Assembly (NCBI GenBank): GCA_964016885.1
Contig: OZ024740.1
Coordinates: 55,862,001-55,926,000 of the forward strand
Origin: Eledone cirrhosa
Lineage: Eukaryota
DNA length: 64,000 bases
Direction of reading: 5' to 3'
Shown here: piece after piece, positions 1 through 64,000 of the stretch
How positions within the stretch are numbered: position 1 is the stretch's first letter
How the letters are laid out: the number at the start of each line of letters is the position of its first letter
Notes under the pieces: model-generated
The model's database searches: none
What the model was told of the DNA's origin: nothing
The model's input: the letters and a program-made list of their open reading frames with translations, nothing else
Position numbers and translations under genes: made by a program

Positions 1-504
1 AAGAAAAACGTTGGTTAATGTGACAGCTATAGAGATTTTAAAATGTAGGATACTACAAGTTATGGTTATGTAGGAAAACATCTCATGAATTATAACTGTC
101 CACGAAGGGCGCTAAAAGAGGATTTAAAGAGAGGGAAAGATAAAGGGGAGTAATATATGCAGAAAGAGATTTTTTTTTCCCCTAAAAGTTAAACGGTTAA
201 GTTTCAAAATATTTAATTTATGTTATTTTAAGGGTGAAGAATCAAGATTTTAGGTTTTTTTAAAGTTGATGGTTATTTATATTTATTAATTTTATAAATT
301 CTATAAGTGTGTTAACATTTCTAAACTTCTGAATTTTATGAGAATAAAATTTAAAGGATTTACCTGGCCAGCGAAAAGAAAATTTACACTGTTGAATATT
401 TTCCTAAATGTAATCTTTAACGAAAATTGCCTATAAAAATGTCAACAATTTCGGTATGTAAAGCTTATGAAGTACTTATTGTTAGAAATTTCTAAATAAC
501 GATT

Positions 505-1075
505 AGGTATATAGAGATATATTAAATATTAATGAGCCAGTATATTTTAGGTAAATGATAACGAATATAAAATAATAGATTCAAACATGCTCAAGTTAAA
601 TAGATACATATATATAAAAGGGTGTAAATGCATGAATGATTCACAGTTCAAAATAAATAATCTAAAAATGTAAAAGTTATTTAAAAATTAGGTATAGAGA
701 GATACAGAGAGATATATATAGATATATATTAAGTATTAGTGATACAGTATACTTTAGGTAAATGATAACGATTATAATCTTATATAATAGATTTCAACGT
801 ACTACAGTTAAATACATATATATATATATAAGAAAAATAATAATAAATGCATGGATAATTCAGAGTTCAAAATAAGGTCCGTAAAAAATTTACAGGTTGG
901 ATATTTGCTCTATATTTGAATCATGGATAGAAATATAAGGTAGGTATATTTAAAAACTTACAAAAGATAAGTACATACATATTATAAATAAAAAATGTAA
1001 ACACATGAATGATTCACAGTTAAAAATAAGTTCCGTAAAAATATACAGGTTGGATATTTAAACTAAAATTTAAAA
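505..1075. repeat. Diverged tandem sub-repeats (~190-210 bp) in the PLE 3' region
   Basis: Recurrent taggtaaatgataacga and catg..tgattcacagtt.aaaataa blocks. Confidence 0.65.
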
Positions 1076-1245
1076 CTTAGATAGGAAAATAAAAATAGAG
1101 AAATAATGGTATGGATCAAAGTTAATAATACTATGTTATGTATATCAACGTGTGAGCGTGTTATTGAACAAGTGTCATTCATTCGAGCGTTATTTCTTCT
1201 ATAGATAATACAATATTAAAGGCCATTAATGTTTTTCCATGTTGG

Positions 1246-1974
1246 TTATTTACGTTTGAAAACCAAGTTCTCTTTTTTTCTGGTTTTGTGGGAGGCTAGG
1301 AATGTAGACGTAGCTTTATGAAGGCAACTAGAGAATAATTCACTTTTTTTGTTAATTAGGGTCTCATAGTTATTAATAATCAACAGGGTCTCCATTGTAC
1401 AGAGCGCGCAGTTATTTGATATACTAGAGTTGCGGTAAGCTCCACAATTCCGAAGTTTTGTCCAAAGAATGGAGTATTTTAAATTCCTCTCTGTTAATGA
1501 CCATATGAGCTGTGATAAAGAAGTGGATGATTTCCTCTTGGAGTTCGAGAATGAGCATTTATGTTTCGCAAATCTGGCTTTAAATTTAGAAGTGGTTCCT
1601 ATGTAGTTGTATGTGTTGTGATCAGTTTTTACGGTGCATTTATAAACCAAATTACTATCTAGACAATTATTTTGCAGAGGGCAGTCAGTTTTATTTCTAC
1701 AATTACATTTTGGTTTAGTATCATTTATGTTAACGCTATTATTAAGATCATTATGCTGGTTTTGTTTTAGAATTTTAGTGTTTAATTTGGCAATGTTTTG
1801 GGCCATGTTCATAGTTGTAGAATACGAGAATTTAATGGTGTCTCTATTAAAAATGGAATGGTATTTATGTTGAGTAGGGAAAGAGGTGTCCAAAGCATTA
1901 AAGAATAATTTTGCAATTGGTGTTCTAACTGCCACCGAAGCAGGGGGGGGGGGCATATGACTGATTTTCCTCAA
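1246..1974 (-). pseudogene. PLE linker plus GIY-YIG endonuclease (fragment of a frameshifted ORF)
   Basis: CNCRNKTDCPLQNNCL motif, LVYKC..YIGTT..FKARFAKHKCSF, CALCTMETLLI, LINKKSELFSSCLH. Confidence 0.9.
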
Positions 1975-2059
1975 TTTATTTGGCGTATGGGTGTTTGAAT
2001 TATAAATATTAGAGTTTCATTTATATATATTATTATTTTTATCAAGATTAAGAGTTGGA

Positions 2060-2480
2060 TTATTATTATCTACATATTCTATATTATTCACATATCCTGC
2101 TCTTTTTAACGCGTTGTTGTAATATTCAGCGTTTTCGTCAAATATAGCTTTATAGGCTGATATTTTATTAATTCGTTTTTGCACACTATTTACTATAGCC
2201 TTTTTTTTACAGATTTGGGGTGATTGGAATGGTTACTAACATAGTTTAAGTTTTCATTGGGCTTATGAAAAGGGTAATAAAAGCCAGTGTTTAAGTTAAA
2301 CGTAACGTCTAGGAAATTAACTATTTTGGTACCATTTTCTACTTCTAACTTAAGGTCATACATTTTAAAGAATTCTATTATACTATTCTTTACTCTATTT
2401 AGTTCTATATTGTTGTGTTTGACCACCGTAAATAAAATGTCGTCCCTATATAAACCACCTATATAAACCACCAAATTCAC
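2060..2480 (-). pseudogene. PLE reverse transcriptase C-terminal part and thumb
   Basis: YRDD catalytic motif, FLDVT and SNHP motifs; frameshift near 2200. Confidence 0.85.
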
Positions 2481-2706
2481 GAGATGTTTTCCTACATAAC
2501 CATAATTGTAGTATCCTACATTTTAAAATCTCTATAGCTGTCACATTAACCAACGTTTTTCTTACTCACAAATTCTCTATTGAATTTAATACGTTTTCGC
2601 ATTTTCTCATTATTAGGGTATAAGTGTTGAGTTTTCTCTTAGGTTAATTACTACCTTGATTAAATCTTAACCATTTAACATCTCAGCGTATGTCATGTAT
2701 CATTAT

Positions 2707-2758
2707 ATTTTGTCTGATGAGGACGTACTTTTGTACCTCTGAAATATGTATAATAAAA
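2707..2758 (+). ncRNA. Minimal type-I hammerhead ribozyme motif in the PLE pLTR
   Basis: ttttgt-CTGATGA-(gtac tttt gtac hairpin)-GAAA-TATGTA-TA-ataaaa; near-palindromic stem III; stem I pairs; stem II base imperfect. Confidence 0.7.
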
Positions 2759-2898
2759 TTTAATTGATCAAAAGAACATCTATTTTATTAATATTTGTAT
2801 TTTAATATTAATAACTCTGGAGAATTATTTCTTGTAGACTGCTTCCAATCTACTGTAAAACTCATTCTTTGATGTACTCATTGAATCTTGTTTAAGTC

Positions 2899-2973
<75 letters not shown>

Positions 2974-3676
2974 TAACTGTATACACCCGTTTCTATTCCC
3001 AACGTATACTTCCGTTCCTCTTATCGATCTCTATCCTTCTATTTCATCTATTTCTCATTCTAACTTCTGATAGTAATATATAGGTAGGGAAAGAGCAACA
3101 CACGTCCGTAAGGTGAGTTTGAATATATTTATTAAGGCCAGTTACTAGATCGGCGCCGAATAGGTACATAGGTTTCGAAAGTGCTGAGTTGGTCCTCAAT
3201 GCTCACGTAACGCACATACTTGATATGGCAACGGTGTTGTAGGTGGCCTTAATATTTATATACATATATATATATTTGTGTGTGTGTGGGCGAGCTTGAG
3301 GTTGTGTGTGTCTGTATGTGTGTGTGTCTGTGTGTGTGTGTTTAGATCTCATGACTGCGCTTTTGTAAAATCAATGGTATACGCAGGAATGGTGCCGGAG
3401 AAAATTATATAAACCCTGAACAAATTCAGAAATAGACATACATAACATACACTTTACTTTATACTATACGTGCACATTTACAATGATCAGGTTAGCAGTG
3501 ATTTTAAAATTATGCATATATACATAAATTCACATACATATATGTGTATATATATGTGTATATATAGATATATATAGATATACATACGTATATGTATGTG
3601 TATATATATATATATAAATTTATTTGTGTACAAACAGAAACACGTACATCCAAACATACACGGGCAGACATACATG

Positions 3677-3715
<39 letters not shown>

Positions 3716-3955
3716 CTTCCCGCGTATGTTTGGATGTACTTGTTTCTATTTGTACAAAAATAAATATATGATGTGACATAGTATTGTATTTTCTTCATTT
3801 TATTAGAGAAATGTAATTTGTCCGCCTGTGGAATAACATTACTGTGTCATATAATAAGAATACGTTGAAATATAATTATGTTATACTCTTTAATATATAA
3901 ACAAACCACCCTATATATATATAGTGTGTGAGTGGGTGTGTGTGTGTATATATAT

Positions 3956-3986
<31 letters not shown>

Positions 3987-4089
3987 TATGTGTACAAATA
4001 TGTAAGTAAGTATGTACGTATGTATGTATATATATATATATATACCTACATATATATGTGTGTGTGTATATATATATATGTGTATATAA

Positions 4090-4147
<58 letters not shown>

Positions 4148-4173
4148 ATTATTACTATATATATATATATTGT

Positions 4174-4229
<56 letters not shown>

Positions 4230-4801
4230 TATTTTTCTTTTTCTTCACATCATTATTTTTATTATTATTATTATTATTTGTTATTATTGTTATTATTATC
4301 ATAGTTTCTTCAAAATCAGAAAATTTCATTTTCTTCTGTACTACTTGCCTGAACCCACAGGAAGGTTTTATAACTTGGTAAATTTGTGATTAGACGTGAA
4401 ACATATTTGACTGTTGCTAAAAACATAGCATTCTGTGATATTTTTGTGGTTTTAATAACTTTCGTTTTGCTTTCTTCGTGTAGGAATGTTAGAGGCGTTT
4501 AATTAATTTATTGAATTTACTAAGAAACATACAATATCAAAAGTGACATTCTCTCCACCCTTACAGTATATTTCGCTCGAAGATGCATTCAGTATATAAC
4601 GCAGATCATAGCTAAAGAGAAAATATAATATAAACGGGAAAATTAACTAATTCTACTTTTTCAACAGTAGTATAATAACATAAAATTTGTTTGATTATTC
4701 ATTTGTTTATCCTTTTGTTTGCAAAATCTCTGAAAGCAAAAACAGTAATATGTTTTAGATATTGTGTTAATGTAGCATATAGTAAATATACATTTCTAAA
4801 T

Positions 4802-4834
<33 letters not shown>

Positions 4835-4860
4835 CATAAATTCAGAACACAGACACACAG

Positions 4861-4936
<76 letters not shown>

Positions 4937-5002
4937 TATATATATATATATTTATAGTTCAAGAAAACGACAAAACAGCGGTACAAAACGTCTTATATAT
5001 AT

Positions 5003-5033
<31 letters not shown>

Positions 5034-5036
5034 CAG

Positions 5037-5157
<121 letters not shown>

Positions 5158-5505
5158 AGAGAGAGACATGTATAAATGAAAGCACAAGTGATTTAGAGTA
5201 CGTTGAAAATAAAAAATTTAGAAAATAAAATGAGAACCTTTCCTCGTAAATTGACTATTAAAATAATCCAGCATTAGGGTATATAGGTCCTCATAAAGAA
5301 ACATCACTACAAGGGTCTTCGTTCATGATATTGTAGAAATATAGTCTCGCTGGATTGAAGCATTTTCCTCACTTTCTCTAATCAGTCAGTAGATTCTGTT
5401 TGAAAGTATACACTTTATGGTGTGTGCTCCCCTCATTCAATGTCACCTCACTCTTTATACACATTCCCAAACACGCAATCATACACACGCAGAGATGGAT
5501 CCATG

Positions 5506-5548
<43 letters not shown>

Positions 5549-5614
5549 ATAACAATAAATTTGAAGACTAAAATCCAAAGAGGGCTCGATAAGGATATAT
5601 ATATATACATATAG

Positions 5615-6930
5615 TGTTACAAAATTCCAGAGGACGAGTTCGGTATAGAGTTAGTTCCACAAAAATTAGCAAACCCTATTTGAGGATACGTGTTTCATCA
5701 GAGGAATTATTCAGCTAGTGTATGGTTATAGCGAGAACGGAAATATATGTGAGCTAGCTGGATTCTGCAGATGTCGGTAATTTGATGACAAGGGAGACAA
5801 GTCAAATTTGACTTTTGTAGCGGACATCTTTTGAAGTATGATCACTTGTGCTAGTTCAGTCCGCGTTAAACTTCTAGTTATCATGGGTTCTCCCAGCTAC
5901 GTAATAGAAACTTCGCAGCGTGCGGGCAGCTATTAAAAAAATCTGCTCCCGTCTTATGTCAAGTACTCTTACGTAACCTCTGCAAAATATTCACTTTTTC
6001 ATCGATACACAACTTACAGGACACTGCTCCATTTCCATATGGCCTCGATTTTGTTAGAAATCTCCATTGAATGGCGAAATTCAGTCTGCATCCTTGAGTA
6101 ACAAAACGTGGCTTGCCAACTTCATGAACTATCCTTTATCAGAGAAAATATACCAGTCCTCCGACATTACTACATCTGTTTTGACCTCCTGGTGTTGATG
6201 CGGCCGAGTGGATGTAACTTCAGCATCATAGACGACTGCTGGTGTGTTACACTGTTGATTAAGAGGGCATGATTGCAGCTTTCTGCAAGAAGATCTGGGT
6301 TGGGGAGAGCTCTTGGAGTCGTTGGTGATGTGGTGTTTCATATTTTTAACTAAGGAATATCCGAGTTTCACCGTATGTCTTTTAAAAATAGGTCTTTATT
6401 TATGTCATATGGGGAAGTGTTTATCTTAGAAGGCTAATAATTTATTACCTTCACGAGAAAAGTGGGCAGGACCGAATCATATTTTATTTCTAATTTTCTT
6501 TCTACTTGTAGTGAGATTAGGAAGGGAGTAAGAATTTTTATCGGAGAGCCGCTGTTGGCTAATGCATTGTTATAGTAAGCTGCCGCTATGTCAAAGATGG
6601 CTTTGTTAAAAGAAATATTAGAAATCCTAGTGCTGATCTTTTTAATGACGTTTTTAAAAACCGTAAGTGGGTGATATGAGTCCTTGTGTATATAAGTTAA
6701 TTCTTTATTAAGTGTGTGGAAAGGTCTCAATGTGTGTGTACGAAGGTCTAGGTTGGTGTCTAAATAATTGACGCTAGTCAGATAGGGGGCTACAGTGATC
6801 TTAATTCCTAAATCATAGGACTTCCATAAGTCTGTCAAGGTCGTGACAGCTTTTATGGCTCGATTGGTTCAGACCTTCATCATGATATAAAGACGTGTGG
6901 AAGTCCAGACATTTGACAGGCAATGTATCT
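5615..6930 (-). mobile_element. Decayed Naiad-type PLE fragment (RT end, thumb, endonuclease)
   Basis: VNYLDTNLDL..LRPFH..YIHKDSYHP..RISNIS..AAAYYNNAL; SCRKLQSCPLNQQC..VVYDAEV. Confidence 0.8.
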
Positions 6931-6967
6931 AATATATATATATAACCCAACCGAATCGAATACATCA

Positions 6968-7161
6968 GCGCGGTGGATTGGCAGGATTGGTAGAGGATCG
7001 GACGCCATGCTTTGCAGCAAAGAGTTACGGTCCTTTATGATCTGAGTTCAAATCCCACCGAGGTTATCTTTGCCTTTTATCCTTACGGGGTCGATAAAAT
7101 AAAGTACCAGTAATACATTGGGATAATTGCTGGCCTTATGCTAAAAGTAGAAACAATTATT
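6968..7161 (+). mobile_element. tRNA-derived SINE, family A
   Basis: A-box-like head, B box gagttcaaatccc, conserved gccttt.atcctt.cggggtcgataaaataaagtacc body; several copies in the window. Confidence 0.8.
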
Positions 7162-8752
7162 TAATGATCCCTTTGAGGCATCAAATAGTTATGAGGTAGT
7201 TAATTTGTGCTACACCATAACTGAAGAGGGGGACTTTTGTGCAGTGGGTAATGACATGTCTATCTAAGTCATAGTCGGAGGTATAAGTTGGGGGTACTTC
7301 AACGCTTCATCAAGCGGAGTCACCGAGATCGACGGGTAGAAGTCCACTATGTCGAACTGGGTGAATTTATCTTTAACAACAGAATCGCTGTTTTCGCACT
7401 TGTACAGTTTGGATTTCTAGCTAATTTCTTGCTATCTAGTCCTCTAAAAATATCTTTACTAACTATCCCCCTAGCTAGTTTCTTTTCTATATTAATTCCC
7501 CTTCTATATCTCTTTCTCACTTCCTTTCTGTCACTTTCTATATTTCTCTGGAAGAAATCTGCTGTTATCAAGCCTGGAGAAGAATGGGCTCTGCAATCTT
7601 AAAATGCCCATGTAACGCCGTATGTAAACACGGTGTCTCTACGACTCCATCATGCATGTATGCTTATGTAGTTAACTGTTTCAGATATCTATATATATTA
7701 TGTATTTACTTTGCATTCGTAAAATATATGTATACTTCTTATAATATATTTTTTTCTTTCGCTGTAACAGTATTTTATTTCTCTCTTGCAAATAACCCAT
7801 CCGTTGAATAAAATATACTTGACCCTTCAAGATTCAACAAGAATTAAATAAGTTGTCAACACCATTTATTCCTTACAGGTGTTATTATATGCTTGGATAC
7901 GCCGCATTAAATGAATAAATATATATCTCCAACTGACAGATGGAAAACAGTTAGGTGTCCATGGTAGGGTGCCATTACGAATTAGCGCTAATGTAAAGTG
8001 TCTATCGGTGGGTGAGTCTATCAGGAAAAAGACTAGTTTCATTTATGTGCATTAACATACTTTTAAATATATACATTTTATCAGTTTATAGGAAGGTATC
8101 ATTTATTGTAGGGATGAGAACGATATATAATTTGTATTACAAACCCCAGTTATTGTCTATGATTAACCGGAGCTAACTACAAAAATATTATGAATATATG
8201 ACTATACAATCAAGAGTGTAATTCTGAAATAGAATTCACATAATTATTTCACCAGTGATGATTTTTAGAAATTCCTAATATTCGATACTTGTATCCTCTC
8301 CTATAAAATCTAGTAAAAAAGTCCAATATTAAATATAAATATAGCGCTATGATGTTTTACGTGAGCTGGTATAAAATCATGTTTCTAGTAAATTAACATG
8401 CCTTACACATCAAAAAACATTTTAGGATGGTATAGACAATCACAAAATATTAATCTCCTTTCTTCAAAATGTCTTACCTTATGATTATATATATCGTATG
8501 AGGCGAGACTACATTGAGTGGAGGCTAACAATTCGTTTCTAGTGACCGACTGGGAGGATTTCACTTCACTGAAAAAACTAATAGCTGTTAGAACGACATA
8601 AATATCAATATCTATTATTTTATATATGAATGACGTCTTGTAAATATACAAGTATAATACAATTTTGTTGTTTCTGTCAGCTTTGTCTTTCGAAACATCT
8701 TTTTTATATATGTGTACTACTATGACTGTTATATATATAACTACACACGCAC

Positions 8753-8783
<31 letters not shown>

Positions 8784-8900
8784 TTTATATATATATTCAT
8801 ATATATTCATATGCATACATACATATATACATATTTACATATATATTTGAGTGTCTGTGTATGATTGTATGTATACATATGTACGTGTATACATATGTAC

Positions 8901-8970
<70 letters not shown>

Positions 8971-9019
8971 AGTAAGTATGTTTTGAAACAGTGACCAGGT
9001 TTGAAATTAGAAAATAGAA

Positions 9020-9119
9020 TAGCTTTCACCGTATTTTTGACTAAAGGAATTTTAGTCTGATACTGCTTCTAAACCCCATTATCAGACTAAAATTCCTTTA
9101 GTCAAAAATACGATGAAAG

Positions 9120-9122
<3 letters not shown>
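9020..9122. repeat. Fold-back mini-element (~43 bp arms) between (TA)n tracts; same family at 25817-25920 and 52840-52941
   Basis: agctttcaccgtatttttgactaaaggaattttagtctgata followed by its reverse complement. Confidence 0.85.
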
Positions 9123-9170
<48 letters not shown>

Positions 9171-10689
9171 TATATGTATGTATATATGATAACTTCCACG
9201 AAGTACTCCTTGCACCGTATCTGGTTATGAAATCCCTGAATTGAAATTTAAGAATTCGAAATGTCCGAGTGTTGGATACGTTATTATGTTTTCTTCACTG
9301 CTAAGACAGAGCAGGAGACTTATTGACGCCACTCTGCTTGCTCGGGCTTGATAACAGCAGGTTCTACAGTAAGTTAGCCTCGAGGTGTAATTGGGTACGC
9401 TTGGCTTTTAGTGCTATGATAACGTGTTGGAAGTTTATTTGCAGCTATTTATTTATTCTTCCTTTTCATACAAACTTTCTTTTAACTTACGTCTCCGCAT
9501 TACCAAATGTTCTACAGTTAATGTTGTCTGTGGAAACTTCTTTAATATTCCGAACATTTCAAAGTGTATCTTACAATAGAAAGAAAAACGTAATATATAT
9601 ATATAGCTTTCAACCTGGCCTCTTCTGTTTATTTTATATCACAATAAAGTGAAGTCTTTTCAGTGGTTATGTAAAATATTTGCTTATGATTTACTGATTG
9701 ACAGTTAGTAACTTATCAGTATCTGTGGGTGGAGTAAGATACTCTCAGTAACTTTTAAACATAACATATGTTGATATTTGTATTAGATTATTGCATAGCA
9801 TTAATATTTGCTTCTACATATATATTTGCAACTGTATACTGCATGTGTTCGTTTTTACTTTATTTGGAGAAAAAATATATGGCACAGTTCAATTCTTCCG
9901 AGGAGGCTGACAAGACACGCTTGTTTTAAAGAAAAGGGAATAAATTATCGTAACAGAAATTTATGAATTAAGTACCAGACTTAAATCATTACTGGAGATC
10001 CATGTGATTGAGTAAAACTTTTGTCAAACTATAATTGCATCCCATTGACAAAGAATAAAAAAATACAAATGATGATAAAAGGTGTAACGCCAGAAAACCT
10101 GAACAGGCGAGAGTGTGGATATTCGAAGCCCCGGCTGTCAAAAGACGTTATGAACTGTATCCCTTTGGGAAGGAGGATTTGCCTCTTGAAAATTAGGCTG
10201 AGAGAAAGGTCTCTGTGAGTAGTGCAAGTGTATGTGCCAAACAAAATTCCCAAATACAGATCCTTCCTTGATTAAGTCACTCCATTCTTAATCCCTGAAA
10301 AGGCATATATCCTAAGAGCAGATTCAATGAACATTTTGCACTGGCTACCTGACACGGAAAGGATTGATTAGAAGGAAAGGTGATCCAAATCTAAATACAA
10401 ATGAAGAGACCTTATTAGACTTCTCTTCTAGCGGGGAATTACATCATGTTAAGTCACCCGGTAAAGTTTATGTTTCGTGTCTGGGAGATTGTCGAATAGC
10501 GTGGTGCCCCCCACCCCGGACACATCACAGCAGACCAAATATTCTCCTGGGAACAGGTCTTTGTGAAATCGTGTGAGTATTGCCAGTTTCCTAGATCTCG
10601 AAAAGGCATATACAACCGTTCCAGCAGACCTGTTGTGGAAGGCTTTGTAGGAATACGTGGTCGGTAAACAGCTTCTTGTTTCACTTATG

Positions 10690-11190
10690 TCTCTATACGA
10701 ATGTCTTCGTATTTGTGATCGGATAAATCGTGCTAAGTCTAATCCATTAAAGGTGGGTGTCGGCTCTTCATGTGCGTATCCGTTTCTGAAGTGGTATCGA
10801 AACTGTTGGATGTAGGCTGGAATATGCGGACGACATTGTACAACTTAATTCATCAGAAGATCTCCGGCATAACGAGTATATCGAGTAAAGCTTCTCGATA
10901 GAGTTCGTAGTTCCGATATCATAGTGTCGTTCCAGCTTGCGTTGCTACCTGTCCGAATTGAGATGCCACAGCTTAGATATTACGGACATGTGGGTAGAAT
11001 GTCTGAGGAAAGAATCGCTGGACAGATTTTAGCGGCAAAACCAACTGACAGGAGACCCAGGGGTAGACCTCGAGCGCAATAGTTGGATGACATACATGAG
11101 CTCAGGAACCGCTGGAAGGAATGTTTGAAGATTCTTCCACCACGATACTCCCAGTCATAGAAGAAGAAGAAGAAGAAGAAGAAGAAGAAG
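10690..11190 (+). mobile_element. RTE-clade LINE 3' fragment with (GAA)n tail
   Basis: QLRYYGHVGRMSEERIA..ILAAKPTDRRPRGRPR; similar to 56655-57093. Confidence 0.8.
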
Positions 11191-11559
11191 GGAGGAGATG
11201 ACAAGAGTAAGAAACTTTCTTGGTAGATTAGTTATAACGGAAAACAAAAAAAATATCATACGGCTTTAGATGCGAGAGTTTTGCGTTCTAAGTCAAAATC
11301 TCGTTAAGAACAATGATTCCTGTAATTTTTCTGGTGATAAATAAAATGACAGTCAAATACAGGGTCCATATAATACGTTACTCCATATCACAGTCATCAT
11401 AAAAATCCTCGACTCGTGCTTCTGAAATATATCGTTATATCTATATATTGCAATAAAGGGTTGAAATATAAGCCCCATATTTTTTCTCTTTTCCTTACAT
11501 TATCTCTCATTCAACCCTTGGGCTTTGAATGAGAGATAATGTAAGGAAAAGAGAAAAGA

Positions 11560-11751
11560 GGGTGGTGGATTGGCAGTATCGGTAGAGGGTCGGATGCCAT
11601 GCTTTGACGCATAGAGTTACGAACCTTGCCATTCTGAGTTCAAATCCAGCCGAGGTTAACTTTGCTTTTCATCCTTATTGGGTCAATAAAATAAAGTACC
11701 GATAATACACTGGATAATTGCTGGCCTTGTGCCAAAAGTAGAAACAATTAT
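11560..11751 (+). mobile_element. SINE family A
   Basis: Colinear with 6968-7161. Confidence 0.8.
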
Positions 11752-11942
11752 CTCTCATTCAACCGAGAGTGGAAAATAAGGAATAAAAATATATATACAT
11801 CATGGTTGATTAAAGTGTACGGTAGATATCTTAACAAAATGTCTTTCATTGCTCCTAATAATTTCGGTCATTCAGATTATGAACTTACCAAAAATATCCA
11901 CTAATAGTCCATTTGATACGACATAAGTTTTTGTCTACGCGT

Positions 11943-12480
<538 letters not shown>

Positions 12481-13871
12481 ATTTACAGGCATCAACACAA
12501 ACACATTAATATATTAATGGATGTATGCGCATTTAATAAGTATGTGTCTATAAATTGTGTGCGTGTGTATGTGTGATTGTGTATAATGAATATTTGTGTT
12601 TTATGTATATGAACGTATGAGTGTGTATGTCTGTTTAGTAGTTAATTTTCAGTAAGTATTTCACACGCTAATTGCATATCTCCGTACATTGTGGAATTCG
12701 CCATAGTTGCAGTCTGGACGGCGCCAAAATAGCAGAGAATTACATCATATTGCTTCTTCAGGCTGAAATATGCAAATTACTGATTTCTTAACGGATGCTT
12801 ATCGTGTCACTTTGCATGCACCAAACTGTTGCGTCTTTATCGTAAATAGGTTTGGACAAGTTCGGACCTTCCTTGGCGACTGGCTGGTTCCTTTCACTAA
12901 TCAACCAGAGTACGGTGACGGATTTCTGCTAATTTTGACTAATAATTTTAGCTGGTGCATAAGTTATTATAATCAATTTAATACCGCCGACCCGTTTCTG
13001 TCTGACGTCTCGACTAGCACAACGATGTCTAGGTGCCGCTTGTTCTTTCACCAACGGGGCCTGCCAAATGTAAGTTTCACAGAAGAACAAATTTTTCTTC
13101 TACTTCTTTCTTTCTTTTTTTTGTTTGCATCTTTTTTAACCACCCTTTTCTTCAGCTACCATTACTACTACCGACACCAACACCAACACCACCACCACCT
13201 CTACTACTACGACGATGAGGACGACAACGGCGAAGATGACGACGAGGTTTGCTACTACCACTCCGCCTTTCCTCCTCCTCCTCCTCCTCCTCCACTACTA
13301 CTACTACCTCTCCTACTACTACTACTACTACTCTTACTACAACTAATACTACTACTAAAACTACTAATGCCATTACTACATTCCATCTTTGAACACTATG
13401 TAACGCAATAGAGTTGGCGATGGTGGTGATTTGGCGCTTATTCAACGGAGCAGGGTGGGGCAACATTGAATGATTTGCAATTAATCAAAAATACCCAGTT
13501 GCGATTTAACATCTCAGAACGGAATCCAACTGTAAACGAAGTTAATAAATAAATTATATGAAATAAAATCATTAAAAAAATGATAAGTACCTAAGTACTA
13601 CGTCAACTTAAGTGAATTGCTTTATTAAAAAGTTGTTGATAAACGAAGAACATTAATCCATAATGATAATAACCTTCAGAATTCATAACTTTCTGTTCAG
13701 TTATATTTTCAGGATTTTACTTAACTTTCTATAGACAAAATATCTGATTCAACAGAATAGGAATGAAAAACGCATACATAAACGCACAAACAAGTAGACG
13801 CAACATGTAAATGCCTATATACACGTGTATGTATATATGTGTTATATTATATTGCATTATATATGTATATA

Positions 13872-13961
<90 letters not shown>

Positions 13962-14774
13962 CACACATATACAGATACATGCATATACACATACACATAC
14001 ACGCACAGATACATACATAAATACATACATACATACATACATACATACATACATACATACATACATACATACATACATACATACATACATACATACGTGC
14101 GTGTGTGGGTGTATACATATATGACGAAAATTCTCAGATTTATCATATTTTCCGTCTGGTTTATGTTTTCTATTAAAAAAAGTATGAGGGTTTTGTCCTT
14201 TTCCCCCACATGATCTTGAGGGGAAAATAATATAAAACCTACGAAAACATTACTTGTATTTTATGTCTAGACTAGGATAATCTAATGTAATAAATGTAAA
14301 TGTCTAATAGATTACGATGGCTCCTATAAAGGTTCTATGACGCCAACTCAGGTGGATAGAATAGATAATATGGATAATGATTGTAGTATTTCCTGTATTA
14401 TGAGTTCGTATCTCATCTGCAGTACTACAGAAGCATCAAATCTCATTCGAAACACAGTAGCGTGAGATTTGAGGTTTAGATGAATAGATATATATATTTC
14501 TGCTAGATCTAGCTTCCACAAAAATGTATCTCTTAAGTCATGCGTAGTTATTATATACATAAAACATGTTTGATATAGCTACCATGAAGTGGTAGCTATA
14601 TCAAACATGTATAGATGAGATATTAGGATGTTATTTGAAAGAAGCTTCTATATTTCATTAAAGTTGTTACGGGGATTCTTTCAGTGTGGTAAAGATTTCT
14701 TCTAACATCTCTCTGCCTCTCTCTTAGTTAAAGGTGTATTTTAGGCAGTCTTGAAATTTTGTCGCACCGATACA

Positions 14775-14870
<96 letters not shown>

Positions 14871-14944
14871 TATATATATATTATATATATGTATTATGTT
14901 TGTCAGGCTGCTCTTCACCGCTACTGGTAACATGCAACACAGTA

Positions 14945-15445
14945 TAACCTGTACATAGTCGGGTCGTCCGTGACAAAACCGACAACCCCACCAAGCTCAC
15001 TTTCTTGGTGAGGAGGGTGATTTTTGGACGCCCTGGGGGATGAAAAACAGAACCCGTTCAAGGGCTGAGGATTTTAGGAGAGTCAACGGCCAGCTTGTAA
15101 ATTGTTCTTGTTATTATGGAGCGAGAGACTCCTAGTCTTCATTATGACATCTCTCTAGGAGGTTACTATGACGTAAAACCTGCGACTTGGTTTGCATCCA
15201 ATGATGTAGACTAGTGCCTCTTCTGGGTCAAATGCATTCGATGTTCAGATTGGCCCCGTTCAAAGCCTTTCCTCACTTCAAAAATGCTTCAAACACATGC
15301 ATTGTATGATATATGACATTTTTTGCATTGCATGGTATTGCCGGCCATAGGGAAGTCCCTAGGATGACTAAATAGTCACGTCCGTGGTGCTTAAGTATCA
15401 AGCAATGGCATTAATCGAAATCGAGTTGCAGCCATCATGTTTATA
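14945..15445 (+). repeat. Interspersed non-coding repeat, family C (related copies at 15565-15960, 29535-29720, 45157-45597)
   Basis: Shared agagtcaacggcca..., gatgttgac and cagagagtgggattgg..cagtgcaa.gcctttcc.cactt.aaaa blocks. Confidence 0.7.
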
Positions 15446-15564
15446 TGCAGGTTTTATATCAGATTGACCTTCTCCTAGTGATATGTCTTAATTAAGACAA
15501 GGAATCTCTCGCTCCACAATAATATCATGTCAGGTCGCTCTCGATTGCTAGTGGTAACATGTAA

Positions 15565-16545
15565 CCCAGTACAACCTGTCTCAAGGTCTGGTCGTCGGCG
15601 ACTAAACAGGCCACCCCACACCAAGCTTGCTTGGCGAGGAGGGTGTTATTTGAACACCCTGTGGGATGAAATACAAGACCTGGCAAAGGGCGGGGGAACT
15701 CAGCAGAGTCAACGGCCATCCAAATAGTACTTTTCTTTCACCTGAGAGTGAAAGGCCTTCAGTTGTTGTCGCAACACCTTTCTAAGAGATGGAAATCTAA
15801 AGAAAAAACCTACGGCTTCGGAAGAATCCAATGATGTTGACCAGTTCTCCTTTTCGGGTAGTGTTTTCGATGCTCAGAGAGTGGGATTGGTCCAGTGCAA
15901 GGCCTTTCCCCACTTAAAAACCCTTGAAAGCACAGATATTGCTTGTCCGGGATATGTTACAGGTTTGTGTGGTTGGCTGTAGTCTAAACGTGCAAAGAAC
16001 TTTATAATCTGACAAGCGATTGCAATACTCTTAGCAGAGTTTGCAGCTATCATGTATGTGGACATGTATTTGCATCTAGGCAGTACTCTAAATATGTCTA
16101 ATACTTTAGATGATGAAATCTTCCGAATCAAGAAGGCAACTGATGCATTAGGAAAACTGTCTTTAGTCTCAGCGTTTCCACTGAGTTGGAAAAGAATAAT
16201 GTCTATGTTCCTCCTTCGTTGCTGTATGTATCTGAGACTTGAGTTATCTACCGGAAGCATCTCAAACGGTTATATTACTTTTACTAAAGAGTCCTCGACA
16301 TATTCAAGGAATCCACTGGAAAATGTACATTAGTGATACTGAAGTCTTTGAACGTCGTCAGTCTACCTGTATAGAGTGTCTCATATTTCAGCTTCGATTA
16401 CGATGAAGTAATTATGTGGCGAGAAGGGATAATGATAGCCTCCTGAGAAGTTCATGTAGAGTCAGCTAGTCTACTGCACATGATCTGTGCACAAATGGAA
16501 ATTGGGATAGAAGGATTACATTGAAATATAAACATGTCAGAGAAT
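15565..16545 (+). mobile_element. Family C head joined to a decayed RTE-type ORF C-terminus
   Basis: YLHLGSTL..DDEIFRIKKATDALGKL-like segment at 16060-16160 and degenerate downstream motifs. Confidence 0.6.
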
Positions 16546-17017
16546 GACCCCCTCCTTGGAACACACATACGTACAAGACAATCATAGGTACATTATATTG
16601 TATAATAAATAGTAATCACCCACTCCACCTATTCCACTATAAATACATGAAATATAATCACTACCACTTCCTCCGTAGTACAACGAAATGTGGATATATT
16701 GAATAATTCAAATCTATACTCCTAACCGTAATTTAAGATAATTTAAGTGCCAATTTAGTTATTAGTAAATAAAATTGAACCAAATATCGATTAGATTTTA
16801 AATAAATAGCACCGACTGATAGTTCCTTTTTTTTTTCCTTTGTTTTGTTTTTTTCAGATAACTAACAAATAATTCGTCACTTCGTTGACAGACACATTTA
16901 ATTTGCCGATCGGTGAATTTTGACAATTGTTTGATTAGGGCGATCAGCGGCTAGGTTTGACGCCACTTTTCTGAAGGTCACGATAACCATACCTGGAGGC
17001 AGACATACACACACGCG

Positions 17018-17105
<88 letters not shown>

Positions 17106-17639
17106 TATATTTTTTTATAAATAAAATTCAACCCCCTCTCTACCATTATTCTTACTTAAGTTGACCAGGCAGATTCACTCGGATGCGCACATACATATAA
17201 ACACTCACTAAGCTAGATATTTACACACACAACCACTCCCTAACCATAAAAATGAACACATATATGAAAAGAAATTACAATTGGATAAATAACGTATACC
17301 CTTATTTGGACAAACCAAACCCCTGATGATACAGCCAGTAAACCGCCAAGCCCTTCAGCAAAGCGTCAGGAACTACCTATTAAAACGGCAAGAGCTCGGC
17401 CGTCGGGTCCCGACTCTTTATAATATAACCATACACTATTACCCCAAGTATCGAGTACTCTTTTCAGTAATTTTCAAACCAATTTCAAACTGAATCAATC
17501 CTGATTTACTGATTTATATAGTTCCTACTATTGTAGTGGAACACTCTTCGACCCGTACCACACTTCTATCCCGGCTCATATTAACGCATTCTTGTTTCAA
17601 ACCTGGTTACTTTATCTCACCATGCGATAACACACCATC

Positions 17640-18960
17640 GACTTTTCGACGAAGAACATTCCAAATCCACCGAGAAAAATCTGCTTAAGGACACTCACAC
17701 AAAAAATCGATATGTTCGTGAAACGCTTGAGATGGCGTGCCTTCTTTTATGACAGACGTGAAAATACACACAAGCTTGACCAAAACGATAAATACCGATT
17801 CGAAACCTACAGAACACATCAGCCACCCCCTTACTCTCACCGTTCGTAGCGGATCTATTCAACCTGGTCAAATGAGTTAAGTTCAAGCACCGTACCAACC
17901 AATTACAACAACAACTCCGTCATAAGATACGCGAGTACGGAAGCACCAACTATATCCTCGTGTACTCCATCAAAACCCGCTATTCACATTTTGTCAACCC
18001 AGGTAGTTACAATTCCCTGATTAACAACAGCTTTACCCCCACCTACAGAAAGTTAAATCCTTGTGTGATCCAGGAGATAAATGCGGAGGGACGCAATATC
18101 ACATTCAACCTCACTATTTTAGTTTGAACTGAACCTTTCGACACACGCATTCCTTAATTCACCCTCAAGGGCCATAAAACACGCTTCGATCGCAAACCTA
18201 CCATCCGCCTTATAAACCCGATGAAGTCAGACATAGGGAGGATAAGTAAAAGGATCCTGGATAAAATTATACCGAAAGTTATGCAACAAGCGAGGTTCAG
18301 CCTATGGAATAGTACACATTTCCTGGTTCCAAAGTATCACTGACAACGCGAATAATAAGTTTACCTAGTTCGACATCGAGAATTACTACGTCCCAATAAC
18401 TAAACTGCTCTTGGGGGTCGAAATTACGCCCGAAATATCATAACCATTAATGATGAGGAAATCGACATAATACTCTACGATTGGAAGACCCTCTTGCTCT
18501 TCGAAAACTCACCAGGATAAAAAGGGCCCCAGACTCGCGCTTCAATGTTAGTATGGGAGCAACAAACTCGGTGGAGGTAACAGATATGATAGGCCTGTAC
18601 ATACTCCAGAAACTAATAGAAAGATTTCATGCTTTCGGAGGATTCATGCATAAAGATGACGGGCTTGTGACTCTTACCGGACACAATCCTAGTAGTACAG
18701 ACTGGGTTCACAAACATCTCATCAAGTTCTTCTGGGAATTAGGATTTTACGTCACCTTACAAACGTCCCTCACCTGTACCAACTTCTTAGACATAACCCT
18801 AAACTTGGAGAACCAGCTTCACTACCCCTTCAGGAATCCCAATGAAAACGTACATTATATCCACCTATACTCAAACCACTCAAGAATATAATTAACAATT
18901 TGGTAAAGTATATCTCCTTCCCTATATCACGCCTGTCTGTTAACAAACATATCTTCCATA
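17640..18960 (+). pseudogene. Decayed Naiad-type PLE reverse transcriptase
   Basis: LKGHK..FDRKPTIRLINPMKSDIGRISKRILDKI; FDIENYY; FNVSMGATNSVEVTDMIGLY; HKDDGL; NFLDITLNL. Confidence 0.88.
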
Positions 18961-19187
18961 TTATTCATTTTGAGAGCCACATCTGACAGAGACATACAAT
19001 ATCTGAGCTTTAATAATAGATTCAATCACATCACATCAACGGCCACGTATCCACTACAAGACGACTATTGTCAACTCCGAACTGGCTTAGTCGCTCTAGC
19101 TGCACTACGCTACACGATAGAAGCATAAACTTCATTTATTTTATTGTATAGTTGAATAAAACAAGAATAATATATAAATAGTGCGAG

Positions 19188-19470
19188 TACGCGTGGCTTA
19201 ATGATTAGAGCGTTTCATTCACATCACATTGTGAGTTCGCGTGATGCGTTGCGTTCTTAAGCAACACATTTTATATCACGTTGCTCCTATTCGGTCAGCT
19301 GGAAAAATAAGTTGCAGCGTCAATTGTGCCAAACTGTGTCGGCATTTACCTTTCCCTTGGAGAGCATAGGTGACACGGAGAGGACAGATTGATATGCATG
19401 GGCGACAGATTGCTTTGCATGGTGTTCCAAAAAAATAGCTTTTGTTGACATTGTGCTTCAGAGGAGAGCT
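19188..19470 (+). mobile_element. tRNA-derived SINE, family B (decayed)
   Basis: gcgtggcttaatgattagagcg head, then ttcttaagcaacacattttatatcacgttgctcc; similar to the minus-strand copy at 44870-45075. Confidence 0.65.
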
Positions 19471-22400
19471 AGTGCTTTTTTACCCTTTATGTAAATACCA
19501 ATTTCTAATTCCTGATGAATGCAACAGGGAAAAGGGTATGCTCACCCAGTCAATATGCGCAGGATACGCTGTATTAATTTAGTGTTTTTGTATAATCCAA
19601 CATATTAAACTCTTCATACACGTGTCTTTTAGTATTTATGTTCTGGTAAAAATATTTAATATTTCTATTTTATAGTTTCATCGAATCCTCTCCATCGTAA
19701 TTCATCACACCTGCATCAGCTTTTAGTCCCCCGTAGTATGAAATGCAGTGTAACAGTTATTTTACAAGACTTTGTTTAATAGCAACTTAATACATTTTTC
19801 TTGTAAAGAATTTCACAAATATCTATAACTTGGATAGATTATTAATTTTAATTTTCCATTATACTTCTTTAGAATTAAAACGTTTGGTTTTCATCCTCAA
19901 TAACAAATCAACATATTAAGTTTAAAAGATATGTAGATATACGGCTTCGCTTATTAACTGAAATCTATAAGACAGAAGCCTATGTATATGATATTACGAA
20001 GACAAAAAGCATATACATACTACTTAACAAAATATTGTACGCATATAATATAAAGATTTAGGGGATATTTGAGGGAAATTGTGTAATTCTGTTTAAATGA
20101 TACACCTCACTTCCATTCACAAAATTATTCGGCCATCCCTGTCGTTCTATTATTTTGATACAGTGTCAATAATCTTTGGCAGCAAAGTGAGATTACAATA
20201 GAAACGAAGAGCAATACGATTAGCATCTCTAATTTTCTGATTAAACCGCTACGAAAGCCTTTAAAATGTTCGATTGATTGGATATCTTAATCCCATAATC
20301 CGATTAAGTAACTAAAATGTCGGAGATATACTTCAAAATCCTTTTCGGATTTCCTTTTTTTTTAATAATTAATCTACATGGACAAATGAATCAAAACAGA
20401 ATGCTTAAATTCCTTTGAGATGATTTAATACAACTAACTAATAATCACTTTAATAGAAGCATATTTGATTTGATCTTTGGGTCATTCGCAAAAGGTTAAA
20501 TAGTACTTGATCGCTGCTTTTGTTACGGTTTTTAATTTTAAAAGATATAATCCTCTAAAATATTCTTTTCAAAAAACGTTCTTATAAAGTGCATCAGGTA
20601 AACCAATGGAATAATTATTATGAAGTATCTGAAATTCTTGATTCAATAAGTAGCCGATCTTGTGTTTCAACTGTAGAGAAAATGTTTAATGTTGGACAGA
20701 GACAGATGTTTTGTTAGGTTTTCTGCCAAATTTCATGTAGATTTGTTTATTATTACTGGTATTTTGGCCTGAAATATTGACTTTGAAGTTGAGTGAAATC
20801 TTGACTCTGGTGGTGAATATTTATTTCTATCACTAAAGCTTTCCATCGCTGGTTTGCCATTGATAACCGGTTATTAGTTGCATATTGTCAGACCATATCT
20901 CCTGTCTGAGAATATTAGGATATTCTATACTTCTAATCTTCGAGGTCATGCAGAAAGTTCACGGGGACTGGTGATGACAAACAAAAGAATTACGAATTTC
21001 ATTGCCCTCCTTCATAGATATATTTGTCAGTTTCAACGAAAGTAAGTTATGTAAAACTTACATTAGCTTAAACTTACAAATTGTTATATAAACAGTGTAG
21101 TTTTTTCATCGCTGCCAGTGCATTACTTGTACTCATTTCATCGGTGCTGGTGTGAATTTTTTACAAACACAATCTTGATGGGATTTGATCACAAACGCAA
21201 AGAAAATGTAATTACCGCAAAATATTTATTCAAGCATCTATTACTTCTGCCAATCCATTATATGAAATGATAATGTATTTATTAACTGTGTAGAACTTAT
21301 ATTCAAATATTTAAATTAAATTTATTTCTTGGGTTTTTCTTTCATAATTGTGACGCTTTATTTCTATGCGTTTATTCAACAAATATAAGCCATAGATGGT
21401 GTTAATTATAATGTTTATTTAGTGTATATTCAGCAATACTTATAATAATCCACATTTCTTCTAGCTATCAACATTATTTATTCTATGAGGAGTTCTGCAG
21501 TTTTCTATGGAGTTTGTTATAATAAACCTGTATTATTACATAGCGAAATGACGTTATATAACAGTTTGAGGTCATTAATATAAGGCAACATTTATTAATA
21601 TTGAAAATAAGTCTCAACATTTTCATTTTGTGCACCTGAAGGCTTATGATGTTGAATTATTTTGATTTGCAATGCTTCTGGATTAAAGAATGTTTCTAAC
21701 CAAAAACTTAATGTTAAATAAATTATTCCCGTGGTGATCTATATATCTTAGGATAGAAACTCGAATTAATAGTTTTATATTGTCTATGTCGTCATCAATA
21801 GGTTTGGAAATATATATATTGTGGCTATTTTTGAAGTGCGTTTTCATTCATTTCCATTTAATAAGAAATAGAAAAAGATGAAATAATCTGAGTCACATAT
21901 ACTGAATAAATATATATGAATGAACAAAGGAAACTTTGGAATGTTTAAATTATATATATATATATATATAAGAATCGCAGGGAAGCGAATTTATGAGAAG
22001 TAAGCTTTGATTCGAAACCATACATGTTAGAGATTCACATCTTGTAATCACAATGTACTGAGCTCATTATCAAAATACTTAATTGCTCAGTCAACTAGCC
22101 TGTAGATAAGTAACACACAGTGATCTGGGGAGAGAAGGTTTTGTTGATTTGAATGTCCAATTGTAGATAATAAAGTTAAGTGCGATGTTTTCAGTGAAGC
22201 AAACTATTTTATGGTGTCTATTTTCGGTGGGGTCGAGGGGAGATATTATATCAATTCGGGATAAATAGTGAGTTGGGAATTTGAAACCAAAGATTTGCTC
22301 AATGACTCACTGAATTATTAGTTTGCAAGAAAGACGATTGTTTTTGTCCGGATTTTTTTTCTGTACTTGTGTATATCCAAGATCAATTTTGCGTACTAAA

Positions 22401-22493
22401 TTAAGAGACATTAATATCAAAATTACCTCGGCCACTTTGCATACAACTACAAGTATCGATGTGTGAGTGTACATATATATATATACACACACT

Positions 22494-22588
<95 letters not shown>

Positions 22589-22739
22589 ACAAAACCATTG
22601 CAAACTTGAGTGAGTCCTGAGTATTAGAATCTTCTTGATTATACTGCTGTATTTCATTTTAAATTCTTTGAAATCAATTCTAGTAAAATTATTCATGAAA
22701 TACACCTCATTTATTTGCGTCGTGACGGAGATATTTGAA

Positions 22740-22789
<50 letters not shown>

Positions 22790-22934
22790 TACGTAGACAA
22801 CGAAGCGTATGTGCATAAACGCACCTGTACCGTATCGTATTTGTGACAGTATTGTATAAGCTCAATGTACAAGAACAGAGCCGTTATATGTAAAAGAAAT
22901 CAAAGAACGCCTACATACTCATACAATTTTTATT

Positions 22935-22981
22935 TGCAGACAATGTTTCATCCATACCATGGGGCAGGAATCATCAGAGCT
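22935..22981 (-). ncRNA. Minimal hammerhead ribozyme motif
   Basis: Minus strand: CTGATGA-tTCCTGCC ccat GGTAtGGAt-GAAAC-ATT-GTC; stem I weak. Confidence 0.7.
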
Positions 22982-23221
22982 TTATAAACAAAAATACAGT
23001 GCTGAGTATAAGCTCTACCAAGCTTAGTCAATTGAACATTAGAAATACATTAGAGGGTAACAAGAGGGAGATCAGAAATGGTGAGTATGGAGAGAATGCA
23101 TAATGGGGTTCTTATTCAACATTACAGCTACATACGAGGGTACAGGCAGATTTTTTCACAAGAGGCGGAAGCACGTGAGGCGCACATAAACAAATAAAGC
23201 ATATAACGATAGTTAAAACAT

Positions 23222-23290
23222 ATAATTGTTTCTACTTTAGGCACAAGGCAAGCAATTACCCAGTACATTATTGGTACTTTATTTATCGAT
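23222..23290 (-). mobile_element. SINE family A, 3' fragment
   Basis: ataattgtttctactttaggcacaaggc..ggtacttta. Confidence 0.65.
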
Positions 23291-23800
23291 AATAAAACAT
23301 ATAATAATAAAGTAAAAAGAAAATAATAATATAAAAAGATAAATAAATAATTAAAAAAGTAATTAAAAACTATATATAACAGGTGATTTAGTTCTCCATA
23401 ACTTAGAGTTATAAAAATACTAAGAGGCCCCTAAGGCACCTTCAGAAAGTCCAAAGGGGATTTAATTCATCCCATAGTATACATAATCAGGGTATATTAG
23501 TAGGTTACGGAATTACGTGGACCAGGGGTGCTAAACATGTACATAGAAAAGCACAAAATCAATACAAGCCAAACACAAACAAAGCGGGGTTAAAGCATGA
23601 TCAAGCTGAAGCAAAAATACATAACAAATATGGTTTAGTCCCTGTATAAGGTACATCTGGCGAGGAGTCACAACATATGGATATCCACCGTAGAGGTTAG
23701 TCCAATCGGTTTCATATGCCCCGATTGGCGAATATACATATACATATATATATATATGTGTGTGTGTATGTTTATATATATATATATATATACATATATA

Positions 23801-24990
23801 CCTCCCTGATGACGAAAGGATTTTCTTCATGTTGTTCCATTCGGAAACCATGTTTATTCCCTTTCAGAAACTAATTAGTTGGAGTGAAATTTTAGTAAGT
23901 TAATTTTTATAATTTTCTTATTTTACGTCTTTCATATAATTGTTCTGCATCCCTTGCATTGAACCACAAAGTTACTAAGACAAAACCAATATATTTGCTA
24001 GCATAGGTATGCATCTGTATATATATGTTGGTAGATATACTAATTCTTTATAATTATCTCCAAATTATTTTGTTGAGCAAAAATTTGCCAAAATTGCTAC
24101 TATAGTTCATAGTAATAGTTCGGCTACTGTCTTATTAGCACCCCACTCCTCACTGATTAACCTCGATGTCACGTGATTGATTCTTTTGAATTTGCCACAG
24201 ACCAAGTAGGCAGTGATTTTTTCAATGTCCTGGAATTTAGTCCTCGCTTGCTTTTATCCATCCACTGAATTATGTTTGTATAAGTTCCCTGTGTCCACGA
24301 TTGCTTGGGAACTTAGCTGAGAATAGACCTCCCTGATGACGAAAGGATTTTCTCCATGTTGTTCCATTCGGAAACCATGTTTATTCCCTTTCAGAAACTA
24401 ATCAGTTGGAGTGAAATTTTAGTAAGTGAGTTAATTTTTATAATTTTCTTATTTTACGTCTTTCATATAATTGTTCTGCATCCCCTTGCATTGAACCACA
24501 AAGTTACTAAGACAAAACCTATATATTTGCTAGCATAGGTATGCATCTGTATATATATGTTGGTAGATATACTAATTCTTTATAATTATCTCCAAATTAT
24601 TTTGTTCAGCAAAAATTTGCAAAATCTACTACTATGGTTCATAGTAATAGTCAGGCTACTGTCTTATTAGCACCCCACTCCTCACTGATTAACCTCGATG
24701 TCACGTGATTGATTCTTTTGAATTTGCCACCGACCAAGTAGGCAGTGATTTTTTCAATGTCTTGGAATGTAGTCCTCGCTTGCTTTTTTCCAGCCACTGA
24801 ATTATTTTTGTATAAGTTCCCTGTGTCCACGCATCGCCTGGGAACTTAGCTGAGAATTGACTATCTGATGACGAAAGGTATTCTCCATGTTGTTCCATTC
24901 GGAAACTATGTTTATCCCTTTCAGAAACTAATTAGTTGGAGTGAAATTTTAGTAAGTAAGTTAATTGTTATAATTTTCTTATTTTACGTC

Positions 24991-24996
<6 letters not shown>
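23801..24996 (+). mobile_element. Tandem ~530 bp repeat (about 2.25 units) with one hammerhead motif per unit; retrozyme-like
   Basis: CTGATGA at 23806, 24333 and 24865 (periods 527 and 532), each followed by CGAA.GG..CC.TTCG-GAAAC(C/T)ATGTT; (TA)n on both sides. Confidence 0.85.
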
Positions 24997-25042
<46 letters not shown>

Positions 25043-25046
<4 letters not shown>

Positions 25047-25093
25047 TCAGAAGATCCCGTTACGGGTGAAAGCAGCGATTTTTTGCTTAAACT
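25043..25093 (+). ncRNA. Type-I hammerhead-like motif with CAGAAGA core variant
   Basis: AGTTT-CAGAAGA-tCCCG tta CGGGt-GAA-AGCA loop TGCT-T-AAACT; second copy at 43566-43616. Confidence 0.65.
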
Positions 25094-25219
25094 TTAATCT
25101 GTTATTTTAATAAATATTTGCTCTACGGTTCTTATATATTTGATATATATTTATCGTTATCGAGCCCTCTTTAGATTTTTGTCTTCAAATTTATTATTAT
25201 TACTATATGTATATATATA

Positions 25220-25257
<38 letters not shown>

Positions 25258-25260
<3 letters not shown>

Positions 25261-25725
25261 TCAACATCATCAGGTCGAGCTTGCTCGGTTTTCTACGACA
25301 CGTTTCCTCCATCCATCTCTGTCCCTCATAGCGTTTGCCAGTTCTTCCGCAGTGCATCCAGTATCGTCCTCAAGTTGCTTGACGTATGTCTTCTTGGGAC
25401 GACCAGCGTTTCTTGCTCCATGAGATGGACTCCATAACAATACATCACCTGCTATTTCTTCCTTGCTGCGCCAACAGTTGCCAGCAAATCTAAGTCTCTG
25501 TCCACGTATTGACCTGCTGATAGGTGGTATATTGCCATAGAGATCCTTATTTGTTGGGTGTTCCCTCCAAGACACGTTTAAAGCAGCGCGGAGCATACGT
25601 GTGTATGCCCCATCTAGCTTTTTCTCTAATTTCGACGTTAGCGTCCAAGTGATAGAGCCATAAACAAGCACAGATTTCACAGCAGCTCTGAAGAAATTCC
25701 TTTTCAGTTTGGCCGGCAGGTTTGA
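25258..25725 (-). mobile_element. RTE/RTE-X-type LINE 3' fragment with (GAT)n tail
   Basis: SVLVYGSITWTLT..LDGAYTRMLRAALNVSWREHPTNKDLYG..QRLRFAGNCWR..GRPKKTY. Confidence 0.88.
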
Positions 25726-25756
25726 TCATCATGGTATTTGAAGTCGTCAACTTGCT

Positions 25757-25826
<70 letters not shown>

Positions 25827-26716
25827 ATAGCTTTCACCGTAGTTTTGACTAAAGGGATTTTAGCTTGATAACGGGGTTTAGAACCCTCAGATAAATGGAA
25901 AAAGATGAGTATTGACGTACATATATATATATAATTTAGGACAGTCCGCTGCTCGCTAAAACTCGTTCTGGTTCACCGAGCTACTCTCAGGCACAGTATG
26001 TTTGATTTTTTCGCCTCATTAAACATCTTCACTTTGAACTGATTATATTTTGATGATTCTGTAGGCACCATCTCTCTCACTCTCTATCAACCTCTATCCT
26101 CTCCTCCTCACTCTATATATCTATCTATATCTATATATCTCTCTCTATCTTTCACTTTCGTAAATAACTGGAATTTTTTATCTTCTTCATCTGCCATTTT
26201 CATCCTGATCGTGTATTGATCTTCTACGTCTCTAACTAACTCTTCCGTTATATAAATTAATTTTTCCGTCTCTACTGGCATTAACCTATCTACATACATT
26301 TTCAACAAACTCACTGATGTCGAAGTCTAACTCAACTTCACTCCCTACCTCCCTGCACATGCACACCAAAGAATCTATCCCCTACTCTAAAGTCTTCCAT
26401 ATCTACCACGACTGCAGCCACCAACATAATTTTAAAACTCAACTTTAGTATTTCCCTAACCCCTCCACACACACGCTTTACACTTCTAACGGGGCATCAT
26501 GCCGTGCTTCTGATTCATTCATCTTTTCCCTTTTCAGTTATAATTCATCCCACCCAATCTTACCCTCAAACCTGCACGAAATCTCCACCACGCTTTCATC
26601 CTTAGCTTCTTATGTCTCAAACACGAGACTCCAGTCGACTTTCCGTTTCCACAATCATTGTTGTACCCACTGATTATTCCTCACCAATACTAGAGGAGCG
26701 AACAATCTTTTCTTCC

Positions 26717-26756
<40 letters not shown>

Positions 26757-26767
26757 TTCTCCCTATT

Positions 26768-26825
<58 letters not shown>

Positions 26826-28590
26826 AAAATAGTGACAACAAAACAAACGACAAACACAGTCCTGCCCAACCCCTCCCCACCTAAAACAACTCCAGAAACA
26901 CCCACACGCAACAGTTCCCCAAAACGTACCCCTCCCCAACAACACGGATGAGGCCTCATCATCGTCACCCAGTGCGATGAGGGAGAGCCTTTCCCACCAG
27001 TAAAAAGAAAAAAGAAAAGACATAAGACAAACAAAAATGCAACAAACACACAAACACCAACACAAGCGACGCAAACAGCACAAACAAAAACACCCCCTCC
27101 TGAAAACAAAACACCTACTACAAAACGTAAACACACACAAGAACCACAGGCAAAAAGCAACCCAACACAACAAAAATGTTACACCTACATAAATACTAAC
27201 AATAAAACTTTAACAGACACCATATATAAAAACCCTGCGGTGGAGACTGAAGGAAAACTTTTACACACTCTTCGGAGAATCCTAATCTTAAAATGATTAG
27301 GACCTCCATGGACACACATAAACAGCTGAAAGAAAAATTTCCTAACGACGTAGGTAATCCCTGCGTCAAACCCTACAATCGAGTCCTGTTAAAATGTTTC
27401 CCCACCAACACCCCCATCCCACCAGACATCCCCTCGCCACCAAACATCTCTGTCCCCACCCCTCCAGAGACCACCACCCCACCAAACAACCCCTCCAACA
27501 CCCCCATGGAAATTGTGCAGTCTGGTCCCCAGGAGACGAAGAGGTGAGTGATTTATTTTCCTCTTCTGTTAACTTTTCAGCACCAACATAAGAGTTGGAT
27601 GTGTGAATGTACGCGGCCTGGGGATGCCCTGGAAACAGGGCAAACTCTTAAACGACCTCAGGTCGCACAGCATGGATGTAGTAGCCATTTGCGAGTCCAG
27701 GATACACAGCGAGCTACAACTGGCCCCCATCTTCGACGACTTTGAGATCTACGCATCTCTCTGTCAGCCGGGAGGTGGGGTTGGGTTGGCGTTTTGCTGC
27801 GGAAACACCTGGACCTCGTAGCACAGACGGTACATCTGGACCTGGAGGGTCGACTGGTGGTCCTAGACGTTGACGGTAGTGAAGGTGGAGCTTTCAGGCT
27901 GGTGGCCGCATATGCCCCGTCCGGGACACCGCGGCCAGACTTCTTCAAACGTCTAGAGACTTTTCTGGGAACGTCCCACTCCCTGCTGTTAGTGGTGGAC
28001 GGAAATGGAATCCTAGATGCACGTTGGAATTATGTGGGAGCATGTCCCGATAGAGGGGGATGTAACAGCCTCAAACAGTTAATCGGCCGATTTGACCTGG
28101 CCGATAAATATCGACTAGATTTTCCGACTGTGCCACTATGTGTTATGGCTATGGTGAAAGAGGTTATATGGTGGACGAGGTTAAAAGGGTCAGACACCTT
28201 TCTCTCCGGCGAGCAACTGATTCGTTTTTTCAAATATCATTTTGGAAGAAGAATCAGGATGGAGAGAGATGTACTGTACCCCAGCAAATTTTATAAAAGG
28301 TGGGTGAATGTGGCAAGAATGGCCCGAGTGGTTGGGCCTTCTCTTTATATGAGCCTGTAGGTTGAGGAAAAAGAGGAAGAGAGGAAGGGAGTCCTCACTC
28401 TTGGTGCTCCTGGAGATGAGGGTTGTTCATTTGTTCGGGGTGTGTACAACCCTTGTGTAACACCTCCCCCTATTGGGGATTTCAATTGTTATTTGTTGTT
28501 TTATTAATAGTTTTATTTTCATATACCTGTATGTAAACTCTCCATTTGTATTTGTCCCTCTTTTGTGCCCTTGTGGCTAATAAATAAATT
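26826..28590 (+). mobile_element. L1/Tx1-type LINE, 5'-truncated and internally deleted (ORF1 end, APE N-half, ORF2 C-terminus, 3' UTR)
   Basis: NVRGLG..LLNDLRS..DVVAICES; FRLVAAYAPSG; jump from DFPTVP to LCVMAMVKEVIWWTRLKG; homologous to 35574-40290. Confidence 0.88.
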
Positions 28591-28710
28591 TATCTATCTC
28601 TCTCTTCTCTATATCGATGGTTATTCACTTCGCAGATCCACTTACCTCAAGCAAACGGGCTGCGTATGTTGGATTGATTCAAGAAGCGCCTGGGTGACAC
28701 CCCTAAAAAA

Positions 28711-28860
28711 ATAATTGTTTCTACTTTTGGTACAAGGCCAGCAATTTCCCAGTGTATTACTGGTACTTTATTTTATCGACCTCGTAAGGATGAAAGGCAA
28801 AGTTAACCTCGGTGGGATTTGAACTCAGAATGGCAAGGGCTATAACTCTATGCATCAAAG
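28711..28860 (-). mobile_element. SINE family A
   Basis: Reverse complement of the 7010-7160 region. Confidence 0.8.
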
Positions 28861-29069
28861 TAAGAACCTCACAAAAGCTACACATATATATACACATAAA
28901 TATAGATACGCGTATACATATAATGGTTCCCTTTACTCAGTCTTATTAAAGAAGCTTTTTAAATGAATTGTGTTGAATGATAGTTCAAGTTTTAAGACAT
29001 TAAATTTTGTTTACATTTACACAACTTTCTGGCCATTTAACCTTAATATTCGGGCATTTTTATTGAGAC

Positions 29070-29457
29070 AAAGGGGAAGCACGAAGCTGGCCATTGATCC
29101 CATACTCCGGCACCTTCAACAGCATGACCCAATGAAAGCGGTCATCTACCTTTTCGTGGTCTACAACACAAGAATATTCCTTTTGGCACTACTCCCATAA
29201 TTTCTCGAAGACCTACCGCAGTGTGAATATTTGGTCGACTCTGCTGCGTCCGTGGCGAAAGGCTGACTGTTTCAGTTAGCTTGGACTCGACAATCACTCC
29301 GCATATCTTTCCCAGAGGTTTAACATAAACCTTTCCGAGGCGGCTTAACAAGGAACTACCGCGGGAACTGGAACAATCTCTCATATCTCCATTTTTGAAA
29401 GTTCGGATTATCACTACCGATTGCCATTTCTTAGGTGCTCTCCCTCAATGGCCTCGA
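29070..29457 (-). pseudogene. RTE-type RT fragment
   Basis: KWQ..VII..FKNGDMRDC..RG.SLLSRLGKVY; the upstream part of the RT (GEDEFLPEMLKALNREGILWLTRV) lies on the plus strand at 30173-30286. Confidence 0.7.
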
Positions 29458-29472
29458 AACACACACACACAG

Positions 29473-29536
<64 letters not shown>

Positions 29537-29815
29537 CTTAGGGGAAGGCAACTCAGGAAACTGGGATAACTCCGATATAAAACCTGCGGCTCAGTAGCTA
29601 CCGATGATGTTGATCTTTTTTTCTTTTCGGGTTATAGCTACTGTCGTTCAGAGAGTGGGATTGGCTCAGTGCACAGTCTTTCCTCACTTAAAAAAATATC
29701 TTCACGCACAGGCATTGCTCGATAGAATTAATTAATAATTATTAACAATGGTATATCGTGCAATGGCCATACTCGATAACGAGGGGGAAGCCATCATCAT
29801 ATATATGTATATAAT

Positions 29816-29848
<33 letters not shown>

Positions 29849-29959
29849 ATATATGTATTTATATATATATAAGTATATATACATGTGTGTGTGTGTGCGT
29901 GTGTGTGTATATGTATATATATATATATAAGTATATTTACATATGTGTGTGTGTGTGTG

Positions 29960-29991
<32 letters not shown>

Positions 29992-31536
29992 AGTATATAT
30001 ACATATGTATGTGTGTGTGTGTGTATGTATATATATAAGTATATATACATGTGTGTGTGTGTGTATATGTATATATATATAAGTATATATACATGTGTGT
30101 GGGTGGGTGTGGATGTGTGTGTGCGTGTGTGTGTGTGTGTGTATGTGTGTGTGCGCGTGCGGGCGTGTGTTGCGAGGCCATTGGTGAAGATGAATTCTTG
30201 CCAGAGATGTTAAAAGCCTTGAATAGAGAAGGTATTCTCTGGCTGACTCGTGTGTACTAGGGGTCCAGTATCTCGGGAAGGGCACCTCTATAAAAATGCC
30301 TGAATATTAATGTTAAATAGCCAGAAACGTGTAAATTCAAACAAAATTTAAGGTCTTAAAACTTGAACTCTCAGTTCAACATAATTCATTTAAAAAGCCT
30401 CTTTAATAACATGGATATTCAGTGTATCGGTTTGAAAATGAATTGGTTTACGATGATTATGTAAAAGATAGAAACTGTAATATATTCATGAATGTGTAGA
30501 CTAGCGAAGGAATGAATTATTCCTGGGTTCAATTTTTGTTTCTATCGTTATCCCAAGCACTAAATTAAATAATGTGTTCCCTCGACAATACTGTAATACG
30601 ATATATTCTTACACGTTCATTATTGGTAATATATTATTTTCGCCACTACTCACTTCCTAGATAAACGAAATCGACTGTTTCCACAAAGATATCAAAATAT
30701 AAAATCATTTGCTGTTATTCGTTCCCATAAAATTATATTCATACAGATGAACTAAAAATGTGATCAAACACCTAATATCAGATAAATTCTCCTATGTCTT
30801 GAAATATAACAACATGCATGTAAGAGAATCCATCGCTTTACATCATAGCATCTATTTTAATACATTACACATCGGGGCATTTCATATTCTAATGTTACAT
30901 AACAGACTGAATATTGATATTCATATTTCATATTGTTTGTTGAAGTAGAACGTTCTCAGCGAACCGAGTACGACAATTGGTTTCGATTCCTAAAAAGAAC
31001 TATTTCACTTTTGTCGCTAATTGTCTTGAGAAAGCCATACATAATCTAAGACCCTCCAACTGCATTACCCGTATAACCGCGAGGTATACCGAATACGTGA
31101 AATATCAATATTATCTTATTCGTTTCTCTTTCTTATTTGATAATATAAATATTATAAGAAAGAAACAGTAAAGCAACGGTATAAATTCCTTGAGTTATTT
31201 TATCATTTGTCTCTTTATTTATTGCATTTAAACTTTTTCTTTTATCCTTTTATCAACAAAACGGCCACCAGTCAATTACTTGTATTGATAAATTCCAATG
31301 TTATTCCCTAATGCTACAAAATGATGAATGTTATACCAGATTAAATAATCAATACTGTAAATCCATTTTATTTTACATTAAAATTATACTGTTTATTCAA
31401 CTAACGCTGAAAAGTGATTTAATAAAATACATATTTCTTTAAAGAAGTCTTTGCATAAGTATTTATAAATAAATTAAGAACAGTATTAACGGAGTCGATC
31501 AAGTAGCAACTTTTGAACGAAGGTAAATGACTCACA

Positions 31537-31721
<185 letters not shown>

Positions 31722-33007
31722 TATATATATATATAACCTGACTTCTAGTAATGATGATAAAGTTACCTCCTTAGAGCTTCGTCGAACGGAACTAGCTACC
31801 TTAGGGCTATATTAAACACACTTGGGGAAAATGATAGACAGGTGGTCAGTTGTGGGGAAAGCTTCATAAAAGAACACCCGCCAGCTGCTATTGACATAAC
31901 ATGCTATGAATCTAAATACCCTGGGACATTAATTTTTCTTTAACTACCATCGAAATATTTGTTTTCCCATGGTCAGACTCAAGCCAGTGAAGCCAGAGTC
32001 CAGTTTATAAGCGCCTTTCTTGTTAAAGTAAATCTGATCATCTGAGAATATTTGCAATTTTTCTTTTATATCATTGACTAATACACGCAAATTTGACAGT
32101 AAATAAGTTTATCCGAATTCTGAGTGTTTCGTCTGTATAACTTGAAATACGACCGGTTCATGTAAATATTCACAACATATAAACCTCCTGGGAGAAATGG
32201 ACATATTACTGACCACTCTAAGAGATAAGAACTACGATTGCGTATCAAAGTGTCATCTTTCATAAGATGGCTGGTGAAAATTATTGAAAGAATAGGGATC
32301 TGTTGGGATTTTAATTTTGCCATTTTTTATTCCTTTCTTTCTATTTTATTTACTTATTTGTTTCTGATTATATCGAAAGTTTTGTCAACACAATAATTAT
32401 ATGAAGAAGACTGTTAGGTTTTGAGAAGCATAGTGGGTCAGTAACAATACGGACAATAACCTCTGGACGCTATGAAGCATGTGCTCGAGGCTGTAACCAA
32501 CCGAGTGTGAAATTTCCAACGCAGCCAAATGCCCCCAGGAAGTATCTTATTGAAGCTGCATCTCTGTATCTTTCGATGCTACAAGTACAAAGAAATACAA
32601 CGAGAGAGTTTCGATTCAGGGATTGCAGTCAATGATGCCATTGTAAACTTTGCAATGTAACTTCTTTACAAATAAACTAAAGACTGAAAATGTATATTCC
32701 TATTCATTGGTTGACTTGAAGCATTTAATTAGACCGATGACTAACATGTGTACTATTATTCTCGGTAAATGAACTTACTGAATATTTTGAACATCAACAC
32801 TTAGCTACCACCACTCATATATATAAAGGTAGAGTCAATCATTTTCGTCTCAATTTCATACATAAAGAAATAATACGTTTTTCTCATCTCAACTTTCCTG
32901 ATAGTGTATGCATAGTTCATGCATAAGTTAAATTGCTTAAGCTTGTTAAAAGCGGTAGTATTCTGATACGACCATTCACATTCTAAATACACATACTGTC
33001 GACGTCT

Positions 33008-33202
33008 GTCCGAATGGGTAGAGCTTCGTATAAAATTTCATTGCGGTATTTTTTCTGGCTCATAACATTCTGAGTTCAAATTCCGCCAAGTTCAACTTTG
33101 CATTCCATCCTTCCGAGATCGATAAAATTAAGTACCAGTCAAATACTGTGGTCGATTTAATTTCCAGACGTTTGATGACTGGTGCCTAAATTAGAAATCA
33201 AT
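33008..33202 (+). mobile_element. SINE related to family A
   Basis: ctgagttcaaattccgcc..tttgcattccatccttccgagatcgataaaattaagtaccag. Confidence 0.75.
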
Positions 33203-34616
33203 ATTCCTTTAGAATGACAAGATAAATAAGTCAGAATGTTAAATATATTAAAGATAATAAAGTACAGGTAACGAGTTTCTCAGATATTAAACCTCCATCA
33301 AATTTAGAAGAAATATAACTACATTAGAAATCAATATTTGTTGAATGTAGATTTTATTATTGAGGAAAAATCTATGCTCAGTGACACCTACTGTATGAAA
33401 ATTTAATAGCAAATTTTGCTAGCATATTTGACGTATAAAGCTATGCCTGCATCTACATATATAAGCAATATACTTGTGTATATGTCACACAGACACACAC
33501 ACATAAACGAATATATACCTGATCACTTGACCTAATAGAGATAGCACGAAAGAACTATCTCTTAAATAAAGAAACGGCTCATTGTATAAAGTTGTATACG
33601 GTACAAAAGTACCCGAAAACAAACGTATTTGACTGGAATGCTTTAGAATATAAGTCTGTATGCCCAGGCGTTAAACAACAACATTATATATTGGAATAGG
33701 TAGCAATTTTTACTAAAGACCTAGTAGTCAAACATTCTATCCAATATTTTCATTCTCCACATAATTCGATTATATTTTAAATCTATTGACAGGGCACTGT
33801 TATTTGAAATACAGATTTCAAATGAAGATTGTTTACTTCAAATGTGTTGTAACATGATAATAATTTTCATAACATACATATTACATGAAATACATAACAT
33901 GAAATATTTCCAAAAGAAATCACTTGAAAAATATATGTATGTTTTGGTCAAAGGAAATATTAACTGGATTTTTGCAACAGGACAAAGTATTTCTACAAAT
34001 ATTAAGGATAGATATTCAGAACTAGCAGATCCCAAAATAAAACGAACATACTCCTATAAGAATCGAAGACAAGATTAGCATTGCTCATATCCTTCGGCAA
34101 TTTTGACATCAAGTTATAAGAACAGCTGAAGATGTTCTTACTTAACGTCACGGGATTTCGTGATATTCTCTTGGAAAAGCAGACATATTTAGAGTTGAGA
34201 AAATATCAATTAAGCTGAGAAGTCATGGCGTATCGTTGATCGTATCTGAAGGTCAACATGATGATGCGCGAAAAACGCAGCAGTAAGGAAATGATAACTT
34301 ACTGTCAAATGAATCAGGCAATTACATGTTCATTAAAGTAGTTCTCATCTCTTCTATTTTCTTTCACTCCCACCTTTCTTCACCCCCCCCCCCCTCCATC
34401 TTCATATCTCAATAGCTGCCTCTCTTTACTTGTCTATCTGTCTCTCACACGCTCTTCACTATCAGCTAAATATTGTTCTGAATATGCATAAGTTACACAA
34501 ATATGACATCACATGCTTATATATTAATTACCTTTAGCACATACTTATCACCTAATTCAAAGGTGTATTATGTATTTGAATAACCAGTGAATATATGCAT
34601 ATATTCAACGGTCAAA

Positions 34617-34676
<60 letters not shown>

Positions 34677-34681
<5 letters not shown>

Positions 34682-34984
34682 TAAAACATGTCTATAGAAT
34701 CACAAGATAAAATATATACAATTTCCTATTTTCTCCTAGTATATTTAACACCTAATTCTGTTTAATTGACTGTATCTGGGCGATTACGCTGTCGAAATAT
34801 TCGATAAATATTCCGTTGCGGCCGACGCGAAGGGCTAGTTTCGGTTATTTGTTGGAGATTTCTTCATAGAAGCCTCATTCTTATAGCCTGGTCTATTCGA
34901 TTTTTTATATAGTTAATTATGCTAATTGGGAGAGGAAATGGTATATATTTTATCTTGTGATTCTATAGACATGTTTTATGATAT
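34677..34984. repeat. Mini-element with ~50 bp terminal inverted repeats, adjoining (TA)n
   Basis: tatcataaaacatgtctatagaatcacaagataaaatatatac and its reverse complement at 34941-34984. Confidence 0.85.
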
Positions 34985-35081
34985 ATAGCTCTGATTATTT
35001 AATTTATTAAATTTTCATTGAGCCACAAAGTGACCCGTTGCAAAACACGTATATGTATATATATGTATATATATATGTAAA

Positions 35082-35169
<88 letters not shown>

Positions 35170-35187
35170 AGAAATGACACACGAGTT

Positions 35188-35380
35188 GATATATATAATA
35201 ATAAAAAAGGAAAAACAGTAGTAAAAATGGTAATGGGATTTTCTCATATAATAACAGCAAAACAATTATTTACAAAAAGGGAATTTATTGTACCGGTTTC
35301 GGCCAAGGGTTGTTGGGCTTCTTCATGCTATGGAAGTGTATAATAAAATTTATAATGGAGTTAAGTTGTGTATTGAAAAG
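35188..35380 (-). repeat. Inverted pLTR-like copy with a degenerate hammerhead (35288-35330); partner at 42228-42390
   Basis: Minus strand: ATGAAGA-aGCC..GGCc-GAAACCGGTA; reverse-complement similarity to 42228-42390. Confidence 0.75.
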
Positions 35381-35855
35381 AATATGGTATAAAACAACGT
35401 GGTTTACATACATAGAAGAGTTCACATTTTTGTTTAACGCTTTCTCTCTTTCTTTCCTCACTGCAGCAGTGGTAGTGAAAGTAGCAGATGGAGGAGAACC
35501 GGCTCGTTCTATCTACTTGGTGTTGACCTCTACTGTAGTGGTAGAAAGAATAATAATAATAATAATAATAATAATGATTTCATTTATTGACCACAAGGGC
35601 CGACATATAGGGGACAATACAAAAGACTGGGACAGTGGGGTTTTACAGAAAAATCGAGTAAACAATATGAATAACAATAACAAAGTAACAATAACAAAGT
35701 AACAATAAAGTAACAATAAAATTACAACAAGAAAAAATTCCCCAATAGGGGGGATGACCACCTAGGGTTCGCTCAGGTACCCCACCAGTCCTGAACGACC
35801 CGACGCTTCGAGAGCACCCTGGAAGGGCACCCCTCTCCACTTCAAATTTACCTAC

Positions 35856-38287
35856 CTACAGCCGCATGACCAGAGTAGGCCCACTCACACGGGCCATTCT
35901 CGCCACATTCACCCACCTTTCAGCAAATGTACTGGGGGCAATATTTCTCTCTCCACCCTCACCTTCCTTTCCAAGTGAAACTTGAAAAAGTTGATGAGGG
36001 ATTGGCCGAAGAGAAAAGTGTCTGTCTTCAGTCCTTTCAACCTCGTCCACCATACAACCTCTTTCGCTACTGCCACCAGACAGAGGAAAATTGCCTGCCC
36101 TTCCTTGCCAAAAGAAGGCGGCGGGTCGATCTTCACTATGGACTAGGCCGATAGCCGGATCCGTTGTACAAGCGACAACAGCTGTTCAACATAACTCCAC
36201 AAGTCAGTAATGCACGGACACTGGACGAGTGCGTGCATAACGGTTTCGTCGCTCTGCTCGCATCTCGGGCAGGTCCGTCTGACAGCACTTCCGTGCCTGT
36301 AGAGTTTATCTCGAACCGGCAGTGCCCCCCGGTAGCACTGCCAAGTGAGGGATTTTGGGAAATTATCCATCGTCCCCGGCTCGAAAGTCCTCCGGTACAG
36401 ACTGGTTAGTTCGACTCCGTTGACTCCCAGAGCCTCTCCGAGTGCGTCGTCGCACTTGCCCTCTATAGAACTCGAGAGTGGAAATTCCACTGACCGCATT
36501 GCCCGCCTGGTAGAGGGCAGTGAGTGCCTGGCAACATTCCAGATGCCAGTCACCCAGTCTCGGTCTCTTCTTGACCCTCTCTATGATGTATCGCATTAGG
36601 TGGAGGTTGTCGTGTATGGACCTGGTTGGGGTTGCGCAAGTTTGCGCCTCCCCAACCAAGTCCTCGACGACAAGCGCCAACCTCTTCGCTAACACCCTGG
36701 CCAAAATCTTAAACTCTGTTGAGCAGAGTTATGGGCCTAAAATTGTCTAATGTGTCCCTCTTGTTCTCGTATTTCCTTATCAGTGTCACTACGCCCCGGC
36801 TCACAGAACTGGGAATACTCCCGTTTTGCTGCCAGTTGCAGTAGAGGGCTTCGAGGAGATTGGAGAACAAGTCTGGCATATTTACGTAAAGCTCGTAGGG
36901 AGACCATCCAAACCGGGTGACTTGCGCCTCATGTAACCGACAAGGGCATCCTGAATCTCGGCTGAAGTAATTGGCCTTTCGCAGCGCCCAGCGTCAGCCG
37001 TCGAGAGTTGATGCAAGCCATCGAGGTAGGGACTGAAGTCCACCACCATCTCTGACCCGCCACTTCCCCCGAACAGCCGAGCAAAATGTTGGCGAAAGGC
37101 CTCACACATCCTCTTGGAATCGTTCAGCTCGTGTCCGTCTCGGTCCGTCAAAGACCGAATCGTGGTTTTATTTCCACGCTGCGCCTCTGCCACGCGGGCC
37201 CATCGAACAGCTTTGATTCCCTCGTTTCTCAGAGCACGCGCCTTAGCTCTGACAATGCAACCTTCGTGTTTCGCATTGAAGAAAGGGTCTAATGCCATTC
37301 TTGCCGCTAGCACATCAGTTGCAATGCCACTACCAATAGCCTCGTCTAACTTATCTACCAACTCCCCCTCCTTTCTATTTTTCTCTAATGCTACTTCTTT
37401 GCTAAACTCTATCGACATTACTCTAATCTCTCTTTTGAGAGCCCCCCACCATCTATTGTTGACGACTCCCCTGTCAACTTTTTCTTAACTAAATTGTTGA
37501 CCTGGTCCCTGTAGGCCTTATGTGCCGGAAATGACATGTTTAGCTTCCAGTAACCAGGTCCTAACCTACGCGTCTTATCTAGGTCGACCATACAGATCAC
37601 AAACTTGTGATCTGAATAGGCGACCGTTTCAAAACGTGGACAGCTTACACTATTTTTGTCTATTTTCCTAATGAATATCCTGTCTATATACGATCTAGAT
37701 GACCCTATGCGGTTAGCCCAGGTCCACACTGGCGCATTAGGGAAATCTAGTCGGTACCTGTCAGACAGTTGGAACTGGCTGATCAGGTTATTGAGGCTTT
37801 TGCACCCCCCGCTCCTATCGGATACTCCCACACAGTCGCAGCGTGCGTCTAAGATGCCGTTCCAGTCCCCCGCTAAGAGTCAAGGGTGAGACGTACCCAG
37901 AAAGGCTTCCAGGCGTCTAAAGAAGTCCGACCGTCCTGCCCCACTAGGAGCATTGACGGCCACCAGTCTAAAGGCACCACCTTCATTATTGTTCACGTCC
38001 AGGACCACCAACTTCCCGTCCGGGTCCCGGAAGACGGACCTTACCTCGAGATCCAGGCCTTTCCTAAACAGCACTTCCACCCCGCCTCCCATTCCCGGCC
38101 GGCTAACAGATGCAAAGATCTGATAGTCGTCGAAAATGGGGGCTAGTGCGCGCGTGTCGGAAATCCTGGTCTCGCTGACTGCAATTACATCCATTTCTAT
38201 AGATCTGAGGTCGTTGAGCAGGTGACCCTGCTTCCAGGACGATCCCAGGCCTCGAACATTTAAACATCCTACTCTTAATACGGCCAT
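35856..38287 (-). pseudogene. LINE ORF2: apurinic endonuclease, partial RT and C-terminal zinc finger (frameshifted)
   Basis: CLNVRGL, VSET, SYIDRIF, SDHK; KSPGLDGLP; AQTCA..RSIHDNLHLMR; CPRCEQSDETVMHALVQC. Confidence 0.9.
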
Positions 38288-38318
38288 GTTGACAGGTTAA
38301 ACAGAGAGAGAGGAAGGT

Positions 38319-40142
38319 TTACTTACCTTCCGGGCTCTTGTGAAGGTCGGGTTGTTCGACCTCCATAGTTAGTGGGATTTCTTTTGGGAACCCCTTTAAA
38401 AGTCTTGAAGTGGGTTTTACGTTCGGGGTTCCCACGTCCCGAGGAAAGCTGTCTCGTATTTCTTTGAATATGTCGAGCGACATTCGCACCAGAACCAAAT
38501 CTTCCGGCACGCGAAATGGGCTCGATTTAAACATTTTCCCCTCTTTTTGTATATTTTCACTTCGTGCTACGAGGGCCATCAGATCCTCCTGACGAGCACG
38601 AAGTTTTGTATGTTTTGTTGGTGTGATTTTATTTGTTTGCGTGGCTGTGGCGGTGATGGTTTTGGTGGTATTGTTTCGGTTGTATCTGTGTTTGTTGTGA
38701 GTGCGGTGTCTGTGGTTTCAGATGTTTGTGTGTATATTTGTTCTTGCGTCTGTTTCGGTTGTTTGCGTTTGGAGGATTCTGGTGATGGTGATAGTGGTGT
38801 TGATGTTGGTGTTATTGGAGAGATGTTTGCGTGGGTGGTGTCTGCGTTTTTATTGTGGGTGCTTTTGTGCTTTGTTGATTTTTTTTTTTTTTTGTTTGAC
38901 AGATTTCCTCGTTTCCCCCCTGGGTGGTCAATGTTGGTGGTGGTCTTTCTATTGGTGTTGTTGTTGGTGGTTTTGCCGGTGCTGGTGTTGGTTGTGGTCC
39001 TCGCCCAGACGTCGACAGCAGTGGAGCCTTTCGTCTCCTTGCATCTTTCAGCAGTTGAAGGCAGAAGGCTCGCAAATGGGTTTTTTCCCCACAAACAAAA
39101 CACTGCGGCCTTTTTCCTTCGGTCATAATGTGAATGACCGTCCCATTCTGAAGGCGGATGTGGTCCGGGATTGTCTTCACATTCTCGGGCCTGATCTGGA
39201 GAAGGATCTCCTGGTCAACCCCGGACCAGTCTTCTCTGGCCGTTCTGGTCACTTCTATAGGGACTGTATCCGTCCCCTCCACAATCACAAATCCCAGAAG
39301 CCACCACATGTCAAGTCCTGGTGGGATTCTGGGAATGCGGAGACGGGCCGTTCTTTTTCACATGTGGGAGGGGTACATTATGACCTTGCTGGTTTTGCAA
39401 GGAGTTATAGCGTGTTTCATAGCGAGGGCTTCTGACTTGAACAACACCGAAATGGTGCCGTACTGTCTGCCCCTCTCTATGTACTGGGTGTTTTCTCTGA
39501 TGCACCTCAGCGCGACTTCGACATCTTCTTGTGGGATTAAAGCTGCCCTTTTGGTTTGTGCTGAGATGCATCTATAATGCACTGTTTTGCGCTCCACTGC
39601 CTCAATAGCTTCTACCGGGACAGTTAAGTTGGCCCAAGTTTGCTCTTGCTTGATGAGCTTCCATGCCTGGACCAACTTTTCATCTTTGTTTGAGAGGTCC
39701 ATGTTGAAGCATGGCCTCTTTTTTGCTGCTGCCGCAGCGAAAGTGTTCTTCTTGTTTTCGTTGGTGGTTTTGTTGTCGTTGTTCTTGTTGGTGTTGTTGT
39801 TAGCACTGTCGCTGTTATCATTGTTGTCTTTGTTGCCACCGTTGTTCTCGGTGCAGTTGGTATTGTTGCTGTTGGTGTTGTCGCTATTTGTTTTCATGTT
39901 AGTGGTATTGATATTGTTGTTGTATTTGTTTTGTTTTTTTTTGTTATCTGTATTTTCGTTGTCGCTGTTACTGTCATTTTTTTCAAAATTAGTGATCTTA
40001 TTGGTATCATTGGTGTCTTTGTTTACCTTGTTTGTGGTGGTGTTTGTGTTATCAATGTGTGTTAATTTCGCTGTAGCGCTCCTCTCAAATTCTACGTCGT
40101 TGTTGCACGACAGCCGACATATCGCTGGGAGGCTCAGCCATG
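38319..40142 (-). pseudogene. LINE ORF1 (frameshifted)
   Basis: Low-complexity N-terminus, RRM-like QYIERGRQYGTISVLF region, zinc knuckle EGKRPQCFVCGEKTHLRAFC. Confidence 0.8.
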
Positions 40143-40547
40143 TTTTTTTTTTTTCGTAAATTTTTTAACATGTAAAAATAAGTTCAAATATTTGGGCCAA
40201 ATAAGTTCAAATATTTGGGCCAAAAGGCCCAAATATTATACTTTCCCCTTCACGGGGCAAAGTCTAAGGGCTTATATCCCTTACACAACAAGAAATATTT
40301 AACAACAAATAATTTTAACAGGGAAATAAAGCGACTTACTGTGAGCGAGCAAAATACGTCCGCTTAGACCAATAATAATAAGAAGTAGAAGAAGAAGGAG
40401 GAGGAGCAGGAAGAAAAGAAGAAGAAGAAGAAGAAGAAGGAGGAGGAGGGGGAGGAGGAGGAGGAGGAGGAGGAGGAGGAGGAGGAGGAGGAGAAGAAGA
40501 AGAAGAAGAAGAAGAAGAAGAAGAAGAAGAAGAGTTATGACAAAGAA

Positions 40548-40730
40548 GGAAGGGAATACAGAAAACTTGCACTGAGTGAACACATTTCCACCTGCGCCTA
40601 ATGAAGAACCCAATTTCAAAATTCTTCCCCTCTACAAATTAAAGGCAACGCTTCCTACATTCAGCGTATCAACAAAGAATCACACTTTATCACTTTATCA
40701 CAAAATATGAGCCCCTTTTAAATGCATCAA
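40548..40730 (+). pseudogene. Decayed PLE GIY-YIG C-terminus (not Naiad; possibly Neptune-like)
   Basis: Manual translation across frameshifts: EYRKLALSEHISTCA..PNFKILPLYK..QRINKESHFI..KYEPLLN. Confidence 0.6.
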
Positions 40731-41387
40731 CCACAGACGAAACTAAAACTAGCACTCAACCTTAACATCCACCAATGGACGAATTAAGAAATATAGCATT
40801 TCCTTCAGAAATACTAAGGAAACAATCACATTTCTTTAGAAACAATCACACTTCAGGTCAATTTTTGACACCAATGGACAAACTAACAATGCCAGAATTA
40901 CCGACAGAAATATTAAGATAGATATATTTACAAACAATTACTCCCTCAGACAATTTTAAATTCACTACACCATTTAGGCCAGTCCCATGGACAGCTCCAT
41001 TTACTGCTATTAATAGTGATACTGTTACTACCACACATCCCCACCATCTCCTTCTGCTTCGCTCACCCCTCCTTGGCCTTTCCCTTCCTTCTTGGCTATA
41101 ACCCTATTATTACTACCACACCACTCCCTTCTTCTTCTTCTTCTTTTTCTTATTATTATTCTTATTCTTCTTATTATTATTATTACAGTTGCATTTATCT
41201 TGCTTTATGTGCATACGAGTTATCACCAAGTCACAACCAGTGACCTCAAGAGACAACAAGGTCCGCCATGTTCAAGAAAGAACATACATATTCACACATG
41301 CATCTTTAGTGTTTAGACTTGTGATGTACTTATATTGACAGAATCTTCCTTAGTATATGGGCAGTTCCCATTATTATTATTATTATT

Positions 41388-42194
41388 GATTTTCGTCGAC
41401 GCCTATCTCTTCGGAAGGACTTTCGGGCCGGGGCCTATGGACAACTTCCAGAAATCCCTGGCCTGGCAGTGCTACCGGGGTGCTTTGCCAGTTCGGGATA
41501 AACTTTACAGGCATGGAGGTGCCGTCAGCCGGGCATGTCCGAGATGCGCACAGGGCGACGAAACCGTCCTGCACGTACTCGTCCAGTGTCCGAGCATTGC
41601 TGACTTGTGGGTTTATGTCGAACACCTGCTGTCACGTGTAGGACGGATCCAGCTATCAGCTGAGTCCATCGTGAGGATTGCCCCGCCCTCTTCCTTTAGC
41701 CGGGAAGGGCAGGCAGTTTTTATCTGTCTGGTGGCCATGGCGAAAGAGATAGTATGGTGGACACGTTTGAAAGGGCTGAAGACTAGCACTTACCTCTTCG
41801 GTGATGCCCTGATTAACTTTTTCAAATTTCATCTGAAAAGGAAAATCAGGGTAGAGAGGGAAGTGCTCTCTTCCCAGCATTTTGTTGAAAGATGGGTGAG
41901 AGAAGCAAGTATGGCCCGAATGAATGGGCCTTCTCTGAGTATGTGTCTGTAAATTAAAGGTGCAAAACTGGGAGAGGGCACTTGCCCTGGTGGTCAGGGC
42001 CACTGTGGTCTTTTAATGGGCTTTCTCCACAAATGTCCCTCGGAAGTCTCCCCCCTATTGGGGAATTTTTCTTTGTTATTTTATTTCATCCTCTGTTTTT
42101 TTACACGCAGAAATGCCCATTTGTACCGTCCTGTATTGTCCTGTACTGTCCTTAATGTCTACTTTATGTAAACCCTTGTGGTTAATAAAGAAAA

Positions 42195-42197
<3 letters not shown>
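41388..42197 (+). mobile_element. L1/Tx1-type LINE 3' fragment in (ATT)n
   Basis: MDNFQKSLAWQCYRGALPVRDKL..CPRCAQGDETVLHVLVQC; (ATT)n on both flanks. Confidence 0.9.
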
Positions 42198-42231
<34 letters not shown>

Positions 42232-42404
42232 ATACAAATTAACTCCATTATAAATGTTATGATACACTTACATGAAGAAGCCCAACAACCGGTACGATAA
42301 ATTCCGCCTTTGTAAATAAATGTTTTGCTGTTATTCTATGAGAAAATCCCATTAGCATTTTCTACTGTTTTTCTTTTTTTTACTATTATATATATATATA
42401 TATA

Positions 42405-42847
42405 AATTTTGAGTATATGTTGGTTGTATACCAACACCTCAGTATGCAGATTGGAGCACTTGACGAAGTGCGCAGGTTGGTTTAGTTACTCCGGAGTAAT
42501 GTAAAATAAAATAAAATAAATAAGTCAAATGTTTAAAATTTAGCTTCGTTTATTACTGCTATATATATTTCGGTAACAGTCATCTTTGGCTGTGACCTCT
42601 TCAAGCAGTCCGAATTAGTGTGGTAGAGACGAGTACACGTGTTCTGGAGGTGTTTAACTTTGTCAATACTCTGATATGCCCAGTTCCTGGTTGGGTTTTT
42701 ATTTCACTGAGGAACTGAAATAGCCGTCGAAACGGCTTGAGCTCTGCCGTCGGGGTCATAATTTTTCCTATTTCCCACTCTACTATCCTAAGTATTGAGT
42801 ACTCTGGTGCGTTATGGTCCATCTGGTTCCTTACCACAATTCCTTTG

Positions 42848-42849
<2 letters not shown>
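42405..42849 (-). mobile_element. Non-coding hammerhead-bearing mini-element, family H (other copies 43036-43217, 44520-44770, 46545-46702, 47287-47465)
   Basis: Shared agccgtcgaaacggct hairpin and agagtactcaatacttagg blocks; (TA)n flanks. Confidence 0.85.
42556..42608 (-). ncRNA. Minimal hammerhead ribozyme motif (family H)
   Basis: CTGC-TTGAAGA-GGTCACAG..CTGTTACC-GAAA-TATATA-TA-GCAG. Confidence 0.8.
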
Positions 42850-42908
<59 letters not shown>

Positions 42909-43565
42909 TATATATATTTATATATGTAAAAGGTAAACAGACATAACACAATCGGTACAGTATATGTAAGGGATATATTAGGTTAACGCTTGATAGAGCA
43001 GGAAGAGGGTCTTAACGTTTCCGACACTAGTCATATATATATATATATATATATATAACAAAGGAATTGTGGTAAGGAACCAGATGGACCATAACCCACC
43101 AGAGTACTCAATACTTAGGGTAGTAGAGTGGGAAATAGGAAAAAGTATGACCCCGACGGCAGAGTTCAAGCCGTTTCGACGGCTTTAGCTCTGCCGTCGG
43201 GGTCATACTTTTTCCTATATATATATATATATCTTCGTTTTTTATATATATATTTATATATATATTTATATATATATATATTTATATATATTTATATATA
43301 TTTATATATATATTTTTATATATATATTTATCTTCGTTTTTTTCGTTCATTGCCAGAGAACGTGTCTATGAACTACTTAAGAGAACATTAGTCTACGACC
43401 TCTTTTATACCATAAACGTGGTTCTGTCTTTGCGCGTAATTGTTTTTCTCCGCACCTATTAATGCCGTATCTTATTCGTTTTTTCCCGTTCTTTGCCAGC
43501 GAACGTTTCCACGAACCAAAATATCGTCTTCCTGTCTTCCTCTGCGTTTACAGATTGACTTTGTT

Positions 43566-43616
43566 AGTTTCAGAAGATCCCGTTAAGGGTGAAAGCAGCG
43601 ATTCTTTGCTTAAACT
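43566..43616 (+). ncRNA. Second copy of the CAGAAGA hammerhead variant
   Basis: AGTTT-CAGAAGA-tCCC gttaa GGGt-GAAAGCA..TGCT-T-AAACT. Confidence 0.6.
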
Positions 43617-43652
43617 TTAATCTGTTATATTAATAAATATATATATATATAT

Positions 43653-44173
43653 ATAAATGGAATAGAATGAAACGAAATTTCATTCCTCACTCTTAGTACG
43701 ACACTTACTTAAATGCAAGTATGTATGTATGTATACGTACATACATATATGTATATAGACGTATAGTAGTATGTATATATATACACACATGCACGCATAT
43801 ATATAAGCATGTATCGGTTTACCGAACATGTATTATAATGCTCGGTTTGTTTGTAAACAAACAGCCCGAATTACGACGTACAGTGTTTAGGCAACCACGT
43901 CACCTTTTTGCTCAACACTGACACAAGAACGATGTACTGGTTTCAAGCTTATTAGCTATCGTCAGCATCGTATACCTTCCTGCCAGATGGTTGAACGTCT
44001 GAAAGTATATACTTTCCTTATGCATATTAACGGCTGAGCAGTCTAATTTGCATATCGAGTGAGTTCAGTCGGCCGGGCACACCGAAAACGATAAATGGAA
44101 TAGAATGAAACGAAATTTCATTTCTCACTCTTAGTTCGGCACTTACTTAAATGCAAGTATGTATGTATGTATA
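43653..44173 (-). mobile_element. Terminally redundant non-coding element (438 bp unit plus ~80 bp direct repeat) with a hammerhead
   Basis: ataaatggaatagaatgaaacgaaatttc... at 43653 and 44091; (TA)n flanks. Confidence 0.85.
43930..43970 (-). ncRNA. Minimal hammerhead ribozyme motif with canonical core
   Basis: CGATG-CTGACGA-tAGCT aata AGCTt-GAAAC-CA-GTA-CATCG. Confidence 0.9.
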
Positions 44174-44181
44174 CTATATAC

Positions 44182-44491
<310 letters not shown>

Positions 44492-44575
44492 ACATGTATA
44501 CATCGCTATTTCAGAGCACCAATATATATATATAAAATAAAATAAAATAATAAGCTATATAAAATAAAATAATAA

Positions 44576-44646
44576 TGCTATATATATTTCGGTGACAGTC
44601 ATCTTTGGCTGTGACAGTCATCTTTGGCTGTGACATCTTCAGGCAG
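44576..44646 (-). ncRNA. Hammerhead motif (family H) with a 19 bp duplication in stem II
   Basis: TGC-CTGAAGA-..(gtcacagccaaagatgact)x2..-GAAA-TATATA-TA-GCA. Confidence 0.75.
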
Positions 44647-44765
44647 TCCGAATTAGTGTGGTAGAGACGAGTACACATGTTGTTAAGGTGTTTAACTTTG
44701 TCAATACTCTGAGTCCAGAAATAGCCGTCGAAACGGCTTGAGCTCTGCCGTCAGGGGTCATAATT

Positions 44766-44843
<78 letters not shown>

Positions 44844-44869
44844 AGACCCCTACGAAAGACCATGGCATT

Positions 44870-45072
44870 TGCACCTAGAAGTTCTCAACCGGGCATGCAA
44901 ATCTCCCCTCTCCAAGAGAAAAGCTAAGGTCGATACAGCTTGGCATCAGTGACACAGCAACCCTTTCTACAGCCGAGTAAACTGGAGAAACGTGAAATAA
45001 TGTGTCTTGCTCAAGGACAGAACGCATTACTCGGTCTGAGAATTGAACTCGCAACCTCACGATTATATGTAT

Positions 45073-45075
<3 letters not shown>
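44870..45075 (-). mobile_element. SINE family B
   Basis: Minus strand: gagttcaattctc B box, then tgtccttgagcaagacacattatttcacg (V-SINE-like central motif). Confidence 0.75.
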
Positions 45076-45107
<32 letters not shown>

Positions 45108-45768
45108 TATATATATATATATGTATGTATGAATGTATGTATGTATGTACGCTCTTAAGAGTCAATGGCCATCCAACATCACCGGGAGAGATGACTCCTT
45201 AGCCTCTATCAAGGCAGAATTCTAGAAGGAAAACTCTGATATAACACCTGCAACCCCGATGTTGTCCAATGATGTTGACTTGTTTTTTTGTTTTTTTTTT
45301 GGTAAATATCATCTTGGTTAAGAGAGTGGGACTGGCTTTTTGCAGTGCCTTTGCTCAATATAAAAGCTTCACGGCATATGCATTGCTTTATATCTGGAGA
45401 TTTCTCTGCACTTGTCGTCACATGGTACCATGGGCCCAGCACTATGTGTTAATAGTTGTCACAAGTAGTGTTTGTACCAGAGTTTTCAAGTCGCTGGCTG
45501 GACTAAAAATCACACTCGTTCAGTGCATCGGTAGGGGTTCTCCTACATGGATATAAAGTAGTGGCCGTACTCGAAAACGAGTTGGCAGCCATCATGTATG
45601 TATGTATCTGTATATGTATTTATCGAAAACTGGTGGGTTATTTCCGTAATACTAGAGCACTAAGTCCTTTGTACGAATTTGGTTGAAGTAATTCCACAAC
45701 AGATAATTCACCATTTCCGAGAAAAATTGTTTCATCTTACTCGGATAAAAAGGTTGGTTTAAACCGAG

Positions 45769-45807
45769 CGAGTTGATGATCCGACTAAGGTGAAATAATT
45801 GTTCTCG
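45769..45807 (+). ncRNA. Minimal hammerhead motif within fold-back element 45692-45833
   Basis: CGAG-TTGATGA-tCC gactaa GGt-GAAA-TAATTG-TT-CTCG. Confidence 0.7.
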
Positions 45808-45838
45808 AAAATGTTGAATTAACTGTTGTGGAACTAAT

Positions 45839-45937
<99 letters not shown>

Positions 45938-46503
45938 CCTTGAGCTATTTTAATTATAGGTGACTTTTGTGAGTTTTTAACTTAATATATACATTTGATA
46001 AATTTGCTCCATCGCTTTTGTTGAGCTTTTATAAATATATCGGATGGTCCTGACATCTATTTTTCTAGTAACCTTACTTTCTATTCGATCCGCCTGGCAC
46101 ATTATTTCCATGTACTCCCTCGTTTAACGCTCCTGTTATTTAGTATACTACCAAACATAGTAGTGAAGTGAATATTGATGTGGTATCCTTTGAGAATCCA
46201 CACCCCAATAACTCTCCTCACTGAATTTTCCGAAACAGTTCTACTCACAAACTGTCCAGGTTCTTGATAGTTATCATGGTAGATTCATTTTTCTCAATTC
46301 CTCCTCTTGATTGGCTTGTGTGAACCATACTATTCTAGTCAATATTTCCTTTACCCAAGCGGTCTATGTCCCTTGTGATTTGAACACATACAGTTATATA
46401 TCTGTGTTCGGCTCTCCTTACATTATTATAAGGCTGGGGAAAATGTTTCTCCTTGAGCTATTTTTATAGAGGACTTTTGTGTGTTTTTAACTCAATATAT
46501 ATA

Positions 46504-46546
<43 letters not shown>

Positions 46547-46758
46547 TCCAGGTGGACCATAACGCACCAGAGTACTCAATACTTAGGGTACTAGAGTGGG
46601 TAATAGGAAAATGTATAACCCCAACGGCAGAGCTCGGTACTCGAGTACAGAAATAGCCGTCGAAACGGCTTGAGCTCTGCCGTCGGGGTTATACATTTTC
46701 CCATATATATATATATGTGTGTGTGTGTGTGTATTGAGTTAATATATATATATAAATG

Positions 46759-47102
46759 ATAAATTACACAATAATCAAAGCTATGTTCAAATCATTTTAT
46801 TGCTGACAATCGTTTGGAACCATCGGAGCAGTAGCAATGTCTGTACATATAATTAACCTCCTATTCAACTGAACATGTCGTATAGATGCATGGACATTAA
46901 TGTTGTCAACAACAGTTTCGAATCTACAACTATTGTTGACAACATTAATATCCATGTATCTATATGATTGTTCAGTTGAATAGGAGGTTAATTATATGTA
47001 CAAACATTGCTACTGCTCCGATGATTCCAAACTAAAGTTTGGAAGAAACGATTGTCAGCAATAAAATGATTTGAACATAGCTTTGATTATTGTGTAATTT
47101 AT
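46759..47102. repeat. ~160-175 bp-arm palindrome containing a hammerhead
   Basis: Arms 46759-46917 and 46928-47102 are near reverse complements. Confidence 0.9.
47014..47060 (+). ncRNA. Minimal hammerhead motif (CCGATGA core)
   Basis: TGCT-CCGATGA-TTCCAAAC taaa GTTTGGAA-GAAAC-GATT-GTC-AGCA. Confidence 0.8.
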
Positions 47103-47224
47103 ATTCCGGCTCTGTAAAACATCTCATGTATTTACATTGAACTATTTTTCTTACTGGTAATAAGGTAGTAATAAATTACTGACCTTTCCTGTTTATAGTT
47201 GTATATAGTGTATACATAACTATA

Positions 47225-47290
<66 letters not shown>

Positions 47291-48520
47291 AAGGATGTGT
47301 GGTAAGGAACGAGGTGGAGCATAACGTACCAGAGTACTCAATACTTAGGGTAGTAGAGTGTGTAATAGGAAAATGTATAACCCGGACGGCATAGCTCAGT
47401 ACTCGAGTACAGAAATAGCCGTCGAAACGGCTTGAGCTCTGCCGTCGGGGTTATACATTTTCCCGTATATATATATGTGTGTGTATATTGAGTTAATATA
47501 TGGGTGTGTGTACAATGTACATTGTACACACACATACACACACACATATATATATACATGTATACACAAACACATATATGTGTGCTGGTGGGTGTGGGTG
47601 TGTAACTACTAAACATCTACAGCCCTCACTCCCAGCATTTATAACTTTGTAGTATGCACTATACTATCGCTAAAGATCTTAGTTGCTTATGTCACCTTGG
47701 AATAGGCACAAATACCCTCTCAGCCCTCTCTCGCTTGATCCAAGTGATGTCACAGGAGTGGGAGGTGAATAGCTAATTGAGGAAAGAACGTATTTCATAA
47801 GTAGGGAAAAGATATCTTTGTTTGACTGAATAGCGAAATTATATTAGCAAAGATAACTTCAGCTTGACTTCATAGTAAATGCAATAATTTCTTTTCTTTG
47901 GTTAACTTCATAGCAAAACATGAATTTGGGATTTTTATATAGATTTTCAATGTATCCTATCGTTTTCACTGATAAGAATAATCTGTTTTCATTCTTTAAT
48001 ATCTTACGGGAGAATCTTTACATCATTACTCGACCAGCTAGACATAGCTGCTTGAATAACGAACAATTTTCAACGAACTGTTTGGAGAAAGTAACGATAC
48101 ATTGTAACGGTACATATGAGTTGTTGGTAATTTTTTTTAATTATTTGGTCGTCCGTCGGCTCCATAACACAAAACGTAAAAATTGAAACATTATCTCATT
48201 AAATCCGTTTATCAGTTCAGACTAGATAACAACACAGAATACTATGTATCGTTATAGCATGGATTCCAGTTGGTAATGAATGCATTTTCTACTCTTTTTC
48301 CTGATAATAGGCAAAGGATGGCTAACTGCTATTAAACATTTCTTTAGCGGAGCTGCTACTGTTGAGCACTTTGATCATTCTGTCACTGTGTTAGTCGTAC
48401 TGGTCGTACATTTGTTGTGTCAAGTAAAAATGTAATCATTTTGTCTGACTCACTCCCTTAATTTGAGCGTTCTTTAACAATATTTCTTCTTCTTCTTCTT
48501 CTTCTTCTTCTTTATTGTTA

Positions 48521-48552
<32 letters not shown>

Positions 48553-48554
48553 GT

Positions 48555-50930
48555 TCTTTGAGTCTCAGTCATTGATGTTAGTTAACTGGAAAGTTTGTTG
48601 AAATGAATATCAAGCCGCTACCTGCAGCCTCAGATATTCAGGACGTATCGGAGGGTTCTTGCTGTTCCCAGCAAGCATGCCTTTTGAAGCGTTCCAAAAA
48701 GCGTGAAGAGGCCAATTTTCTTTAACCATCCCTGGAAACTTTTTGAGATAGTACCCAGTGCGCCTATGACAATCGGGACCACTTTGACTTCATGGCAGTT
48801 CCAAATCCTTTTTACCTCCCACTTTAAGTCCTGGTATCGTATAATTTTTTCTCCCTCTCCTTCTCTTGCACTCTCGTGTCGAATGGGCAGGCCACATCCA
48901 CAATCAGGCACGATCTTTTTTCTTTGTCCAAAACCACCAGGTCAGGTCTATTGTGTTCCAGTTTCTTGTCCGTCTGTATCGTAAAATCCCACAGCACCTT
49001 CACCTGATCGTTTTCTATCACCGACTCTAGCTTATGCTCATACCACTTCTCAGAATGTGGTAAATTGTTTACTTTGCATAGGTGCCAGTGGATCACCCTG
49101 CCAATCACATCATGTCTCCAGCCCTTATAGTGAGTCTTGGCTAGGTGTTTACACTCGGATACAATGTGAGCCACAGTCTCCTCTCTCTCTCCACAGATCC
49201 TGCAGAGTGGGCTAGCCTCTTCCTTGTAAATATGGTGTTTCAACCACTTCGCTTTGAGAGCCTGCTCTTGCGCAGCCATTAACATTCCTTCTGTAGCCTT
49301 TTTAAGATCTCCTCTTTTCAACCAGTTCCATGTCTGTGAATCTCTGAATTCAGTTTTCTCAAAGAAGGTACTATGAAGGGATTTTTCCTGAAGGCTGCTC
49401 TTTCTCCTTGTTGTTATTTCCTCCCTGGACATCCCCTGGTCTATTCTCCTCTCCTTCAGTACAGTTCTGAGCATTGGCTCCTTACTATCAGTCACGTATT
49501 TGTGTAGGTTGTTTTTCTCCATCTGAACACAGTCCTCTATGCTGATAAAACCTCTTCCACCTTCAGATCTCCTTAAGTAGAGTCAATCGACATCACTCCT
49601 CTTGTGGAACATATTGTAGATAGTGAATAATTTCCTAGTCTTCCTATCCATTTCTTTTTGTTCAGCAACATTCCATCTCAGAATTCCCGCACTGTACCTA
49701 ATAATAGACACAGCTCGGGAATTTACTGCACTTATGGCATTCCTACTGTTCAGATGTGACTTTAATACGCTCCTTACTCTCCGAATATATTCAGTTCTTG
49801 ATGTCATCAGCCTCCAGAACACCCAAATACTTGTATCCTTCTTCAGTGTCAATTTCCTTTATCATCTCACCTGTTGGCACCTGGATTCCGTTGCTTCTGC
49901 TCAATTTACCCCTCTTCATCACAAGGACTCCACACTTACTAATACCAAATTGCATACATATATCATTGCTCAAAATACGGACAGTGTCAACAAGCACATC
50001 CAACTCCTTCTCGCACTTCCCAAAGAGCTTAAGATCGTCCATGAAGAAGAGGTGATTGATGGTAAGCTCTCCCTTTCCCAACTTGTATCCTGCTCTCACC
50101 TTTCGCAGTATAATGGTCAGGGGCATCAGGGCAAGGACAAACAACAGAGGGGACAGACTATCTCCCTGGAAGATACCTCTCTTGATCTTCACGCCTCCCA
50201 AGGATTCTCCAGCTGATGTTAACTCTGTTTCCCAGGACTTCATACTTTTGCCCAACAACTGTCTGATGTTATCTGCCACCTTGAAAATCGCTAGGCTTTT
50301 GGTGATCCAAGAACGAGGCACCATGTCAAATGCCTTTTTGTAGTCTATCCATCCCATGGCAAGACCAGTGTGTCTCCTCTTGCAATTCCTCATTACCATC
50401 TTATCAATAAGTAACTGGTCCTTTGTACCACGGGACTTCTTTCGGCATCCTTTCTGTTCATCCGGTAACAAGTTGTTTGTGTGGAGGTGATGGTAGATTT
50501 CCTCAGACATAATTCTTGTCAACAGTTTCCACATTACGGACAGACATGTGATAGGTTTATAGTTGGTAACATCATTACCCTTGATTCGGTCCTTCATTAC
50601 CAGAACTGTGGTACCTTTTGTCAACCACTCTGGTACCTCACCTGACATCAAGCAGTCATTGAACATGGTTGTCAGTTTCGGGTGGAGAGATGTTATACTT
50701 TTAATCCAATACCCCTGCACACCATCTGGGCCTGTGGTTAGTTTTTTGGCCTGCCCCTTAAGAGTTTCAACTGTGATACTCAAGTCAGTTTGTTGGTGTG
50801 CCTGTTCACTAATCTCCTTCTGTACTGTCTCAATCCACACTGCCTGGTCATTATGTTTAACATCCTGCTCCCATATTCCTCTCCAGAATGTTTTAGTTTG
50901 TTCCGCCTCAGGGATCAAGTCGTTGCCTCT
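48555..50930 (-). mobile_element. 5'-truncated Dong/R4-type non-LTR retrotransposon (RT plus restriction-like endonuclease), frameshifted
   Basis: WIDYKKAFD, GIFQGDSLSPLLF, HLFFMDDLKL, YKYLG; CRICGEREETVAHIVSEC, RHD, RPDLVV..IVDVACPFD; (TTC)n(ATT)n on both flanks. Confidence 0.93.
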
Positions 50931-50945
50931 TTCTTCTTCTTCTTC

Positions 50946-50998
<53 letters not shown>

Positions 50999-52131
50999 GT
51001 TATTGTTGTTGTTGTTGTTGTTGTTATCATTATTATTCGTTTTCGTCTTCTTTTACTCTTATTCTTATTCTTGTTATTTTTCGTCGTTGTCTTCTATATC
51101 AATTATTTTCCCCTTCTATTCTCATTTTCCCAACCAGCATGTAGATTCGTGCGCTGATGACACCACTGAAAATGTCCGCATCTATTCGCGACTATAATAT
51201 AATGTAATAATTGGTTGGGTGTGTAGTTCATAAGAGGGGAGAATGTGGGTTTGGTGCAAGAATATATTCGCGTTAGATTTGATCGAAGTATTTCCTTGGA
51301 GAGAAAATGGGCTTCTATTGGATCAGGAATTCAGGAACCCATAGTAGTGGTCATTTAAAATGGCACTGAGTTATTGCCTTAACCTGTTTTTCTTTTCTCA
51401 TGCAAACGTGCTTCCATTCCTTCTTGAAATAAATATACGCCTCACTTTCTCAGCATCCTTGCTCTCATACACTACCTAGACTATACAAAATAGCATACCA
51501 AGTCCTTCTGTCACTCACTATGTAATTATATATATCCTGTATTCCTTCCTAGTTGCATTATTTCCAATAAAATTTGTTCTATGAACAATTCCATCATTCC
51601 ATTCTGGTTGACCCCATTCGATATTTATTCCAAATACCATCCAGAGACATTAATGAGTTGGCTCCGACAATTATCAGAAAGTCACGATAAGTTTTCCTAT
51701 TCAGTCTCTCTATCAATTTTAATTTCGTTCTCTCTCTGTTTCCTCCATATAATTCCACACTATCTATCTCAGTCATACACCCACATACTCGCTTTCATTC
51801 AATCACAAATACGCAGTCTCTTTCTCTCAAATACACATTCTATGTTCTGTTATTACTTATGCGAAAATAGGAAAAATCTATCGTGTGCCAAATTCTAGTG
51901 TACCTATTAGATTTCAACGATATTGTTAGCGTATAAAAGAGATGATACTCTAGAATGCTATGCGTTCACAATTACTACTTATGTTCCCCAAAAGTATCTG
52001 AAGTGGCGATATTAAATTGATAATCACGCAGGGGCATTAACAAATTAATAGATATGGGATCAGCAAATAATGAAATCGAGACTGAAATGATAGGGTTCAC
52101 CAGAAAATCATTTAAGATACGCACACACACT

Positions 52132-52602
<471 letters not shown>

Positions 52603-52938
52603 GTATATACTTAGTGTAGTATAATTTGGTAAAAGATATCCAAAGTTGGAAGAATACTCAATCAGTGGGACGCGTTGTGGTATAGAGATGTTAATTAAAC
52701 AAACTAAGTTTCATTGGGTGCCGCTTTCAGATATTTCTGAATCAACCCATGAATCAATGGCTTCTATTTGCGTCTTCAACATAGGCTTTTAATTTAGGGG
52801 CTGATTCAGAAATATCTGAAACAGCGAGTGAGTTTGAAATTAGAAATAGAAGCTTTCGCCGTATTTTTTTACTAAATAATGTTTAGCCTGATAGTGGTGT
52901 TTAGAACCCTCTAAGAAATGGAAAAAGATTGGTATTGG

Positions 52939-52990
<52 letters not shown>

Positions 52991-53219
52991 AATAAAGATT
53001 CAGCGAGAATCGCATTTCGGCGGGCAGGAAAAGCGAAACGCAAAAATTAGAAATGATACTGGCAAAGTGCTCCATAGTTAAAAACCAGAGCTAAACAATG
53101 TGTTAAGAAACCATACAAAACTGAAAAGGTGCTCAAGAAGGCATTAACCACCCAAGCCAAAAACCAAATCAAGCTAAACAGGTCAAAACAAAATAAATGC
53201 TAAAAAATAAATGATAACC

Positions 53220-53279
<60 letters not shown>

Positions 53280-53982
53280 AGAGAGAGAGGGAGAAAGAGA
53301 GAGAGAGAAAGAAAGATAAAGAGACATAATATCAGTGTATATACGAGCGTGTAGGAATTATACATCATGTATATCATCCTATTCAATCATTCTATTCATG
53401 ATGATCGTATCATTGAAGGATCTTCTATTCAAGGACTCGACCTATTAGAAATACCAGTCATATCTCTGTGAAATCAGATCCTACCGTCTTAAAAGATCAA
53501 AATACCCAATAATAGATGGGATCGATATGAATAGTATGCCTTTGGTCATTGGTATAATCTAGCAGACTTGACCTGAGGTTTTATAAAAAAAATAGTACAA
53601 CCGTTATATGACACACCTTGTATTATTGATTCTTTGTTTCCTGCTACTTCATCAGGGATCTCACTTAAATTTATTTCATCTGAGTTTTATTGAATATGTA
53701 CAATAAATTTCGAAAATAATGATCGATAATTGTTTTCAGCAGACAACATTATCCAGCTTCGAGACTGTAACTCACAGTAGCGTATCTTTAACGTCGTAGG
53801 TGGAGTTCTCTCCTGGGACCTAGAATATTTCAGTGAACACATCACCAAAATATCCAATTATATTGTTATAAAACAAGTTTCACTTTATTTCGTTTCATAT
53901 ACATTTCGCTTGATTGTTTGAATGACTTCACCACAATCAGTATAGCTTCCACTTTTCTACACCTTGCACACTTTATTCATTA

Positions 53983-54020
<38 letters not shown>

Positions 54021-54693
54021 TCTCTCTCTCTCTCTCTCACACACACACTCTCTCTCTCTTTCTCTCACACACACTCTCTCTCTCACACACACACACCCTC
54101 TCTCTCATACAGACACGCTCCCCCCTCTTTCTCTCTCTCTCTCTCATACACACACATTCCCTCATACACACACACACTCCCTCTCTCTCTCTCTCACACA
54201 CACACACACGCTCTCTCTCTCACACTGTCTCTATCTCTCTCTCTATCTATCTATCTCTCTCTATTGCTCGCTCGCTTGTTTATATTGTTCGATGCCTAAT
54301 CTTTATACAATTCTATTCTCTACAGTTTCTTTATTCTTCCTTACCCGCCTGTTCCACTCGCAAATTTATCTGTGACTTTCTCAATATAATTTCTGTACTT
54401 CCAACCTTATCTCTATACAACTTTCATTTTCATTTGCAATATCAAAATAGAGACCTAAATTTTTATGAATGCTCAATGTTTACTTCTTAATATGCTATTA
54501 AATGTTCTGCCAAGTAATCAGCACCTCTTAAGAGGAAGCCTTTTACATGGCACGATAACTGTGACGGTGTGAATACATTTAGAAGATTTCACGTTCTTTG
54601 CCCCACTTAATCCGTCTTTACAAACGAAGACAAATTGCAGATAGCAAAATATAGATTTGCATAAATAAATACGAGTTCATATGTAAATATTCG

Positions 54694-54882
<189 letters not shown>

Positions 54883-54900
54883 ATATATATATATATATAT

Positions 54901-54961
<61 letters not shown>

Positions 54962-55234
54962 CATGTTCATTGTTCGAAGATCGGGAATATCACCGATCAG
55001 GTTAGTACTCAATGCATATTTGTAAAATAGGTATATCTGTTCGTGATCTTTTCCAAACATTGTTCTCCGTCAAAACGTATTAAATATATGCTACATTTAG
55101 AAGTAATTAAACCGAGCTGCACACACTGAGACTCTATACGATAAGTCGAACCAACAGAAATAGAAACCAAATCTCACTCAAATCACACCCAGCTAACTTA
55201 TATATATATATATATACGAGATTTTCATATAAAC

Positions 55235-55314
<80 letters not shown>

Positions 55315-55532
55315 GTATATACTGCATATGAATGTGTATGATATATATATATATATATATATATATCATGGTTGGGGTGGGCTTATAATCCTGATATTAA
55401 CGGGAGAAACTGTTAACTATTTACAAACTTTACGGATATTTAGATATTTCTGAGGATTTATTCCCTGACATAATAGTGGTTGGCTAACAGTGACGGAAAC
55501 GCATGAGAAGAAAGAAGCGAGCGTATTTATCC

Positions 55533-55726
55533 CAGAGCTTGCAACCCTCCGCGTTCGACGGGGAGACCTCCCACCTACTTTGGGTGGGTGAGGGATGTCT
55601 TCTCTTGTGAAAATGGGTATAACTTTCATTATATAAAATCGACCTATTTTGCCTCCTTTCTCCCCGTTTTGGGGCACCATTTTTCATGGTACTCCCCGTT
55701 TGGGGTTTTAGAGGTTGGCAGGTCTG
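55533..55726. mobile_element. MITE-like element with imperfect 14 bp TIRs and a 6 bp TSD
   Basis: TTATCC|cagagcttgcaacc ... ggttggcaggtctg|TTATCC. Confidence 0.65.
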
Positions 55727-56654
55727 TTATCCGTAAACAAAATTATCCAACGTAATGATAGTACCTACACTTGGAACTATATTAAGAAATAAACTTATAT
55801 GAAAACAAAATATCATTCATGTGTTACATGGAAACATAAACCCACAAATGCAATTCTTACCCCATATAATTGTGATATTTATTTATGGGAGTTAATAGAT
55901 GCACTTTTGGTATATATTATGTTATGCAGTTGCCTCTGTACGATATACACAAATATTAAATCCTCGTGTATTTCTGATGCTGAGCGGATAATTAATTATA
56001 TAAGTGGTAGTATATATAAATCTCAGAGATTCTTTTCCCCCAGGAATCGATATAATATATTTATCCTCTTTTTTTTTGTTCAGTTTACATGTAACCAACA
56101 TATTTATACACATTTTCATAGACACAGTTATCTCTAGACTGTATATATACTATATATATATAAAGATTTACCGTAATATAAAGATTTACCGTATATATAT
56201 ATATACAGATATATGGGCATGTCCAGATATGGTGTATATGTTTCGATTATGCACGTTTTCCTGATGCCGAAGTATTATGTGTGTATTTGTGCGTGTGTGA
56301 ATACATTTTTTGTATTTTTTACTTTTTTAAAGGGGACAAAATGTAAAATCGATATAAACTATATTTATATCGGCAGGAAATGGAACTGCCTAGAGGTGGT
56401 GTACTACATATTGTGCTTCATTATGATACCAGCAACACCAGTAAACACATTTTTCCAATGCTTCTGTACACAAAATGGATGGTTTGTATAAATGAAGAAA
56501 TGGATGTGTATTTGTCAGACAGTTGGTTTATAGATTCATTTGCCAGTCTTATATTAAAAACAATATAGACTAGCATGACCTAACAGTTTTTTGTATCCTT
56601 TGTGTCTCCTTGTTTACGTGTTCATATTACAACATTTATGTTATATAGAGAGAA

Positions 56655-57093
56655 TGCATATTTCGGAGATCAGAGATCCGCTCCAGATTGGGCCGATACT
56701 TTACCGAATTGAGAGATCACCGCTCCGATATTCCAGATATGTGGTTAGAATGTCTCAGGAAAGAATCATTTGAAGGATCTTACAGTCAAAACCAACTGGT
56801 AGGAGACCCAAGAGGAAACCCCCGAGCTAGCCGGTTGAATAACATCCATGAGATCGGCCAGTCTCGCTTGGGATACTGGTAAATCAATTAGAGGTTGGCC
56901 CTGATAGGAGCCGATGGAAGGCGTGCTTCAGCAGACGTCCTACACAACACTCCCAGGAATATGTGGACGAAGAAGAAGAAGAAGAAGAAGAAGAAGAAGA
57001 AGAAGAAGAAGAAGAAGAAGAAGAAGAAGAAGAAGAAGAAGAAGAAGAAGAAGAAGAAGAAGAAGAAGAAGAAGAAGAAGAAGAAGAAGAAGA
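56655..57093 (+). mobile_element. RTE-clade LINE 3' fragment with long (GAA)n tail
   Basis: LYRIERSPLRYSRYVVRMSQERI..KPTGRRPKRKPP; (GAA)n at 56968-57093. Confidence 0.8.
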
Positions 57094-57310
57094 ATTTAAT
57101 AGCAGTTTGAGTAAAACTTCAAATATTTTCCGATTATATGGAAGGTATAAAAAGAGGGAACAGACATAATTTTAGGGAGGCTTATAGTAGCAACAAATCC
57201 GAAAATGAAGTATTTGGTAATTTATTCTAAGGCGAAATGATGAAGGGCCAAGACAACATCATCAGGATTTGAACCCGGAAATGCAATAGTTCCCATTCTT
57301 TCTATAACAT

Positions 57311-57343
<33 letters not shown>

Positions 57344-57400
57344 ACGTGGGAAAGTAAAACATCGGAGAATAGACCGTTAAAACATGTTTATTTAAAATAT

Positions 57401-57441
57401 CACCTACGTACGTTTCGCCCAGTTGGGCTTCTCAAGGGCAT
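57401..57441 (-). ncRNA. Hammerhead motif with U3-A8 covariant core in the PLE 3' pLTR
   Basis: CC-TTGAGAA-GCCC aact GGGC-GAAAC-GTAC-GTA-GG. Confidence 0.75.
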
Positions 57442-57737
57442 AAATAATCACAAGTGTTCCTTATATAGTTCGGAAAGAGTTTTGGGGGTTAAATCTACAT
57501 CAAGATTCATTGTTCGCAAAAATATCTTGTTTTGATTTTGCAGCAGGTCAAGGGAGGTAACTCTGGCCGGTGTTAGGGCAGTCTTACCTGGATAATTTTT
57601 TTTTTTTTTTTTTTTTTGGCCTTATCCGTTTGTCTGAGGCCGGGTCTGGTATGCAAGGATTGTTTTCTGGGTGCTATTTTGCTGCGCCTGCCCGCCGGGG
57701 TGTTAAGACTTGTTGCAGGGAGATCCAGTGTACTATT

Positions 57738-60358
57738 TCACTCTTCATTCTTAACCCATCTAAAGAAGGATATTTTTAAGCGATGTGTACAACTTATCGC
57801 TGTTTCAGCTCTGCTGTTGATGAGCTCGTGGGGTGCAGTTATGATGTGGTAGAGCTCCATGAGGCAAAGATCGCATTTCCTCTTGAAGTTGTACGGTGCA
57901 GCCCTGCCGACAATCTCCCAGTGCGTGGAGAAGCTGATGTTTAAGTCCTTTAGTGATGTGATGTAGTCCGCGAGCGAAGTGGAGTGCCTTAGTTTTCTAT
58001 TTGTGAAAGAGTGGAGATGTGTTCGAAACCTAATTTTGAACGGGCCGGAGGTGGCCCCTATATAATGTTTAACGCTATTGTGGCTAGTAATAGTGCATCT
58101 ATATATAACCCTATCAGTCAAGCAGTATCCTCTAAGGGGGCAGCGTCCTCTGTCGCGGCAGTTGCAATTTCTGTCGCGGTTCCGTCTATTTCCCACGGTA
58201 AGGCTATCATTATTGCTGCCTACGTTGTTACCTACGCTACCGCAGCTGTCGTTAGCACAATTACAACCCACAGCACGCGGGATGGTGCGATTGTTATTCC
58301 GCACGTCATGTTCTGCATGTTCCCCAGTCACTTCGCGGTCATTCTGGTTGCGTCTGCGGATGCCGCTGCCAACACTATTGGATGCTGTCAGGGAGTTGTT
58401 AAGGCCGATATAGTTATTGTCAGGTGTAGGTGCGTCTGTGTCGAGGTGCTGTGTCTTGGTGATCTTACTGTGGTTCGTTGTTCCTATGATGTCTGCTAGG
58501 TTAGGAGTAGTAGAGAAGGATATTTTTATATTGTTCCTATTAAGAATTTTTCTATACCTATGGTTGGGTGGGAAGTTCTTCTCTAAGGCTTCGAAGAATA
58601 TCCGGGGTATGTTGGAGGCCACACTTCGAGAGTAGGGGGGGGGGGAACCATAGGACGTTACGGTGGCGATTACGTGTCCTTGTACTTTTGCTACGGGTGG
58701 TTCCATCTAAGTGATCGCTCTTATGTGTGTTAATGCGCTGTCGCCCGTTCGGTGCCCCTTTCACTTTATGCTCGGGTGCACTCCTTCTACCTCTTCCATG
58801 TTTATGTACACGAAGATGTTGGTTGGAAGGCGTTGGTAGTAGGCCGACGCCTTTGTTGGTTTTGTAATAGGGGAATAGTTTGAGTAATCTACAGTATTCA
58901 CCGTCGCCGGGGACGTGATCTTTGGTGCGGTTATCTATTCTATTATATCCGACTTTAACGAGGTCGCCGCGTGATCGGTTATAGGTATGGCTTACTATAA
59001 CGTTAGTTTTATGAGGGGGTGGTTTCTAGAGCTAGCGTTAGGGATGTAGGAAATTCCTCGGTTAAAGCCGGCGCTTAACAGGGCCCTATTGTAGTAATCA
59101 ACCGCTTGGTTGAAGATATCCTCATTGGCGGATAGCCTCGAGATTCTATGTGAGATACTATAGACTATGGAGTTGAGAGTCTGCTTAGGGTGGTTGGAGG
59201 CATAATTAATATAAGAGAGGCACTCTCCAGGCTTATGGTATGGCTTGTATAAGCCTGTACTCAACTCCAGGGTCACGTCCAAGAAGTTGACAACCCTGTG
59301 GTTGAGGTCCATAGTTACGGATAGGCCGTATGACTTAAAGAACCTGTGTATATGTTTGTTAAGGTTCTCTATCCTACGGGGGCTATGGTTCCTAACGGTA
59401 AACAGGGCGTCGTCCCTATATACAGCTCCTTGTAGGGCCGATATTTCTTCCCTAAGCTTATGTAGGAGGTATATCCCAACCAGGTCAGTTGCTTGCGCTG
59501 AGTCGCTGGACCCCATCGTGACATCGAAGTTATCAGGACGGTTGGTTCTGGTCCAGTGGGAGCCTTCGAACTGGATAATGGTTCTACGTGCCGCTAGAAT
59601 TATGTCTATTTCTTTTTTGGTGAGGCTAGTGTTAGATCTAGCTAAGATAAGTGCCTTATTTAAGAGTATGGGGGAGATAGAGGCGTAGTAGCTATCTATA
59701 TCAAACTGGATGAATTTCAGGGTGGCTTTATCCGGCAACTCGGTGAACCAATTTATGACCTGGTTGGTGTTGCCCCAGAGGCAGACCTTAGCCTTTCTAT
59801 TAAGCTCGAGTAGTACTCTGTCGAGGATCACTTTACTAATCTTACCTATATCTGATGTAGAGGGGCATATTAGTCTAATAGAGGGGCTTTCATTAAAGTC
59901 ATATTTGTGATCCTTAAGAGAGAATTTAGGCGTCAGAGGGACGTACGGGTTAGTGTACTTTTCTATTTCTAAGCTGGTGACTATATCCTTCCCTACTCTA
60001 TTTATGTCATTTAGGGTACTAGAGGGTGTCTTTTTGTAGTCTTTGTGTAGTTCCTTATAGATGAATTTGTTATACTCACTCGCGTCCATCTTGTACAGCT
60101 TTTTGGTTTTGTCGGAGGTGACGAAGAGGTGCGGGTCATTCTTGATCTTAGTTATTAGTGTATCAAGGGACGTTAAGAATGGATTGCTGCATTGGTGTTT
60201 CTTTCTGAGCTTAACGTTTTTGATCATTTTCAGCAGGTCCTCTTCAAATAAGTCCAGTAAGGTGTTGTGCGGTGGGTTTCGGTATGTTTTGAAACCATAC
60301 TTCTCTTTGGGTTCAGGAAGGTTACGGGTGTTCTTATCCAGGTGGTATGCCTTCCATC
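57738..60358 (-). CDS. PLE polyprotein (RT plus GIY-YIG), interrupted by about 3 frameshifts
   Basis: RWKAY..KYGFKT; SDKTKKLY; LKDHKYDF..IRLICPSTSDIGKISK; QFDIDSYY; VTMGS; YRDD; RNVLWFPPPYS; CNCRDRGRCPLRGYCL; VIYRC..YIGAT..FKIRF..H; CDLCLME; LINSRAE. Confidence 0.9.
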
Positions 60359-60366
60359 TCTCTCTC

Positions 60367-60423
<57 letters not shown>

Positions 60424-60428
<5 letters not shown>

Positions 60429-60737
60429 TCTACCAATATATACGGTAGTGTCTAATCCGTATGAAGAACGCAATGTAATCCAAATATCATGAAAAGAGAA
60501 GATGCATTGAAAGATTTTCGATGAAAATCATAGGAAAACAGTCAAGATAAATTAATAAAAACAATGAAATAGAAACAAAGAACAAGTTCCTTATATTAAA
60601 AAATTCATCATTTTACGATCGTTTCTAGGATGTATATGTGTGTTGGTATGTATATCATATAGATCTATGTAAAAATATTACAAATTATGAGAGGAAATAT
60701 ACATACCTTCACATATACATGCTGTCTTCAGAAATGA
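60424..60737. repeat. ~310 bp repeat; direct copy at 61980-62286 followed by an inverted partial copy at 62287-62380
   Basis: aaatctaccaa.atatacggtagtgtc.aatccgtatgaagaac... is shared. Confidence 0.88.
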
Positions 60738-61382
60738 TGAGATTTTTTTATTGAAAAAAAAACCAACAAAGATTTAATATAAAAAGTCTGTTTGGGAACA
60801 GGTTTTGAATTGACCAATAGAAATGTAGTTAGAAGTCAAGTTGATAGAATAGTGGTAGTAGAAATTTAATTTAGGGTAGAGGAGTGCAGACTTATGTTTT
60901 AAATGAAAAGAATACTTTGAATAAAAAGAATTCTTTGGGGATGAAAAGAGGTCAAGCCAGTGAAGGGTACATGAAAATGTGATGTTATTAAAGAATAATG
61001 TTAAAAACGAAGGAAAATAAAATTTTGGGGTAAGGGTATTAGTGAGAAATACCAATCTTATTTAAACCAAGAGGAATCTAGATCTATAACAAGAAATTAA
61101 ATTAATTGATAGGTATACTTATAGGGATAAATTTATATTAATGTATATGAATGTGATAAATAAGAATCTTATATAAATTACAAGGAATCTAGATTCATGA
61201 CAGGAAATTAAATTAATTTATAGGTATACATTTAGGTATTAATTTTAGGAAAATATTCAATCACCCAATTCGAGCTAGATACAGTAATGCTGTATTCGAT
61301 TCTTTGAAGTCACCTGTTATAATTTCATTCAACAACACTACCAGCACTCTCACCCGCTCTTCCATTTTCCCACTTTCTCACC

Positions 61383-61534
<152 letters not shown>

Positions 61535-61906
61535 CATATATATATATATATATTGTTATACTTTGGGAGGGTCATGTTGCCAATAAGAAACACAAGCACC
61601 AGTTACTTTCACTCCAGTTTATTAAAAAAATTAAAAGATTCTTCAAAAAAATAAAAAATTTTTAATATTTTTTTTTTAATTTATAAATTTCCAGCTGGTT
61701 GGTTGGTTCCACAATAGCAACATCACAACTTACTATTAAGGACAAAATGAAAACACACACACATAGAACAAACAACCAACCAGTAACATGTAAATAAACA
61801 AATAAAAATGCATACGTTTTCAGATAAAGTATCTTGCTAAACAAATTCAGAAACGAAATATATATATATTAATAACTATAGTAATACACTTTTATATATA
61901 TATATT

Positions 61907-61984
<78 letters not shown>

Positions 61985-62392
61985 AATCTACCAAAATATA
62001 CGGTAGTGTCCAATCCGTATGAAGAACTCAATGTAATCCAAATATGATAAGAGAAGATGCATTCAAAAATGTTCGAAAAAAATCATAGGAAAACAGAGTC
62101 AAGATAAATTAATAAAAACAATGAAATAAAAACAAAGTACAAGTTCTTTATATTAAAAAATTCATCATTTTGCGATCGTTTCTAGGATGTATATGTGTGT
62201 TGTCATATAGATCTATGTAAAAATATTACAAATTATGAGAGGAAATATACATATCTTCACATATATATGCTGTCTTCAGAAATGATATCTATACATCCTA
62301 GAAACGATCGTAAAATGATGAATTTTTTAATATAAAGAACTTGTTCTTTGTTTTTATTTCATTGTTTTTATTAATTTATATATATCTATATC

Positions 62393-62424
<32 letters not shown>

Positions 62425-62487
62425 AGTGTATTACTATAGTTATTAATAATATATACATTGACACACATACACGCACATATACATACA

Positions 62488-62563
<76 letters not shown>

Positions 62564-62686
62564 AAAATTAAGATAAATCAAATGAATTTAATCTAAATCA
62601 AAATTATGGGTGTCATGCCAGAAAGACATGCGCCATATCACCCGCAAAATAAGCTCTAAGATTCTAACGAGTAGGTCCGAGCATTT

Positions 62687-62979
62687 TATAACAACTAGAA
62701 ATTGATTAACATATAAATAAACATGAATAATCACTGAGATAATTTTTACAAGTGTGTAACCACACATAGCTAGGTAGGTAACTAAATAAAGTTGACCAGA
62801 ACTTCAAAAATAGATACCTTATAATATGATTAATCTGATTAATCATATTATAAGTTATCTATTTTTGAAGTTCTGGTCAACTTTATTTAGTTACCTACCT
62901 AGCTATGTGTGGTTACACACTTGTAAAAATTATCTCCTGTGATTATTCATGTTTATTTATATGTTAAGCAATTTCTAGT

Positions 62980-62986
<7 letters not shown>
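62687..62986. repeat. ~150 bp-arm near-perfect palindrome within a (TA)n-flanked element (62561-62986)
   Basis: Centre gattaatc-t-gattaatc at ~62836; few arm mismatches. Confidence 0.92.
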
Positions 62987-63028
<42 letters not shown>

Positions 63029-64000
63029 TATGATTTATTATTTCAAAAAATTTATGCGAAATTTTATGATAGCATCTTTAACATATGAATTATTAGCAAT
63101 AGCTTTCATACTTACCTCAGAACGTAATATGTAGAGTTTGTTTCTCCTAACTAAAAACTATTTATGATTAACCCTTTAATAGTTCTTTCCTGTTTAAAGC
63201 ACTTTAAGTCTCGACACATTGTTTCTGTGTCCAATTTTACTGTTATAGGCGTAAACCATCGAAATAGCAATGAATTAGTATAGTGGGAGAATGTAATCTT
63301 TTCTTGCTCTGGGCAATTTCGCCAAAGTGAAATTCATTGCTCTCTCACTATGCAAACCTTTCATCATTTATTAGATGTTCCATACAGATACGCATGATCA
63401 AACATGCCTTTGTTGCTGTTATTACAGTGTTATTTTTTTTTTATAATTAATTTTGTGGATGTATTCAATCAAGCTAAGGGCGAAAATATTTAGTTTAAAA
63501 AAATATATTTATCGATTTAAGTGCTTTGTTGCATGTGTTTGTTGAAATGTTTTGTTGCATGGTTTTAATTTCCAGAAAAGAGCAACGTTATCGTAAAAAC
63601 AACATAAGGGAGATGAGAATGTTGGTAAACTGAATTTATCCAGATTGCCATGCCCTGTCCCTTAAGGCAATTAACCGATCTATTTCTAGCCCATATCAAA
63701 TATAAGTAAAATGTTATGTCGTTTAAAATATTTTGAAGAACGTTGTTTTTTCTAAAATTATATAAAAGTTTCTTTTTTCATTGCAGCTATTTCTATCCTA
63801 AAATTTTCTGTTCGTCTTTATTGTTCATTGGTAATTTCTTTTTCGGGTTTTTATTACTTTACTGCATCAACCTCTTTACGAAAATAAGGTATTGTTGATA
63901 CTATATCACCCTATATATATATCGTATATAAGTTCGTCACTTTGGTTATATTTCAATAATATAGCAAGCTGCCAGGAAACACTGACAGCCAGCATAAAAA

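Follow-up and report, generated by a model that had tools for sequence, protein, structure and literature searches.

A dispersed, protein-free tandem repeat with type I hammerheads in Eledone cirrhosa, likely a non-autonomous PLE

Introduction

How does a short tandem array that contains hammerhead motifs and no protein-coding gene come to lie between two TA-rich tracts? The array discussed here lies in the genome of Eledone cirrhosa, within a window of 64,000 nucleotides (GCA_964016885.1, contig OZ024740.1, forward strand, positions 55,862,001 to 55,926,000); coordinates below are those of the window. Animal retrozymes are the obvious point of reference. A 2020 paper proposed circles as their templates and Penelope-like elements (PLEs) as candidate mobilisers (PMC7229834). 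A 2026 preprint supported a PLE origin by co-occurrence and by pLTR homology in Xenopus and reported cleavage in only one of nine dimers tested (10.64898/2026.07.22.740005). In their main texts, both treat the identity of the mobilising enzyme and the use of circles as templates as open questions (PMC7229834; 10.64898/2026.07.22.740005). We compared these papers by main text, and their supplementary family lists could include relatives of the family described here.

We present evidence that the array is a single insertion from a dispersed family of protein-free tandem repeats, which is most likely a non-autonomous PLE (non-LTR retrozyme) that would borrow a PLE reverse transcriptase (RT)/GIY-YIG endonuclease. 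One genome holds thousands of young insertions with a PLE signature, exact priming sites, a predicted cut and intact candidate enzymes, which makes the mobilisation question directly testable.

Array structure

The array consists of two full head-to-tail units and a partial third, about 2.25 units in all. Unit 1 (23801..24327, + strand, 527 nt) is 5′-truncated about 80 nt upstream of the predicted hammerhead cut. Unit 2 (24328..24859, + strand, 532 nt) carries a subfamily haplotype unlike that of unit 1, and the two are identical at 508 of 525 aligned columns (96.8%). The partial third unit (24860..24999, + strand, ~135 nt) ends at a site here called A (24989-24999), where we infer that reverse transcription started. 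CUGAUGA cores occur at 23806, 24333, and 24865. The array starts 5 nt before the first of them, and TA-rich tracts flank it on both sides. The left (TA/TG)n tract (23732..23800) adjoins the 5′-truncated end and is likely the remainder of a microsatellite target; the right (TA)24 tract (24995..25043) would be the primer side. Unit 1 contains internal copies of priming sites A (23928..23938, + strand, TCTTTCATATA) and B (24044..24052, + strand, TTCTTTATA), and the span between them corresponds to a “tail” of about 114 nt. The longest stop-to-stop frames wholly within the array are 73 and 76 amino acids (aa), and tblastn against six PLE frames of the window returned no open reading frame (ORF) remnants in the unit (best E value, 0.03).

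A preliminary description of the locus, made from the sequence alone, had recorded 2.25 head-to-tail units of ~530 bp, no credible ORF, and an array that begins about 5 nt before the first core and is bounded by (TA)n; all of this stands. It had also placed three hammerhead cores in register. The three CUGAUGA motifs are present; the third has a mismatched stem I and is missed by the descriptor used below.

A separate insertion, the 5′-truncated 3′ end of an autonomous Hydra-like PLE (25042..25217, + strand, 96.6% identity), adjoins the right TA tract of the array. Other insertions frequently adjoin the TA tracts at PLE ends.

Hammerhead fold and predicted cleavage

Hammerhead 1 (23802..23884, + strand) has its CUGAUGA core at 23806-23812, GAAA at 23867, and a predicted cut after 23880. 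Its stem I pairs CUCC with GGAG, the extended part having been lost through truncation. Stem II pairs GAAAGG with CCUUUC around an insert of ~40 nt; one unpaired C precedes this stem and one unpaired A follows it, and stem III lies within the palindrome ACUAAUUAGU. Hammerhead 2 (24312..24428, + strand) has an extended stem I, its core at 24333, and a predicted cut after 24407; its palindrome is broken by a T>C change at 24403.

Each unit contains two GAAAC motifs after CUGAUGA, of which a relaxed type I descriptor recognises the second alone (23867 and 24394). This descriptor matches four places in the 64-kb window, two of which are array cores 1 and 2; the third core (24865) is missed. Across 34 relatives, the fold built on the second GAAAC is 98.4% paired, with three pairs changed on both sides. 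It has 32 cells changed on both sides, a value reached in 0 of 500 shuffles, although the rows are hand-picked subfamily representatives whose relatedness inflates this control; versions of the fold slid along the sequence are at most 57% paired. Once overlapping loci had been merged via sequence context, 230 loci yielded 249 distinct cores. In these, the second pair of stem II is A-U in 142, U-A in 70, and C-G in 33, and two further pairs covary. Four pair types occur at a single stem II position among the 34 representatives. The conservation of stem III is biased because stem III served as the search anchor. The covariation seen among subfamilies thus favours a type I fold of the Penelope kind, in which stem II is long. 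CUGAUGA itself is kept in 236 of the 249 cores of this non-autonomous family.

The preliminary description had proposed a different fold, with stem II formed by CGAA/UUCG and cleavage near 23854 and 24381. That fold lacks stem I, is 63.7% paired with zero covariation in the 34 relatives, and uses a GAAAC that is missing from other subfamilies. The GUU at the proposed site has no stem I partner, and the covarying fold moves the predicted cuts 26 nt, to just past the GUU that ends at 23880 and 24407.

The PLE minimal hammerheads described in PMC4209133 resemble this fold in their short helix I, long helix II, and palindromic helix III, in the base between positions 9 and 10.1, and in the G10.1-C11.1 pair; such hammerheads are weak cleavers and act as dimers. 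For the monomer, the calculations favour an inactive fold over the active one, by 2.5 kcal/mol for unit 1 and 4.7 kcal/mol for unit 2. The calculated duplex energy is −9.0 kcal/mol for the intact palindrome and only −4.9 kcal/mol for the pairing of unit 1 with unit 2. By these predictions the window copy is probably a poor cutter, and it may not cut, because the inactive fold is favoured and the unit 2 palindrome is broken. An Rfam search of the region returned no hammerhead and no other credible family; the hammerhead was probably missed because of the long stem II insert.

Two more PLE-type hammerheads occur in the window at 52401 (+ strand) and 43965 (− strand), with the same one-base stem II offsets. 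The former has (TA)n about 100 nt past its cut. Unrelated hammerheads with long stem II inserts were seen at L143:6510-7420 and L160:1042, and a 459-nt tandem at L143 that ends in (TA)n is probably a sister retrozyme family.

Genomic copies

The family is dispersed. In the 3.0-Gb genome, an exact 25-mer of the window subfamily has 2,156 matches and an exact 19-mer core common to all subfamilies has 9,562, and the reversed control of each has none. A search with the unit gave 3,574 candidates; the 40 that were scored show 94 to 96% identity and lie on many contigs. Seven natural units are 521 to 571 nt long, share 71 to 99% identity, and have GC contents of 34 to 37%. All seven are more stably folded than shuffled versions (z, −2.9 to −9.5; 12 shuffles each). 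Contigs from four runs of unrecorded kind also cover the unit and have loose (TA)n ends at sites A and B.

We examined 180 loci, 133 of them distinct; they were picked for a top score or for their place on C1, the contig that carries the window, and are not a random sample. The locus maps reveal units in tandem and no LTR structure. The arms are short: 179 of 188 hold one or two hammerheads, 71 hold at least two, and one holds 16. No tRNA-, 5S-, or 7SL-type structural RNA head, as a SINE would have, was found by Rfam at an E value of ≤10. The initial reading of the unit as retrozyme-like and ORF-less thus holds, and the single-locus duplication against which it was to be checked is not what the genome contains. 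The unit had also been thought long for a metazoan retrozyme; units of 51 to 972 bp are reported in the main text of the 2026 preprint (10.64898/2026.07.22.740005), and its size is therefore unremarkable.

The family has the DNA-level properties of an animal non-LTR retrozyme, namely, dispersed, tandem, noncoding, self-paired units with a type I hammerhead, a GC content below 50%, and no LTRs. On these properties it would be classed as one, and it appears to work like a non-autonomous PLE. It resembles the published families (Cervera & de la Pena 2020, PMC7229834; Li, Clavereau & Pollet 2026, 10.64898/2026.07.22.740005) in its ORF-less tandem form, with one type I hammerhead per unit, in its low GC content (35%) and self-pairing, in its thousands of copies, in its coexistence with PLEs, and in its unit size. 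It differs from them, as far as their main texts describe, in three respects. Their helix II is the canonical 4-bp form, whereas the hammerhead here is of the PLE minimal type with a structured stem II insert of ~40 nt. Their mobilisation by PLEs was deduced from co-occurrence and pLTR homology, whereas here the insertion ends themselves bear a PLE signature. Circles were shown there, and the present family is known from DNA.

Insertion ends

Among 188 hammerhead-bearing arms at the 133 distinct loci, 172 end at one of two sites (93 at site A and 79 at site B); the other 16 are unclear. Site A (...TTTCATATA) lies ~57 nt and site B (...TTCTTTATA) ~170 nt past the predicted cut, and both run into (TA)n; the tail from A to B is ~114 to 120 nt. 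Head-to-head insertions (n = 48) comprise 37 A+B pairs, one A+A pair, no B+B pair, and 10 with an unclear arm. A+B thus accounts for 37 of 38 clearly typed pairs, where independent choice by each arm would be expected to give about half. The 3′ ends are fixed at the two sites, and only the 5′ ends vary, scattered over the unit. Circularly permuted endpoints, which the preliminary description had suggested looking for, were accordingly not seen. A target site duplication of more than 4 bp would be hidden by the (TA)n on both sides, and 2 of 24 loci resemble a duplicated (CT)n(TA)n target.

Reported hallmarks of PLEs include partial tandems and an inverted 5′ arm, together with a one-sided tail and insertion into (TA)n (PMC8557442). 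The family shows 5′ truncation, partial tandems, and an inverted 5′ arm, with a tail at one end only and two 3′ ends. In these features and in its (TA)n targets it resembles the EN+ PLEs of the Hydra and Neptune clades and non-autonomous Chlamys elements such as MRC1 (Craig et al. 2021, PMC8557442). It differs from the EN+ PLEs, as described there, in having no ORF, a tail of ~115 nt instead of 30 to 40 bp, and no sequence-matched autonomous partner among 108 loci. The reported tail length is not general in this genome, since the autonomous PLEs found here have tails of ~66, 80, and 100 nt.

One of these, an abundant Hydra-like family, encodes a 713-aa RT-GIY-YIG protein with RWR, DKT, and CxCX5C linker motifs, and its ORFs are intact and 98 to 99% alike. 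Its two end sites are 100 nt apart (16 A and 12 B ends of 30), and in 10 near-full-length loci all 8 inverted insertions pair A with B. The ends are ~80 nt apart in a second family of this sort and ~66 nt apart in a Neptune-type family. The autonomous PLEs of this genome show the same end behaviour as the non-autonomous family, and, judged by their ends, the Hydra-like and Neptune-type families would both qualify as its partner. In both, the hammerhead cores that precede the A and B ends are all degenerate, reading CAGAAGA or something close to it (L241:2950-3000 and L143:6100-6140).

Proposed mechanism

From the anatomy, counts, covariation, and end statistics, which are observed, we infer every RNA and enzyme step of the following scheme. 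Arrays would be transcribed as multimers, in which a weak and probably dimer-dependent hammerhead would cut only some units, leaving linear RNAs with a 5′ end at the cut, and a share of the monomers may become circles by ligation. A PLE protein would nick a (TA)n tract on both strands. cDNA would be primed inside the RNA at A or B, ~57 or ~170 nt past the cut, where a few UA bases could pair with the target. With both strands primed, one via A and the other via B, head-to-head arms would result. The enzyme may slip at initiation, repeating a short template seed, and would then stop at random or run off at a cleaved 5′ end. The window copy would have been primed at A (24999), after which 2.25 units were read back.

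The tail of PLEs has been traced in vitro to two internal start sites (PMC11167929). The Anolis PLE PAc (Frangieh et al. 2024, PMC11167929) resembles the present family in that two internal starts downstream of the hammerhead set the tail and in that uncut RNA serves as template. By comparison with that account, both sites here end in target-matching UA bases, the two arms of an insertion nearly always start from different sites, and part of the 5′ ends lie at the cut site. Two published observations weigh against the scheme. The tail of ~115 nt exceeds the 30 to 40 bp reported for PLEs (PMC8557442), and the Anolis PLE primed in vitro without target homology and with no strand difference in start site (PMC11167929), which speaks against the priming steps.

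Circular or linear template

The scheme above and the classical retrozyme cycle differ solely in the template, and the two could coexist. In the classical cycle, ligation of cut monomers would yield circles of ~530 nt, and these would serve as the principal template, copied by rolling circle from A or B. The 5′ ends of the arms bear on this choice. Of 238 such ends, 22 fall 0 to 14 nt past the predicted cut, where 9.2 are expected from the upstream flank (P = 2e-4); the next-best interval holds 15, and the bin with the previously proposed cleavage site holds 9. The peak includes arms that still span one or two uncut hammerheads. This pile-up suggests cleaved linear templates, and it could alternatively reflect a stall at the base of stem I. 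A circle lacks a 5′ end, so a peak at the cut, present even in arms with uncut hammerheads, counts against it.

Within an insertion, the units agree in their subfamily alleles, with 35 of 518 comparisons discordant, compared to 16,811 of 40,079 (42%) between loci. Private differences are alike within and between insertions (2.6% and 3.1%). Each insertion thus appears to derive mostly from one kind of template and to have aged afterwards, which fits a circle or a homogeneous multimer. The 71 arms with at least two hammerheads, and the arm with 16, whose units diverge mostly in a star-like manner, are easily explained by a circle. The unit spacing of 521 to 571 nt kept across subfamilies, the self-pairing of the units, and the circles shown for coral, mussel, and axolotl retrozymes (PMC7229834) point the same way. 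The window array, however, switches haplotype between and within units, so a mixed template or template switching is needed, and a single circle could not have produced it without such switching. We regard a cycle with circles as the main template as possible but doubtful. Rolling-circle copying of a circle, by which the preliminary description had explained the oligomer, is therefore allowed by the data and not required by them, since cut-site 5′ ends and mixed haplotypes fit linear multimers at least as well.

Relation to autonomous PLEs and satellites

A non-autonomous element would need a partner. No autonomous PLE with an untranslated region (UTR) homologous to the unit was found among 108 PLE loci, in a genome whose candidates number tens of thousands. 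The 108 loci comprise 30 with GIY-YIG, 20 with long ORFs, 30 of the abundant Hydra-like family, and 28 from two families found next to 5′ junctions at L136 and L167.

The arrays could instead stem from an autonomous PLE, as truncated tandems of its pseudo-LTRs, with the copies that bear its ORF lying outside the sample. The shared end architecture is in keeping with this, and only ~130 of several thousand loci were examined. In all mapped loci, however, arms upstream of the hammerhead always enter another unit and never an ORF, protein similarity to the six PLE frames is absent, and the UTRs of the autonomous PLEs checked have no homology to the unit. No copy in the loci checked forms the UTR of a PLE ORF, an arrangement that would have spoken against the preliminary description, and we consider such truncation unlikely. 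Another reading would be a satellite or a local duplication that recombination has spread and that resembles a hammerhead by chance. It could draw on one long array with a few near-identical unit pairs, but the copies form short arrays on many contigs, not the long arrays of a satellite at a few loci, and they have fixed 3′ and random 5′ ends, inversions, and four pair types at one stem II position; this leaves the reading hardly any credence, dispersal and covariation refuting it.

That long array (L121, G000:C1:94665500-94675400) combines the 16-unit arm with a short inverted arm and is a possible satellite in the making. Twelve of its units were compared and are mostly 20 to 39 substitutions apart. 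The few near-identical pairs are a sign of later local events (conversion or duplication).

CT runs at insertion ends

Under the preferred reading, a non-autonomous PLE primed at A and B, some ends may also record how copying began. In subfamily B, internal site B reads CTCT, with at most two CT units in 12 of 12 internal copies, and insertion ends at site B carry (CT)4-14 in 18 of 25 cases. The expansion is seen in 0 of 29 ends of subfamily A, which has no such seed, and in 4 of 17 of a third group. An autonomous end with a CT-type seed (L292) shows the same expansion; another without a template seed (L242) carries a CT run as well, which counts against slippage. Preexisting (CT)n(TA)n targets were considered as the source. 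They can be rejected for most loci, because (TC)4 or a longer run comes before only 16 of 1,834 control TA tracts and because, at 21 of 24 expanded loci, the first 150 nt of the far flank hold no CT run; they are likely for 2 of the 24, where the CT run found directly past the far TA tract is what duplication of a compound target would leave.

Reiterative copying at initiation is the simplest reading of the CT runs. Lengthening of a short template repeat at the start of reverse transcription is known from LINE tails, such as the TGTAA of UnaL2 (PMC3747384). The present case is alike in that respect and differs in that the seed is internal, has only two CT units, and would be copied by a PLE RT, a relative of telomerase. 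A literature search on this point found no report of reiterative copying in PLEs.

We suggest, tentatively and at somewhat short of even confidence, that the family is a fossil record of a telomerase-related PLE RT at work in vivo. A dimeric enzyme would prime two strands at two internal sites by UA pairing and copy a seed of 2 to 4 bases reiteratively, as telomerase does. PLEs and retrozymes would thereby write new (CT)n and perhaps lengthen (TA)n, and the hammerhead would define the 5′ ends of templates, the making of circles not being its chief role. If so, these elements create their own future targets, which would help explain the extreme microsatellite load of this genome.

Novelty and other elements in the window

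The kind of element is already known (non-LTR retrozyme or non-autonomous PLE). Its distinguishing part is a legible mechanism: A/B pairing, cut-site run-off, and seed-dependent microsatellite growth. Strict A+B pairing and the seed-dependent growth bear on the PLE mechanism and on PLE kinship with telomerase. A literature search whose scope left out most subscription papers and Repbase/Dfam found no description of the family or of A/B pairing, and a word search of the main text of the Octopus vulgaris repeat annotation (PMC13282606) found neither hammerhead nor retrozyme.

The window contains further pieces of the abundant Hydra-like family at 43328-43640 and 5532-5613. A frameshifted Hydra-like PLE with RWK, DKT, and CxCX5C motifs lies at 57738-60365 (− strand), with a degenerate hammerhead near 57400. 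A separate GIY-YIG fragment at 1246-2016 (− strand) has a weak Pfam match, the sole one among five window frames. A LINE 3′ fragment at 25258-25740 (− strand), which we take to be RTE-like, ends in a short GAT repeat and is flanked by (TA)n. A large inverted pair of LINE-like fragments, presumably L1/Tx1-like, spans 35945-41862, with arms of 457 nt that are 80% complementary.

Follow-up and report, generated by a model that had tools for sequence, protein, structure and literature searches.

Previous studies have described non-LTR retrozymes as tandem units of 150–450 bp that carry type I hammerhead ribozymes and are expressed as circles, with Penelope-like elements (PLEs) as their proposed helpers (PMC7229834). 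The idea that a circular RNA serves as template has already been published for these elements (PMC7229834), and a proposal of 2014 explains head-to-tail PLEs by the copying of circular RNA over more than one unit (PMC4209133). The usual animal type I hammerhead has a helix III of 1–2 bp and a palindromic loop, and is active as a dimer in tandem transcripts (PMC4209133; PMC7229834). A preprint by Li, Clavereau and Pollet (10.64898/2026.07.22.740005) links retrozymes to the pseudo-LTRs (pLTRs) of PLEs, mainly in vertebrates; the portion drawn on here counts many monomer copies and uses distribution and pLTR similarity. In vitro, an anole PLE cleaves AT-rich DNA, extends both strands and initiates at a fixed internal site, with hammerhead cleavage dispensable and uncut RNA as the main substrate (PMC11167929, in the sections cited). 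An inverted, 5′-truncated piece beside the 5′ end has also been described for PLEs (PMC8557442, section 6).

Here, we analyse a locus at 43653–44174 of a 64-kb window, by which we mean the whole stretch of DNA under study. With good confidence, we regard it as a copy, 1.19 units long, of a non-coding 438-nt repeat that occurs in high copy number, ends at a fixed 3′ position next to (TA)n, carries a hammerhead predicted to depend on dimers, and is likely a non-LTR retrozyme that owes its mobility, in trans, to a PLE, most probably one of the Hydra clade. Both this class of element and the proposal that circular retrozyme RNA is copied by PLEs are already known. What the family adds is evidence from insertion signatures in a host that, judged by the repeat content, is probably an invertebrate: the 3′ end is fixed, the target is (TA)n, 5′ inversions seem to be present, and the hammerhead resembles that of Hydra PLEs. 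The literature searched, mostly papers outside subscription, contained no published description of the 438-nt family or of a shared-variant test like the one given below, and an octopus repeat-annotation paper has no passage with the word "ribozyme".

Anatomy of the locus and its hammerhead motif

Microsatellites and broken retroelements abound in the AT-rich window, which suggests an animal genome. At the locus, 1.19 units of the repeat lie head-to-tail between TA microsatellites (Table 1). Read along the minus strand, the last 84 nt of the monomer (44174–44091) come first, followed by a whole monomer (44090–43653) and then by (TA)9, the long TA run being on the opposite side. A preliminary description of this DNA had recognised terminal direct repeats at a spacing of 438 as well as (TA)n flanks, and we find both: the repeats are 84 nt long and 96% identical, with three differences, and the (TA)9 faces a TA run that spans 44158–44313 as a whole. 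Because the 5′ side sits inside this run, a target-site duplication is unreadable. The longest ATG-initiated open reading frame (ORF) of the monomer encodes 49 aa in the sense direction and 66 aa in the antisense direction, even when the monomer is doubled. Within the 64-kb window, no second copy of the element was found, and no inverted, 5′-truncated piece was seen at the locus itself. Folded as a circle, the RNA of the unit is predicted to be 69% paired. The folding z-score of the monomer is −5.88, a value on which we do not rely, since the self-complementary TA tract inflates it. A predicted hairpin just ahead of the fixed 3′ end is a possible recognition signal for the reverse transcriptase (RT).

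Table 1. Features of the 438-nt element and its flanks, in window positions.
Feature	Positions	Strand	Remarks
Full 438-nt monomer	43653..44090	-	non-coding
Upstream partial copy (pseudo-LTR)	44091..44174	-	5′-truncated; last 84 nt of the monomer
3′-terminal repeat	43653..43736	-	43653 is the family's fixed 3′ end and the putative start of reverse transcription
Head-to-tail junction	44090..44091	-	family-wide
Low-complexity TA/CA tract within the monomer	43720..43815	.	self-complementary
Predicted 9-bp hairpin	43665..43685	-	12 nt ahead of the fixed 3′ end
(TA)9, target remnant at the 3′ end	43637..43654	.	about 9 units; overlaps the element's terminal AT (microhomology)
(TA)n run on the 5′ side	44175..44313	.	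TA run as a whole 44158-44313
Type I hammerhead motif	43930..43970	-	C3 at 43965
Predicted self-cleavage site	43934..43935	-	from the position of the NUH triplet
Predicted extended stem I enclosing the core	43909..43997	-	internal bulges; -28.7 kcal/mol
Helix III hexamer	43936..43941	-	palindromic in the family (dimer-type); broken at 43939 in the locus copy

The minus-strand motif consists of a 5-bp stem I, CUGACGA, a 4-bp stem II with a basal U·U, GAAA, a helix III of 1–2 bp and GUA. The NUH triplet puts the predicted cut at 43935/43934, where the preliminary description had placed it (about 43935); the 3′ end lies 282 nt away and the head-to-tail junction 156 nt. These distances, together with the lack of any pile-up of ends at the cut among those listed (see below), bear out the earlier view of an insertion longer than the unit whose ends lie away from the cleavage site. 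A type I descriptor, composed after the motif had been seen, has two matches in the window (the motif with C3 at 43965, and another at 52401) and none in 200 Markov-resampled windows. Rfam gave no family at gathering score in the window, and none of its 39 weak matches (E ≤ 10) is a hammerhead. Weak Rfam matches to miRNAs were rejected, as they arise from the TA tract at 43720–43815. Taken by itself, the 86-nt hammerhead region gains no folding stability over shuffled sequences (z −1.02), and the minimum-free-energy structure (MFE) of the locus copy pairs the CUG of the core with helix III, which is an inactive fold.

Family members in sequencing runs

Four of 23 sequencing runs were compared with 43440–44182 at 85% likeness: X1 (contigs) and X21 (reduced-representation reads) from organism A, with X1 possibly the source of the window itself, X4 from organism B, and X6 from organism C. 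Matching records, which include those of a separate left-flank repeat, number 16686 contigs in X1, 76477 of 12.47 million reads (0.6%) in X21, 69 contigs in X4 and 3262 contigs in X6; summed contig depth was not taken as copy number. The family is high-copy in three organisms, and the preliminary description was right to expect other copies, which occur in all four runs. Positions 43624–43798 were outside the comparison, so the 3′ end was read via its twin site, 44091. What we report on variants, joints and loose ends refers to those listed, beside which there are a further 90 variants, 87 joints and 1021 loose ends. Motif scans for additional loci in metagenome contigs, viral contigs and genome contigs returned none.

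The head-to-tail junction, 44090/44091, is bridged in X1 (record 8), X4 (records 12 and 14) and X6 (records 20, 23 and 24), and X21 depth stays level across it (8175 at 44081, 7950 at 44094). The "start" of the monomer is therefore not an end. Loose ends with TA-rich flanks are found at 44091 in 55 X1 contigs, and at 44104, which is the same end site with a variant last dozen letters, in 22 X1 and 28 X6 contigs. These TA-flanked ends, in 77 X1 and 28 X6 contigs, indicate that the 3′ end of the family is fixed; a single X4 contig also ends at 44104 and is too short to reveal its flank. The 5′ ends are scattered, with no dominant one among the listed loose ends. Past 44168, 26016 reads continue as monomer, so that 44174 marks a 5′ truncation peculiar to the locus copy and does not bound an LTR. 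Permuted start points, which the preliminary description had anticipated among genomic copies, are not what we observe: the 3′ end is constant, at (TA)n, and the 5′ side alone varies. The family signature is the pseudo-LTR pattern of PLEs, that is, fixed internal initiation and 5′ truncation, not free circular permutation.

None of the six listed X1 loose ends forms a pile-up near the predicted cleavage site at 43934 (the smallest comprises 11 contigs, versus 77 at the 3′ end), no listed row has an indel at 43934/43935, and depth has no step there. X21 is a weak test for ends at this site, because its smallest listed loose end comprises 2476 reads. The X6 loose end at 43933 appears to be a diverged homologue and not a flank, and some X6 pieces (records 17 and 18) match the hammerhead region only and are then unlike the element for 133–700 letters. 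No piece among those listed is long enough for two hammerheads, and the locus at 43653–44174 carries one.

Eight joints between opposite strands are listed for the X21 reads, connecting scattered body positions (43863–43976) to 44021, 44113 or 44137–44168. Those near 44163–44168, at least, are 5′-to-5′ by the lengths of their sides. Each joint has 1–3 read starts in X21 and none occurs in the contigs; seven of the eight lie away from AATT and one lies at AATT. Some copies seem to be joined to inverted 3′ pieces, in the layout of 5′-inverted PLE copies. The 25287 X21 loose ends at 44113/44114 were considered as a second element end and rejected as a restriction-library artefact, since they fall at an AATT site and are absent from the contig lists. 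The X21 molecule ends at 43869, 44045, 44048 and 44117, likewise at AATT sites and absent from those lists, were also attributed to the library.

The hammerhead core is the best-covered portion of the element in organism C. At 43939, the letter that makes helix III a 6-nt palindrome accounts for 99.8% of X1 depth, 98.4% of X21 reads, all of X4 and 93% of X6 depth. The locus copy has another letter here, and this letter converts a G·U of the inactive pairing to G–C. With its palindrome broken and its inactive pairing strengthened, the locus copy is probably a poor cutter. At 43968, a subfamily letter (63% of X1 depth, 28% of X21) would create a stem I mismatch unless the partner covaries, and no compensating change at the partner was found among the variant rows listed. 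When the commoner letters are placed in the fold of the locus copy, 2 of 13 paired positions improve and 11 show a weakened or broken pair. This preponderance of weakening changes is due in part to the variants being unphased and to a register that can shift, and we make no claim of covariation support for the fold. The hammerhead of the family is predicted to be of the dimer-dependent animal type I. The preliminary description had called the motif a canonical hammerhead; CUGACGA, GUA and the 5-bp stem I are indeed present, but "canonical" applies only in the sense of this dimer-dependent type, as helix III of the locus copy is non-palindromic and its MFE is inactive.

Origin of the terminal repeats and candidate helpers

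Both terminal repeats have a C, at 43716 and 44154; another letter accounts for 99.5% of X1 depth at this place and for 98.9% of X21 reads. Both also contain one TATG unit more than the commonest form, which is weaker evidence, because TATG units are prone to slippage. A variant carried by about 1% of the family would seldom turn up in two independent units, so the two repeats likely stem from one template lineage. Between 43799 and 44090 there are at least 8 private changes (about 2.7%), while the repeats differ at 3 of 84 positions; roughly judged, this divergence would fit repeats that were identical at insertion and have changed since. A local duplication cannot account for the family-wide junction. 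The preliminary description had attributed the insertion to a circular or tandem RNA template. That claim stands insofar as both repeats share a rare variant, as expected if a template was copied past its own start, but it does not extend to the kind of template. Four origins would each fit the shared letter and are not separable by these data: a circle copied over 1.19 turns, an uncut multimer whose source was homogeneous, a return to the same RNA by template jumping, and gene conversion at a later time; an uncut multimer or a template jump explains it as well as a circle does.

Which PLEs might have supplied the enzyme? An element on the minus strand of the window (60365–57320) contains RT and then GIY-YIG endonuclease frames, broken between the frames, with RWK, DKT, CxCX5C, CxxC and CxH motifs. 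In the sections of PMC8557442 drawn on here, these motifs and insertion into (TA)n are features of Hydra-clade PLEs. The element also has a variant core resembling that of a hammerhead near 57436, some 60 nt ahead of a TA run. A Pfam search with the PLE frames of the window returned no family and a homologue search returned three unnamed proteins, so the assignment to the Hydra clade rests on the motifs. The (TA)n-targeting PLEs of this clade, present in the window, are the likely helpers. The cleavage-to-end distance is 282 nt in the 438-nt element, compared with about 60 nt in the Hydra PLE of the window, and neither the body nor the 3′ end of the 438-nt element has similarity to PLEs in the 64-kb window (best outside match 13 nt, E 0.21). 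Naiad PLEs were dropped as candidate helpers, being without canonical hammerheads. Broken Penelope-like fragments are also present at 1246–2500 (minus strand; 30% identity, E 5e-37, to the endonuclease frame 57738–58706), 6434–6868 (minus) and 18457–18891 (plus).

Several other repeats populate the window. A second retrozyme-like insert, at 23796–24999 on the plus strand, has 2.3 head-to-tail units of about 527–531 nt that are 92–95% alike, with TA runs on both sides; its first unit is 5′-truncated, and each unit has a CUGAUGA...GAAA hammerhead-like core in which stem I is not evident. The TA-flanked piece at 52262–52550 contains the type I match at 52401 (plus), with a long stem II; next to its 5′ side its own 3′ part recurs in inverted orientation, in the manner of PLE 5′ inversions. 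At 43440–43640 (plus), a separate high-copy repeat reaches the same (TA)9 from the opposite side. Of this repeat, 76 nt match 25042–25117 at 96%, and a look-alike of the core, CAGAAGA...GAAA, is present with U·U under its stem; other copies carry 29 inserted nt at 43541/43542. A family of TA-flanked hairpin repeats is represented by at least five copies on both strands (42573–43228, 44611–44838, 46495–46757, 47212–47501). Long self-inverted segments, up to 96% alike over 300 nt, occur at 46759–47102, 52167–52609, 62104–62379 and 62687–62986, and are possibly MITEs or PLE 5′ inversions. Frames of broken non-LTR retrotransposons lie at 35546–40164, 27589–28360 and 48824–50945, that at 49791–50945 matching RVT_1.

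We propose the following scenario for the 438-nt element. By extrapolation from known retrozymes, transcripts of tandem copies would be cut by paired hammerheads to release monomers. The monomers may then be ligated into circles, a step that we consider about evenly balanced. Next, (TA)n would be nicked by the endonuclease of a PLE, whose RT would begin synthesis at a single internal position that is always the same and lies 282 nt downstream of the cleavage site; the fixed end is seen in the contigs, whereas the identity of the enzyme is presumed. Having copied through the cleavage site and beyond its own starting point, RT would end at a variable place, in the present case 84 nt into the second round, so as to leave a pseudo-LTR with the anatomy seen here. 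The locus copy would since have decayed, its helix III palindrome now being broken and its cutting predicted to be poor. The most specific form of this scenario, in which a circular retrozyme RNA is copied by a Hydra-clade PLE from one fixed internal start, round the circle and beyond, with shared rare letters as its genomic fingerprint, is one that we advance tentatively and to which we give appreciable but minority weight.

It is also possible that the template was less elaborate. PLE-driven insertion from an uncut, linear, multimeric transcript of a homogeneous tandem locus would make a circle unnecessary, and this account is a real contender, if short of even chances. Uncut RNA being the main substrate of the anole PLE in vitro weakens the need for a circle; that PLE uses unprocessed RNA, and hammerhead mutants insert normally (PMC11167929, in the part cited). 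A dimer-type hammerhead, moreover, is slow to cut, and a homogeneous source array would also give both repeats the same rare letter. On the other hand, internal initiation on a linear multimer should always yield a product shorter than its source, and copies longer than the unit would shrink with each generation unless regenerated. Retention of the helix III palindrome in 93–99.8% (organisms A and C) likewise suggests that cleavage matters. Template jumping is known for non-LTR RTs. A linear, hammerhead-cut monomer might accordingly serve as template if RT jumped at the cleavage site from the 5′ end to the 3′ end of the same or another molecule, and a return onto the same molecule would likewise duplicate the rare letter; but the ends, indels and depth around 43934/43935 described above show no trace of such events in the rows listed, and we consider this route unlikely.

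The remaining alternatives question the nature of the element itself. PLE insertions are mostly 5′-truncated (PMC8557442, in the sections cited), and the X6 pieces that resemble only the hammerhead region could suggest that the locus is a solo terminal piece (pLTR or 3′ UTR) of an autonomous PLE outside the window, in which case it would not represent a retrozyme family in its own right. The ends of the 438-nt unit join each other, however, at a junction that is bridged in three organisms and level in X21 depth, and the unit has no ORF over 66 aa; a solo piece is quite unlikely. We give very little weight to the view that the hammerhead-like motif is incidental and that the locus is SINE-like, LTR-like or the product of a local duplication of DNA. 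A single fixed end beside a simple repeat does resemble a SINE, and the hammerhead is unscored by Rfam. Yet ARAGORN found 0 tRNA genes in the element, the only candidates for Pol III A and B boxes are look-alikes with one mismatch, 44174 is not a family end, and the hammerhead core is, as noted, the part best covered in organism C. This reading is largely refuted by the family-wide head-to-tail junction, which also speaks against local duplication.

The family suggests a cheap way to distinguish circle from multimer, namely to look for private variants common to both repeats of single 1.x-unit insertions. If a circle is indeed copied by a Hydra PLE, shared letters over thousands of copies would provide a direct, genome-scale test of the circular-template model, as yet a hypothesis both for retrozymes and for the pseudo-LTRs of PLEs, and retrozymes would be tied to the Hydra clade.

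Comparison with described systems

Like the non-LTR retrozymes of Cervera and de la Peña (2020; PMC7229834) and of the preprint (10.64898/2026.07.22.740005), as characterised in the sections used here, the 438-nt element has a non-coding unit within the 150–450 bp range, a type I hammerhead, a head-to-tail arrangement, high copy number, a self-paired RNA and PLEs in the same genome. Its helix III is as in HHR_Amex1, and the U·U under stem II is as in axolotl HHR_Amex2. The locus differs in having one hammerhead in 1.19 units, so that it is not "active" by the two-unit rule of the preprint, and in lying in (TA)n without a readable target-site duplication. At 438 nt, the unit is also slightly longer than the invertebrate retrozyme circles reported in these sources (170–400 nt).

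The insertion signature is shared with Hydra-clade PLEs (Craig et al. 2021, PMC8557442), for which the sections cited give (TA)n targets, a fixed 3′ end and a partial-tandem pseudo-LTR; their 5′-inverted pieces have an apparent counterpart in the X21 joints. U·U beneath stem II occurs in 14 of the 25 families of File S2 of that paper. In contrast to those PLEs, the 438-nt element is without an ORF, the distance between its hammerhead and the 3′ end is 282 nt, against tens of nt in theirs, and its helix III is loopless and palindromic where theirs are stems of 3–4 bp, a feature unlike all 25 rows of File S2. Non-autonomous Chlamys PLEs such as MRC1 (PMC8557442) are similarly non-coding, with pseudo-LTRs, head-to-tail copies and microsatellite targets. 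According to the portion of that paper cited, they generally resemble the 3′ end of an autonomous family and mostly lack a hammerhead, whereas the 438-nt element has a hammerhead and matched no partner in the window. Plant LTR retrozymes, as summarised in PMC7229834 and the preprint, also combine terminal direct repeats with a hammerhead and no coding capacity. Theirs, however, is a type III hammerhead inside true LTRs, accompanied by a PBS, a PPT and target duplications of 4 bp, whereas the hammerhead of the 438-nt element is of type I and falls outside repeats whose length is not fixed. Taken with the likenesses above, the element looks like an added member of the non-LTR retrozyme or non-autonomous PLE class, and not like a new kind of element.
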